A stretch of DNA of 64,000 nt from Candidatus Omnitrophota bacterium (GCA_041648915.1 JBAZOC010000001.1:112960-176959); one strand, 5' to 3'; shown: positions 1-64,000, numbered from the stretch's first letter. Numbers and translations: made by a program. The notes: generated by a model not told the origin, from the letters alone.

Positions 1-807
1 TTTATCATTGCTTTAGGCGGCGGGGTAGTCGGAGACCTAAGCGGCCTGGTTGCCTCCATCTATAAGCGCGGCATTCCGTACATACAAATACCTACGACCT
101 TGCTCGCCCAGGTAGATTCGGCTATCGGCGGCAAGACCGCGCTGGACTTAAGGGAGGGTAAAAATTTAATCGGCGCATTCTACCAGCCGCGTTTGGTATT
201 CAGCGATGTGGCTATGCTTAAGAGTTTAGGGGCCAGGCAGTTGCGCACGGGTTTAGCCGAAGTAATTAAATACGGGATAATCAAAGACAAGCGGCTATTT
301 GCCTATCTGGAAAAAAATTGCCAGGATATACTCCGGCTCAAGACGGAAAAACTGGCGCATATCGTAAATTCCTCCGGTAAAATCAAGGCGGATATCGTCA
401 GTAGTGATGAACGGGAAGAAAAAGGCCTGCGCACAGTTTTAAATTTCGGGCACACCCTGGGCCACGCTATTGAATGTGCCTGCGGTTTCAATAGATATAA
501 CCATGGCGAAGCAGTTGCTTTAGGGATGCTGATGGCTTTAGAGATCAGCAAAAGCATGGGCCTGATAAAGGGCTTTTTGCAGGAAAGAATAGCGGCCCTT
601 ATAAAAAAATCCGGCCTGCCGCATGCGCTTGAAGGGGTAGCTTTAAAAAACATAATGAAGGCTTACCATCGGGATAAAAAATTTATCGGCAGAAAAAACC
701 GGCTCGTCTTGATTACAGGCTTAGGTAAAGCCAAAGTCGTAGAAAATGTGCCTTTGGGAATAATAGAAGAGGCGGTAAAGAGCTTGTATCCAGCCGAAAT
801 AAAATAG
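1..807 (+). CDS. aroB: 3-dehydroquinate synthase, 5'-truncated by the window edge
   Basis: Frame 1 is open from nt 1. The translation ...ALGGGVVGDLSGLVASIYKRGIPYIQIPTTLLAQVDSAIGGKT... and the downstream HTLGHAIE / NHGEAVA motifs are typical of AroB. Confidence 0.85.
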   Translation, partial: FIIALGGGVVGDLSGLVASIYKRGIPYIQIPTTLLAQVDSAIGGKTALDLREGKNLIGAFYQPRLVFSDVAMLKSLGARQLRTGLAEVIKYGIIKDKRLFAYLEKNCQDILRLKTEKLAHIVNSSGKIKADIVSSDEREEKGLRTVLNFGHTLGHAIECACGFNRYNHGEAVALGMLMALEISKSMGLIKGFLQERIAALIKKSGLPHALEGVALKNIMKAYHRDKKFIGRKNRLVLITGLGKAKVVENVPLGIIEEAVKSLYPAEIK

Positions 808-821
808 AAAGGATATGTGCC

Positions 822-1979
822 ATGCTTAGCTTAAAGAAGTTGTATATTCTTTCTTTAATCCTGCTTCTTTTTCTTTTTATCTCTCCCTGTAGCGTCCTGG
901 CCGAAGATACCCTGACCATCACCACCTATTATCCTTCGCCTTACGGAGTATACCGGGAAATGCGCGCTAAGCGCATAGCCATAGGGGATAACTACATTGA
1001 TAACGCTGACTATACCTGGGAAGAATCAGACGGAGACGGAGGAGAGATTGACTACCTGGCGGATCTGGTAGTTGAAGGCAACGTCGGCATCGGGACGACG
1101 AACCCAAGCGATGTTTTGGAAATTGACGGTACTAATCCGATCCTAAAAATTGGCAGCAGGATTAGAATAAAAGCTGATGAGTCTAATAATGACGCTTGGT
1201 TTGGCGCCGGCTCTGATTTAAATAAGATCAAATTTGGCGATGCTGATTTTAGTAGTGCTATGATGACCATTAGTACAGCTACTGGCAACGTCGGCATTGG
1301 GACGACGGCGCCGGGGGCGAAGTTAGATATTTATAACCCGGATACAGTAAGCAATATTGCACCATTTGCAATAACAAATGCTGATACGGATACTTGGTCA
1401 ATGGGGCTTTATGGAACAAGCGCTTATGGATTGTATATAGATGCCCCTCCTGATACAAATTGCCATGGATATTATGGTACAGGTGCCTGTAGGCTGAATG
1501 ACTATGCCGAAATGATGGAATTTTCTGAAATGCCTAAAGACGGCGACATAATCGTCATAGATAAGGATCGTCCGGGATTTATTAAAGTATCGGATCAATC
1601 GAATAGTCAAGATATCGTGGGAGTAGCATCGGAAAATCCCGCGATGGTTATCGGCAGTTATGGAATTTCCATAAAAGGCTGGAAGAATAACCAGCCGAAA
1701 GACGGAACATATATTTATCCTCTTGCCTTATCAGGTAGGAAGATAATTAACGTAACGGACGAAAATGGAGATATTAAACCGGGAGATAAGATTATTTCTT
1801 CTTCCTTGAAAGGCTATGGAGCGAAAGCTTTTGAATCTGGTCAGGTCGTGGGAATGGCTATCGGCGGATTCAGTTCTAGTCCGGAGGATGAAACGGTGAC
1901 TTTGCCAAACGGGAGAAAGGTTAAAGTGGGAAAACTTTTAATAATCATCAATGTGGGATACGCCCGAATCGCACCGTAA
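822..1979 (+). CDS. secreted repeat protein with phage-tail-fibre-like GNVGIGTTxP...L(E/D)I repeats; function unknown
   Basis: The N-terminus is a signal peptide (LILLLFLFISPCSVLA). Two copies of GNVGIGTT(N/A)P...(LEI/LDI) follow, and the C-terminal region is rich in Cys and Gly. Confidence 0.5.
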   Translation: MLSLKKLYILSLILLLFLFISPCSVLAEDTLTITTYYPSPYGVYREMRAKRIAIGDNYIDNADYTWEESDGDGGEIDYLADLVVEGNVGIGTTNPSDVLEIDGTNPILKIGSRIRIKADESNNDAWFGAGSDLNKIKFGDADFSSAMMTISTATGNVGIGTTAPGAKLDIYNPDTVSNIAPFAITNADTDTWSMGLYGTSAYGLYIDAPPDTNCHGYYGTGACRLNDYAEMMEFSEMPKDGDIIVIDKDRPGFIKVSDQSNSQDIVGVASENPAMVIGSYGISIKGWKNNQPKDGTYIYPLALSGRKIINVTDENGDIKPGDKIISSSLKGYGAKAFESGQVVGMAIGGFSSSPEDETVTLPNGRKVKVGKLLIIINVGYARIAP

Positions 1980-2036
1980 AATATCTGCAGAATCATTTTT
2001 TAAAAGGAGGTTTCAAAACTCCTTATAAGAGTAAGA

Positions 2037-2065
2037 TTGACAGGGCTGGGGATATATGGTACATT
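2037..2065 (+). promoter_or_regulatory. candidate sigma-70-type promoter (TTGACA, 17 bp spacer, TACATT) upstream of the Zn-ribbon/PilZ/.../HD-GYP operon
   Basis: The -35 hexamer TTGACA is at 2037-2042 and the -10 hexamer TACATT at 2060-2065. Both were found by eye only. Confidence 0.35.
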
Positions 2066-2110
2066 ATTAACATAAATATAAAACGTTAAAGAAAGGAATC
2101 TAAAACACAA

Positions 2111-2299
2111 ATGGCTACTGAACAGGCACAAAGCGCTACGCAGGCAGAAGCAAAACCCAAAGAGGAAAAGCAGGCTAATTGTTTAAGCTGTAATAAGCCT
2201 ATCCGCAAGATCAGGCGTTATTATCGCGACGGTAAATTCTATTGCACCAAGAAGTGCTGGTCAAATTTTATCCAGAAAGCTAAATCCGAGGAGAAATGA
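2111..2299 (+). CDS. small zinc-ribbon protein (CxxC...CxxxC)
   Basis: The 62-aa product carries the pattern CLSCNKP...YCTKKC. The ORF overlaps the next gene by 4 bp (ATGA), which suggests translational coupling. Confidence 0.5.
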   Translation: MATEQAQSATQAEAKPKEEKQANCLSCNKPIRKIRRYYRDGKFYCTKKCWSNFIQKAKSEEK

Positions 2300-2697
2300 C
2301 CCAGTCCGGGATGGAAAGAAGAAGGCATCCGCGCTTAGAACAGAAGCTCCCTTTTAAGGTGGCGGCTAACGGCTACGGTTTCTCTACCTCTACCCAGAAC
2401 TTAAGCTGCGTAGGCGCGTATTGCCGGATAAAAAAATACATACCGCCTTTTACCAAAGTCGCGGTCAAGCTCAAGCTGCCGATTAAGACAAAAAAAGATA
2501 AAAAATCTTATACTGTTGATTGCACGGGCGTCATCGTCAGGACGGAAGATAAAGACAAGAGCGGCTTTAATATCGCTATTTTCTTTAATGAAATCAACTC
2601 CAGCCAGCGCAAGAAAATATCAGAATATATCGACCAATTCCTTCCGCAAGGGGGAGATGCTCCTAGAGGTTCCTCCGGCCCAAGATGGGGAAAGTAG
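2296..2697 (+). CDS. stand-alone PilZ-domain (c-di-GMP-binding) protein
   Basis: RRRHPR matches the RxxxR motif, and NLSCVGA matches the (D/N)xSxxG motif. Confidence 0.65.
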   Translation: MTQSGMERRRHPRLEQKLPFKVAANGYGFSTSTQNLSCVGAYCRIKKYIPPFTKVAVKLKLPIKTKKDKKSYTVDCTGVIVRTEDKDKSGFNIAIFFNEINSSQRKKISEYIDQFLPQGGDAPRGSSGPRWGK

Positions 2698-3209
2698 CCC
2701 CTGCTAAACCCGTTAAGCTCATCATCGGTTTTATTTTTAAAGAAAAAAAATCCCTGGCGCATGCCAAAACTCTCCTGATTAAACATTTCGGCAGCATAGA
2801 TTTTGAAAGCCGGATTATGCCCTTTACATCTACGCCTTATTACCGGGATGAATTCGGACAGGCCTTAAAGAGAGTATTTATCAGTTTTAAGAAGCTTATC
2901 CCTGCGCAGCAAATCGCCGCTATAAAAATCCTGGCTAATAAAATCGAAAAAAAATTAACTTGCGCTAATAAGCGTACGGTGAACATTGACCCGGGATACC
3001 TGAATTTAGCTAAGCTCGTTTTAGCCTCGACTAAAGACTATGTCCACCGCATCTATTTAGGTAAAGGCATTTACGCGGAGATAACCCTTTTTTTTCAGGA
3101 TAAGGCCTTTCGGCCCGGGCAATGGACCTACCCGGATTACCGGAGCGGTGATTACCTTGCTATCTTTAACCGGATAAGAGAGATCTATGCTGCGCAAACT
3201 AAAAAATAA
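2685..3209 (+). CDS. conserved hypothetical protein, DUF4416-like
   Basis: The 174-aa product resembles DUF4416-family members as I recall them, for example KLIIGFIF...NIDPGYL...KLVLASTKDY.HRIYL...WTYPDY. The ORF overlaps its upstream neighbour and is 9 bp from its downstream neighbour. Confidence 0.4.
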   Translation: MGKVAPAKPVKLIIGFIFKEKKSLAHAKTLLIKHFGSIDFESRIMPFTSTPYYRDEFGQALKRVFISFKKLIPAQQIAAIKILANKIEKKLTCANKRTVNIDPGYLNLAKLVLASTKDYVHRIYLGKGIYAEITLFFQDKAFRPGQWTYPDYRSGDYLAIFNRIREIYAAQTKK

Positions 3210-3218
3210 CTGACTCCT

Positions 3219-4193
3219 ATGCCTTCAGAATACCCGGCGTATTTAAAATCCTACCATAACGGCTACCTGGATAAAATAATCAAAAAACTTTTTCAATGCC
3301 TGGAGTCCTGCGCGATTTGCCCGCGTAAATGCCGGGTAAACCGGATAAACGGGAAACAGGGTTTCTGTAAAACCGGCTTAAAGCCGCAAGTCTACAGTTA
3401 TATGGCCCACCATGGAGAAGAGCCGCCTGTCTCAGGAGTAAAGGGCTCCGGCACAATCTTTTTCTCGAATTGTAATATGGCTTGCCTCTACTGCCAAAAC
3501 TATGAATTCAGCCAGGCAGGCGCAGGCCGGGAAGTTGGTTTTGAGGAGTTAGCCGGATTTATGCTGGAGTTACAAAAGATGGGCTGCCACAATATTAACC
3601 TGGTCACCCCTACCCATATCTTGCCGCAAATCTTGAAAAGTTTAAAAATCGCTATTCCCGCCGGATTAAAAATACCCCTGGTCTATAATAGCGGCGGCTA
3701 TGAATTGCCTGAAATAATAAAATTACTGGAAGGAATAATTGATATCTATATGCCGGATATGCGCTATGCCGATGCCGAGGCAGCAATCCAGTTTTCCGCT
3801 GCTTCAGGTTATCCGGAATATAACCGCAAGGCAGTCAAGGAGATGCACCGGCAGGTTGGCATTGCTCAAATAGATGAAGAGGGGATAATCAAGCGCGGCC
3901 TGATTATCCGGCACCTGGTTTTGCCCAATAATTTGTCGGGGACAGAGAAAATCATGCGTTTTATTGCCGAAGATCTATCCGGGGACACTTATATAAGCTT
4001 GATGAGCCAATACCTGCCGTATCATAAAGCAGCAGAATGCCGGGCAATCAACCGCCGGCTTAGGCTTAAAGAATACGCCGAGGCAAAGGAAATTATGGCC
4101 AGGCACGGATTGTCTAATGGCTGGACCCAGGATGCTTACGGAGCGGAGCGGTTTGCCGGAGTAAATATAAAATCAATTTTATGCACGCCTTAA
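3219..4193 (+). CDS. radical SAM protein, PflX family (COG1313, homologue of pyruvate formate-lyase activase)
   Basis: An N-terminal Cys cluster (CAICPRKCRVNR...GFC) is followed by the radical-SAM CxxxCxxC motif (CNMACLYC). Confidence 0.7.
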   Translation: MPSEYPAYLKSYHNGYLDKIIKKLFQCLESCAICPRKCRVNRINGKQGFCKTGLKPQVYSYMAHHGEEPPVSGVKGSGTIFFSNCNMACLYCQNYEFSQAGAGREVGFEELAGFMLELQKMGCHNINLVTPTHILPQILKSLKIAIPAGLKIPLVYNSGGYELPEIIKLLEGIIDIYMPDMRYADAEAAIQFSAASGYPEYNRKAVKEMHRQVGIAQIDEEGIIKRGLIIRHLVLPNNLSGTEKIMRFIAEDLSGDTYISLMSQYLPYHKAAECRAINRRLRLKEYAEAKEIMARHGLSNGWTQDAYGAERFAGVNIKSILCTP

Positions 4194-5947
4194 CCTTACT
4201 TATAATCAGTCTTCTGGTATTTGCCCTGGCCTACCGTTTTTACGCCAAGTTTATCATAACTAAAATCCTGGTTATTCACCAGCAGCGCTTAACTCCCGCG
4301 CATACCTTGAAAGACGGCCGGGATTATCACCCTACTAATAAATTCGTCCTTTTTGGCCATCACTTTGCCGCGATTTCCGGAGCCGGGCCATTGGTTGGCC
4401 CGGTGTTAGCCGCGCAATTCGGTTTTTTGCCGGGGTTTTTATGGATCCTTATCGGCGCGGTTTTAGGCGGGGCAGTGCATGATACGGTTATACTTTTTGC
4501 CTCGGTAAGGACCAAGGGGCTCTCGCTTACCCGCCTGGCGCGAAAGAACATCAGTAAGACTGCCGGCCTGGTAACCGGTATTGCGGTGCTCTTTATTATT
4601 ATCACTGCCCTGGCTGGCCTGGCTTTAGTTGTGGTTAATGCGCTTAGCGAAAGCGCCTGGGCTACTTTTACTATTGCGATGACTATTCCGGCGGCGCTAA
4701 CGGTTAGTTTATACATGTATAAACTGCGGCCGGGGAAAATCCTGGAGGCTTCTTTAATCGGGGTCCTGATTGTTGCTGCGGGCATAGTCTTCGGAGAGCC
4801 GCTCTCTAAATCGGTTTTTGGCCAGTACTTTTTGCTCTCTAAGCCTTCGCTTTCCATAATCCTGCCGATTTACGGGTTCGTTGCTTCGGTCTTGCCGGTC
4901 TGGCTTCTGTTATGCCCGCGCGATTATATAAGCTCCTATATGAAAATAGGGACTATTCTGCTCTTAGCTGCCGGGATATTTATGGTTAATCCTGTGCTGA
5001 AGATGCCGGCAGTCACCAGTTTTATCCATGGAGGCGGGCCGATTATCCCGGGCAAGGTCTGGCCGTTTGTCTGTATTACCATTGCCTGCGGCGCAATCAG
5101 CGGATTTCACGCCCTGGTCAGTTCCGGTACGACTCCAAAGATGATTAATAAAGAAGCGGATATCCGCATGATTGGCTTTGGCGCGATGCTGGTTGAAGCA
5201 GTAGTCTCTATTATGGCTTTGATTGCGGCGACCGTACTCCTACCGGGTGATTATTTCGCGATTAATGTGCCGGTAGAGGCATTTCAGAAATTGGGCCTTA
5301 GCCCGGTGCATCTTGCCGAGATAGAGAGGATGACCGGAGAAGTCCTGTCCGGGAGAACCGGAGGAGCAGTTTCCCTGGCCGCCGGGATGTCGGTAATCTT
5401 ATCCGCTATTCCCGGGATGAAAGCCCTGATGGGTTATTGGTATCATTTTGCGATTATGTTCGAGGCTTTATTTATTCTGACTACGGTTGATACTGGTACG
5501 CGTGTGGCGCGTTATATTCTGGATGAGCTGATAAAATTAGCCACCCCGCGAAAAAAAATCGGTAAATCCCTCTGGGGAATTGCAGTTAGCGCCGGGACGA
5601 TCAGCCTGCTCTGGGGATACCTGGTCTATAACGGCGAAATTTCTACTATCTGGCCGATGTTCGGCGTGGCTAACCAGCTCCTGGCCACCCTGGCCTTACT
5701 GGTCGGGACCTTATTTATCCTCAGGCACACCAAAAAATGGAGATATGGCTGGATAACTTTTTTGCCTGCGCTTTTTATGTTCGTCACGACAGTTGTTGCC
5801 GGAATAATGAATATTACGGATAATTATTTACCGAAGCATGATTTTCAGGGTAATCTGAATGCCGGGCTTTCAGCCGTAATGATTATCCTGGTTATAATTA
5901 TATTTTTTGAGTCGTTAAAAAGTATGTATCTATTGCGGAGGGGGTAA
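4181..5947 (+). CDS. cstA: carbon starvation protein A family transporter (CstA/BtsT-type pyruvate/peptide transporter)
   Basis: The polytopic 588-aa product contains HPTNKFVLFGHHFAAISGAGPLVGPVLAAQFG, typical of CstA. Confidence 0.85.
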   Translation: MHALTLLIISLLVFALAYRFYAKFIITKILVIHQQRLTPAHTLKDGRDYHPTNKFVLFGHHFAAISGAGPLVGPVLAAQFGFLPGFLWILIGAVLGGAVHDTVILFASVRTKGLSLTRLARKNISKTAGLVTGIAVLFIIITALAGLALVVVNALSESAWATFTIAMTIPAALTVSLYMYKLRPGKILEASLIGVLIVAAGIVFGEPLSKSVFGQYFLLSKPSLSIILPIYGFVASVLPVWLLLCPRDYISSYMKIGTILLLAAGIFMVNPVLKMPAVTSFIHGGGPIIPGKVWPFVCITIACGAISGFHALVSSGTTPKMINKEADIRMIGFGAMLVEAVVSIMALIAATVLLPGDYFAINVPVEAFQKLGLSPVHLAEIERMTGEVLSGRTGGAVSLAAGMSVILSAIPGMKALMGYWYHFAIMFEALFILTTVDTGTRVARYILDELIKLATPRKKIGKSLWGIAVSAGTISLLWGYLVYNGEISTIWPMFGVANQLLATLALLVGTLFILRHTKKWRYGWITFLPALFMFVTTVVAGIMNITDNYLPKHDFQGNLNAGLSAVMIILVIIIFFESLKSMYLLRRG

Positions 5948-5950
5948 ATT

Positions 5951-6445
5951 ATGGCTAATTTTTCTTTTGATATTATTTCCGAGGTGGATTTACAGGAAGT
6001 GGATAATGCGGTAAACCAGGCTTCTAAGGAGCTCTCCCAGCGCTATGATTTTAAAAACAGCAAAGCCTCGATTGTTTTTGACCGTAAAGGAGAAAAAATT
6101 ACGCTGGTTGCCGATGATGAATTCAAGTTGCGCAGCCTTACCGATATTCTGGCTACCCGCCTGGCTAAGCGGGGGGTTTCCCTGAAATCCCTGAAATTCA
6201 ATGCCCCGGAGAAGGCTTTTGAAGGGTATCTGCGCCAGCAGGTTGAAATTTGCATGGGTATTGAGAAGGATAAAGCTAAGGAATTAACCGGCATTATAAA
6301 AGGGTTGGGGCTAAAAGTGCAAACCCAGATAGAAGGGGAGAAGGTCAAGGTCAGCTCGGCCAAGAAAGATGAATTACAGGCGGTTATCGAGCAGCTACGG
6401 AGTTTAGATTTTCCTATCCCGCTTAATTTCGGTAATTATAGATAA
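5951..6445 (+). CDS. yajQ: YajQ-family (UPF0234) nucleotide/c-di-GMP-binding protein
   Basis: MANFSFDIISEVDLQEVDNAVNQASKELSQRYDFK... matches YajQ along its full length. Confidence 0.8.
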   Translation: MANFSFDIISEVDLQEVDNAVNQASKELSQRYDFKNSKASIVFDRKGEKITLVADDEFKLRSLTDILATRLAKRGVSLKSLKFNAPEKAFEGYLRQQVEICMGIEKDKAKELTGIIKGLGLKVQTQIEGEKVKVSSAKKDELQAVIEQLRSLDFPIPLNFGNYR

Positions 6446-6446
6446 T

Positions 6447-7814
6447 ATGAAAAACAGAAAATTATTTTTGCACAGTTTTTACGTAAAAGTAGCCTTATCT
6501 TTTACCCTCTCTTTGCTATTTGTCGCCCTGTTGGGGAATTTTGTCCTTTTCCGGTACGCTTTAAAATCGCAGTTTAATCAGCTCAGGGATAAGCTTAAGG
6601 TAATTGCCCAAACAGCCGCGCTTTCCGTGGATGCCGCCGAATTAAGTAATATCCCGCTAAAACCCGCAGGAGTAGATAGCCCTTCTTTTAAGAGTATTGC
6701 TCTTCGGATGTCTAAGATAAAAGAGGCTAATCCGGTTATCCGGTATATTTACATAATGGTAAAAACAGATACGCCGGGTATCTGGCAGTTTGTGGTTGAT
6801 CCCGGTTTAACCTCCTATCCCGGGGATAAATACGATGCCAGGCGTTTTCCTGAAATGCTTAAGGGTTTTAGCGGCCCGAGCGCAGACACTGGCCTGACTA
6901 TTGATGAATGGGGCAAACTGCTTTCCGGGTATGCGCCTATTTTAAATAAAGATAATATGCCTGTTGCCGTATTAGGCGTGGATATAGATGCTGCTGATGT
7001 TTATCTTGCCGGAAAGGGCTTATTCTACAGGGGTATATTTGTTGTACTGATGGGCGTTGTATTTTCTTTAATCCTTGGTTTTATATTCTCCGCAAAAATA
7101 ATTATTCCCGTCAAGAAGTTGATTGACGGCACTAAGCATATAGTAAAAGGCGATCTTGGCTATCGGGTGAAAGTACCCTCTCAGGATGAAATCGGCCAGC
7201 TCGCCGCCTCTTTTAACGAGATGGCTGCAAATTTAGCCGAGGCGCGGGAAAAATTAAGGGATTATTTTTATCGCGTGGTGCAGGCGATGGTGCGTAGCCT
7301 GGAAGCGAAAGATCCTTATACCCGCGGCCATTCAGAGAGGGTTAGCGAATATGCCTATCAGATTGCCATTGCCATAGGGATACCTTTTAAGGATGCGGAA
7401 CTACTGAAGAAAGCGGCGCAGCTGCATGATATCGGCAAATTAGGCATCCACGAGGGTATCTTAAATAAGAAAAGCGGCTTATCAAAAAGCGAATGGGATA
7501 TTGTGCATAAACACCCTGAGGTAGGCGAAGAGATATTAAAACCGGTGTTCCCGGATGCGCAAATGCTTTCTGTGGCCAGGTCGCATCATGAGCGTTATGA
7601 CGGTAAAGGCTATCCGGACGGTTTAAAAGGCGACCAGCTGAATATCTTTGCGCAGATTGTTACGGTTGCGGATGCCTATGACGCAATGGTTTCTGCGCGT
7701 TCTTATAAAACAGCCCTAACTAGAGAAGAAGCGTTAGTAAGAATAAAAGAAGGGGCGGGGACCCAGTTTAATCCTGCAGTTGTCCAGGCATTTGCTAAAG
7801 TTTTAGAAAGATAA
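6447..7814 (+). CDS. membrane sensor HD-GYP phosphodiesterase (TM, periplasmic Cache-like domain, TM, HAMP, HD-GYP)
   Basis: There are two TM segments and a HAMP-like segment. The HD domain contains HSERV...LHDIGK...HHERYDGKGYPDGL, i.e. the HD and GYP motifs. Confidence 0.8.
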   Translation: MKNRKLFLHSFYVKVALSFTLSLLFVALLGNFVLFRYALKSQFNQLRDKLKVIAQTAALSVDAAELSNIPLKPAGVDSPSFKSIALRMSKIKEANPVIRYIYIMVKTDTPGIWQFVVDPGLTSYPGDKYDARRFPEMLKGFSGPSADTGLTIDEWGKLLSGYAPILNKDNMPVAVLGVDIDAADVYLAGKGLFYRGIFVVLMGVVFSLILGFIFSAKIIIPVKKLIDGTKHIVKGDLGYRVKVPSQDEIGQLAASFNEMAANLAEAREKLRDYFYRVVQAMVRSLEAKDPYTRGHSERVSEYAYQIAIAIGIPFKDAELLKKAAQLHDIGKLGIHEGILNKKSGLSKSEWDIVHKHPEVGEEILKPVFPDAQMLSVARSHHERYDGKGYPDGLKGDQLNIFAQIVTVADAYDAMVSARSYKTALTREEALVRIKEGAGTQFNPAVVQAFAKVLER

Positions 7815-7815
7815 C

Positions 7816-7845
7816 TTGACAAACCACACAAATGTGTGGTATAGC
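7816..7845 (+). promoter_or_regulatory. candidate lexA promoter (TTGACA, 18 bp spacer, TATAGC) with an embedded 16-bp perfect palindrome CCACACAAATGTGTGG (7824-7839) as candidate LexA operator
   Basis: Direct reading only. The palindrome lies between -35 and -10, and the predicted transcription start is about at the ATG at 7853, which implies a leaderless or very short-leader mRNA. Confidence 0.4.
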
Positions 7846-7852
7846 TATAACT

Positions 7853-8467
7853 ATGGAAAAGAAGCCGGATCTGACGCCTAAACAGGAAAAGGTGCTTAAT
7901 TTTATCCGTAAGCGGATAGGGGAGAGATTACCTCCTACGATTAGAGAGATAGCCGGGGAGCTGGGGTTTAAATCTACCGGCACAGTCAGGGATTATTTAA
8001 AGGCTTTAGAGCAGAAAGGCCTGCTTAGGCGGATGAACAACAAATCCCGGGCCTTGGAATTAACTGAGCGTGCCAGCGTGAACAGGATCCCTATAATTGG
8101 TACCATCATGGCCGGCAGGCCAAATCTGGCTTATGAAGAAATTCAAGGCTATGTGGATGTGGACAATCTGTTTTTAGGCCGCCTGGGCTTTGACGATGTT
8201 TTTGCTTTAAGGGTTAAAGGCGTCAGTATGGTTGGTGCCGGTATTCTGGATGGGGATGTAGCGATTATTAAGAAACAGCCCTCTGCTGAAAATAACGCAA
8301 TAGTGGCTGCGCTTCTGGATAATAATGAAGTTACCTTAAAAAAGCTAGCGCGTAAAAACAATAAATATCATCTGGAGGCGGCTAACCCGGATTACCCGCC
8401 GATTTTTGAAGAGTTTAAGGTAATCGGGAAACTTATGGCCGTGATCAGGAAGTATGCATCAAAATAG
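7853..8467 (+). CDS. lexA: LexA repressor (S24 peptidase)
   Basis: The N-terminal wHTH reads PTIREIAGELGFKSTGTVRDYLKALEQKGLL. The C-terminal S24 domain reads GVSMVGAGILDGDVAIIKK. The start at 7853 (MEKK) is preferred over the ATG at 7832, which lies inside the operator. Confidence 0.85.
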   Translation: MEKKPDLTPKQEKVLNFIRKRIGERLPPTIREIAGELGFKSTGTVRDYLKALEQKGLLRRMNNKSRALELTERASVNRIPIIGTIMAGRPNLAYEEIQGYVDVDNLFLGRLGFDDVFALRVKGVSMVGAGILDGDVAIIKKQPSAENNAIVAALLDNNEVTLKKLARKNNKYHLEAANPDYPPIFEEFKVIGKLMAVIRKYASK

Positions 8468-8762
8468 TTTTAACCCTCAGGCTCGCTGGGACAGGTTTGA
8501 GCCGGATAAGGCCGGCTTTAATCCGGATGCGCTGGCTGAGCGCATTGAGGTCCTGGCTTATTTTAAGAACGCCAGGATCTATCCTAAAGCTTTTCTTTGG
8601 AGTAATAAGGAATATAAAATTGATAACATAACCTATAACTGGCAGGAGCGCCTGGGCCAGGCATTGGTTAGTTACTTTTCCGTAGTCAGTTCCGGGCAGC
8701 TTTACCAGATATCCTTTAATAATTCCACCTTCCGCTGGCAGATCGATAAGATAATCCCATAA
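8454..8762 (+). CDS. hypothetical 102-aa protein between lexA and dinB, probably SOS-co-transcribed
   Basis: The ORF overlaps the lexA stop by 14 nt and ends about 20 nt before dinB. I recognise no motif in it. Confidence 0.4.
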   Translation: MHQNSFNPQARWDRFEPDKAGFNPDALAERIEVLAYFKNARIYPKAFLWSNKEYKIDNITYNWQERLGQALVSYFSVVSSGQLYQISFNNSTFRWQIDKIIP

Positions 8763-8784
8763 TAATCTCCGGGTGTGTTTAAAG

Positions 8785-17718: not shown

Positions 17719-17955
17719 AGATATCATTCCCCTTAAATATTCCCTTCCAGAACCAGATTTCAATTCTTTTTCGCGTTCTCGAGCAAAATTACGCGAAATA
17801 GATTTTTCGGAATAAAACAAAATCCAAGGTTTATAAAATTTTGTAGATTTTGTTTTTCCTGAGTTATGTTCTTTGATTCTATTTTCTAAATCCTTAGTTA
17901 TTCCAATGTATATTCTGTTGTCTTTAATTGACCTTAGAGCATAAACGTAATGCAT
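17680..17955 (-). CDS. GIY-YIG nuclease-domain protein (small, URI/Slx1/YhbQ-like)
   Basis: YVYALRS..DNRIYIGITKDLENRIKEHNSG is a canonical GIY-YIG core. The last ~12 codons of the ORF are specified by the tRNA-Arg gene itself, so the true C-terminus is uncertain. Confidence 0.6.
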   Translation of the reverse strand: MHYVYALRSIKDNRIYIGITKDLENRIKEHNSGKTKSTKFYKPWILFYSEKSISRNFAREREKELKSGSGREYLRGMISAPVAHKDRAAVS

Positions 17956-17958
17956 GTA

Positions 17959-18018
17959 TTTAGGAAACTGCTGCTCCCTGCCTGCCGGCAGGCAGGTATC
18001 CTTATGAGCTACAGGGGC
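17959..18018 (-). pseudogene. degenerate duplicate of the 5' half (nt 1-39) of tRNA-Arg(CCU) carrying a 20-bp perfect palindrome insertion in the D-loop
   Basis: The fragment is identical to the tRNA from the acceptor stem through the anticodon loop, except that CCTGCCTGCCGGCAGGCAGG (17977-17996) replaces 3 nt of the D-loop. It abuts the GIY-YIG start codon. Confidence 0.6.
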
Positions 18019-18027
18019 AAGTTTGTC

Positions 18028-18567
18028 TTAATGGCCCCGGAACTTTACCAGCGAAAAAACAGGGTAGCCTTTTAGTTTTTCTTTGCCCTGCAGGTCAACC
18101 AGTTCAATGACAAACCCGATGCCCTGGATTTTGCCTTTCAGCTTATTGACCAGTCCGATCACCGCTTTTACCGTGCCGCCGGTAGCCAGGAGGTCGTCAA
18201 TGATCAGGATTCTTTCTCCCGGTTCTATCGCGTCTTCATGGATTTCCAGGGTATCTGTCCCGTATTCCAAGGCGTAAGTAGCCGCGATAACCTTACGGGG
18301 GAGCTTGCCTTTTTTACGCACCGGGACAAAGCCGGCGCCGATTCTATGGGCCAGGGCTGCACCAAAGATAAAACCCCGCGCTTCCACTCCTACGACCTTG
18401 TTGATGCGCTTACCTTTATATTTATATGTTAATAAATCTACCGTTTTTTTAAAAGCAATCCTGTCCTGAATTAAAGAAGTAATGTCGCGGAAGATAATCC
18501 CTGCCTTGGGAAAATCAACGATGTTTTTTATGGCTTTTTCTAAAACCGGGTCGTTTTTTTTGCTCAT
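18028..18567 (-). CDS. apt: adenine phosphoribosyltransferase
   Basis: GVEARGFIFGAALAH...ILIIDDLLATGGT is the PRPP-binding motif. Confidence 0.85.
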   Translation of the reverse strand: MSKKNDPVLEKAIKNIVDFPKAGIIFRDITSLIQDRIAFKKTVDLLTYKYKGKRINKVVGVEARGFIFGAALAHRIGAGFVPVRKKGKLPRKVIAATYALEYGTDTLEIHEDAIEPGERILIIDDLLATGGTVKAVIGLVNKLKGKIQGIGFVIELVDLQGKEKLKGYPVFSLVKFRGH

Positions 18568-19379
18568 AGCTCTTCCTTGGCTCCTTCCACAAATTTCCTT
18601 ATTTTCTTTAAGGCTATTTCTTCTATCTGGCGGATCCTCTCCCTGGAGACGCCTAATTTTTTGGCTACCTCGGCCAAGGTGTGTGTTTTTTTATCGGCCA
18701 GGCCAAAACGCATATCTAAAATTTCTCTTTCCCGCTCCGTCATAATTTCCAGCAGATTGGCTACCCTTTCTTTGTCCAGCAGGTGTTCAATCTTGCTGTC
18801 CGGCTGTATGGATGCGCTGTCTTCAATTAAATCCGAGACTTTTCCTTCGCTGTCTTCGCCGATCGGCGCTTCCAGCGATGAAGTTGAAGTGGACATCCAG
18901 AAGTTTATCTGCGCTATTTTTTCTTTAGGAATTTTTAATTTTTTGGCTATTTCCTCGTCGGTAGGGATACGTTTTAACCTTTGGCTCAGGCGCTCGCGGG
19001 TTTTACGCCATTTAGCGATTATATCGTTCATATATACCGGAACGCGGATCATCTTACCCTGTTCGGAGATCGAGCGCGTAATCGCCTGCTTAATCCACCA
19101 GGCCGCATAAGTTGAGAAACGGAAGCCCTTATTAGGGTCAAACTTATCCACTGCTTTCATCAGGCCTAAGTTTCCCTCTTCAATTAGGTCCAGGAAAGGA
19201 GTCCCCAGGCGCATATACCTTTTAGCAATGTTGATCACCAGGCGCAGGTTAGCCTGGATCATGGCTTTGCGTGCCTGCTCATCCCCTCTTTTAATCTTCC
19301 GGCTTAAAGAAACCTCTTCGCTGGCGCTGAGCAAAGGAATATTCCGGATCTCTTTAAGGTAAGTTTTTAGTGCTTCCAT
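18564..19379 (-). CDS. RNA polymerase sigma factor, sigma-70 family (compact, regions 1.2-4; RpoD/RpoS-like)
   Basis: Regions 2, 3 and 4 are all present: LIEEGNLGLMKAVDKFD, STYAAWWIKQAI and TLAEVAKKLGVSRERIRQIE. Confidence 0.75.
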   Translation of the reverse strand: MEALKTYLKEIRNIPLLSASEEVSLSRKIKRGDEQARKAMIQANLRLVINIAKRYMRLGTPFLDLIEEGNLGLMKAVDKFDPNKGFRFSTYAAWWIKQAITRSISEQGKMIRVPVYMNDIIAKWRKTRERLSQRLKRIPTDEEIAKKLKIPKEKIAQINFWMSTSTSSLEAPIGEDSEGKVSDLIEDSASIQPDSKIEHLLDKERVANLLEIMTEREREILDMRFGLADKKTHTLAEVAKKLGVSRERIRQIEEIALKKIRKFVEGAKEEL

Positions 19380-19397
19380 ATTTTTAGTCAGGGACGG

Positions 19398-22139
19398 TTA
19401 TTTCTTTCTTTTTTCTCTCAGTACTGCCTGGGCCGCGGCCAATTTTGCAATCGGAACGCGAAAGGGCGAACAACTTACATAATTCATCCCTACCCGGTGG
19501 CAGAATTCCACTGATCTTGGCTCTCCGCCATGCTCGCCGCAAATGCCGATTTCTAAGCCCTTGCGGGTCTTCCTACCTCTGGCAATGGCGATCTGGATCA
19601 GTTGGCCGATCCCTTCCTGGTCAATGCTCTGGAACGGGTCTTCCGGCAAAATGCCTTTTTTAATATACTCCGGCACAAAGCCTCCGATATCATCGCGCGA
19701 AAATCCAAAACCCATCTGGGTAAGGTCATTGGTCCCGAAGGAGAAGAACTCTGCCACTGTGGCAATCTTATCCGCGACTAATGCTGCCCGCGGGATCTCG
19801 ATCATCGTCCCGAACATATGCTTGATTGTTTTAATATTGTATTTTTTCAGGGTTTGCGCATAAAGCGCCTTAGCGATCACCAGCTGGTCATTTAGCTCCT
19901 TAACATCGCAGACCACCGGGATCATAATCTCCGGATAAGGTTTCCTGCCTTCTTTGAGCAATTCAGCGGCAGCTTCAAATATGGCGCGTATCTGCATTGC
20001 GCTAATTTCAGGATAAGTTATGCCCAGGCGCACGCCGCGATGGCCCATCATCGGGTTGGATTCATGCAGGTTCTCGGCGCGCCGGGATAGCTCTTCCATA
20101 TTGATATTTAATTCCCGGGCGAGCTCTTCTAACTTTACCTGTTCGCGCGGGACAAACTCATGCAGGGGCGGATCAAGCAAACGGATGACTACCGGAAAAC
20201 CATCCATTGCTTCCAGTGTCCCTTTAATATCTTTTTTTACATAGGGGAACAGTTCTTCTGTTGCTTTTTTTCTTTCATCCTCCGTCTTTGAGATAATCAT
20301 TTTACGCAGGATAAATAACGGTTCATCCGCGCCTTTGCCGTAGAACATGTGCTCGGTCCGGAATAACCCTATTCCTTCAGCTCCGAACTGGCGGGCCTTG
20401 ACCGCATCATCCGGGGTTTCGGCGTTGGTGCGGATACCCAGTTTTTTAATAGCGCCGCAGATTTTTAAAAAATTCATCAGCATGGCGTTTTCTTCCGAGG
20501 CATCCATCATCGCCAGCTTGCCTGCATAGACTATGCCTTTGGTCCCGTTTAAAGTGATCCAGTCGCCTTCTTTTAAGGTTTTTCCGCCGGCGTTGATCGT
20601 CTTGTTTTCTGAATCAACATGCAGGTCGCTGGCGCCGACAATGCAGCATTTGCCCCAGCCGCGGGCAACCAAGGCGGCGTGGCTAGTCATTCCGCCGCGG
20701 GCAGTAAGGATTGCTTCGGCAGCGCGCATACCTTCAACATCCTCCGGGTTTGTTTCTTCGCGCAGAAGTATGACTTTTTTGCCTTGCAGTTTCCAGGCTA
20801 CCGCGTCTTTGGCATTGAAGACGATTTGACCGCAGGCGCCTCCGGGGCCAGCAGGCAAGCCTTTCACTAAAGGTTTATTCAGGCCTTCTGCTTTAGGGTC
20901 AATGATCGGATGCAGCAGCTCATCTAATTGCGCCGGAGTTACACGCATAACCGCTTCTTCTTTTTTAATCAATTTCTCTTTGACCATCTCCATGGCCATG
21001 CGTACTGCTGCCGGGCCATTGCGTTTTCCAATGCGGCACTGCAGCATAAAGAGCCTTCCCTTTTCAATGGTAAATTCAATATCCTGCATATCGCGGTAAT
21101 GCTTTTCCAGGCGTTTCTGGATCGCAAAAAGCTCCTTATAAATCGCCGGCATGCCCTTTTCCAGCGTCAGTAAATCTTTATTATGCGCGGATTGGGAAAA
21201 AGTATTGATCGGCGCAGGGGTGCGGATACCGGCAACTACGTCTTCGCCTTGGGCGTTGATCAGATACTCGCCGTAGAAATGCGCGTCGCCGTTTCCGGGG
21301 TTGCGGGTAAAGGCTACGCCGGTAGCCGAGTCATTTCCCATATTACCGAAGACCATAGTCTGTACGTTTACCGCGGTTCCCCATTCATCCGGTATGCCTT
21401 CGATGCGGCGGTAGCTTATAGCGCGCTTTCCGTTCCAGGAAGAAAATACCGCGCTGATCCCGCCCCATAGCTGTTGCCTGGGCTCATCCGGAAATTCTTT
21501 GCCCAAAACTTCTTTGATCTTTATTTTATATTTCGCACAGATATCTTTTAGGTCGGCCAGGGTTAAATCCGTATCGGCTTTCGAGCCTCTCTTCTGCTTT
21601 ACCTCATCCATGATCCGCTCTAGCTGCTTGCGGATACCCATATCCTCTTTTGGCTCTATACCGGCTGCCTTTTCCATAACTACGTCGGAGTACATCGTAA
21701 TCAGCCGGCGGTAGGCATCGTAGACAAAGCGCTCATTGCCGCCTGCCTGTTTGACTAAGCCGGGAATTGTTTTTTCGGTCAAACCCACATTAAGGACAGT
21801 CTCCATCATCCCGGGCATAGACTTGCGCGCGCCGCTCCTGACCGAGACTAATAAGGGGTTAGCCGGATCGCCGAATTTCCTAGCCATGAGCTTCTCGACA
21901 GTGGCGAGCGCCTTTTCCACCTGGCCTTTTAGCTCCTTGGGGTAAGACTTTTTATGCCCGTAATAATAGGTGCAGACTTCCGTAGTCAGGGTAAATCCCG
22001 GAGGAACAGGGAGCCTTAAATTTTTATGGCCGGCCATTTCCGCTAAATTCGCGCCTTTGCCGCCCAGAAGATTTTTCATGCTTTCATTGCCGTCTGCTTT
22101 GCCGCCGCCGAAGGAGTAAACGTATTTTTTGTTACCCAT
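19398..22139 (-). CDS. ppdK: pyruvate, phosphate dikinase
   Basis: The 913-aa product begins with the N-terminal PPDK signature ...GGKGANLAEM. The GGMTSHAA phospho-His motif and a C-terminal PEP-utilising domain are present. Confidence 0.9.
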   Translation of the reverse strand: MGNKKYVYSFGGGKADGNESMKNLLGGKGANLAEMAGHKNLRLPVPPGFTLTTEVCTYYYGHKKSYPKELKGQVEKALATVEKLMARKFGDPANPLLVSVRSGARKSMPGMMETVLNVGLTEKTIPGLVKQAGGNERFVYDAYRRLITMYSDVVMEKAAGIEPKEDMGIRKQLERIMDEVKQKRGSKADTDLTLADLKDICAKYKIKIKEVLGKEFPDEPRQQLWGGISAVFSSWNGKRAISYRRIEGIPDEWGTAVNVQTMVFGNMGNDSATGVAFTRNPGNGDAHFYGEYLINAQGEDVVAGIRTPAPINTFSQSAHNKDLLTLEKGMPAIYKELFAIQKRLEKHYRDMQDIEFTIEKGRLFMLQCRIGKRNGPAAVRMAMEMVKEKLIKKEEAVMRVTPAQLDELLHPIIDPKAEGLNKPLVKGLPAGPGGACGQIVFNAKDAVAWKLQGKKVILLREETNPEDVEGMRAAEAILTARGGMTSHAALVARGWGKCCIVGASDLHVDSENKTINAGGKTLKEGDWITLNGTKGIVYAGKLAMMDASEENAMLMNFLKICGAIKKLGIRTNAETPDDAVKARQFGAEGIGLFRTEHMFYGKGADEPLFILRKMIISKTEDERKKATEELFPYVKKDIKGTLEAMDGFPVVIRLLDPPLHEFVPREQVKLEELARELNINMEELSRRAENLHESNPMMGHRGVRLGITYPEISAMQIRAIFEAAAELLKEGRKPYPEIMIPVVCDVKELNDQLVIAKALYAQTLKKYNIKTIKHMFGTMIEIPRAALVADKIATVAEFFSFGTNDLTQMGFGFSRDDIGGFVPEYIKKGILPEDPFQSIDQEGIGQLIQIAIARGRKTRKGLEIGICGEHGGEPRSVEFCHRVGMNYVSCSPFRVPIAKLAAAQAVLREKRKK

Positions 22140-22166
22140 TTGCTTTAAAACCCTGCCTTTCTTTAG

Positions 22167-23471
22167 TTAAATAAGTTTGTTGGACAAGTATTCTCTTAAA
22201 TTCTCTATGGCCATTCTCTCCTGCTGCATGCTGTCGCGCTCGCGCACAGTCACCTGTTTGTCTTCCAGGCTCTGTACGTCCACCGTAACACAATAAAGCG
22301 TGCCTACCTCATCCTGCCTGCGGTAAAGTTTGCCGATGGCGCCTGTATCATCATATACCGCAACCAGCGCTTGCTTTAAATCCCGGGCAATCGTTTTAGC
22401 CAGCCCGACGATCTCCGGCCGGTTCCTTAAAAGCGGCAGCACCGCCACTTTGGTGGGAGCCAGGTCCTTATGCAGTTTTAAAACTACCCGCGTATCCTCC
22501 CTGACCTTTTCTTCATGGTAAGCGTTAATTAAAAAAGCCAATACTGCCCGGTCCACTCCGCCCGAAGGCTCAATGATATAAGGGTAAAACCTTTCCTTGA
22601 GCGCGTCGTCAAAATATTTCAAATCCCTGCCGCTGGATTCGGCATGCTGTTTTAAATCAAAATCCGTGCGGTTGGCAATACCTTCTAATTCGCTCCACCC
22701 GAAAGGAAAGTTGTATTCTATGTCCGTGCAGGAAGCCGCATAATGCGCTAATTCATCCTTGGCGTGTTCGCGTTTTTTCAGGTTTTCTTTTTTTATCCCT
22801 AAGTTTATATACCAGTTAAATCTTTCCTCCACCCAGGATTTATAGTATTTATCCGCCTCAGCAGGCCTTACAAAATACTCCAGCTCCATCTGTTCAAATT
22901 CACGGGTGCGAAAAGTAAAATTGCCCGGAGTTATTTCATTGCGGAATGATTTTCCGATCTGGGCCAGTCCGAAAGGAAGCTTAGGATGCCGGGAGTCCAG
23001 GATATTCAGGAAATTTACGAACATACCCTGGGCGGTTTCCGGGCGCATATATATTTCATTACCGGCTTCTTCTACCGGGCCCTGATAGGTTTTAAACATA
23101 AGATTAAAGGGCCGCGCCTCGGTAAGCGCCCCGCCGCACTCAGGGCATTTATTTTTATCTGTTAAGTCCGCGCCTTTAAAACGTTTTTTACATTTCCGGC
23201 AATCGCTTTTTAAATCAAAAAAGTTTTGTACATGGCCGCTGGCCTCCCAGACTTTGGGGTGCATCAGGATAGCCGCGTCCATGCCCAGGGTATCGTCACG
23301 CGCGTAGACGTTCGCTTTCCACCAGGCGCGCTTCAGGTTATTTTTAAGTTCAACCCCGTAAGGGCCGTAATCCCAGGTATTGCTCAAACCCCCGTAAATA
23401 TCCGAGGACTGAAATATAAAACCCCTTCTTTTGCAAAGGGCAACCACCTTTTCCATCAAGTTTTCGCTCAT
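22167..23471 (-). CDS. glyQS: glycine--tRNA ligase (class II, dimeric form)
   Basis: MEKVVALCKRRGFIFQSSDIYGG... matches GlyQS. The start was trimmed to MSEN, so the ORF-track start at 23510 is probably too far upstream. Confidence 0.85.
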   Translation of the reverse strand: MSENLMEKVVALCKRRGFIFQSSDIYGGLSNTWDYGPYGVELKNNLKRAWWKANVYARDDTLGMDAAILMHPKVWEASGHVQNFFDLKSDCRKCKKRFKGADLTDKNKCPECGGALTEARPFNLMFKTYQGPVEEAGNEIYMRPETAQGMFVNFLNILDSRHPKLPFGLAQIGKSFRNEITPGNFTFRTREFEQMELEYFVRPAEADKYYKSWVEERFNWYINLGIKKENLKKREHAKDELAHYAASCTDIEYNFPFGWSELEGIANRTDFDLKQHAESSGRDLKYFDDALKERFYPYIIEPSGGVDRAVLAFLINAYHEEKVREDTRVVLKLHKDLAPTKVAVLPLLRNRPEIVGLAKTIARDLKQALVAVYDDTGAIGKLYRRQDEVGTLYCVTVDVQSLEDKQVTVRERDSMQQERMAIENLREYLSNKLI

Positions 23472-23519
23472 AAGTCCTCTATTCTTAGCATAGTTTGCAA
23501 TAAAAATCAAGCACTTTAC

Positions 23520-24233
23520 TTAATTTGGCGTTATCCCGGAGGCGATAGTAAAGGCCTTATTCAGGTCCAGGACTTTGCCCGTATCTTTTATATAAATTTT
23601 AAAAAATTCCCCGGACGGGGCGATTATGCTGCAATCAAAAAAATTGATCGCTCCGGAAAGGTTATAATTGATGAAATAATTCCGGCCTTCCGCCTGGAAT
23701 TGGAGCATTTTGACTTCTTGCTGGTCGCCTAAATTAGGAGTAAAGATACTTTTCAGGATGACAAAAAACGCGTCGTTTATATTATTGATTTTAGTTTCCT
23801 GCGCGGACATCAGGCTGCGCATAAACGCGTAATTATCTTTAATCCCCGCTTTCTTGACCTGGGGAAAAAGGTTAACGAAGAAATCCTTAGGCTCGTATAA
23901 TATATAGATTACTGCCTCGGCGGTACGCGAGCTCTTCTTCTTGTAGTAAGGTTTTTTTACCAGTTCCTCGACCACTTTAAAGCCTTTAGGCACGCTAAGC
24001 TTTGTTTTGGGAAATTCCAGCGCAAGGAGCTCTTGGGCATATTGATCGTCTTTTTTAAAAACTGCCTGCGTATCTTCCGGGGCCATGCAGAGGATAGGTA
24101 TGCTTGAGCAGCTCCCGATACCGGTCTGGATATAAGCGCGCAGGGCCTGGGGAAGAGCGAACTGGATTACAAAGGCTGCGGCTAAAGCGGAAACAATAAT
24201 GTATAAAAGCAATTTTACGAGCGCGTTCTTCAT
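23520..24233 (-). CDS. membrane-anchored hypothetical protein
   Basis: An N-terminal TM anchor is present and I recognise no motif. Confidence 0.35.
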   Translation of the reverse strand: MKNALVKLLLYIIVSALAAAFVIQFALPQALRAYIQTGIGSCSSIPILCMAPEDTQAVFKKDDQYAQELLALEFPKTKLSVPKGFKVVEELVKKPYYKKKSSRTAEAVIYILYEPKDFFVNLFPQVKKAGIKDNYAFMRSLMSAQETKINNINDAFFVILKSIFTPNLGDQQEVKMLQFQAEGRNYFINYNLSGAINFFDCSIIAPSGEFFKIYIKDTGKVLDLNKAFTIASGITPN

Positions 24234-25054
24234 ATTTTCTTTAATTCATCTTCCTTGATGGTAAAAGTGTGCTCGGGCGCAGGAAACTTCGCCTGGAGGA
24301 CATCTTCCTTGAATTCTTCTATCGCTTTCAGGATCAGCGGGGAAAGGTTTAAATATTTTTTGACGAATTTAGGCGTATAACGCTCAAAAAGACCGAGCAT
24401 ATCATTGATCACCAGTACTTGCCCGTCACAGCCAGCTCCGGCGCCGATGCCAATTGTCGGTATATGTAATTTTTGAGTAATCATTCCGGCGATCCTGTCC
24501 GGAACACATTCCAGGACGATGGCAAAACATCCCAGCTTTTCCAGCTCCTTAGCCTGCTCAATCAGCCTGCGCGCCGCGTCAGCATCTTTACCCTGGACCT
24601 TAAAGCCGCCTAATTTATCCGCGGTCTGGGGGGTCAGGCCGATGTGGCCCATTACCGGTATCCCGGCCTTAAGTATTTCTTTGGTTACCTCCGGGCATTT
24701 ATCAAACCACTCTAATTTTACGGCAGCGCAGTTAGCTTCCGTGATAAACCTGCGGGCGTTCTTTACCGATTCTGCGGGGTTAATCTGGTAGGAGGCATAA
24801 GGCATATCTCCGACTACCAGCGCGTATTTTACGGCGCGGGTTACGGCCTTGGCATGGTGCAGCATTTCCGTCATGCCGACTTGGGTTGTAGAGTCCAGGC
24901 CTAAAACTACATTGGCCAGGGAATCGCCAACCAGGATCATATCCAGGCCGGCCTTGTCTACCAGGCTGGCAATCGGATAGTCATAAGCCGTAAGCATGGT
25001 TATTTTACGCTTACCCTTTAAAGACAAAATTTCCTCCACTGTTAGCTTAGGCAT
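24230..25054 (-). CDS. panB: 3-methyl-2-oxobutanoate hydroxymethyltransferase
   Basis: ITMLTAYDYPIASLVDKAGLDMILVGDSLANVVLG matches PanB. Confidence 0.85.
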   Translation of the reverse strand: MPKLTVEEILSLKGKRKITMLTAYDYPIASLVDKAGLDMILVGDSLANVVLGLDSTTQVGMTEMLHHAKAVTRAVKYALVVGDMPYASYQINPAESVKNARRFITEANCAAVKLEWFDKCPEVTKEILKAGIPVMGHIGLTPQTADKLGGFKVQGKDADAARRLIEQAKELEKLGCFAIVLECVPDRIAGMITQKLHIPTIGIGAGAGCDGQVLVINDMLGLFERYTPKFVKKYLNLSPLILKAIEEFKEDVLQAKFPAPEHTFTIKEDELKKI

Positions 25055-25055
25055 A

Positions 25056-26423
25056 TTACTCCTTTAGGTATTGCTCTATTACCAGGGCAGCTTTTTTTCC
25101 TGCTCCCATTGCGGAGATTACCGTGTCCGCGCCGCTGGTAATGTCTCCTCCGGCAAAGACTCCCGGGATAGAGGTCATTAGATTTTCGTCGACTACGATT
25201 GTCCCGTTTTTATTTATTTGAAGGCTTTTAGTCATTCTGGGCAATAAGGGGTTGGGATTCTGGCCTATAGCGATGATTAACGTATCTGTCTCCAGGATAA
25301 AGTTGGAATTTTCTAGAGGGACGGGCCTCTTTCTCCCCGAACTATCCGGTTCTCCCAGTTGCATTTTAATGCACTCCAAGGCTCCGACAGACCCTGTTTT
25401 ATTAGCGATTATGCGGATGGGCTGGGTCAAGATTTTTAGGGCCACTCCTTCTTCTCGGGCGTTCTTAATTTCTTCCAGGCGGCCGGGCATTTCATTTTCA
25501 GTCCGGCGATAAACAAGCGTTACCGTGCTCCCTAGCCTTAAGCCTACCCTTGCCGAGTCCAGGGCAACATTTCCGCCGCCGATAACCACCGTTCTTTTAC
25601 CTATATTTATGGGGGTAGCATATTCGGGGAATTTGTAAGCCTTCATCAGGTTCACCCGGGTCAGGAATTCATTCGCGGAATATACCCCGGGTAAATTTTC
25701 TCCTTCAATGCCTAAAAATTGCGGTAATCCTGCGCCTACCGCGATAAAAGCTGCCTTAAAGCCGCTTTTAAATAAATCTTCCAGGGTAAAGGTATTGCCG
25801 ATCAGCGTATCAACTTTGAGCTCTACGCCCAGGCCTCTTATGTAATCAACTTCATCCTGGACTATTTTTTTGGGGAGCCGGAATTCCGGGATGCCGTAAA
25901 CCAGGACGCCGCCTGCTGTATGCAGGGATTCAAATAAGGTAACCTCAAATCCGCGTTTGGCCAGGTCCGCGGCACAGGTTAACCCTGCCGGGCCGCTGCC
26001 TACTACCGCTATTTTAGCCGCCAGGTTTTGCCGGCGGTGCGCTATTGGCTCTGGTTTGTGGGTTAATGCGTAATCTGCGGCATAGCGCTCCAGGGCGCCG
26101 ATATTAAGCGGTATTTTTTTCTTATTCAGGATGCAGACTGCTTCACACTGGTTTTCCTGCGGGCAGACCCGTCCGCAAACCGCCGGAAGATTATTTTTTT
26201 CTTTTATTTTTTCCAGGGCTTCCCTTTGCCTGCCCTCTTGGATTAATTTTATAAAAGCCGGGATATCAATCCCTACGGGGCAGCCCTTTACGCAAGGCTT
26301 ATTTTTGCACTGCAGGCAGCGAGAGGCCTCTTTTTGCGCCTCGCTTTCCGAGAAGCCTAAAGCGACTTCTAAAAAATTTTTAATTCGTTCTTCCGGAGGC
26401 TGGTGGGGTATTTTATTGCGCAT
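25056..26423 (-). CDS. GltD-family NADPH-dependent FAD/FeS oxidoreductase (NfnB / sulfide dehydrogenase SudA / glutamate synthase small subunit-like)
   Basis: N-terminal Cys clusters (CLQCKNKPCVKGCP...) are followed by two Rossmann GxGxxG motifs. The product is 455 aa. Confidence 0.7.
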   Translation of the reverse strand: MRNKIPHQPPEERIKNFLEVALGFSESEAQKEASRCLQCKNKPCVKGCPVGIDIPAFIKLIQEGRQREALEKIKEKNNLPAVCGRVCPQENQCEAVCILNKKKIPLNIGALERYAADYALTHKPEPIAHRRQNLAAKIAVVGSGPAGLTCAADLAKRGFEVTLFESLHTAGGVLVYGIPEFRLPKKIVQDEVDYIRGLGVELKVDTLIGNTFTLEDLFKSGFKAAFIAVGAGLPQFLGIEGENLPGVYSANEFLTRVNLMKAYKFPEYATPINIGKRTVVIGGGNVALDSARVGLRLGSTVTLVYRRTENEMPGRLEEIKNAREEGVALKILTQPIRIIANKTGSVGALECIKMQLGEPDSSGRKRPVPLENSNFILETDTLIIAIGQNPNPLLPRMTKSLQINKNGTIVVDENLMTSIPGVFAGGDITSGADTVISAMGAGKKAALVIEQYLKE

Positions 26424-26424
26424 C

Positions 26425-27654
26425 TTATTTTATAAAACTGGTTAATAAAAGGGCCGCGGAAAGGCCGATCATTGCGACAATAACAGCTATGCTTAAAATA
26501 TTATAAATCCGTGAATTGGTGTATTTACCCATCAGGCGTTTATTGTTGACCAATAAGAGCATGAAGATAAGGACAAAAGGCAGAAGTATGCCGTTAGTGA
26601 CTTGGGATACCAGCATGATCGGGATAAGTCTTACATTAGGCAGAAGTATTATCGCTGCCCCGATAATGATTATGGTTGTATAGAGCGCGTAGAACTGCGG
26701 CGCCTCCCTGAACCGGCGGTTTACTCCTACCTCCCATCCCATCCCCTCGCAGACCGAATAGGCAGTGGACAAAGGAAGGATGCATGCGGCAAAGATGGAC
26801 GCGTTCAGCAGCCCGAAAGCAAAAAGATAAAAACAATATTGCCCGGCCAGGGGCTTAAGGGCCAGCGCTGCGTCTTTAGCGGTTTCAATCCTTATGCCAT
26901 GCGTAAAAAGGGTATTCGCGCAGACGACTACAATAAAGATGGCGATGATATTCACCACAAAAGCGCCGATAATCACATCCAGACGGCTGTATTTATAATT
27001 CTCCATCTTGATGCCTTTTTCTACGACTGATGATTGCTGGTAAAACTGCATCCACGGAGCGATGGTTGTTCCGATTACGCCGATGAGCATAAACAGGTAG
27101 GCTTTATCAAACTGGATAGCCGGCTTTAAGGAGCTATTGGCTACGGCGTTCCAGTCGGGCCGGGAGAGAAAACCCGAAATAATATATGATACATAAAACA
27201 AACAAGCGACAAGGAATACCTTCTCTACGGATTTATAGGTGCCTTTGACGATGAGCCACCAGACAAAAAGCGCGCATAAGGGTACAAGTATATACTTATT
27301 GATGCCGAATAATTCCGCGCTGGCGGCGATTCCGGCAAATTCCGCAATGGTGTTAAAGATATTAGAAAGTATCAAGCCCATCATGGCGTAAAAAGTTATT
27401 TTTACTCCGAACTCTTCGCGGATTAAATCGGCCAGGCCTTTGCCGGTCACCACGGCCATCCGCGCGCACATCTCCTGGATAATGACCAGGGCAATAATGA
27501 TGGGGACAAACGACCAGATCAGCGAGTAGCCAAAATGCGCCCCGGCCACCGAGTAGGTGGTAATGCCCCCGGCGTCATTATCCACGTTGGCGGTAATTAT
27601 CCCCGGCCCCATTACCGAAAGGAATATAATTATTTTTCTCCAGGTGTTTTTCAT
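26425..27654 (-). CDS. mntH: NRAMP-family divalent metal (Mn2+/Fe2+) transporter
   Basis: GPGIITANVDNDAGGITTYS is the NRAMP signature. The product is polytopic. Confidence 0.8.
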   Translation of the reverse strand: MKNTWRKIIIFLSVMGPGIITANVDNDAGGITTYSVAGAHFGYSLIWSFVPIIIALVIIQEMCARMAVVTGKGLADLIREEFGVKITFYAMMGLILSNIFNTIAEFAGIAASAELFGINKYILVPLCALFVWWLIVKGTYKSVEKVFLVACLFYVSYIISGFLSRPDWNAVANSSLKPAIQFDKAYLFMLIGVIGTTIAPWMQFYQQSSVVEKGIKMENYKYSRLDVIIGAFVVNIIAIFIVVVCANTLFTHGIRIETAKDAALALKPLAGQYCFYLFAFGLLNASIFAACILPLSTAYSVCEGMGWEVGVNRRFREAPQFYALYTTIIIIGAAIILLPNVRLIPIMLVSQVTNGILLPFVLIFMLLLVNNKRLMGKYTNSRIYNILSIAVIVAMIGLSAALLLTSFIK

Positions 27655-29006
27655 GAATTTTTAGAAAGTATTTTTATTTTTTTAAGCCTTCTCCAGGCAA
27701 AAGCGATTAATTGGCTCAGGATATCGTCAACGGTGATGATCCCCTGCAGTACGCGGTTCTCGTCAACCACCGGGATAGTATAGTATTTGTATTTTTCCAT
27801 TAGATAGGCTACTTCTTTTACGCTGGAGTTCAGGTGCACGGAATAGGTCTTGGGGAACGCGACATTCTGGATCGGTTCCCGGGGGTCAGCCAGGATCAAT
27901 CTGCGGAAATTAGTTGTGCCGAGCAGGCAGTTATTTTCGTCAACGATGTAAACATATTGCGCAGGTTCAACCTTATAGGCGCGCTCCTTGATCTGTTTAA
28001 GCGCCGTCTCCACCGGCGTATCTTTGATAAAGACCGTATATTCGGCGGTCATCAGTCCTCCGGCAGAATCGCTGGAATAACCCAGTAATTGAGATAATTT
28101 CTTGGCGTATTTACTTTCAATAAAGCCTAAAATATGCTCGGCCATATCCTTGGGCAGCTTTTCCAGGAAGTCCGTGGCTTCATCGGAAGGGATATTGTTT
28201 AATAATTCGGCTACCTGTTTGGGCGCCAGGTCTTCCACCAGGGATTTCTGGGTTTTGAAGTCGATATTGGTAAAGACCCTGGCCCGGGTCAGGGCATCCA
28301 GCGACTGGAAAAAAGTAAGCTGTTGTTTAATATTTAGATCCAGGAATATCTCTCCCAGGTCGGCAGCCGGGATGCTACTAAATTGCTTCTCCGGGACGTT
28401 CACCTTGATGGTCATGCTCGCCGAGTTGGCCGAAAGCGGCTGGATATATTTCCAGGAGATAAAGTGCTCGGTTTGAAGATACTTGGAATTCTTAGCGATC
28501 AGGCTGACCAGAAAATCTACTAATTTTTCAAAGCCTAATCTGCGGATAAGCCCCCGGGTGCTGATGTCCACGTGGGCGACCATCAGCGCCTGCTCTACGA
28601 AGAGCAGATGGATGTCGTTAATCCGGATGACTTTGTGGTCATGGGTATCCACTACCTGCTGGTCGAGTATATCCCTGCGCAGGGTAAGCTCGTTTTTATT
28701 ATCGTGTTTTTTTTCAAAAGCAATCCTAGGGCCCTCGATGTCCAGGCTGGTTTCCTGGCTATAGATATCTATGTCTTGTATATGCTCCCAGCTGATTATT
28801 GCGTATTTACGGTTAGGAAAACCTTTGCGGATGACCAGGAATGCGGACTGCGGATAGACTGCGCTGGGCTTAAGTATTATGTCGTATATCTGGCCGATGA
28901 CCTTCTTATGGCTATCCAGCACCGGCTTATCTATCAATTCGGAAAAATAGATAAACATTTTATTTGCCGTTATCCGGTTAAACATTGTTTTGTCCTGTTC
29001 AGGCAT
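27651..29006 (-). CDS. soluble PRC-barrel / MgtE-N / CBS-pair protein (MgtE-like cytosolic sensor part without the membrane channel domain)
   Basis: A MgtE_N-like helical region is followed by two CBS motifs, and there are no TM segments. The gene overlaps the mntH start by 4 bp. Confidence 0.6.
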   Translation of the reverse strand: MPEQDKTMFNRITANKMFIYFSELIDKPVLDSHKKVIGQIYDIILKPSAVYPQSAFLVIRKGFPNRKYAIISWEHIQDIDIYSQETSLDIEGPRIAFEKKHDNKNELTLRRDILDQQVVDTHDHKVIRINDIHLLFVEQALMVAHVDISTRGLIRRLGFEKLVDFLVSLIAKNSKYLQTEHFISWKYIQPLSANSASMTIKVNVPEKQFSSIPAADLGEIFLDLNIKQQLTFFQSLDALTRARVFTNIDFKTQKSLVEDLAPKQVAELLNNIPSDEATDFLEKLPKDMAEHILGFIESKYAKKLSQLLGYSSDSAGGLMTAEYTVFIKDTPVETALKQIKERAYKVEPAQYVYIVDENNCLLGTTNFRRLILADPREPIQNVAFPKTYSVHLNSSVKEVAYLMEKYKYYTIPVVDENRVLQGIITVDDILSQLIAFAWRRLKKIKILSKNS

Positions 29007-29847
29007 TTTCTTCGCCGATCTCTTTTTCTTCTTGTTTAAAGGCTTTAAGGCGCTGGCTAAGTTCTCCGAAATCTACCTGGTGCGCGTCAAAATCCGGCCC
29101 GTCCACGCAGGCGAAAGCGGTTTTGCCGGCTACGTGGCAGCGGCAGGCGCCGCACATGCCGGTAGCATCAACCATAATCGGATTAAGGCTGGCTATGGTT
29201 TTGACGGAGTAACCTCTGGTAAAATCCGCTACTGCCCGCATCATCGGCACCGGGCCGATGCAGTAAACTAAATCCGGATACTGCGTTTGTGTCGAATTTT
29301 CAATTGCCGCAAAAAGGTCTTTTAGGACGTCGGTAACCAGGCCGCGACGGCCGTAAGAACCGTCATCAGTAGTAATGAAGAGCTCGTCGCAGCTGCCGCG
29401 TAAAACATCTTCCAGGATCAATAAGTCCTTATTTCTGCTGCCGACTATACAGATAACCCGGTTATCTGCCTGTTTAAAGGCTCTGGCCACCGGATAAATT
29501 TCAGCTGCCCCCACGCCGCCGGCGACGCAATAGACCTGCCCCAGGTTTTTTGCTTCCGTAGGATGCCCTAAGGGGCCGAGTATATGCCGGAGCTCCTGGC
29601 CTATTTCCAGTTTAGCCAGCCGGCGGGTAGTAAAGCCCGCTTTTTGAAAAATTAGCGTAAGCGTACCCTCCTCCTTATCCCAATCTGCGAGCGTAAGCGG
29701 TATGCGTTCTCCCTTTTCATCGATAATGATTACCACAAATTGCCCGGCTTGGGCTTTTTGGGCAATGCAAGCCGCTTCCACGGTAATCCGGGTTATGTCG
29801 CTATTTAAATTTTCTTTCTTAATTATTTTGAACACGGGTATCCTCAA
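28999..29847 (-). CDS. PyrK/NfnA-like FAD and [2Fe-2S] ferredoxin-NADP+ reductase subunit (sulfide dehydrogenase SudB-like)
   Basis: The product is 282 aa with an FAD/NAD-binding fold and a C-terminal CGACRC...C cluster. Confidence 0.65.
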   Translation of the reverse strand: MRIPVFKIIKKENLNSDITRITVEAACIAQKAQAGQFVVIIIDEKGERIPLTLADWDKEEGTLTLIFQKAGFTTRRLAKLEIGQELRHILGPLGHPTEAKNLGQVYCVAGGVGAAEIYPVARAFKQADNRVICIVGSRNKDLLILEDVLRGSCDELFITTDDGSYGRRGLVTDVLKDLFAAIENSTQTQYPDLVYCIGPVPMMRAVADFTRGYSVKTIASLNPIMVDATGMCGACRCHVAGKTAFACVDGPDFDAHQVDFGELSQRLKAFKQEEKEIGEENA

Positions 29848-31480
29848 TGATGTTCACGCGGATATGGTTAAATTGCCTGGCCAGCTCTTCTCCTTTATCT
29901 TTGCCTAAGACAAAAATTGCCGTAGCTAATGCGTCTGCGGTCAGGCCGTCCCTGGCAATAACCGTTACCGAAATAATCCGGCTATCCGCCGGATAACCGG
30001 TTTGCGGGTTAAATATGTGCGGGTAACGTTTTTTATCCTGGGAAAAGTAGCGCTCATAACCGCCTGAAGTTGCCACGCATCTGTCTTTTAACTCCAGATA
30101 TCCGGCTATAGTATTACTCCCCGCGGCCTTGATCGCTATCCTCCAGGGCTTGGCGAACCTGTCTCCCAGGCAATAAACCTGCCCGCCGGCATTAATCAGG
30201 CAGCTCTTAATCCCGCACTCTCTTAATTTTTTTGCTGCGCAGTCCAGGGCATAGCCTTTGGCTACTCCGCCCAAATCCAGCTTCATCCCGGAAAGTTTAA
30301 ATTGTACCACACTCTCTTTCTCTTGCAAAATAATTTTATCCGCCCCGGTTAATCTTAGGGCTTCTTCCAGCTCCTCTTTTTTAGGCACGCGGTATTGCCT
30401 GTCCCCGAAACCCCAGAGGTCCACCAGGGGTCCGGTGGTAATATCAAACGCTCCCTTACTGGCTGACCAGAATTCCTTGGATTTTTTAATTACATAAAAT
30501 GTTTCCGGGCTCACCTTCAAGCAGCCGGTTCTATTCAATTGCGCTATTTCGCTTCCACTCTCGTATTTACTTAATAATTTTTCAATGCGCCGGAATTCGT
30601 CAAAAACGATTTTTCCTGCTTTCAGGTCCGGAGAAATCACCTCCAGGCATGTTCCCATCATTAGGTATTTGGCCCGGTAGAGATGCTCATCTTGAGCATA
30701 TGCCTGTGCCAGGAGTAGGCCAGCCTTGCTAAAATCCGGGGCAATTTCCAGCGCGTATTTTAATTCCCGGATCGCTTTCTTTATGCTCCCGCCTTCAAGT
30801 AAAGGCGCTTCCAGATAGAAAATTCCCAAATATAGGTGGGTTTCGGGTAATTCCGGGGCCAGCCGTACGGCTTTTAAGAAACAATCTTTAAGCTCCAGGC
30901 CCCTGTTTATCCTGGCGATCATTCCGCCGTTAAAAGGCCGGGCGCTATTTATTAGGCCCAGGAGCGTATAGGCTAAAGCCCGGCCCTGGCAGTTTGTCTT
31001 GCAAACGCTAAAAGCCTGCCGGGTTAGATTCAAAGCCGTGTTTAAGTTTCCCTCATTATATTGGATATAAGCTAAACTTAAAAGCGCTCGCCAATGGTCC
31101 GGTTTTATATCCAATACCTCCTGAAACATAAGTTCGGCTAATTTATTTTGCCGTGCCCTTCTAAAAATTTCGGCTTTTCCCCAAAGAGCGTCCGGATTTT
31201 TCGGTTCGCTCAATAAAACTTTATCCAGGATTACCAGGGCAGCTTTGTTTTTTCTGACCCTGAGTAAATCCAGGGCTTGGTCAACTGGGCGAAGCGGTTT
31301 TTCCGCAATAATCCTGGCGGGGCAATTTAGCGCCTTTTTCTCCAGCGCAAAATAGGCCAAAGCAATACCGCAGCCAAGCAGCACCAGCAGTATCAGAAGG
31401 CGTCCCCTATTAGGGGACACCTTTGCTTTGAGTTGAGAACCGTCCCTGTTATTAAAGTGTGGAAGCATAGCTTGCCTCAA
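29819..31480 (-). CDS. membrane-anchored TPR-repeat / ApbE (FAD:protein FMN transferase) fusion protein
   Basis: TPR-like repeats occupy the N-terminal half. The C-terminal half carries ApbE motifs (GGVAKGYALD...INAGG...TSGGYERYF...DALATAIFVLG). Confidence 0.7.
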   Translation of the reverse strand: MRQAMLPHFNNRDGSQLKAKVSPNRGRLLILLVLLGCGIALAYFALEKKALNCPARIIAEKPLRPVDQALDLLRVRKNKAALVILDKVLLSEPKNPDALWGKAEIFRRARQNKLAELMFQEVLDIKPDHWRALLSLAYIQYNEGNLNTALNLTRQAFSVCKTNCQGRALAYTLLGLINSARPFNGGMIARINRGLELKDCFLKAVRLAPELPETHLYLGIFYLEAPLLEGGSIKKAIRELKYALEIAPDFSKAGLLLAQAYAQDEHLYRAKYLMMGTCLEVISPDLKAGKIVFDEFRRIEKLLSKYESGSEIAQLNRTGCLKVSPETFYVIKKSKEFWSASKGAFDITTGPLVDLWGFGDRQYRVPKKEELEEALRLTGADKIILQEKESVVQFKLSGMKLDLGGVAKGYALDCAAKKLRECGIKSCLINAGGQVYCLGDRFAKPWRIAIKAAGSNTIAGYLELKDRCVATSGGYERYFSQDKKRYPHIFNPQTGYPADSRIISVTVIARDGLTADALATAIFVLGKDKGEELARQFNHIRVNIIEDTRVQNN

Positions 31481-32378
31481 TAGTTTTAACCAGATCCACC
31501 AGCATGGAATTCACCGGTACGGGGATGTTTAACTCCTGCCCCAGGCGTACAACTACGCCGTTAATAAAATCTATTTCCGTGCGTTTCTTGCGCAGGATAT
31601 CCTGGAGCATCGAAGAAACATTGCTGGAGGTCGCCTCGCAGACTGCCTCCACCTTGGCCAGCGGGTCGTCGTAAATCAGTTTTATCCTTTTTCTTTTAGC
31701 GATGCGGATAGCTTCCGTAACTGCCTCGCGCATAATCCTGCGCGAGCCTTCAAATTCCGTCAATTTTCCGTTGTTCAGCCGGGTTATGGCCGTAAGGGCG
31801 TTAATACCAACGTTAATGATTAGTTTTGACCAGAGCAGGGATTTTATATCCCGTGAAATACGCGTATCCAGGCCGGCGCTATTAAAAATTTCGCGGATAG
31901 AGCGCATACCTGCTGTGGTTTTGGCGTCAATCCGGCCGATGACGGTTTCGCCTTTGCCGGCGTGCCTGGCCTTAGCAATATCCAGCAGGGTCGCGCCAAG
32001 GTTAGTTACCCCGCCGATTACTTTATCCGGCCCTACTGCTTCGGCGATAATTTCCACATTACCCAGGCCGTTCTGCAGGGTTAGGACCGCGGTATGCTCT
32101 CCTACCAGCGCCTTAGAGCGCGTTATTGCTTCTTTGGTATTATAGGATTTAACGCAGATAACCACCAGGTCGGCTAAGCCGATATCTTTTACCTCGGTCG
32201 TTGCCTTAGGGTTACACTGCCATTGGCCGCTGATGCCTTCTAAGGTTATCCCGCCCTGCCTAATCCTGGAAGCCCGGTCTTTATTATAATCCAGAATCCA
32301 TAGTTCTTCTTTTAACTTGGAGAGAAAAGCGCTTAACAAACAACCCATCGCCCCCGGCCCCACAATAGCTATTTTCAT
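31452..32378 (-). CDS. panE: 2-dehydropantoate 2-reductase
   Basis: MKIAIVGPGAMGCLL... Rossmann fold and ApbA/PanE family features. Confidence 0.75.
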   Translation of the reverse strand: MKIAIVGPGAMGCLLSAFLSKLKEELWILDYNKDRASRIRQGGITLEGISGQWQCNPKATTEVKDIGLADLVVICVKSYNTKEAITRSKALVGEHTAVLTLQNGLGNVEIIAEAVGPDKVIGGVTNLGATLLDIAKARHAGKGETVIGRIDAKTTAGMRSIREIFNSAGLDTRISRDIKSLLWSKLIINVGINALTAITRLNNGKLTEFEGSRRIMREAVTEAIRIAKRKRIKLIYDDPLAKVEAVCEATSSNVSSMLQDILRKKRTEIDFINGVVVRLGQELNIPVPVNSMLVDLVKTIEASYASTL

Positions 32379-32379
32379 C

Positions 32380-33132
32380 TTAGACCTCCACCAGCCTGTT
32401 TGCGACTTTTTGTGATTTTAATTCCCGCTCCAGATGGAAGTTCAAAAAGGCATTCAGGATTATTTCCAGCTCTTTTTTGATCTGCGGGTTTAAACCCAGG
32501 TTTAGATTATTCTTCAGGTTATTCCTCTCGATATATAATACGGAGGCAATTGTCCCGCGGAATATAGAACGCGAGGAGGTATCTTTAGGGTAACATTTTT
32601 CGCATAAGAGCCCGCCCAGGCTTAAGGAAAATTTTGACTGGCCCAGGATCCTGTCGCCGCAGGAGACGCAGGAATCAAAGTGCGGCTTAAAACCTGAAAG
32701 CGCAAGCATCTTGATTTTAAAAATAGTCATTATTTTTTCCGGGCTATAGGTCGTTTCAAGTTCTTTCAGGCACTCTAAAGTTAAGTTGAATACCTCTTCG
32801 TTCCTGTCTTCAGGCTGCATAACTGCCGCCACCAGCTCCATCATAATACCCATAAAACCTGCCTTAGCCAGGCTCTTTCTTATATCAAAAAAATTATCCT
32901 TCAGGTCACAGGCGCTGACCAGGTGCAGCGCAGTATTTGTTTTTTTATAGAAGATTATTTCATTATAGGAAGAAACCTCTAAAGTGCTGGCGAATTTTTC
33001 CGGTTCAGTGCGTATTCCCTTAAGCAGGCCGCTAAGCTTGCCGAAATCCCGGGTGTATAAATCCACGATCAGCGAGGTTTCTCGGAAATCCCGGCGCCTT
33101 AAGACTATGGCTTCGGTTTTATGGATGGGCAT
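32380..33132 (-). CDS. recO: DNA repair protein RecO
   Basis: The N-terminal OB fold and a C-terminal Cys4 zinc motif match RecO. Confidence 0.75.
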   Translation of the reverse strand: MPIHKTEAIVLRRRDFRETSLIVDLYTRDFGKLSGLLKGIRTEPEKFASTLEVSSYNEIIFYKKTNTALHLVSACDLKDNFFDIRKSLAKAGFMGIMMELVAAVMQPEDRNEEVFNLTLECLKELETTYSPEKIMTIFKIKMLALSGFKPHFDSCVSCGDRILGQSKFSLSLGGLLCEKCYPKDTSSRSIFRGTIASVLYIERNNLKNNLNLGLNPQIKKELEIILNAFLNFHLERELKSQKVANRLVEV

Positions 33133-33583
33133 ATTGAGATTCTTTCTTGCGCATGAGCGATTTGCCTTTAAGGGTATGGTCCGTATAACCCAAAAGATGC
33201 AACAGTCCGTGGATAGAATATAAATTTAACTCATCAGCAACCGATGTTTGGTAAGTCCGGGCATTCCGCAGTGCCGTGTCCGCAGAGACCACTATGTCGG
33301 CAAGCATTTTTTTTGAGTTCAGGCCGCCAGCCAGGTTAAAAGCCAGGACATCCGTAGGCTGCTTTTTTTTCAGGTACCTAAGGTTAAGCTTAGCAATTAG
33401 CCTGTCGTTGACAAAAGAGACAATGATTTCACCTTGTTTTTTCGGGCCCTCTTGCTTTAAAACCCTAAGAATTGATTTTTTTATCCTTGCCGGATAGATG
33501 GGGACCTTCTTTTGAAGGTTTTTTATGATTATTTTCAATCTGCGCACCTTCAGGGTAGCTTGTCCGGCTGTGGTATATGCCAC
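33119..33583 (-). CDS. ybeY: rRNA maturation endoribonuclease YbeY
   Basis: HGLLHLLGYTDH is the metal-binding motif. The ORF-track start is a GTG and overlaps the upstream gene by about 120 bp, so the real start is probably further downstream. Confidence 0.75.
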   Translation of the reverse strand: MAYTTAGQATLKVRRLKIIIKNLQKKVPIYPARIKKSILRVLKQEGPKKQGEIIVSFVNDRLIAKLNLRYLKKKQPTDVLAFNLAGGLNSKKMLADIVVSADTALRNARTYQTSVADELNLYSIHGLLHLLGYTDHTLKGKSLMRKKESQYAHP

Positions 33584-34865
33584 AGAGCAGCCGGATAAAT
33601 ACCGCTGAAATTTTTTCCAGGTCTTTAAGGGTTAACTCGCACTCGTCAAGCTGACCGTCGATAAATTTATTATTGATTACCTTATGCACTAATTCTTCGA
33701 TTTTCGCGGGGCTGGGTTCTCTCAAGGTACGCATGGCTGCTTCTACTGAATCCGCCAGTAACACTATGGCTGTTTCTTTAGTATTGGGCTTAGGGCCGGG
33801 ATAACGAAAACCCTCTTCTTTTACGACTTCGTCTCTTTCCACGTTCTCCAGGGCCCGGCGGTAAAAATAATAAACCAGGCTATTGCCGTGATGTTGCTGG
33901 ATAAAATCTATGAGCGCCGGGTTCAAGTGGTACCGCTTGGCCATCTCCAGGCCTTCTTTGACATGGTTCATGATTACCAGCTTGCTCATGGACGGAGAAA
34001 GATTACCGTGTTTGCTGATCTCCCTGTTCTGGTTTTCGCTGAAATACTCCGGTTTCTGGAGTTTACCGATATCGTGATAATACGCGCCGATCCTGGCTAA
34101 TAAAGCATTCGCTCCTACTGCCCGGCAGGCGGTCTCGGATAAATTACCGACAATCAAACTGTGGTGGTAGGTCCCCGGGGCTTCCTGGATCATCCGCTGT
34201 AAGAGCGGGTGGTGAAAATCTGCCAGTTCCAGGAGGCTGATATTAGTCGCGGTATTAAATAAATATTCAAAAACAGGTAGGACCCCCAGTACTATAATGC
34301 TTGAAATTATTCCGTTAAGGAAAAGGGTCAGGTACCTGGAGGCTAGCCCGATCCAGAGATGTTCGATAAGGACTAAAACGATTACCTGCAAGAGGGCGTT
34401 AAGAATACCCGCGCGGATAATCGTGCTGCGTTTACGCGCTCCCAGGACGAGGAAGCTGGATACTATGCCGCTGGTTAAAGCCAGCAGCATTGTCTGCAGC
34501 GGGTACCCGGAAAAAGAAGCCAGGGCAACTGCCGAAGCCAGGGTAAGCAATAGGGATACCTCCAGGCTGCCAAAGAGCAGCGTGGCCAGCATGGGTATGA
34601 TGGAAAATGGGATGTAGAGTATGGAAAGCTGTTGCCGGATGATAAAAGACCCGCCGGCATAAATAATCAGGAAAAGCAGGGAAAGGTTAATCAGCCGGCA
34701 GCGCTTTATATCCAGCTTTCTTAATTTCAGGTAGCCGCAGAGGATAACCAGGAATAAAGTTACCGCTAAGTTGATCTGCGCAATATAGCTGAAAATAAAC
34801 GCCAGCAGTATTAAGATTATTGTTGGGAAATTAATTTTAGCGGGTAGCTTTATCATATGCCTCAA
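33465..34865 (-). CDS. 7TM-receptor / HD-domain phosphohydrolase (PgpH/YqfF-like; c-di-AMP phosphodiesterase family)
   Basis: A 7-TM N-terminal half is followed by an HD domain (HSLIVGNL...YHDIGK). The order phoH, 7TM-HD, ybeY matches the Bacillus yqfE-yqfF-yqfG arrangement. Confidence 0.7.
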   Translation of the reverse strand: MRHMIKLPAKINFPTIILILLAFIFSYIAQINLAVTLFLVILCGYLKLRKLDIKRCRLINLSLLFLIIYAGGSFIIRQQLSILYIPFSIIPMLATLLFGSLEVSLLLTLASAVALASFSGYPLQTMLLALTSGIVSSFLVLGARKRSTIIRAGILNALLQVIVLVLIEHLWIGLASRYLTLFLNGIISSIIVLGVLPVFEYLFNTATNISLLELADFHHPLLQRMIQEAPGTYHHSLIVGNLSETACRAVGANALLARIGAYYHDIGKLQKPEYFSENQNREISKHGNLSPSMSKLVIMNHVKEGLEMAKRYHLNPALIDFIQQHHGNSLVYYFYRRALENVERDEVVKEEGFRYPGPKPNTKETAIVLLADSVEAAMRTLREPSPAKIEELVHKVINNKFIDGQLDECELTLKDLEKISAVFIRLLCGIYHSRTSYPEGAQIENNHKKPSKEGPHLSGKDKKINS

Positions 34866-35787
34866 TAATCCTCTGTACCAACGCGTGCCTGACTACGTCA
34901 AGGCCGCCAAAGTAGATAAATTTTATCCCTTCGGTATTATGCAGGATATCCTGGGCCTGCAACAGGCCGATAGGTTTACCGTTAGGCAGGTCGCTTTGGG
35001 TTATATCTCCCGTGATTACCGCTTTAGAATCAAATCCCAGGCGCGTCAGGAACATCTTCATTTGTTCGGCAGTGCAATTCTGCGCCTCATCCAGGATAAT
35101 GAAGGCATCATTAAGGGTGCGGCCTCGCATGTAAGCTAAGGGCGCTACTTCAATAATTCCGGTCTCAATGTATTTTTCGATACGTTCGGCCTCCATCATA
35201 TCATAGAGTGCGTCATACAGGGGCCTTAAATACGGAGATATTTTCTCGTGCATATCCCCGGGCAAAAACCCTAATGATTCTCCCGCTTCAATAGCCGGCC
35301 GGGTAAGGATAATCCTGCGTACTTCCTGTTTCTTTAAGGCCTCTACCGCGCTGGCCATTGCCAGGTAAGTTTTGCCTGTTCCTGCCGGGCCGATGCCAAA
35401 GACAATATCAAACTTTTTCATTGCCTCAACATATTCGCGTTGCCCGGTAGTCCTGGGGCCAATCTGCTTTCCGCTAAAAGCGCGGGTAACCCCGGCATCC
35501 GGAATTTCCAGGGAACCGGTTTTGCGGGGTTTCTTGAAATTAGCAATAAGGTAAGCTAAATCCAGCTTGCCTGCGTTAGCCTGGCCTAAGCGGTAGGAGG
35601 CCAGGAGATACTCGATTAATCCGGCAGCCTTTTTGGTATTGGCGGTTGTGCCGCTGATTTTTAAATGTTCTGCGCGCAGGGTCAGTTTTACCTTAAATTC
35701 TTTTTCAATGAGCTTAGCCTGGGAGTCGTGCAGTCCCAGCAGGTCCTGCGCTTCCCGGTGAGTATGGAGTTTGACTATAGTATCCAT
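34837..35787 (-). CDS. phoH: PhoH-like ATPase
   Basis: GPAGTGKTYLA (Walker A) and PhoH-family conservation are present. Confidence 0.8.
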   Translation of the reverse strand: MDTIVKLHTHREAQDLLGLHDSQAKLIEKEFKVKLTLRAEHLKISGTTANTKKAAGLIEYLLASYRLGQANAGKLDLAYLIANFKKPRKTGSLEIPDAGVTRAFSGKQIGPRTTGQREYVEAMKKFDIVFGIGPAGTGKTYLAMASAVEALKKQEVRRIILTRPAIEAGESLGFLPGDMHEKISPYLRPLYDALYDMMEAERIEKYIETGIIEVAPLAYMRGRTLNDAFIILDEAQNCTAEQMKMFLTRLGFDSKAVITGDITQSDLPNGKPIGLLQAQDILHNTEGIKFIYFGGLDVVRHALVQRIIEAYDKATR

Positions 35788-35793
35788 TAATTA

Positions 35794-36333
35794 TTATTTT
35801 AGGTTTTCTTTCGGCTCGCTTAATTCTTCGGCAGCCGGTTGCCTTTGCCCGGCGTCGGGTATGTTCAGAACCTGTCCGGGATAGACTTTATTCGGTCCGC
35901 TTAAGGTATCTTTATTGGCCTCGTAAATCTTGGTCCAATTTCTGGTCGTGCCGTAGAATTTTTTGGATATCTTCTGCAGGGTATCATTTTTAGTTACCAC
36001 ATATCTCTGGCTGGTTACACCGGTCTCTGCTTTCGGCTCCGCAAAGGTTTCTTCAATAAGGATTTCGTTAGTTTCTACTGCCGGTGGCACTGCGTATCCT
36101 TCTTTAGCTTTATACGAACGGCCCAGCTCGAACTCAAATACCTGTATGGTGCGGGTATCTTTTCTGGCTGTTGCCTCCTGCGCCGGGGCCTTACCCGTAA
36201 TAAATCCGCGGTTACCAGTGCTTAAATTCTGGTCGATCCTGTCCTTAGACACCGAATAGGTCCGGGTAACGCAGCCGGAGAGGATTAAAATAGAGGCTAA
36301 GATTAAAAAACCCAGCAGATTCTTACTTTTCAT
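35794..36333 (-). CDS. LysM-domain lipoprotein
   Basis: An ILSGC lipobox is present. The C-terminal LysM reads YVVTKNDTLQKISKKFYG...YPGQVLNIP. Confidence 0.65.
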   Translation of the reverse strand: MKSKNLLGFLILASILILSGCVTRTYSVSKDRIDQNLSTGNRGFITGKAPAQEATARKDTRTIQVFEFELGRSYKAKEGYAVPPAVETNEILIEETFAEPKAETGVTSQRYVVTKNDTLQKISKKFYGTTRNWTKIYEANKDTLSGPNKVYPGQVLNIPDAGQRQPAAEELSEPKENLK

Positions 36334-37727
36334 TTTGGTACCCTTCCTTTCTTAATGGTTAAATTTAATTCCTGCAATTGTTTTTCATCTACGTCCGAAG
36401 GCGCACCGGTTAATGGACAAACCCCTGCGCTCGTTTTGGGAAAGGTAATTACCTCTCTTATGCTTGTTTCATTAGCCAGGATACTTAACAGCCTGTCCAG
36501 GCCGAAAGCAAAACCGCCGTGCGGCGGGGCGCCAAATTGAAAAGCCTCCAGGAGGAAACCAAAACGCTCAAGCGCAGTTTCTTTATCTATACCGATGATC
36601 TTAAAGATTCTTTCCTGTAACTCCTGGTTGTGGATTCTTATTGAGCCTGAGCCTAACTCTACGCCGTTTAAGACCAGGTCGTAAGAGCGCGATTTTACTT
36701 TATCCGGGGATTTTTCCAGGTGCGCCAAATCGTTTTCCGCCGGAGCGGTAAAAGGATGGTGCTCGCTCTCCCAGCGTTTCTCTTCGGTGTTAAATTTAAA
36801 GAGAGGAAAATCCGTTACCCAGGCAAAAGCAAATTCGGTATTAAGTTCTTGGCGTAAATCCGGCTTATCTGTTTTATATTTCTCTTCTGCTTCGCTGAAG
36901 GTAATGCGCGGGAAAGGAATTTTTAATTCTATCCTTTTTAGTTCTTTAAATACCTTAAACAGCAGTGTTTCAATTATAGCATAGACGTCTTCCTCGTTGA
37001 TGAAAGACATCTCCAGGTCTAGCTGGGTAAATTCCGGCTGGCGGTCAGCCCGCAGGTCTTCATCACGGAAGCACTTGGCGATCTGGTAATACCGCTCGAT
37101 CCCGGCAACCATTAAGATCTGTTTGAATAATTGCGGCGACTGGGGAAGGGCGTAAAATTTCCCGGGATTAAGCCGCGCGGGGACCAGATAATCGCGCGCG
37201 CCTTCCGGGGTAGACTTGGTCAGGATCGGTGTCTCGCATTCAATAAACCCCTGGGTATCTAAATATAGGCGGATAACCTTATAGAGGTTATTCCGCAATA
37301 ATAGATTGCTTAAGGTTTTTTGGCGCCTTAAATCCAGGTAGCGGTATTTGAGCCGGCTCTCCTCCGTTACCACCAGGTCTTCTTCTATTTCAAAAGGGGG
37401 ATTAGCGCTGGGATTTAAAATCTCCAGGCCGTTGGCCAGGATTTCGATTGCTCCGGTTTTTAATTTAGGATTGATGGTCCCTGCGGGCCGTGGGTTAACT
37501 TTACCGGTTATTTTAATAACGAATTCAGCTCTTAATTCCTGGGCGGTTTTATAAGCCTCGCCGGACTCTTTCGGGATAAAAACAATTTGCGTAAAGCCGC
37601 TGCGATCCCGGATATCGATAAAAATGAGCTTGCCGTGGTCGCGCCTCCTGGCTACCCAGCCGCAGAGCACAACTTCTTTGTTCAAGTCCCCGGCAGTTAA
37701 TTCTCCGCAAGCGTGCGTTCGGATCAT
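36330..37727 (-). CDS. aspS: aspartate--tRNA ligase, short form without the GAD insertion
   Basis: The N-terminal anticodon-binding OB fold reads MIRTHACGEL...VVLCGWVARRRDHGKLIFIDIRDRSG. Class II motif 3 reads GGFAFGLDRL. The product is 465 aa. Confidence 0.8.
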   Translation of the reverse strand: MIRTHACGELTAGDLNKEVVLCGWVARRRDHGKLIFIDIRDRSGFTQIVFIPKESGEAYKTAQELRAEFVIKITGKVNPRPAGTINPKLKTGAIEILANGLEILNPSANPPFEIEEDLVVTEESRLKYRYLDLRRQKTLSNLLLRNNLYKVIRLYLDTQGFIECETPILTKSTPEGARDYLVPARLNPGKFYALPQSPQLFKQILMVAGIERYYQIAKCFRDEDLRADRQPEFTQLDLEMSFINEEDVYAIIETLLFKVFKELKRIELKIPFPRITFSEAEEKYKTDKPDLRQELNTEFAFAWVTDFPLFKFNTEEKRWESEHHPFTAPAENDLAHLEKSPDKVKSRSYDLVLNGVELGSGSIRIHNQELQERIFKIIGIDKETALERFGFLLEAFQFGAPPHGGFAFGLDRLLSILANETSIREVITFPKTSAGVCPLTGAPSDVDEKQLQELNLTIKKGRVPK

Positions 37728-38959
37728 TGGGTTTCCTTGAGGATGTCTTTAAATTGGATTTCTTTTTGTTCTCCGGAATGCATATCTTTTAAGGTAAGCG
37801 TGCCTTTTTCGATCTCATTGTCTCCGATAATCAGGGCCAGGCGGCTATTGAGGTTGTTTGCCTTGCGCAGCGCACCTTTTAAGGATTTATCTTCATAGTT
37901 AGTATCGCAAGGCACGCCATGCTTGCGTAATTCAGCCAATACTTTTAGCCCTTCCGCTTTCGCCGGTTCCCCTAAGGTAATTAAATAGACCAGGTTTTTG
38001 CCCGGAAGGTTAACGTTCTTATTTTGAGCCAGGAGTAATCTTTCTAGGCCAAAGGCAAAGCCAATCGCTCCGGCTTCTTCTCCGCCTAACTCCTGGACTA
38101 AATTATTGTATCTCCCTCCTGCGCCAATAGCATCCTGGCTGCCTAAGTCTTTTTGCGCTATCTCAAAGACAGTCCCCGTGTAATAATCCAGGCCGCGCAC
38201 CAGCTGCGGGTAAACCGTGTAGCCTATCTTTAAAGAATTCAGCCCGGCCTTAACTTTATTAAAGTGTTCCTGGCAGCTTGGGCAAAGGTAGCTCTCAGAG
38301 ATATTTAATTCCCAGACTACCTTTTGGCAAGCGTCGTTCTTGCAATCTAAAATCCGTAAGGGATTATTCTCAAACCTGTTTACGCATTCCGGGCAAAGTT
38401 TTTCTAACTTTGCTTTAAGGCCTTTACGCAGGAAAGCTATTAGTTTCTCTTTATCCGGCCGGCAGCCCAGGCTGTTTAGCTTAATCGTATAGTCGGTTAT
38501 GGAAAAGTTGCGTAACAAATTGTCGGCTAAAGCAATAATCTCAACATCAAGCCCGGGATCCGGCGAGCCGATGGCCTCGCAGCCAATATGATGAAACTGC
38601 CTTAAACGCCCTTTTTGCGGCCGCTCCAGCCTGAACATCGGGCCGATATAGTATAGTTTTACAAAGCCATTAGTTTTATTAAGGTTATTCTCGATATAGG
38701 CGCGCACAATGGGAGCAGTCCCCTCCGGCCGCAGCGCGTAGGTCTCGTTTTTATTCTGGATAAGGAACATCTGTTTCTGGACGATTTCCGAAGCTTGGCC
38801 TAAGGAGCGGTTGAATAATGCCGCTTCTTCGATTAAGGGAGGACGGATTTCCTGAAAGTTGTATAAAGCAAAGGTGCTGCGGCTGATTTCTTCTAGACGC
38901 TGCCAGTTAACCGCTTCTCCCGGCAGGATATCTTTTGTCCCGGATACTCTTTTAAACAT
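37724..38959 (-). CDS. hisS: histidine--tRNA ligase
   Basis: GTKDILP and HisRS class II motifs are present in the 411-aa product. Confidence 0.8.
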   Translation of the reverse strand: MFKRVSGTKDILPGEAVNWQRLEEISRSTFALYNFQEIRPPLIEEAALFNRSLGQASEIVQKQMFLIQNKNETYALRPEGTAPIVRAYIENNLNKTNGFVKLYYIGPMFRLERPQKGRLRQFHHIGCEAIGSPDPGLDVEIIALADNLLRNFSITDYTIKLNSLGCRPDKEKLIAFLRKGLKAKLEKLCPECVNRFENNPLRILDCKNDACQKVVWELNISESYLCPSCQEHFNKVKAGLNSLKIGYTVYPQLVRGLDYYTGTVFEIAQKDLGSQDAIGAGGRYNNLVQELGGEEAGAIGFAFGLERLLLAQNKNVNLPGKNLVYLITLGEPAKAEGLKVLAELRKHGVPCDTNYEDKSLKGALRKANNLNSRLALIIGDNEIEKGTLTLKDMHSGEQKEIQFKDILKETQ

Positions 38960-38986
38960 TTATACGGTATGTAAATATTTTAAGGG

Positions 38987-39259
38987 TTATTTCACCTTTT
39001 GTTTCATCTCTAAGCCGGATTTAAAGACTACTACTTTTCTCGGCGGGACAGGGATGATTTGATTAGTACGCGGGTTCCTTCCTGTGCGGCTCTTTCTTTG
39101 TTTAACCTTAAAAACCCCGAAATTACGCAGTTCTATTTTTTCCCCTCGGATCAAAGCCTCAACTATGCTGTCAAAAGTCTTTTGGACCACTAGTTTAACA
39201 TCTATTTGTTTCAAGCCGGTTTGATCAGCTACTTTTAAAATAATATCTTTCTTAGTCAT
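38987..39259 (-). CDS. hup: HU/IHF-family DNA-binding protein
   Basis: MTKKDII...RNFGVFKV..R..R.GRNPRT is the HU signature. Confidence 0.85.
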   Translation of the reverse strand: MTKKDIILKVADQTGLKQIDVKLVVQKTFDSIVEALIRGEKIELRNFGVFKVKQRKSRTGRNPRTNQIIPVPPRKVVVFKSGLEMKQKVK

Positions 39260-39296
39260 TTTTCTTGTCCTCCCTCGATCTTTAACCTTATTGCCG

Positions 39297-39316
39297 CCTG
39301 CCTACCGGCAGGCAGC
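39297..39316. repeat. 20-bp near-palindrome GCCTGCCTACCGGCAGGCAG (hairpin), near-identical to the palindrome inserted in the tRNA-Arg fragment at 17977-17996
   Basis: Direct comparison gives CCTGCCTGCCGGCAGGCAGG versus CCTGCCTACCGGCAGGCAGC. It sits in the hup-dnaE intergenic region. Confidence 0.45.
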
Positions 39317-39384
39317 TCAGGCAGACGGCAGTCAAGCTTATTTTCTAACTATAATAACAGCAAAAAGTTACGATGTCAAGTTTT

Positions 39385-42300
39385 TTATACTATCAGTGAT
39401 AGGCGTTCTTCTCCCAGCAGGTCCTCGATATCCTTAATCAATTTTTCGGACGGCGCGACATAGAAATTTTCACCCACTACCAATTGCACTTTAGCTTTTG
39501 CCGGCGTATCTAAATTCAGGTAGATCGGGATATTTCCGCGCGAGGCAGTGAGGGCGCCTTTTAAGCTTTCAAAAACATTTTCCCTTAAGCCCGAAAGGTT
39601 GATGCTCATCGCGGTAATCAATTTATATATCTCCTCAAACGGAAAAAGGTCATTCACCAGGATTTTGGGAGTGTCTTCTTTTAAGTTAAGTATGCCTCGG
39701 ACCAAGACTACGCTGTTGGGTTGGATATAGCGCGATACCTTCTGGAATGCCCGCGGAAAAACCAGCAACTCCACCGAGCCGGTCAGGTCTTCCAGTTTTA
39801 AGATAGCCATTTTTTCCTGTTTGGCGCGGGTTACCGTATGCTTAATCTTAGCGATCAAGCCGACGATCTTTACTTCGTCTTCATCCTTATGCTGATGCAG
39901 GGCATCGATTGACGAAGAGGTAAAACGCTTTAATTGCCGGGCGTAGCGCGCCAGGGGATGGCCGCTGACATAAAAACCGAGCATATCTTTTTCAAAGGCC
40001 AATAGCTGCGGCTCCGGCCATTCCTTAACCTCAGGCATATTATTAGTCGTCTGCTCAAAGCCGCTTGCGCATAAACCCTGGTCAAAAAAGGAAAGCTGGC
40101 CTTTGGCTTTTTCCCTTTGTTTACGCGAGGCGGATTCTAAAATCATATCCAGCGAGACAAACATCCTGGCCCTGGCTATTTTAAAAGTATCTAAGGCTCC
40201 GCATTTGATCAGGCTTTCCAAAACCTTGCGGTTAACCAGGCGCAGGTCAATAGATTGGCATAGGTCTTCCAGGGAATTAAATTTACCGGATTTATTCCTT
40301 ACTTCAATAATGGATTCTACGGCGCCGTGCCCGACATTCTTGATCGCCAGCATTCCAAAGCGGATGGTCTGATTATCTACTACCTTAAATAGAGCGCCGC
40401 TTTCATTGATATCCGGAGGCAGGACAACCAGGCCCATGCGTTCGGCTTCATTCACATATTCGACTATTTTATCCGTATTATCGCGTTCAGAAGTTAAGAG
40501 TGCCGTCATAAACTCTACCGGATAATTTGCTTTTAAATAAGCCGTGCGGTAAGAAATAAGCGCGTAAGCCGTGGAATGGGATTTATTGAAGCCATACCCG
40601 GAAAAATATTCTATCAGGTCGAAGATCTTAGTTGCGCTGGATTCTTTGATCCCGTTTTTGACGCAGCCGTGTAAAAACGCGCTCCTTTGTTTTTCCATAA
40701 CCTCCGGAATTTTCTTACCCATGGCTTTACGCAGGATATCTGCCTGGGCCAGGCTAAAGCCGGCTAACAGGGAAGCAATCTGCATAATTTGTTCCTGATA
40801 GACCATGATCCCGTAGGTTTCTTTGAGGACCTCCTCTAATTTCGGATGCTCATATTTAATAGGTATAAGTTTATGCTTGCGCTTGATGAAATCATTTAAC
40901 ATTCCGGAGCCGATTGGGCCGGGCCGGTATAAAGCGAGTAAGGCGATCAAGTCTTCAAAACGTTCAGGTTCAAGTTTTTTCAGCAGGTCGCGCATCCCTG
41001 AACTTTCTACCTGGAATACGCCCATTGTTTGGGCCGCACCCAGAAGTTTATAGGTCTGCGGGTCATCCAGGGGAAGCTTATGTATATTTATGGATTCACC
41101 CTGGGTCTCTTTAATTATTTTTACTGCCTGGTCAACTACGGTAAGCGTCCTTAAACCCAAGAAGTCTACTTTCAGTAAGCCGATCTTCTCTAAGATACCC
41201 ATACTGAATCCGGTCGTTATCTGGTCGTCGCTGGTCTTAAACAGCGGGCTATATTCGGCTAGCGGCTTGTCCGCGATAACTACGCCGGCAGCGTGCACTG
41301 AGGCGTGGCGGTTTAACCCTTCCAGGGATAAGCCGGTATTGATGAGCCTGGTGACTTCCGCATCGTTCTGGTAAAGGTTATTTAGCTCTGGCTCGCTTTC
41401 CAGGGCCTTTTTAAGTGTCATATCCAGTTCAGGCGGGATCATTTTAGCGATGCGGTCAACATCAGCATAGCTCATTCCCATTACCCGGCCTACATCGCGC
41501 AACACCGCGCGCGCCTGCATCGTCCCGAAAGTAATGATTTGGGCGACGTTTTCCTGGCCGTATTTTTGGGTCACATAATTAATGACCTCCTGCCTTCTCT
41601 CATAACAGAAATCTATATCTATATCCGGCAGCCCCAGGCGCTCAGGGTTTAAGAAGCGCTCAAAAAGCAGGCCGTATTTCAAAGGGTCTAAATCGGTTAT
41701 CCCCAAAAGATAGCTCACCAGGCTTCCTGCGGCTGAGCCCCTGCCCGGTCCAACCGGTATAGCTTTACTTTTAGCGTAATGAATAAAGTCCCAGACTATC
41801 AGGAAATAACTGACAAACCCCATATCCTTGATGATCTTCAATTCGTGCTCCAGGCGCTCGGATATTTGGGGGGTTAATTTTTCAAATCTTTCTTTTAAGC
41901 CGCGCGCGCAAAGTTCTTCCAGAAAATCTTCTTTAGTTTTTCCGGCAGGCGCAGCATATTTAGGCAGGTGTACCTTTTTAAAATCCAGCTCTAAATTACA
42001 GCGGGAGGCAATTTCGCAGGTATTCGCAATAGCGTCGGGTATTTCCTTAAAAAGCCTTTTCATTTCTTCGGGAGATTTAAAATAAAATTCATCTGTCTGA
42101 AAGCGCATGCGGTTAGGGTCATCCAGGGTGGTCTGGGTCTGGATGCACAGGAGCGCTTCGTGGGCCCTAGCCATGCCGCGGGTTAAATAATGCACGTCGT
42201 TAGTGGCGGCTAAAGGGATCCCCAGCTCTTTTCCGATTTTAATCAAGCCGGTATTGACCAGCTTTTGTTCGGGAAGGGAATTTTCCTGTAATTCCAGGTA

Positions 42301-42822
42301 AAAGTTATTTTTTTCGAAAATATTCAGGTAGGTATCGCTGAGTTTTAAGGCATCGTTAAAGCGTTTCTGCAGGATTAAATCCGGGATCTCGCCTTTTAAG
42401 CAGGCGCTCAGGCCGATCAACCCTTTAGCATACTGGGCCAGGATTTCTTTATCAATACGCGGACGGTAATAAAAACCTTCCAGGTAACCGATGGAGACCA
42501 GCTTCATCAGGTTCTGATAGCCGGTTTCATCCCTGGCTAAAAGTATTAAATGGTAGGCTGCTTCGTCAATCCCGCGGGATTCTTTATCCAGGCGGCTCCC
42601 GGGAGCAATATAGGCTTCGCAGCCGATAATGGGCTTGATCCCGGCCTTCTGGGCTTCTAGGTAAAAATCAATTGCCCCGAACATATTCCCATGGTCGGTA
42701 ATGGCCAGGGAATCCATTTTATATTGTTTAGCCAGGTTAAGAATTTCCGGGATACGGCAGGCACCGTCTAAGAGGCTGAACTGGGTGTGCAGGTGCAAAT
42801 GGACAAAATCAGAACGCGGCAT
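39385..42822 (-). CDS. dnaE: DNA polymerase III alpha subunit
   Basis: The N-terminal PHP domain reads FVHLHLHTQFSLLDG. The 1145-aa product has DnaE-family conservation throughout. Confidence 0.9.
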   Translation of the reverse strand: MPRSDFVHLHLHTQFSLLDGACRIPEILNLAKQYKMDSLAITDHGNMFGAIDFYLEAQKAGIKPIIGCEAYIAPGSRLDKESRGIDEAAYHLILLARDETGYQNLMKLVSIGYLEGFYYRPRIDKEILAQYAKGLIGLSACLKGEIPDLILQKRFNDALKLSDTYLNIFEKNNFYLELQENSLPEQKLVNTGLIKIGKELGIPLAATNDVHYLTRGMARAHEALLCIQTQTTLDDPNRMRFQTDEFYFKSPEEMKRLFKEIPDAIANTCEIASRCNLELDFKKVHLPKYAAPAGKTKEDFLEELCARGLKERFEKLTPQISERLEHELKIIKDMGFVSYFLIVWDFIHYAKSKAIPVGPGRGSAAGSLVSYLLGITDLDPLKYGLLFERFLNPERLGLPDIDIDFCYERRQEVINYVTQKYGQENVAQIITFGTMQARAVLRDVGRVMGMSYADVDRIAKMIPPELDMTLKKALESEPELNNLYQNDAEVTRLINTGLSLEGLNRHASVHAAGVVIADKPLAEYSPLFKTSDDQITTGFSMGILEKIGLLKVDFLGLRTLTVVDQAVKIIKETQGESINIHKLPLDDPQTYKLLGAAQTMGVFQVESSGMRDLLKKLEPERFEDLIALLALYRPGPIGSGMLNDFIKRKHKLIPIKYEHPKLEEVLKETYGIMVYQEQIMQIASLLAGFSLAQADILRKAMGKKIPEVMEKQRSAFLHGCVKNGIKESSATKIFDLIEYFSGYGFNKSHSTAYALISYRTAYLKANYPVEFMTALLTSERDNTDKIVEYVNEAERMGLVVLPPDINESGALFKVVDNQTIRFGMLAIKNVGHGAVESIIEVRNKSGKFNSLEDLCQSIDLRLVNRKVLESLIKCGALDTFKIARARMFVSLDMILESASRKQREKAKGQLSFFDQGLCASGFEQTTNNMPEVKEWPEPQLLAFEKDMLGFYVSGHPLARYARQLKRFTSSSIDALHQHKDEDEVKIVGLIAKIKHTVTRAKQEKMAILKLEDLTGSVELLVFPRAFQKVSRYIQPNSVVLVRGILNLKEDTPKILVNDLFPFEEIYKLITAMSINLSGLRENVFESLKGALTASRGNIPIYLNLDTPAKAKVQLVVGENFYVAPSEKLIKDIEDLLGEERLSLIV

Positions 42823-42837
42823 TTTTATAAAACTAAT

Positions 42838-44484
42838 TTATTCCCACTCAATAGTCGCGGGCGGTTTGGAAGAGATATCGTAGACAACGCGATTGACGCC
42901 TTTTACTTCGTTGATAATCCGATGGGATATTTTTTCCATTACTTCAGGGGGCAGCCTTACCCAGTCGGCAGTCATTCCGTCAAGACTTGAAACGCAACGC
43001 ACAGCCACGACATTCTCATAAGTGCGTTCATCGCCCATAATTCCCACACTCTTAATGGGCAGTAATATTGCGAAAGACTGCCAGACCTGCTCATATAGCC
43101 CGGCGGCTCTTATCTCTTCAATCACCCGCTTGTCCACTTCGCGGAGTATATTTAAGCGCTCTTCGGTAACCTCACCGATGATCCGGATAGCCAGGCCCGG
43201 GCCGGGAAAAGGCTGGCGTAGAATTACCGTATCCGGTAAACCTAATTCCCTGCCGATGGCGCGCACTTCGTCTTTAAATATTTCCCGCAGCGGCTCAATA
43301 AGCTTAAGTTTCATCTGGGCAGGCAAGCCTCCGACATTATGGTGACTTTTTATTTTACGGCTGGGCGCGCCGCTAGCCGAGATAGATTCAATGACATCCG
43401 GATAGAGCGTGCCTTGCACCAGGTATTTTATTCCTTTGACCTTAGCCGCTTCTTCTTCAAAGGTCTTGATAAATTCATCCCCGATTATCTTCCTCTTTTC
43501 TTCCGGGTCGGTTATGCCTTTTAAACGGACCAAAAATTTCTTACTTCTGTCTACATAGCCCAGGTTTAAATGATAGATGTCGCGAAAGATTTTTTTTACC
43601 TGTTCCGGCTCGTCCTTTCTGAGCAGCCCGTTATTGATAAAAATACATCTGGAGTTCCTGCCTATCGCCTTGTGTAATAAGAGCGCGGCCACCGATGAAT
43701 CCACTCCTCCGCTTAAGCCTAAAACGACTTTATCTTTCCCGGCGTTCTTTTTTATGTCTTCGATAGATTCTTTAATGAACGACTGCATAGTCCAGCGGCC
43801 AAGGCAGGCGCAGATCTTAAATAAGAAATTGCTTAAGATCTGGTTTCCTTTTTCTGTGTGCGTAACTTCAGGGTGGAACTGCACCGCGAAAATTTTTCTC
43901 TTAGGGTTACTGATTGCAGCCACCGGGGTATTGGTAGTATGCGCGCTGACCTGGAACCCGGCAGGTATTTTAGTGACAAAATCTCCGTGGCTGGCCCAAC
44001 AGGTAAAATTTCCCGGCATATGGCTGAATAAATCCCGGTTGTCGTCAATAAATAATTCTATCTTACCGTATTCGCGGCTGCGGGTATGTTTGACCTTTCC
44101 TCCAAGCATCTCGGAGATAACCTGCATACCGTAACATATGCCGAGGATGGGAATCCCCAGTTTAAATATTCCTTTATCCGGGAGAGGGCTCTTCTTATCT
44201 ATAACCGAAGCCGGGCCTCCTGAGAAGATTAGCCCTTTGGGGTTAAGGCCGGCTATTTCTTTGGCCGGAGTGTTATAGGGGATTATTTTTGAAAAAACCT
44301 TATTCTCCCTGACCCGGCGGGCAATCAGCTGGGTATATTGCGAACCAAAATCCAGGATCAGTATTGTTTGCCGGGCTATTTTTATTCCGGGCTTGGGCCT
44401 GCTCTTAGGCCTGCTCTTGGGTCTGTTCTTAGGTTTACTCCCGGGCCTGCTCTTGGGCCTACGCTTAGCTTTTTTTGTTCTCAT
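42838..44484 (-). CDS. guaA: GMP synthase (glutamine-hydrolysing) with ~35-aa basic (R/K)P(K/G)S repeat N-terminal extension
   Basis: GATase domain ([20 protein letters not shown]) and ATP-PPase domain (SGGVDSSV) are present. No alternative in-frame start lies downstream of the repeat. Confidence 0.85.
44389..44472. repeat. imperfect 12-bp tandem repeat (about 7 units, GCTCTTRGGYCT-like) encoding the RPKS repeat at the guaA 5' end
   Basis: A 12-nt periodicity is visible at 44401-44472. The units read GCTCTTAGGCCT, GCTCTTGGGTCT, GTTCTTAGGTTT, ACTCCCGGGCCT, GCTCTTGGGCCT and ACGCTTAGCTTT. Confidence 0.55.
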
Positions 44485-44485
44485 T

Positions 44486-45646
44486 TTATTTACCCATCCC
44501 TACTCTTTGCCCGACCTGAAAAATTTTTCCTTCGGTCTGGATTGACGGCGCGATAATGATTTCAACATCGTGCATCTCTTTTAAGTTCGTGGCGCCCAGG
44601 GAACCCATGGAAGTCTTAAGCGCGCCCATTAAATTTTGCGAGCCGTCATCAACCCTGGCCGGCCCAAAAAGAATTTCTTTTAAAGATCCGGTTGTCCCGA
44701 CCCGGATACGCGTTCCGCGCGGTAAATTTACATGGGAAGTAGCCATACCCCAGTGAAAACCTCTTCCCGGGGCTTCCTTGGCCCGGGCAAAACTTGAACC
44801 AATCATTACCGCGTCTGCTCCGCAGGCAAAAGCCTTGCAGATATCTCCGCCGCGGTTCATTCCGCCGTCAGTAATAATAGGGATATATTTACCCGTTCTT
44901 TTATAATAAAAATCGCGTGCGCCGGCTGCGTCAACAGTTGCGGTTACCTGCGGCACGCCGATGCCTAATACCCCGCGGGTGGTACAGGCAGCTCCCGGAC
45001 CGACTCCGATCAGTAGTGCCGCAGCGCCTGTTTCCATAAGCTCGATAGTTGTTTCGTAGGTTACGCAGTTGCCTAAAATAACCGGGATCTGGGTAGCTTT
45101 GCAGAATTTATACAGGTCCAGGGTTTTATATTCTTTGGCAATATGCCTGGTCGTGGTGACTGTGGATTGGATGACAAAGATATCCGCGCCGCTGGCCATG
45201 GCGAGTTTAGAGAATTTTTCGGCATTAGCCGGAATACAGCTGACTACGGCTGTGCCTTTTTTCTTCTTTATCTCGGCGACTCTTTTGGAAACTAATTTTT
45301 CTTTTATCGGAGTGGTGTATACTGATTGGATCAGCTGGGTGGCTTTTTGGGGGTTAGCTTTAGCGATTTCATTTAATACGCTACCCGGGTTTTCATAACG
45401 GGTCTGCACGCCGTCCAGGTTCAGGACAGCTATCCCGCCTAAATTGGACATTTCCACGCAAAAATTGACATCGACTACCCCATCCATAGCCGCGGCCAGT
45501 ATGGGAACTTTAAATTTCTTACCGTCTATTGTGAAAGATATCTCTACTTCATTGGGATTAACTGTCTGTGCGCCGGGTACCAGCGCGATTTCATCAAAGC
45601 CGTAGCATCTGCGGCTGCGCCTGCCAATACCTATCCATTCTGCCAT
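44486..45646 (-). CDS. IMP dehydrogenase-family protein lacking the CBS subdomain (GuaB-like)
   Basis: The TIM barrel has the catalytic-loop-like [18 protein letters not shown]. The gene lies adjacent to guaA, 2 bp from it. Confidence 0.65.
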
Positions 45647-45784
45647 TTTAGACTCTCTCCTTATTATATAAGTTATTATTTAACAATAATTTACGGATTT
45701 TTTCCTCTTTTTTGAATAGTTTAAGCGAAAGGATAAAAGATTTTACACCAGAGGAAGCAGTTTGTCAAGAGAAAAAATACGCGT

Positions 45785-45818
45785 AAAAAAAGGGCGGGAA
45801 TTTTTCAATTCCCGCCCC
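45785..45818 (-). terminator. rho-independent terminator of groESL (GGGCGGGAATT-loop-AATTCCCGCCC followed by U7 on the minus strand)
   Basis: An 11-bp GC-rich stem is followed by a T-run on the transcribed strand, 27 nt after the groEL stop. Confidence 0.7.
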
Positions 45819-45844
45819 TGGTTACTGCGTATTAGTGCCTGGGA

Positions 45845-47512
<1,668 letters not shown>

Positions 47513-47519
47513 ACCCTCC

Positions 47520-47819
47520 TTATTTTATTATCGCCAAGATATCTTCTTCGCGCATAATCAGTAATTCTTCGCCTTCTTTGGTAGTGATTTCATTACCGGA
47601 ATATTTTCCGTATAATACCTTGTCGCCTACCTTAACTTCCGGAGTCGAAGTTGTCCCGTTTTCTAAAACTTTACCCTTACCCACGGCTATAACCTTGCCC
47701 TCTTGCGGTTTTTCCTTGGCCGTATCCGGCAGGACTATTCCGCCTTTTGTCTTAGCCTCTGCTTCCAAAGGCTTGACCACAATGCGATCTCCCAATGGTT
47801 TAATATCCATGCTTACCAC
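47520..47819 (-). CDS. groS: co-chaperonin GroES
   Basis: The 99-aa product has the GroES pattern [11 protein letters not shown]... Confidence 0.9.
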
Positions 47820-47838
47820 CTCCCTTAAATTGGTTTAT

Positions 47839-47865
47839 ATTAGCACTTAATCTCTGAGAGTGCTA
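47839..47865. promoter_or_regulatory. CIRCE operator (TTAGCACTT-N9-GAGTGCTAA), HrcA binding site upstream of groES
   Basis: It differs from the consensus TTAGCACTC-N9-GAGTGCTAA by 1 nt. Confidence 0.8.
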
Positions 47866-47892
47866 ATTATAATTTAAAAAATAATTTTGTCA
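47866..47892 (-). promoter_or_regulatory. groESL sigma-70-type promoter (TTGACA, ~16 bp spacer, TATAAT on the minus strand)
   Basis: The reverse complement reads acTTGACAaaattattttttaaatTATAATt, and CIRCE follows immediately downstream. Confidence 0.6.
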
Positions 47893-48633
47893 AGTATTTT
47901 TTTCATGGAGAAAAAGCATATTTAAGCCTTTCAAAGTTAAATTGATATCTTTGGCCTCCAATTTGCGGCAATACTTGGCAATTAAATTTATATTCCCACC
48001 GGTGCCGATGGCCTTTGTTCTTTGGCCTAACTTGTCCTTTAGGCGCGCGATCAAGCTGTCGGTCAAAGAGCTGAATCCATAAATAACCCCGCTGAGCATA
48101 CTGTCCTTAGTATCCCTCCCGATAAACGTCTTAGGCTCTTCCAGTTTGATTTTAGGGAGCAGGGCGGTGCGCTGGTTCAATGCTTCTAAAGAAATACCCA
48201 GTCCCGGCAGGATCATTCCACCAAGGTATTCTTTTCTTTTGGATATGGCGTCAAAAGTAACTGCGGTGCCAAAATCCACAACTACCAGCGGCGCCCCGTA
48301 GAGTTTAATTCCGGCATAGGCATTGACCAGGCGGTCCTGGCCAACAGCTTGCGGGTTTAGGTATAAGTTTTTTATGGGGACGCGGATATGCTTACCCACA
48401 ATATAGGGCTGCCTCCCTAAAAAAATACTTAAATCTTTTTCTATCTTCCGGCTTACCTTAGGGACAACGCTGCAGATTATGGCGTTATCCATTTTAAATT
48501 GGCGCAGGCTTCTTCTTAATTTATTCAGGGTATAATTCCCGGTGGGGATATTAAAGGCATGCTTGATTTTATCCCCCCCGGAAAATATTCCGAATGCGAT
48601 ATTAGTATTGCCTATATCAATGGCCAGTAGCAC
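47890..48633 (-). CDS. coaX: type III pantothenate kinase
   Basis: MLLAIDIGNTNIAFGIF is the type III CoaX N-terminus. Confidence 0.8.
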   Translation of the reverse strand: MLLAIDIGNTNIAFGIFSGGDKIKHAFNIPTGNYTLNKLRRSLRQFKMDNAIICSVVPKVSRKIEKDLSIFLGRQPYIVGKHIRVPIKNLYLNPQAVGQDRLVNAYAGIKLYGAPLVVVDFGTAVTFDAISKRKEYLGGMILPGLGISLEALNQRTALLPKIKLEEPKTFIGRDTKDSMLSGVIYGFSSLTDSLIARLKDKLGQRTKAIGTGGNINLIAKYCRKLEAKDINLTLKGLNMLFLHEKNT

Positions 48634-50590
48634 TTTTTAGCTCCCTGATTTTATCCCTTAATACAGCTGCCTGTTCAAACTGCAGGTTGCGGCTGCTTAA
48701 CTCCATCTCATATTCTAGCTCAGAAATATATTTTCGCAATGCATATTCATCCCTGGCCTGGCCGGTAAGGTTTACCACAAACTCTTCTGCCTGCGCTAAG
48801 CCGGCAATGCCTTCTTTTATTGCTTTTACGATAGAACGCGCGGTAATCTTATTCCGGGCGTTAAATTCCAGCTGTAATTTTCGCCTGCGCTGGCATTCGC
48901 CAATGGCTTTGCGCATTGAGCCGGTAAGCGTATCCGCATACATAATCACCTTACCGTTGATATGGCGGCTGGCCCGGCCGGCCACCTGGATTAAGCTGGT
49001 TGCCGAGCGTAAAAATCCTTCTTTATCCGCATCCAGGATAGCGACCAGCGAGACCTCCGGCAAATCCAGGCCTTCTCTTAAAAGATTTATCCCTACCAGG
49101 CAGTCAAACTCTTTTTTTCTTAAATCCCTTAAGATTTTAGAACGTTCAATCGTCTGTATTTCAGAATGCAGGTATTTTACTTTCAGGCCCTTTTCCTGTA
49201 AATATAAAGTCAGGTCCTCAGCCATACGCTTGGTTAAGGTAGTCACCAGCACCCGCTCGCCGGTTTTAGCGCGTTTTCTCACCTCGGTAATTAAATCTTC
49301 AACCTGGTTTTCCGTTGGCCGGATTATAATTTCCGGGTCAACCAGGCCGGTAGGCCGGATAATCTGCTGGATAACTCTATTCTCGCTCTTAGCAATTTCG
49401 TATTCATTCGGGGTTGCCGAGACAAAAACGGTTTTTCGGGCTAAACTATTGAATTCTTCAAATTTTAACGGCCGATTATCTAAGCAAGACGCCAGGCGAA
49501 AGCCATAGTCTACCAGCACTTCTTTCCTGGCCCGGTCCCCTTCATACATGCTGCGTATCTGCGGCAGAGTTACGTGCGATTCATCAATGATTGTTAAAAA
49601 ATCTCCCCGGAAATAATCGATGAGCGCGTAGGGCCGAGAGCCGGCTGGCCGGCCGGACAAATGGCGCGCATAATTCTCTATCCCGTGGCAGTAACCGATC
49701 TCTTTTAACATCTCTAAGTCATACTTGGTCCTGGACTCGAGCCTCTGGGCCTCCAGTAATTTATTTTTGGATTTCAGGAAGTCCAGTTGCTTAACTAACT
49801 CTGCCCGGATTGAATCCAGGCTGGAATTAATATTATCCTGAGAAACAATGAAATGTTTGGCCGGATAGACCGCTATTTTATCCAGCGCGCCTAATACTTT
49901 ACCCGTGACAGGATGGAATTCCGAAATTTTTTCAATTAGCTCGCCCTTTAATTCCAGGCGTAAAGCTTTCTCCAGGTAAGGCGGATAGACCTCCAGTACA
50001 TCTCCCCTGACCCGCAGCTTGCCGCGGATAAATTCATAGTCGTTTCTTTCGTATTGTATATGTATAAATCTGGCGATGAGCTCATCCCGGCTTATGCTCT
50101 GGCCTCTCTCCAGCAAGATAAGCATTTCGCGGTAATTCTGCGGGTCACCCAGGTTATAAATACAGGAAACCGAAGCGACAATGATTACATCGCTGCGGCT
50201 CATTAAGGAAGTGGTGGCCGAGAGCCGCAGCCGGTCCAGCCGCTCGTTGATGGAAGAATCTTTTTCGATGTAAGTATCGGTAGAGGGAATATAGGCTTCG
50301 GGCTGGTAATAATCGTAGTAGCTGACAAAATACTCTACCGCGTTATGCGGGAAAAACTCCTGAAATTCCGCATAAAGCTGGGCAGCGAGAGTCTTATTGT
50401 GCGAGATAACTAATGTCGGCAGGTTTATCTTGGCAATGACATTGGCCAGGGTAAAAGTTTTTCCTGAGCCGGTCACCCCCAGGAGCGTGGCGTAGCGTTG
50501 TCCTGAAAGAATAGCCGCGGTTAATTCCCGGATGGCTTTAGGCTGGTCACCGCAGGGCTTATAGCTTGCAACAAGTTTAAAACCGGGCAA
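48617..50590 (-). CDS. uvrB: excinuclease ABC subunit B
   Basis: GVTGSGKTF (Walker A) and the C-terminal UVR domain are present in the 657-aa product. Confidence 0.9.
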   Translation of the reverse strand: MPGFKLVASYKPCGDQPKAIRELTAAILSGQRYATLLGVTGSGKTFTLANVIAKINLPTLVISHNKTLAAQLYAEFQEFFPHNAVEYFVSYYDYYQPEAYIPSTDTYIEKDSSINERLDRLRLSATTSLMSRSDVIIVASVSCIYNLGDPQNYREMLILLERGQSISRDELIARFIHIQYERNDYEFIRGKLRVRGDVLEVYPPYLEKALRLELKGELIEKISEFHPVTGKVLGALDKIAVYPAKHFIVSQDNINSSLDSIRAELVKQLDFLKSKNKLLEAQRLESRTKYDLEMLKEIGYCHGIENYARHLSGRPAGSRPYALIDYFRGDFLTIIDESHVTLPQIRSMYEGDRARKEVLVDYGFRLASCLDNRPLKFEEFNSLARKTVFVSATPNEYEIAKSENRVIQQIIRPTGLVDPEIIIRPTENQVEDLITEVRKRAKTGERVLVTTLTKRMAEDLTLYLQEKGLKVKYLHSEIQTIERSKILRDLRKKEFDCLVGINLLREGLDLPEVSLVAILDADKEGFLRSATSLIQVAGRASRHINGKVIMYADTLTGSMRKAIGECQRRRKLQLEFNARNKITARSIVKAIKEGIAGLAQAEEFVVNLTGQARDEYALRKYISELEYEMELSSRNLQFEQAAVLRDKIRELKSATGH

Positions 50591-50591
50591 C

Positions 50592-51473
50592 TTACTTAAC
50601 CTCTAAACTTATATCCACGGTTTTAACCGAATGCGTCAGTGCACCGATAGATATAATATCCACTCCCGTAGCGGCAAGCTTTTTTACGGAATCAAAATCC
50701 ACCCCGCCGCTGGCTTCCAGCATAGTCGGGGCATGGTGGCTCTTGAATTCGGTATGGTCGCGGATTTTTATCGCTTCTTTTATATCTTCCAGGCTCATAT
50801 TATCCAGCATGATCACATCCGGCTTAAAGTAGAGCGCGTGCTTGAATTCATCCAGATTCTGCACTTCTATTTCAATTTTAAAGCCCTTAGGCACACTGGG
50901 TAATTTTTCATAGCCTTCCGTAACCTTAATATGGTTATCTTTCATTAAGATCATTTCATCCAGGCCCATGCGGTGGTTATGGCCGCCGCCCACGCGCACG
51001 GCATATTTTTGCAATTCCCTTAATCCGGGGAGCGTCTTACGGGTATCGGTAATCTTAGCCTTATAAGGTTCGATCTGCTCTACATATTCCCGGGTCTTGG
51101 TGGCTATCCCCGAGAGCATGCTCAAGAGGTTAAGCGCGACCCTCTCTGAACTCAATATACTGGCTGCCTGGCCGGAAAGCTTAGCGATGACTTTGCCGGC
51201 CTTCACTTCCGAGCCTTCTTTGACCAACGGCTTAAATTGCACCGACGTATCGATAGCCTTAAATACTTTTTGCGCTACCTCCAGGCCGCAGATAACCGAG
51301 TTTTCCTTAACCAGGACTTCCGCGTTTATCTTTTTATCCTTGGGGATAGTCAGCTGGGTAGTAATATCTCCCCTGCCGATATCTTCGATTAAAGCGTGGC
51401 GGACGATATAATCTAATTTTTCCTGGTCAAGCTTAGGCTCTTTCTCAGAAAGAAAATGCTTATTTAAGGGCAT
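50592..51473 (-). CDS. nadC: nicotinate-nucleotide (quinolinate) pyrophosphorylase
   Basis: The QPRT family signature ...IEDIGRGDITT... is present. Confidence 0.75.
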   Translation of the reverse strand: MPLNKHFLSEKEPKLDQEKLDYIVRHALIEDIGRGDITTQLTIPKDKKINAEVLVKENSVICGLEVAQKVFKAIDTSVQFKPLVKEGSEVKAGKVIAKLSGQAASILSSERVALNLLSMLSGIATKTREYVEQIEPYKAKITDTRKTLPGLRELQKYAVRVGGGHNHRMGLDEMILMKDNHIKVTEGYEKLPSVPKGFKIEIEVQNLDEFKHALYFKPDVIMLDNMSLEDIKEAIKIRDHTEFKSHHAPTMLEASGGVDFDSVKKLAATGVDIISIGALTHSVKTVDISLEVK

Positions 51474-54138
51474 CGCGCACTCCTTTTAGTTTTTGCACCC
51501 GCTCTTTTAGGTCCTTTAACTTCTCTTTCTCTTTTTCTACAATTTCCCCAGGCGCTCTTTTTATAAAATTCTTATCTCCGAGCATTTTTTCTTTTGCCTT
51601 GATCTCTGCTTCGGCTTTATTGATTTTAGAACTTATCTTTTCTTGATGCTTCTCCCGGTCAATCACTCCGGAGAGGGGGATAACAATATGCGCATCCTTT
51701 ACCACGCTGGCAAATTCTCCGGAAGCGCGCTTATATTCGCTGAGGATAGTGAGTTGCTTTAGCCTGGCCAGAGATTTAATCTGTCCGGAAAAAGATTCCA
51801 GGGCTTCTCGCAGGTGCTTATTCGCTGTAAAAATCTTCACTGCGATATTATCCGCTTGCGGCGGGATATCTAATTCCAGGCGTATGTTCCTTATGCCCGT
51901 AATAATTTCTAAAACTTCGGCCATTATTTTTTCGCTCTTTAAATCAATAATATCCTCCTGGATATGCGGCCAGGATTGGGTCATAATACTCTCTTCAGGG
52001 GCAGTCCGCGCAGGGGATTGTTCCGGGATGTGTAATTTCTGCCAAAGCTCTTCGGTAATAAAAGGCATAAAAGGATGCGCGGCCCTTAAGGATTTTTCCA
52101 GTATTTTGTGCATCACCAGCTGGTTATGCGGATTTTTAATGTCCGCCTTGATTATCTCCAGGTACCAGTCGCAAAACTCATGCCAGAAAAACCCGTAAAG
52201 CAGGTTTGCCGCTTCATTGAACTGGTAACGCTCTAAGTTCTTCCCTACCTCCTTAAGCGTAGAATAAAACCTGCTGAGTATCCAGCGGTTAACCAGACTT
52301 AGCTCTTCTTTCTTAAAGAATACGCACAGGTCGGTTTTTGTTCTTGAGGCATCTAGATTCATTAAGATAAACCTGGAGGCGTTCCAGATTTTATTGCAAA
52401 AATTCCTGCCCTGTTCAAACCTCTCTTTGGACAAAAATACATCCTGGCCCTGGGCGGTAATGGCGATAAGGCTAAAGCGTAAAGCATCCGCGCCGTATTC
52501 ATCAATGATCTCTAAGGGGTCGATTATATTCCCTAAGGACTTGGACATCTTCTTTCCTTCTATATCGCGCACTGTGCCGTGGATATAAACATCCTTAAAA
52601 GGAATATCCTTTTGGAATTCCAGGCCAGCCATAATCATGCGCGCTACCCAGAAGAATATAATTTCCGGAGCGGTCACCAGCGTTGAGGTAGGATAGAAAT
52701 ATTGCAGCTCTTCTTTGCTGCGCGCCTCATCTGGCCAATAGAAAGTAGCAAAAGGCCAGAGCCAGGAAGAAAACCAGGTATCTAATACGTCTTCATCCTG
52801 TTTGATGTTTGCCGAACCGCATTTAAGGCACTTTACCGGTGCCTCTACGCTCGCCATAGCCACATTTTTACAATCTGAACAATACCATATCGGAATACGG
52901 TGGCCCCACCAGATTTGCCGCGAGATACACCAGTCCTGGATATTCTCCATCCAGTTAAGGTAAACCTTGGTCCAGCGTTGAGGGTGGAATTTAATTTTAC
53001 CTTTTTTAACCGCTTCAATTGCCGGCTTAGCTAAAGAGTCCATCCGGACAAACCACTGCCGGGATAAATACGGTTCAATAATGGTATGGCAGCGGTAACA
53101 ATGCCCGGCGCTTAAAGGATGCGGCTCCACTTTCTCCAGCAACCCTTTTTCTTTTAAATCCTCCAGGATTACTTCCCTGGCTTCCAGCCTATCCATATCC
53201 TGATAATCCCCGGCATTTGCATTCATCTTGCCGTCAGGATACAGGATATTGATAAATTCTAAACAATGTTTTTTGCCCAAGGCATAGTCATTAGGGTCAT
53301 GGCTGGGAGTCACCTTGACTGCGCCGGTTCCGAATTTCATATCCACCATTACATCGGAAATAATTTTTATTTCCCGGTTGATTAAGGGTAAGCTTAAGGT
53401 TTTTCCGATTAGCTTTTTATAACGTTTATCTTTGGGGTTAACCGCAACCGCGGTGTCCCCAAGCATAGTCTCCGGCCGGGTCGTCGCTACGACGATAAAT
53501 TCATCGGGATTATCCTTTAAGGGATATTTTAAATAATAGAGGTTTCCCTGAAGTTCGCGGTGGGGCGCTTCTTCGTCGGAAAGCGCGGTCTGGCAGCGCG
53601 GGCACCAGTTAATGATTTTATCGTCTTGATAAACCAGTCCCTTTTTCCAAAGAGCAACAAAGGCATTTCTTACTGCTTGGGAATAATCTGTGTCCATAGT
53701 GAAGCGTTCGCGCGACCAATCACAAGAAGCCCCCATTTTTTTAAGCTGGTGGATAATGGTTGAGCCGTAGAGTTCCTTCCATTGCCAGATTCGTTCAATG
53801 AATTTATCCCGGCCCAGGTCCTGACGTTTTAGCCCTTCTTTAGCTATTGCTTTTTCTACCACATTTTGCGTGGCTATCCCGGCATGGTCAGTCCCGGGCA
53901 TCCAGAGCGCCTCCAGGCCTCTCATGCGCTGGTAACGGATAAGTATATCCTGAAGCGTATTATTTAAGGCATGGCCCATATGTAAAATACCGGTTACATT
54001 GGGCGGAGGGATAGTTATAGTGTAGGGTTTTTTATCCGGATTTACTTTTGCGCTGAATAACTTATGCTCTTCCCAAAATTTATACCACTTATCTTCAGCA
54101 TCTTTGGGGTTATATTGCTTAGGGATTTCATCTAGCAT
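51460..54138 (-). CDS. valS: valine--tRNA ligase
   Basis: PPPNVTGILHMGHAL (HIGH) and KMSKS are present, with a C-terminal coiled coil, in the 892-aa product. Confidence 0.9.
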   Translation of the reverse strand: MLDEIPKQYNPKDAEDKWYKFWEEHKLFSAKVNPDKKPYTITIPPPNVTGILHMGHALNNTLQDILIRYQRMRGLEALWMPGTDHAGIATQNVVEKAIAKEGLKRQDLGRDKFIERIWQWKELYGSTIIHQLKKMGASCDWSRERFTMDTDYSQAVRNAFVALWKKGLVYQDDKIINWCPRCQTALSDEEAPHRELQGNLYYLKYPLKDNPDEFIVVATTRPETMLGDTAVAVNPKDKRYKKLIGKTLSLPLINREIKIISDVMVDMKFGTGAVKVTPSHDPNDYALGKKHCLEFINILYPDGKMNANAGDYQDMDRLEAREVILEDLKEKGLLEKVEPHPLSAGHCYRCHTIIEPYLSRQWFVRMDSLAKPAIEAVKKGKIKFHPQRWTKVYLNWMENIQDWCISRQIWWGHRIPIWYCSDCKNVAMASVEAPVKCLKCGSANIKQDEDVLDTWFSSWLWPFATFYWPDEARSKEELQYFYPTSTLVTAPEIIFFWVARMIMAGLEFQKDIPFKDVYIHGTVRDIEGKKMSKSLGNIIDPLEIIDEYGADALRFSLIAITAQGQDVFLSKERFEQGRNFCNKIWNASRFILMNLDASRTKTDLCVFFKKEELSLVNRWILSRFYSTLKEVGKNLERYQFNEAANLLYGFFWHEFCDWYLEIIKADIKNPHNQLVMHKILEKSLRAAHPFMPFITEELWQKLHIPEQSPARTAPEESIMTQSWPHIQEDIIDLKSEKIMAEVLEIITGIRNIRLELDIPPQADNIAVKIFTANKHLREALESFSGQIKSLARLKQLTILSEYKRASGEFASVVKDAHIVIPLSGVIDREKHQEKISSKINKAEAEIKAKEKMLGDKNFIKRAPGEIVEKEKEKLKDLKERVQKLKGVRDALK

Positions 54139-55709
54139 TTCACGTTATCTTTTAAAAGTTTGTATTCTACGCTGTCAACCAGGGCCTGCCAGCTGGCTTC
54201 AATGATATTTTCCGAGACGCCGATGGTGTTCCAGGAGTTTAATCCATCCTGCGACTGGATCAAGACCCTGACTCGGGCCGCTGTCCCGGCTTTTTCATCC
54301 AATACGCGTACCTTAAAGTCCGAGAGGCGCATTTTAGCCAGCGTCGGATAGAAATCTTTTAAGGCCTTACGCAAGGCATTGTCCAGGGCATTGACCGGGC
54401 CGTCGCCGTCTGCGGCAGTATGTTCTTTGATGCCCCTGACCTTAAGCCGGATAATCGCTTCAGTGGTGACCTTATTATTTGTTTTCTTTTCAATGACCAC
54501 GCGGAACCCCTCCAAATCAAAAAATTTCTTGTATTTTTTGAAGGCGCGTTTCATTAAAAGTTCAAAAGAGCCCTCGGCTGCCTCAAAGTGATATCCTGCA
54601 TGCTCCAGTTTTTGGATTGATTTCAGGATCTTTTTGGCCTTAGCGTCTCCTTTGTTCAGGTCCAGATCTAATTCTCTGGCCCGGATTAAAACCCCTGTTT
54701 TACCGGCCAACTCTGAAACCAGGATCCGGCGGTGGTTACCGACGAGAACCGGGTCAATATGCTCATAAGTCCTCGGGTTTTTCATGATTGCATTGATATG
54801 CATCCCGCCCTTATGCGCGAAGCTGGATTCTCCGGTGTAAGGCTGGTCTGCGCGTTGTTTTATATTGCTGATTTCGCTGACAAAATGTGAAACATGGGTC
54901 AATTCCCTCAATTTATCATCCGGAAGGCAGTTAATGCCCATTTTTAATTCCAGGTTGGCGATGATCGGGATCAGGTCCGCGTTCCCGCAGCGCTCGCCGA
55001 TACCGTTAATTGTCCCCTGGACCATATCGCATCCCGCTTCCACCGCAACCAGGGAATTAGCTACGGCCAGGCCAGCATCATTATGGCAATGGATACCTAA
55101 GCTAACGTGGATCTTGCTTTTTATCTCTGCGATAATCCGGGAAATTTCCGAAGTTAATGCCCCGCCGTTCGTGTCGCACAGGCAAATCGCGCGTGCGCCG
55201 GCATCCTGCGCGGCAAGCAGCGTCTTTAAGGCGTAACCCTGATTGGACCTATAGGCATCAAAGAAATGTTCGGCATCGTAAAAAACAGTTAAGCCTTTAG
55301 AAACCAGGAAACTGACCGTATCGCTGATCATTTCCAGGTTTTCGCTAAGCGTAGCCTTTAAAACATCCGTAACGTGTAAATCCCAGGTTTTACCCACAAT
55401 AGTAATAATTTTCGCCTGGGACTTAACTAGGGATTTTATATTCGCATCAAGGCTCGCCCTGGTATTTATGCGGCGCGTCATACTAAAAGCGGTAAGCTGG
55501 CTGTTCTTGAGTTTTAGCTTGGACATCTTCAGGTAGAACTCCATATCTTTGGGGTTTGCGCCGGGCCAGCCTCCTTCAATGTATTGAATACCCAGCCTAT
55601 CCAGCTCTCTGGCAATATTCACCTTATCCATCACCGAATAAGAGATACCTTCGCCCTGGGCACCGTCGCGTAAAGTTGTATCATAGAGTTTTACTTTAGG
55701 CATATTCAA
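54132..55709 (-). CDS. cimA: (R)-citramalate synthase / 2-isopropylmalate synthase family (CimA-type)
   Basis: VKLYDTTLRDGAQGEGISYSV...IEGGWPGANPKDMEFY matches Geobacter-type CimA as I recall it. A LeuA-dimer regulatory domain is present. Confidence 0.7.
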   Translation of the reverse strand: MNMPKVKLYDTTLRDGAQGEGISYSVMDKVNIARELDRLGIQYIEGGWPGANPKDMEFYLKMSKLKLKNSQLTAFSMTRRINTRASLDANIKSLVKSQAKIITIVGKTWDLHVTDVLKATLSENLEMISDTVSFLVSKGLTVFYDAEHFFDAYRSNQGYALKTLLAAQDAGARAICLCDTNGGALTSEISRIIAEIKSKIHVSLGIHCHNDAGLAVANSLVAVEAGCDMVQGTINGIGERCGNADLIPIIANLELKMGINCLPDDKLRELTHVSHFVSEISNIKQRADQPYTGESSFAHKGGMHINAIMKNPRTYEHIDPVLVGNHRRILVSELAGKTGVLIRARELDLDLNKGDAKAKKILKSIQKLEHAGYHFEAAEGSFELLMKRAFKKYKKFFDLEGFRVVIEKKTNNKVTTEAIIRLKVRGIKEHTAADGDGPVNALDNALRKALKDFYPTLAKMRLSDFKVRVLDEKAGTAARVRVLIQSQDGLNSWNTIGVSENIIEASWQALVDSVEYKLLKDNVKC

Positions 55710-55714
55710 CCTCT

Positions 55715-56935
55715 TTATTTTCCTAACCCGAATTTTTCATGCAGCGACCTGAGCGCTGTTTCGGCAAACTTTTTTTGGATTATACAGGATATGCTTATTT
55801 CAGAAGTAGAAATCATCTCAATATTTATTTTTTTATCGGCTAAGACTTCAAACATCTTGGCGGCTACGCCGGGATGGGATTTCATACCCACACCGACAAT
55901 AGAAACGCGCGCTATAGCGTTATCCTCCAAGACTTCCCCCGCGCCGATTCCCTTAGAGACTCTTTTGGTTATTTTGAGCGTCTTAGGCGCCGCGGCCTTA
56001 CTGACGGTAAAAGATATATCTGTTGAACGTAGGTGGCTGACGTTCTGCACAATCATATCCACGCTTACTCCGCAAGATGCCAGTTCATTGAATATCCTGG
56101 CAGCTACCCCGGGGCGGTCAGGGACATCACAAACAGTAATTTTAGACTCGCCTTTATTTAAGGTTATGGCTGAGACTACCACATCTTCCATGTTTTTAAC
56201 CTCCTTAATAATCAAGGTTCCGGTTGTGTTTTCAAAGCTTGAACGTACATGTATCGGGACGTCAAATTTTTTAGCTACCTCGATAGAGCGCGCCTGCATT
56301 ACCTGGGCGCCGAGAGAAGCCATCTCCAGCATCTCATCATAGGTAAGCGCCGCTATCTTTCTTGCCTTTGGCTCAATCCTCGGGTCAGTAGTATAAATGC
56401 CTTTTACGTCGGTATAAATCTCGCAGGCATCCGCTTTTAGCTCTTTAGCCAGGGCAACGGCAGTTAAGTCCGAGCCGCCGCGGCCTAAAGTAGTAATATC
56501 CTGGTTCAAGGTCACGCCCTGGAAACCGGCGACAATAACGATTCTACCTTGTTTTAAAGCCTCTTTAATTTTATCGGCGTTTATCTTTATGATCCTGGCG
56601 CGGGTATGGCTGGTGTCGGTAATAATGCCCACCTGGGCCCCGGTAAAAGATATAGCCTCAAAACCTAATTTATGGATTGCCATAGCCAGGAGCGCGACGG
56701 AAATTTGCTCTCCCGTAGATAGTAGCATATCCATTTCGCGTTCAGAAGGCTCGGGGTTTATTTTATCCGCCAGTTCAATCAATTCATCGGTGGTGTCGCC
56801 TAAAGCCGAGACGACGACTACCAGGTCGTGCCCTTTTTTTCTATAGCTGACTACTCTCTGGGCCACGCACTGTATCCTTGCAACATCGGCCACCGAAGAG
56901 CCGCCGAACTTCTGCACAATCAACTGTTTGCCCAT
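55715..56935 (-). CDS. lysC: aspartate kinase
   Basis: VQKFGGSSV and C-terminal ACT domains are present. Confidence 0.85.
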   Translation of the reverse strand: MGKQLIVQKFGGSSVADVARIQCVAQRVVSYRKKGHDLVVVVSALGDTTDELIELADKINPEPSEREMDMLLSTGEQISVALLAMAIHKLGFEAISFTGAQVGIITDTSHTRARIIKINADKIKEALKQGRIVIVAGFQGVTLNQDITTLGRGGSDLTAVALAKELKADACEIYTDVKGIYTTDPRIEPKARKIAALTYDEMLEMASLGAQVMQARSIEVAKKFDVPIHVRSSFENTTGTLIIKEVKNMEDVVVSAITLNKGESKITVCDVPDRPGVAARIFNELASCGVSVDMIVQNVSHLRSTDISFTVSKAAAPKTLKITKRVSKGIGAGEVLEDNAIARVSIVGVGMKSHPGVAAKMFEVLADKKINIEMISTSEISISCIIQKKFAETALRSLHEKFGLGK

Positions 56936-56959
56936 TTCTTATTTCTCTCCTTTAAAAAA

Positions 56960-58162
56960 CTAGCTCGCGTCTTTAATGAAATAGCCCATTAATTCATGAC
57001 CTTTATCAAAATAAAGATCGGATTTTAGGGCCTCTTTCTCGCTGTAATTTAAAAACCCCCTGGCGATGATATCCTGTCCGAATATGCCGAAAGGCACAGG
57101 GTCAGCGGTATGCGTTTTGAGTGCGACCGGAGTAGCATGGTCCGGCAGGACTAAAATCCTGGCATTACGTTTTCCCTTAAATGCTTTTAATATGCTGCCC
57201 AAAACCAGCTGGTCGAACCTTTCAATGGCCATAATTTTTTCCCTGAGGTCTCCGTTATGCCCTGCCTCATCAGCCGCTTCCACATGCACGAATACAAAAT
57301 CATCCTTTTCCAGTAATCTTAGCGCAGCCCGGGCCTTAGCTTTATAGTCAGTATCGTAATAGCCGGTTGCCCCGGGGACATTAATGACTTCCAGCCCCAG
57401 GAGCCTGCCCAGGCCTTTAATCAGGTCCACGGCCGAAATAACACTGCCGGTTAAATTAAACTTATCGTTGAATTTCGGCATTGCCGGTTTTTTCCCCTGG
57501 CCCCAGAGCCAGAGCATATTCGCCGGATTTTCTTTTAAATCAATGCGTACGAGGTTTATTTCATGTTTGCTTAAAATATTACGCGACTCTTCTATCAGCT
57601 TAATCAGGATATCCGCGCCGTCCCCTTTAGGTAAGTTTCTGGCAATGCTTTTGCCGGTAATGTCATGCGGCGCCCGGCAGCGGAGAGCTTCAAGGTGCTC
57701 TTCGGCGCCGCGCTTGATTACCATCAGGTGCCGGTAGCTTACTCCGGGATAAAATTTAATACGGTTGGTTCCTAGGTGCCGGTCGATAAATTTAATCAGG
57801 ATGGCCGCTTCTTTCGTACTGATATGCCCGGCGCTGTAATCCGTGAGCGTATCCGCGGATGTAGTCACCAGGTTACAACGAAAAGCTACATCGTCGTCTT
57901 CCAGTTCTACGCCCAGGTTGGCTGCCTCCAGCGGCCCCCTGCCGCTGTAATATTTTTTAGGATCATAACCGAAGATGCTCATTTGAGCTACGTCTGAACC
58001 CGGGATAAAACCAGCGGGTACGGTCTTGACCCTCCCCAGCCTGCCGTGCCTGGCAATGAAATCCAGGTTTGGGGTTTTTGCCGCTTCCAGGGGCGTGCGT
58101 TCGCCTAACTCCGGAAGGGGGTAATCACTCATTCCGTCACAGACTAAGACAATATATTTCAT
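56960..58162 (-). CDS. cofactor-independent phosphoglycerate mutase, archaeal-type (ApgM/COG3635); by context a candidate non-orthologous homoserine kinase
   Basis: [15 protein letters not shown]...TPNLD matches the ApgM family along its length. The gene lies between lysC and thrC-hom, and the window contains no GHMP-type thrB. Confidence 0.65.
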   Translation of the reverse strand: MKYIVLVCDGMSDYPLPELGERTPLEAAKTPNLDFIARHGRLGRVKTVPAGFIPGSDVAQMSIFGYDPKKYYSGRGPLEAANLGVELEDDDVAFRCNLVTTSADTLTDYSAGHISTKEAAILIKFIDRHLGTNRIKFYPGVSYRHLMVIKRGAEEHLEALRCRAPHDITGKSIARNLPKGDGADILIKLIEESRNILSKHEINLVRIDLKENPANMLWLWGQGKKPAMPKFNDKFNLTGSVISAVDLIKGLGRLLGLEVINVPGATGYYDTDYKAKARAALRLLEKDDFVFVHVEAADEAGHNGDLREKIMAIERFDQLVLGSILKAFKGKRNARILVLPDHATPVALKTHTADPVPFGIFGQDIIARGFLNYSEKEALKSDLYFDKGHELMGYFIKDAS

Positions 58163-58794
58163 ATTAGGTTAACTAGCTTTTTAACCATGCTTTGTTTGGA
58201 AAAAAATGGGCCAGCATGTTTTTCCGCGCTTATTAAATACGCGCTATATTTTTTTTTGTAGATACTGTTAGCTACTATCAAATCTAGACCGGCCCTCTGC
58301 ATAAGGCGGTTTGCTTTTGCGAGCAGTTTATTTTTTTGTGAATCCGGCTCAAACTTAAAACCGATTAAAAAAGAACCCGGGCTTGCCTTACGCAGAGAAT
58401 CAATTATCTTAGGGGTGGGCTTAAGGTTTAACCTGAGGGTCTTAAGCCCGGAGCTTATCTTCTTACGCCTGCCCGGGCCGCTCGGCGCATAATCCGCGAC
58501 TGCGGCAGAATGGATTATGACAGCATAGCGTTTTTTCTTTAGTTCATTTTTTAACAAAGAGCGCAACTCGTCAAAGAACCTAAAATTTATAACCCTTACG
58601 GAATTATTTTTATAAGCGGCCTTGACCGGCCCGAGCATAAGCGTAACCCTGGCGCCCCTGCCTGCCAATGCCTGCGCTAATAAAATTCCGGTTTCGCCGC
58701 TTGCGGTGTTACTGATTACCCTGACCGCATCTAGAGGGGCCCAGGTGGGCCCGGCGGTGATTAAAATTCTTTTGCCGCGTAGATTAGTAGCCAA
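58159..58794 (-). CDS. coaB: phosphopantothenate--cysteine ligase (stand-alone CoaB domain)
   Basis: [29 protein letters not shown] is the CoaB motif. There is no CoaC flavoprotein domain. Confidence 0.7.
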
Positions 58795-59845
58795 TCTCTT
58801 TAAGTAGCGCCTTTATCTCCGGCTTGATTAATTTTGGTTTTTTGATGCTCTTTATTGCCCTATCCGGGTCCTTTAAGCCGTGCCCGGTTAATATACAGGT
58901 TATTTTTACCGGCCCCGTATTTTCAAAGTAACCGTTTTCATTGAGCTTGATTAATCCGGCAACCGATGCCGCCGAGGCCGGCTCAACAAATACTCCATCA
59001 CCGGCAGCCAGCATTTTATAGGCTTGCAGGATTTCTTTGTCCGAGACCATAGCAATCAGTCCGCCGGACTCATCCCTAGCCTCTTCCGCTTGCTTCCAGC
59101 TCGCCGGATTACCGATACGGATAGCGGTAGCGAGCGTCTCGGGGTTCTTGATCGGATGGCCCCTGACGATAGGAGCAGCGCCTTCTGCCTGAAACCCCAG
59201 CATCTTGGGTAATTTTTTAGAGATGCCCGCTTTGCGGTATTCTTTATACCCTTTCCAGTAAGCGGTAATATTTCCAGCATTGCCTACGGGCATAACCTGT
59301 AAATCCGGGGCTTCGCCCAAAAAATCGCAAATTTCAAAACTTGCGGTTTTCTGGCCTTCAATACGGTAAGGGTTAAGTGAATTTACCAGGGTAAGCGGGT
59401 ATCTAGCGGAGATTTCCCTTACCAAATTTAAAGCGTCGTCAAAATTGCCTTTGACCGCTAAAACTTGCGCGCCGTGTATCAGCGCCTGGCTTAATTTACC
59501 CAGGGCAATTGCCCCGCTGGGTATAAGCACTATGCATTTTATTCTGGCCCGGGCAGCATAGGCTGCTGCCGAAGCCGAGGTATTTCCGGTTGAAGCGCAG
59601 ATTACTGCGTTTGAGCCTTCCTCACAGGCTTTAGATATAGCCAGAGTCATGCCCCGGTCCTTAAAAGACCCGGTAGGATTAAGGCCCTCATATTTTAAAT
59701 AGACCTCAAAGCCGCTTCCTAAGAGCCTGCTTAAATGGCCGGAATAAATTAGAGGAGTGTTTCCTTCGTTCAGAGTGATCACCGGAGTTTTCTCTGTTAC
59801 CGGAAGATATTTTTTATACCTGTCTATTATCCCCTGGTATTTCAC
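58784..59845 (-). CDS. thrC: threonine synthase
   Basis: The PLP-lysine motif reads [10 protein letters not shown], in a 353-aa product. Confidence 0.85.
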
Positions 59846-61137
59846 GCTTCCTCCATCCTGATGGCTACGGATTTTTCTTTTATTGCCTCCAGCCGGTCAA
59901 TTATGCTTAAAGCCTCGCGCATATTCTTTTCCCGGGCTTCATGTATAAGCATGACTATGGGGACAAGCTGGGTTTTGCTGCGCTCTTTCTGGGTTACCGA
60001 GGCAATACTGATGCCGAATTTAGCCAATACGCCGGATATCCTGGCCAGCACGCCCGGCAGGTCCCGCGCCATAAAGCGGATATAATAGCGGCTTTCAAAA
60101 TCATCAATCTTGCGTATTTTCTTGACGGTCTTATCCGCTACAATTTTCAAAGTAGGCCGGAAGAAGCCGGCTTTAATATCCTGGGTCAAATCTACCAAAT
60201 CCGAAACTACAGCCGAAGCGGCGGATGACTGCCCTGCGCCCGGTCCGTAGAACAACAAGTTTCCCGCCAGGTCGCTGGAAACGTAAATAGCGTTGAATAC
60301 TCCGTCAACGGAAGACAATAGATGGTCCCGGGGGAGAAGCGTGGGGTGTACCCTTATCTCTAAGTCCGCGCCTTCTTTTTTAGCGATAGCCAGTAGCTTT
60401 ATTTCAAAACCCATTTCCTTGGCATAATTCACATCGGCCAGGGAAATATGCGCAATTCCCTCAATGAAGACCTCTTTTAATCCCACAAATCTGCCGAACG
60501 CCAGATAAGTAAGCAAGATTAATTTATGGGCTGAATCCATCCCTTCGATATCCAGGGTCGGGTCTTTTTCCGCGAAGCCCTTTAACCGCGCTGCCTTAAG
60601 GGCTTCCTGGAAACTGCAGTTATTTTTAGACATTGAGGATAAGATATAGTTGGAGGTCCCGTTGACAATGCCTAAAATACCGTTGAACCTGTTGGCGACT
60701 AACCCCTCGCGTAAAGATTTAATAATCGGTATGCCTGCGCCGACAGACGCCTCAAAATAAATACTCTTGCCGCGGTCAGCTGCTTCGGTAAATAATTCCT
60801 GCCCGTGTAGCGCAAGCAGCGCCTTATTGGCGGTAACGACATGCTTTCCTTTTTTTAAGGCCTCAATAATAAACTCCTTGGCCGGGTGTATGCCTCCGAT
60901 CAATTCAATTAAAATATCGATCTGGGGATCGTTAATAAGGGCCTTGGCGTCCCGGGTAAGCATCGCTTTGTCCAGGCGGACATTGCGTTTGGAGACTATA
61001 TCCTGGTCGCAAACTTTTTTGATGCTTATTTCCAGGCCGGTTTTTTCACTGAGTAGCGCTTTTCTCTCGCGGAGGATCTTTATTATCCCCGAGCCGACAT
61101 TACCAAACCCGACTAAACCCGCATTAATTCTTTTCAT
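59842..61137 (-). CDS. hom: homoserine dehydrogenase
   Basis: [11 protein letters not shown] (Rossmann) and a C-terminal ACT domain are present. Confidence 0.85.
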
Positions 61138-61499
61138 TATTCGTCCTTTTCTTTCTTTATGTAGTAGCCTACGGTTTCACCGATAATTCTTTTATGTTTT
61201 TCATCAACCGCCAGAAATTCAATCCGCGTATCGTAAATCATATCTTTCATTATCTCGCGAGACTCAAGGACCTTGCCGATAAGCATAATGGGGTGCGGAT
61301 CAAAAGGAAGCCTGATCTCCAGCGCAAGAGTTACTCCGGGCTCAAAATTTCTGTTGGTCGTCAGAAGCATCCCGCCCATACTGATATTCTTGGTCTGGCT
61401 TATATCCATATTATCGATTTCATTCATTATGCGGTAAGATACGATAAAACGCCCCATAACCCTGGGATGGTTCCTTCTCTCCGGGCCGGAATAGCTCAT
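61137..61499 (-). CDS. stand-alone PilZ-domain protein
   Basis: RRNHPR matches RxxxR and NISMGGM matches (D/N)xSxxG. Confidence 0.6.
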   Translation of the reverse strand: MSYSGPERRNHPRVMGRFIVSYRIMNEIDNMDISQTKNISMGGMLLTTNRNFEPGVTLALEIRLPFDPHPIMLIGKVLESREIMKDMIYDTRIEFLAVDEKHKRIIGETVGYYIKKEKDE

Positions 61500-61897
61500 T
61501 TTTTACCTCCGTCTTTTATCAGGCACCAGACAATATACTCTTGAATCAACTTTTTTTGCTCTTCTTTTAAGTTTAAAAAAACCACTCTTACAAGCGAAAG
61601 GTTAAAATCGTTGGCCTCTCTTTTTATTTTGGATCCTTCGATGGCCAGTACTTTACCGCTGACTTCAAACCATTCAAAAGGCTTAAGGGGGATCTTAATC
61701 AGCATCTGTATAAGGTCTCCTAAAGCAATTTTTCCGCTGGCCAGGAAACTTACGCCTTTTTCACTGATATCCCTTACGGAAGAAACATCCCACTTTCGGG
61801 TTAAGGGGTCCCCGGAATCAACTGAAAATTGAATGATCAGAGGCTTCTGGATACGCTTAACGCTTCTCTTCTCCGGTTTATTCTTTCTATTTTCCAT
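61496..61897 (-). CDS. PilZ-domain protein with a Lys-rich N-terminus
   Basis: KRSVKR and DISEKGVSF are PilZ-like motifs. The start was trimmed to MENRK because the upstream part of the ORF is the tRNA-Pro gene. Confidence 0.5.
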   Translation of the reverse strand: MENRKNKPEKRSVKRIQKPLIIQFSVDSGDPLTRKWDVSSVRDISEKGVSFLASGKIALGDLIQMLIKIPLKPFEWFEVSGKVLAIEGSKIKREANDFNLSLVRVVFLNLKEEQKKLIQEYIVWCLIKDGGKK

Positions 61898-61908
61898 GGT
61901 AATTTTAT

Positions 61909-61983
61909 TCGGGGCGACAGGACTTGAACCTGTGACCTCTTGAACCCCATTCAAGCGCTCTAGCCAAACTGAGCCACGCCCCG
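61909..61983 (-). tRNA. tRNA-Pro (anticodon GGG)
   Basis: The minus-strand read is CGGGGCG TG GCTC AGTTTGGCT AGAGC G CTTGA ATGGGGT TCAAG AGGTC ACAGG TTCAAGT CCTGT CGCCCCG A, a standard cloverleaf. Confidence 0.8.
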
Positions 61984-61994
61984 TATAATCTATT

Positions 61995-62996
61995 TTACTC
62001 TTCTTTTTTCTCCCGGGCCATCAAATCTTTAAATGCCTTAAGCGCGGGCTTATTCTTATAAAGCACATTATAAACTTCTCTGGCAATAGGCATATCTACT
62101 TTATGTTTTAAGCTTAAAGCATAGGCAGATTTTGCCGTGGGCACGCCTTCGGCGACCATTTGCATACGGCTGATAATCTGTTTGAGGCTTTGGCCGCGGC
62201 CGATTTTTTCACCGACTAATCTATTACGGCTATAAGGGCTGATACAGGTAGTTACTAAATCGCCTAAGCCGCTTATGCCGCTAAAAGTCCTGCTTTTGGC
62301 GCCCATAGCTGCGCCTAATCTGGAAATCTCAGCCAGGCCGCGCGCCAGGATTGCGGCTTTAGTATTTGCCCCAAAACCCAAACCGTCAGAAATCCCGCAG
62401 GCAATAGCGATGATATTTTTCAGGCTTCCCCCTAACTCTACGCCGATGACATCCCGGTTAGTATATATTCTGAACCTGGGCGTCATAAAAATATCCTGCA
62501 AAAATTTATTTATTTTCCGGTCAGGCGAAGCAACTACTGCAACCGTAGGCATTCCCTGAGCAACTTCGTGGGCGATAGTCGGTCCGGAAAGCACCGCTAA
62601 TTTTACAGCTCCCAGTTCGCTTTGGATTACCTCGGAGACCCGCTTTAACGTGCCCATCTCTATCCCCTTGGTCACGCTTAAATATACCGCCTTATGCGAA
62701 TAATCCAATTTCTTGGCTTTCTTGAGAACGGAACGCATATATTGCGATGGGACCGCCAAAACTATAAGCCCCTTATCTTGAAGAGCGTCTTTTAGGTCGC
62801 TGGTTAAAGTTATCCCCCCGGGTATTTTAATACCGGGGAGGAATTTTTTGTTTTCTCTTTTTTTATGCATAGAGGCAATATTTTCAGGAAAGGCCCCCCA
62901 GATAGTTACCTGAAAGCCTTTGCGCGCAAGAAGCACGCTTAAGGTCGTACCCCATCCCCCATCGCCTAAAATAGCTATAGCCGGTTTATTTTTCAT
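61995..62996 (-). CDS. gpsA: NAD(P)H-dependent glycerol-3-phosphate dehydrogenase
   Basis: IAILGDGGWGTTL and GpsA family conservation are present. Confidence 0.85.
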   Translation of the reverse strand: MKNKPAIAILGDGGWGTTLSVLLARKGFQVTIWGAFPENIASMHKKRENKKFLPGIKIPGGITLTSDLKDALQDKGLIVLAVPSQYMRSVLKKAKKLDYSHKAVYLSVTKGIEMGTLKRVSEVIQSELGAVKLAVLSGPTIAHEVAQGMPTVAVVASPDRKINKFLQDIFMTPRFRIYTNRDVIGVELGGSLKNIIAIACGISDGLGFGANTKAAILARGLAEISRLGAAMGAKSRTFSGISGLGDLVTTCISPYSRNRLVGEKIGRGQSLKQIISRMQMVAEGVPTAKSAYALSLKHKVDMPIAREVYNVLYKNKPALKAFKDLMAREKKEE

Positions 62997-63369
62997 CTTC
63001 TCCTAGGTACTGTTTAACAAAATTTTGCTCTTCGCGGGTAAGGAATTTTATCCCTACATCATAATTATCATAACCTTTTGCCTCCACCCGGACCACTTTG
63101 CCGATGATGCCGTTTTGATAGATAAAAACCCTCTTTTCCAGTTCTGCGCATACGTTTAATACTCCCCGGTCAAAAGAAAGCCAAAGCACATCTTCAGGGC
63201 TGACTGTTTCCCGGACATTGCACAGAAGCCCCGCGGTACTAATATTAGAAGTGTAGCCGGTAAGTAATTTGCTTAGCGTTTCTTTTTTGCATACCTTATA
63301 AGCCAAAGGTGTAGCGTAATCAAACCTGCTGGATTCCCTGCGTTCTTCGGGCGGGGGTATATTTTCCAT
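62986..63369 (-). CDS. stand-alone PilZ-domain protein
   Basis: RRESSR matches RxxxR and NISTAGL matches (D/N)xSxxG. Confidence 0.55.
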   Translation of the reverse strand: MENIPPPEERRESSRFDYATPLAYKVCKKETLSKLLTGYTSNISTAGLLCNVRETVSPEDVLWLSFDRGVLNVCAELEKRVFIYQNGIIGKVVRVEAKGYDNYDVGIKFLTREEQNFVKQYLGEDEK

Positions 63370-63370
63370 A

Positions 63371-64000
63371 TTATTTTATTGCCAGATTAAGTTTATTGGT
63401 CCTTAGTTTAGCTAAATCCCAGGCATAATCATAAAGATGCAAGCCTTTACTCACGGCGACGATCTCGCCGTCATCTACGCCTATTTCTTCGGCCATATAT
63501 TGCTTAACTAACTGCAAGCCTCCGAGATTGGAAGGAAAGCCTCCCCATAAATCCCAGGAGCGAAAATATAAAATAAAATGCAGCTTACCGTAACGCACCC
63601 TGGTATCAATAAGCCTAAGGCAGGGCGGGTCAATTAATTTTATATCTGAAGGCATACCGATCTCCATTACCGCCTGATTTGTCCCGAACCCTTTCTCTTT
63701 GTAAAGTTTGATTACCTCTTCTATCTGGTTAACCTCAAGCGGCAGTTCCCGGGCCATATCTTTACCGTCTATATTTTGTTTAAGCCTGACCTTGGGATCA
63801 ACCAGCCTTTCGCCATAGGTATAATCTTCGGTTTCGGTCTTAGCTCCGGTAAGCAGGTAGCTTAAATATCCCTGGATGTAATCCATATCCGTAGGCGCCG
63901 GGATAGACATTCCTTCCGGGATGATCGGGATGATCTGGTGCCCGGGTTTTTTTACCCGTACAGCCGCAAAATCAAATTCCAGGCGTTTTTGGCCTTCATA
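63371..64000 (-). CDS. thymidylate synthase (ThyA)-family protein, short/divergent form; N-terminus beyond the window
   Basis: PPCLRL...GKLHFILYFRSWDLWGGFPSNLGGLQLV aligns with the ThyA active-site region (PC...[23 protein letters not shown]). The frame remains open to nt 64000. Confidence 0.5.
   Translation of the reverse strand, partial: YEGQKRLEFDFAAVRVKKPGHQIIPIIPEGMSIPAPTDMDYIQGYLSYLLTGAKTETEDYTYGERLVDPKVRLKQNIDGKDMARELPLEVNQIEEVIKLYKEKGFGTNQAVMEIGMPSDIKLIDPPCLRLIDTRVRYGKLHFILYFRSWDLWGGFPSNLGGLQLVKQYMAEEIGVDDGEIVAVSKGLHLYDYAWDLAKLRTNKLNLAIK

What the first reader, a model, noticed from the sequence alone, without database searches (positions are those of the whole stretch)
2037..7814. 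Seven-gene overlapping operon coupling c-di-GMP signalling (PilZ, YajQ, HD-GYP sensor) to a CstA transporter and an orphan PflX-type radical SAM activase
The genes Zn-ribbon (2111), PilZ (2296), DUF4416-like (2685), PflX-family radical SAM (3219), CstA (4181), YajQ (5951) and Cache-HAMP-HD-GYP (6447) are separated by -13 to +9 bp, so they are almost certainly co-transcribed from the promoter-like site at 2037-2065. The operon contains two c-di-GMP receptor types (PilZ, and YajQ, which binds c-di-GMP in Xanthomonas) and a degrading enzyme (HD-GYP) with a periplasmic sensor. CstA/BtsT proteins import pyruvate/peptides. PflX-type proteins are predicted glycyl-radical-enzyme activases, yet the window contains no glycyl radical enzyme. 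The DUF4416-PflX pair (9-bp gap) looks like a functional couple of unknown role. Taken together, this suggests a nutrient-(pyruvate?)-sensing second-messenger circuit that is not described as such.
Basis: partly seen in the sequence, partly recalled or inferred. Interest (0 to 1): 0.58.

Follow-up and report, generated by a model that had tools for sequence, protein, structure and literature searches.

The report
Mosaic c-di-GMP operon in Omnitrophota
The seven tightly packed genes are real and probably share one promoter, but they are a lineage-specific join of a phylum-conserved block (zinc-ribbon, PilZ, DUF4416, PFL-activase-like radical SAM enzyme), a locally conserved YajQ/HD-GYP pair and a movable CstA transporter, not a dedicated pyruvate-sensing circuit.

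Summary
All seven ORFs sit at the stated coordinates with spacings of -4, -13, +9, -13, +3 and +1 bp, and the domain calls are confirmed, except that no Cache domain is detectable. The promoter-like site at 2037-2065 is conserved in relatives. The source is a Candidatus Omnitrophota MAG.

- Tight spacing is the norm here: 41 of 55 same-strand neighbour pairs have gaps of 20 bp or less.
- PilZ genes are common: four in 64 kb.
- The seven-gene order exists only in relatives about 90% identical. In more distant relatives, the segment between the radical SAM gene and YajQ holds three to five other genes. CstA is in that segment in only one of them.

What is conserved across Omnitrophota is PilZ (42/49 loci), the Zn-ribbon, DUF4416 and the PflX-type radical SAM gene (25/44), often with conserved overlaps. 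aroB is kept nearby just as often (21/29), so synteny alone is weak evidence of function.

DUF4416 and PflX have no literature. The PflX model is closest to PFL-activating enzyme. The DUF4416 model is ferredoxin-like, with about 15 invariant polar residues.

My best reading is a mosaic operon whose core may be a PilZ-linked DUF4416/radical SAM pair. Interest is modest.

The parts
1997..2031 (+). Hairpin after the upstream Peptidase_G2/S74-like gene; a possible terminator that sets the 5' limit of the unit
   Evidence: RNA fold gives -14.3 kcal/mol, z = -2.7 against shuffles. There is no U-tract. A weak sub-threshold Rfam hit lies here and nothing else.
2037..2065 (+). Sigma-70-type promoter: TTGACA, 17 nt, TG-n-TACATT
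   Evidence: 10 of 12 consensus matches plus an extended -10. Both hexamers are conserved in L083 (DUF4416 90% identical) and L003 (77%) while the flanks diverge.
2111..2299 (+). 62-aa four-cysteine Zn-ribbon protein (CxxC-17-CxxxC), in no curated family
   Evidence: Only a sub-threshold LIM hit. The four Cys are invariant in 21 orthologues. The ATGA overlap with PilZ is conserved in at least 7 loci.
2296..2697 (+). Stand-alone PilZ-domain protein; predicted c-di-GMP receptor
   Evidence: Pfam PilZ 8e-11. RxxxR and [DN]xSxxG are present here and in 32 of 32 orthologues. A PilZ gene lies directly upstream of DUF4416 in 43 of 80 loci, against 4.7 expected.
2685..3209 (+). DUF4416 protein, uncharacterised; ferredoxin-like alpha+beta fold with many invariant polar residues
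   Evidence: Pfam 5e-61. AF2 pLDDT 91.7. Only weak PDB fold matches. 26 residues are conserved in at least 97% of 91 sequences from at least three phyla, including E56, R63, K81, E88, R97, N100, D102, G104, K117, H121, R122, E132, D151 and R165.
3219..4193 (+). PflX-type (PFL-activase-like) radical SAM enzyme with an extra N-terminal 4-Cys site
   Evidence: Radical_SAM 1e-9. NCBIfam activase models score far below their cut-offs. JGI names it 'putative pyruvate formate lyase activating enzyme'. AF2 pLDDT 88.8, with PFL-AE 3c8f/3cb8 as best fold match (E 3e-9, TM 0.68 normalised by target). Both Cys motifs are invariant.
4181..5947 (+). CstA-family transporter, short form (588 aa); it occupies a variable slot
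   Evidence: Pfam CstA 6e-202. NCBIfam CstA equivalog gives 539 bits against a cut-off of 1188, matching model positions 33-599 of 701. CstA is not adjacent to PflX in any relative below about 90% identity.
5951..6445 (+). YajQ/DUF520 family protein; a candidate second c-di-GMP receptor
   Evidence: NCBIfam NF003819 gives 190.9 bits, above the 146 cut-off. YajQ is adjacent or near HD-GYP only in close lineages.
6447..7814 (+). Membrane sensor: TM, ~150-aa extracytoplasmic domain, TM, HAMP, HD-GYP phosphodiesterase
   Evidence: HAMP 2e-13 and HD_5 5e-32. All HD-GYP metal-ligand motifs and GYP are present. No Cache hit for the outer domain.
7816..7845 (+). lexA promoter with palindromic operator (CCACACAAATGTGTGG); regulatory 3' boundary of the unit
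   Evidence: Read from the sequence. Identical in L083 and conserved with two changes in L018. It is the only copy in the window.

Best explanation
The seven genes are most likely one transcription unit in a very compact Omnitrophota genome. The unit is a mosaic of three parts, not a single-purpose circuit.

Module A: Zn-ribbon, PilZ, DUF4416 and the PflX-type radical SAM gene. This block is conserved across the phylum and its genes overlap, which suggests translational coupling. In most relatives a DUF2062 membrane protein and a small HisKA-like membrane protein follow it.

Module B: YajQ and the membrane HD-GYP sensor, followed by lexA, a 102-aa ORF and dinB. This block is conserved only in relatives at about genus or family level.

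Variable slot: the segment between A and B. It holds CstA alone here, four genes without CstA in one relative, three in another, and five genes including CstA in L004.

Inferred mechanism:
- The HD-GYP sensor lowers c-di-GMP in response to an extracytoplasmic cue.
- PilZ and YajQ read the c-di-GMP level.
- The stand-alone PilZ, possibly with its Zn-ribbon partner, acts as an adaptor on the products it is co-translated with. These are DUF4416, which looks like an enzyme or ligand-binding protein, and a PFL-activase-like radical SAM enzyme that probably works on a protein or peptide-like substrate.
- CstA simply shares the transcript.

Shown here: gene content, motifs, spacing, promoter conservation, synteny pattern and fold similarities. 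Inferred: co-transcription, c-di-GMP binding, any PilZ-DUF4416-PflX interaction, and every biochemical activity.
For: - Coordinates, spacing and domains.
- The promoter is conserved in relatives.
- lexA has its own conserved promoter and operator immediately after HD-GYP.
- GTDB scan anchored on DUF4416 (80 loci). In Omnitrophota-like loci, PilZ lies directly upstream in 42 of 49 and PflX directly downstream in 25 of 44. The -4 and -13 bp overlaps recur in distant loci, and so does the -8 bp PflX/DUF2062 overlap.
- PilZ adjacency occurs in 43 of 80 loci, against 4.7 expected from the background PilZ density.
- Relatives about 90% identical keep all seven genes but have a different upstream region.
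- A relative about 80% identical, L004 and L006 show the slot between PflX and YajQ is variable.
- All 32 PilZ orthologues keep both c-di-GMP motifs.
- The PflX model's best match is PFL-AE, about 10,000-fold better in E-value than the next enzyme family.
- DUF4416 has about 15 invariant charged or polar residues across at least three phyla.
- PflX lies 1.3-1.5 kb from DUF4416 in one Anaerolineae subgroup, on the opposite strand.
Against: - Regional synteny is generally high in this phylum. The functionally unrelated aroB is kept within 7 kb upstream in 21 of 29 loci, so conserved order alone may be inheritance and not function.
- In Poribacteria (13 of 13 loci) DUF4416 has neither PilZ nor PflX nearby. 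In other Chloroflexota it also lacks them.
- DUF4416's neighbours and fused partners elsewhere are heterogeneous: peptidases S58 and M48, AnmK, PurM, RfaE and ThiI.
- No RNA data exist. Internal promoters cannot be excluded: weak promoter-like sites lie at 5781-5824, but site counts equal the chance expectation.
- No binding or activity has been tested.
- DUF4416 has no informative fold match: best TM 0.39-0.43, E about 1e-2.
Confidence: 0.5

Rival explanations
1. All seven genes form one dedicated nutrient (pyruvate or peptide) sensing c-di-GMP circuit, in which the HD-GYP sensor, PilZ and YajQ control CstA uptake and the PflX/DUF4416 pair.
For: - The genes are tightly packed behind one conserved promoter.
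- The order is kept in relatives about 90% identical.
- A CstA orthologue (86% identical) lies in the same neighbourhood in L004.
- CstA family members import pyruvate in E. coli (PMC5847655, PMC7730263).
Against: - CstA is missing from this position in the relative about 80% identical and in L006. In L004 it is separated from PflX by three genes and from YajQ by an opposite-strand gene.
- No CstA, YajQ or HD-GYP accompanies the core in more distant loci.
- Such spacing is the genomic norm.
- There are four PilZ genes in 64 kb.
- The protein scores far below the CstA pyruvate-symporter equivalog cut-off and lacks the C-terminal region of the model.
Confidence: 0.1
2. There is no functional coupling at all. 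The cluster is a string of unrelated housekeeping and signalling genes packed together by genome compaction. The conserved sub-blocks reflect slow rearrangement within Omnitrophota and not shared function.
For: - About 97% of the window is in ORFs and the median gap is 1 bp.
- aroB is retained nearby as often as PflX.
- Other PilZ genes sit between gpsA, a tRNA and a thymidylate-synthase-like gene.
- DUF4416 has unrelated neighbours and fusion partners in other phyla.
Against: - PilZ lies directly upstream of DUF4416 about nine times more often than the background PilZ density predicts.
- The overlapping start/stop arrangements (-4, -13, -8 bp) are conserved down to about 55-60% protein identity.
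- PflX is near DUF4416 in a second phylum, in a different orientation.
- When other genes are inserted (M48 peptidase, c9/c14), PilZ stays attached to DUF4416.
Confidence: 0.3
3. A different mechanism for the core. PflX is a true activase, and the small DUF4416 protein is its protein substrate. It would carry a radical or radical-installed modification at the invariant D-P-G-Y site, under PilZ/c-di-GMP control.
For: - The PflX fold is closest to PFL-AE, an enzyme that acts on a protein glycine loop.
- No glycyl radical enzyme is in the window.
- D102 and G104 are invariant and are followed by a conserved aromatic Y105, which recalls the G-[YFW] of glycyl radical motifs.
Against: - The DUF4416 model is a ferredoxin-like fold, not a glycyl-radical barrel or a GrcA-like domain. 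D-P-G-Y lies inside a predicted strand, not on a finger loop.
- The many invariant charged residues fit an active or ligand-binding site better than a passive substrate.
- DUF4416 occurs without an adjacent PflX in several phyla.
- Only 64 kb of the genome was searched for a glycyl radical enzyme.
Confidence: 0.1

Closest known systems
Stand-alone PilZ adaptor proteins encoded next to their targets (for example YcgR, MapZ and PilZ-FimX type c-di-GMP receptors; from general knowledge)
   Same: It is a single-domain PilZ with intact RxxxR and [D/N]xSxxG motifs. It is encoded immediately beside, and overlapping, the genes it might regulate.
   Different: The neighbours are an uncharacterised DUF4416 protein, a 62-aa Zn-ribbon and a radical SAM enzyme. 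I found no description of a PilZ/radical SAM link. Neither binding nor a target has been shown.
Pyruvate formate-lyase activating enzyme (PflA; PDB 3c8f/3cb8) and other glycyl-radical-enzyme activases
   Same: It has the CX3CX2C radical SAM site. PFL-AE is the best structural match (E 3e-9; TM 0.53 normalised by query, 0.68 by target) and the only PDB sequence-profile hit.
   Different: - It is only 16-17% identical.
- It scores 17-24 bits against activase equivalog cut-offs of 131-375.
- It has about 80 extra N-terminal residues with an invariant CxxCPRxC...C site.
- No glycyl radical enzyme is nearby.
- It belongs to the uncharacterised 'PflX' group, for which I found no experimental literature.
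YajQ-family c-di-GMP effectors (Xanthomonas XC_3703, Lysobacter CdgL; PMC4199771, PMC6988422)
   Same: It is a full-length member above the NCBIfam cut-off.
   Different: The known examples act with a LysR-type regulator. Here the neighbour is an HD-GYP sensor, and only in close relatives. Binding is untested.
HD-GYP c-di-GMP phosphodiesterases (RpfG, PmGH type; from general knowledge)
   Same: The HD_5 domain is present with every metal-ligand motif and GYP.
   Different: Input comes through two TM segments, an unclassified ~150-aa outer domain and HAMP, not through a receiver domain. No Cache signature is present.
E. coli CstA/BtsT pyruvate transporters (PMC5847655, PMC7730263)
   Same: It has the same Pfam family core, matched end to end.
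   Different: It is 588 aa against a 701-position model and lacks the C-terminal part of that model. It scores below the equivalog cut-off, so its substrate cannot be transferred from E. coli.

Membership tests
PilZ c-di-GMP receptor | PilZ domain profile match above the Pfam gathering score | tested here: met
   42.6 bits against a cut-off of 22.5
PilZ c-di-GMP receptor | RxxxR and [D/N]xSxxG binding motifs | tested here: met
   R9-R13 and N35-G40. Both motifs are kept in 32 of 32 orthologues.
PilZ c-di-GMP receptor | Binds c-di-GMP | not testable with these tools
   Needs DRaCALA or ITC.
YajQ family | Full-length match above the NCBIfam equivalog cut-off | tested here: met
   190.9 bits against 146, model positions 3-163 of 164
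HD-GYP phosphodiesterase | HD_5/HD domain with the H, HD, H, HH and D metal ligands and the GYP motif | tested here: met
   HD_5 5e-32. Motifs at 295, 327-328, 354/356, 380-381, 388-390 and 409.
   No Cache family at E<=1 for residues about 38-193, and none for the full protein. The fold was not modelled.
CstA pyruvate/proton symporter (NCBIfam NF011590 equivalog) | Score above the equivalog cut-off over the full model | tested here: not met
   538.9 bits against 1188, covering model positions 33-599 of 701. Membership of the Pfam CstA family itself is met (6e-202).
Glycyl-radical-enzyme activase (PflA/NrdG type) | CX3CX2C radical SAM cluster site | tested here: met
   C85, C89 and C92 are invariant in 64 sequences.
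Glycyl-radical-enzyme activase (PflA/NrdG type) | Score above the curated activase model cut-offs | tested here: not met
   NrdG2 23.9 against 131; PFLA 17.6 against 232; PRK11145 16.8 against 375
Glycyl-radical-enzyme activase (PflA/NrdG type) | Fold closest to a solved activase | tested here: met
   3c8f E 2.8e-9, TM 0.68 normalised by target; the next family scores 3e-5.
Glycyl-radical-enzyme activase (PflA/NrdG type) | A cognate glycyl radical enzyme encoded nearby | tested here: not met
   tblastn with the PflB C-terminus found nothing. Nine large ORFs scanned against Pfam, plus CstA, are other proteins. Only 64 kb could be searched.
PflX group (KEGG K04070 / COG1313) | Assignment by the KO/COG model | not testable with these tools
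   The only indirect support is that JGI gives the protein and its homologues the product name 'putative pyruvate formate lyase activating enzyme'. From memory this is the K04070 name. No KO or COG library is available here.
DUF4416 (PF14385) | Full-length profile match | tested here: met
   205.8 bits against 27, model positions 2-162 of 162
HPPK-like fold (a lead for DUF4416) | Significant structural or profile similarity to 6-hydroxymethyl-dihydropterin pyrophosphokinase | tested here: inconclusive
   Foldseek gives E about 1e-2 and TM 0.39-0.43 over about 113 columns. hhalign against E. coli FolK is negative, probability 0.2%. No HPPK hit in Pfam at E<=10 for 68 members.
Operon (single transcription unit) | Same strand, no room for intergenic signals, and a conserved upstream promoter | tested here: met
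   Gaps are 9 bp or less. The promoter is conserved.
Operon (single transcription unit) | No internal promoters or terminators; a single transcript observed | tested here: inconclusive
   Promoter-like sites number 15 against 14.3 expected. Terminator-like sites number 19 against 10.4, all weak and inside coding sequence. No RNA data are available.

The most novel reading that the evidence does not exclude
The phylum-conserved core would be a c-di-GMP-gated radical SAM system. A PilZ adaptor, with a Zn-ribbon partner, would control a PFL-activase-like enzyme (PflX). PflX's partner or substrate would be the DUF4416 protein, for example through a new radical-bearing or radical-modified small protein at the invariant D-P-G-Y site. 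That would assign a first function to two uncharacterised families, and would be the first link I know of between c-di-GMP and radical SAM chemistry.
Probability: 0.1. Interest if true: 0.8.

Novelty: new variant of a known kind. Interest (0 to 1): 0.33.

Why it matters
As first proposed, a pyruvate-sensing c-di-GMP circuit would have been a new regulatory logic. The evidence does not support it.

What remains useful is narrower. In Omnitrophota, an uncultured phylum, a motif-intact PilZ gene is persistently attached to DUF4416 and usually to a PflX-type radical SAM gene. In the paper library searched, I found no paper that mentions DUF4416 and none that treats PflX as a radical SAM enzyme. 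DUF4416 has about 2,450 clusters at 50% identity. PflX gave at least 8,000 homologues, which is the tool's scoring cap.

This gives experimenters a concrete set of proteins to co-express and test. It also shows that gene overlap in compact genomes is poor evidence of shared function.

Tried and rejected
- HPPK homology of DUF4416. The R-x-x-N-x-D motif resembles R-x-x-D-x-D in HPPK, and the best Foldseek hits include HPPK. But hhalign against E. coli FolK was negative, and Pfam gave no HPPK hit at E<=10 for 68 members. No folK gene was found in any held locus from which to build a better profile. I keep it only as a weak lead.
- Fusions. I searched 1.84 billion cluster representatives with the DUF4416 profile hoping for DUF4416-PflX fusions. 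The long hits are fused to AnmK, an M48/HtpX-like protease, PurM, RfaE domain II and Ub-Mut7C. None is fused to a radical SAM domain, and the partners have no common theme.
- RiPP reading, with the Zn-ribbon as a precursor peptide. I rejected it because in every locus examined here the gene appears only once, is well conserved and has a folded Zn-ribbon pattern.
- Riboswitch or leader RNA. Rfam found nothing in 1900-8000.
- Repeats. Only short, chance-level matches were found.
- Internal promoter upstream of yajQ. The alignment of relatives was uninformative.
- Literature. There is nothing on DUF4416/PF14385, nothing relevant on PflX/COG1313/K04070, and no described PilZ/radical SAM link.

Full report
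**Observation**

- Zn-ribbon, 2111-2299
- PilZ, 2296-2697
- DUF4416, 2685-3209
- radical SAM, 3219-4193
- CstA, 4181-5947
- YajQ, 5951-6445
- TM-HAMP-HD-GYP, 6447-7814

The spacings are -4, -13, +9, -13, +3 and +1 bp.

Pfam and NCBIfam confirm the families:
- PilZ scores 8e-11 and DUF4416 5e-61.
- Radical_SAM scores 1e-9, with only sub-threshold hits to the NrdG and PflA activase models.
- CstA scores 6e-202.
- YajQ scores above its equivalog cut-off.
- HAMP and HD_5 are both present.

Reading the sequences gives:
- an intact RxxxR and NxSxxG in PilZ;
- every HD-GYP metal-ligand motif plus GYP;
- two hydrophobic segments that bracket a ~150-residue outer domain in the HD-GYP protein;
- a CxxC-17-CxxxC Zn-ribbon;
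- in the radical SAM protein, the CX3CX2C site plus an N-terminal CxxCPRxC...C site.

The one label that fails is Cache. The outer domain matches no Cache profile, even at E<=1.

The protein names attached to exact and near matches place the source in a Candidatus Omnitrophota MAG.

**Boundaries and transcription**

The promoter-like site at 2037-2065 (TTGACA, 17 nt, TG-n-TACATT) is the second-best match in the scanned region. Both hexamers are conserved in relatives whose DUF4416 is 90% and 77% identical, while the surrounding sequence diverges.

Upstream lies a hairpin after a Peptidase_G2/S74-like gene.

Directly after the HD-GYP stop codon there is a second TTGACA. A perfect 16-bp palindrome (CCACACAAATGTGTGG) sits in the spacer before lexA. 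This element is identical in the 90% relative and is kept with two changes in a locus whose LexA is only 63% identical. So lexA has its own, probably self-repressed, promoter.

It cannot be proven here:
- Promoter-like sites inside the cluster are no more frequent than chance (15 against 14.3 expected).
- The terminator-like sites are weak and lie inside coding sequence.
- No Rfam element is present.

**How special is the packing?**

Not very.
- In the whole window, 41 of 55 same-strand neighbour pairs are 20 bp or less apart. The median gap is 1 bp, and about 97% of the DNA lies in the ORFs retained by a crude caller.
- PilZ genes are also common. Three more lie at 61.1-63.4 kb, between gpsA, a tRNA and a thymidylate-synthase-like gene.
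- The background PilZ density in related loci is about one per 25 kb.

I anchored a scan of one genome per GTDB species on a DUF4416 alignment. It returned 80 loci. I mapped the window's proteins and clustered the neighbours.

In Omnitrophota-labelled MAGs, and in the Planctomycetes-labelled MAGs that share the layout, the recurrent arrangement is: aroB, then two opposite-strand genes (one an AAA_22 ATPase), then PilZ, Zn-ribbon, PilZ, DUF4416, PflX, DUF2062 and a small HisKA-like membrane protein.
- A PilZ gene lies directly upstream of DUF4416 in 42 of 49 such loci.
- PflX lies directly downstream in 25 of 44.
- Over all 80 loci, PilZ adjacency is about nine times the background expectation: 43 observed against 4.7 expected.
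- The -4 (Zn-ribbon/PilZ), -13 (PilZ/DUF4416) and -8 bp (PflX/DUF2062) overlaps recur in several loci.

By contrast, CstA, YajQ and HD-GYP follow the core only in close relatives, and never in the same way:

| Relative | Content between PflX and YajQ, and beyond |
|---|---|
| Contigs about 90% identical | All seven genes plus lexA, a 102-aa ORF and dinB; the upstream region differs |
| Relative about 80% identical | DUF2062, 142-aa protein, bestrophin-like, DUF362/Fer4, then YajQ, a small zinc finger, HD-GYP, lexA; no CstA |
| L004 | DUF2062, HisKA-like, bestrophin-like, CstA, an opposite-strand gene, then YajQ and carB |
| L006 | DUF2062, HisKA-like, a 135-aa protein, then YajQ, an 81-aa protein, HD-GYP |

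The cluster is therefore a mosaic: a phylum-level module A, a genus- or family-level module B, and a variable slot that here holds only CstA.

**Caveat on synteny**

aroB, which has no plausible functional tie, is retained within 7 kb upstream in 21 of 29 evaluable loci. Gene order in this phylum is simply conservative.

Outside the phylum the association mostly disappears:
- Thirteen Poribacteria loci have DUF4416 next to a Peptidase_S58 gene, near rpoB and fusA. None has PilZ or PflX nearby.
- One Anaerolineae subgroup has ThiI, then DUF4416, then convergently a FecR-like gene and PflX.
- A more distant Chloroflexota relative has neither.

**The two uncharacterised proteins**

*DUF4416*
- It has no literature and no PDB sequence relative.
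- It has about 2,450 clusters at 50% identity.
- Its AF2 model is confident (pLDDT 91.7). It shows a beta-alpha-beta-beta-alpha-beta core with extra hairpins and a C-terminal helix.
- Foldseek against the PDB finds only generic ferredoxin-like matches (HPPK, PII, ribosomal S6/S10, E2 DNA-binding domain) at E about 1e-2 and TM 0.4 or less. Profile tests for HPPK homology were negative.
- Across 91 sequences from at least three phyla, 26 residues are conserved in at least 97%. About 15 of them are charged or polar, including E56, R63, K81, E88, R97, N100, D102, K117, H121, R122, E132, D151 and R165. This pattern fits an active or ligand-binding site better than a scaffold.
- Long proteins that contain DUF4416 are fused to AnmK, an HtpX-like M48 protease, PurM, RfaE domain II or Ub-Mut7C, and never to a radical SAM domain.

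*PflX-type protein*
- JGI names it 'putative pyruvate formate lyase activating enzyme'.
- It is about 70% identical across the closest 120 homologues, all those carrying a taxon name being Omnitrophota. Both Cys sites are invariant in a 64-sequence alignment.
- Its only PDB sequence-profile hit is the cluster loop of PFL-AE.
- Its AF2 model (pLDDT 88.8) matches PFL-AE best (E 3e-9, TM 0.68 normalised by target). The next families are about 10,000-fold weaker in E-value.
- It is activase-like in fold but fails the curated activase models.
- It has no glycyl radical enzyme within 64 kb.

**Most likely mechanism**

Shown here: the anatomy, motifs, conservation pattern and fold relations described above.

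Inferred:
- The HD-GYP sensor lowers c-di-GMP in response to an external cue.
- PilZ and YajQ read the c-di-GMP level. YajQ proteins bind c-di-GMP in Xanthomonas and Lysobacter (PMC4199771, PMC6988422).
- The PilZ protein, perhaps with the Zn-ribbon, acts on the products it is co-translated with: DUF4416 and the PFL-AE-like radical SAM enzyme.
- CstA, whose E. coli relatives import pyruvate (PMC5847655, PMC7730263), is a passenger in a variable slot. It is also a short form that scores below the equivalog cut-off.

**Novelty and verdict**

The component families and the idea of a PilZ gene sitting beside its target are known. The PilZ-DUF4416-PflX association is not described in the literature I could search. 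It is the only part with discovery value, and it rests on within-phylum synteny that may partly reflect inheritance. I rate it a new variant of a known kind, with modest interest.

Noticed in passing
window 7816-7855: lexA has a TTGACA -35 box, a perfect 16-bp palindrome CCACACAAATGTGTGG in the spacer and a TATAGC -10 box. The ATG at 7853 lies only 7 nt after the -10 box, so the mRNA may be leaderless and the true start is probably 7853, not 7832. The palindrome is conserved in L083 and L018, which makes it a candidate Omnitrophota SOS box. It occurs only once in the window.
   Followed up: partly
window 7832-9879: lexA, a 102-aa ORF (8454-8762; weak, sub-threshold DUF6504 hit) and a DinB/IMS polymerase gene form a trio. 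The trio is conserved in relatives about 90% and 80% identical and in L018.
   Followed up: partly
window 61137-63369 (- strand): Three more stand-alone PilZ genes are interleaved with gpsA, a tRNA (61909-61983) and a thymidylate-synthase-like ORF. That makes four PilZ genes in 64 kb, which suggests an unusually large set of PilZ receptors in this organism.
   Followed up: partly
window 822-1979: A 385-aa protein with a hydrophobic, signal-like N-terminus lies directly upstream. It has a weak hit to Peptidase_G2 and its relatives hit Peptidase_S74 (the intramolecular-chaperone autoproteolysis domain, as at the C-terminus of phage tailspikes). Its length and the region upstream of it differ between close relatives.
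   Followed up: no
L038-L074 (Poribacteria); L005, L014, L019, L022, L040; L033, L051, L067, L075, L077: DUF4416 sits beside peptidase-type genes in three separate contexts. These are Peptidase_S58 in Poribacteria, an M48 peptidase inserted between DUF4416 and PflX in five Omnitrophota loci, and an S33/S9-like alpha/beta-hydrolase in five others. One metagenomic protein fuses DUF4416 to an HtpX-like M48 protease, and another fuses it to AnmK. This may hint at envelope or peptide metabolism.
   Followed up: partly
L086 4867-6537; L087 4791-6552: In one Anaerolineae subgroup, thiI (THUMP/ThiI) ends 0-88 bp before DUF4416 on the same strand. A FecR-like gene and PflX converge from the other side.
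   Followed up: no
L003-L041, downstream of PflX: A DUF2062 membrane protein overlaps the PflX stop codon by 8 bp in several Omnitrophota loci. A small membrane protein with a HisKA-like helix follows it. Both genes are missing from the window, where CstA abuts PflX instead.
   Followed up: partly
window 19398-22139 (- strand): A pyruvate phosphate dikinase gene lies in a run of 14 same-strand ORFs (18028-33132) whose gaps are all under 30 bp. This illustrates how long such tightly packed gene strings are in this genome.
   Followed up: no
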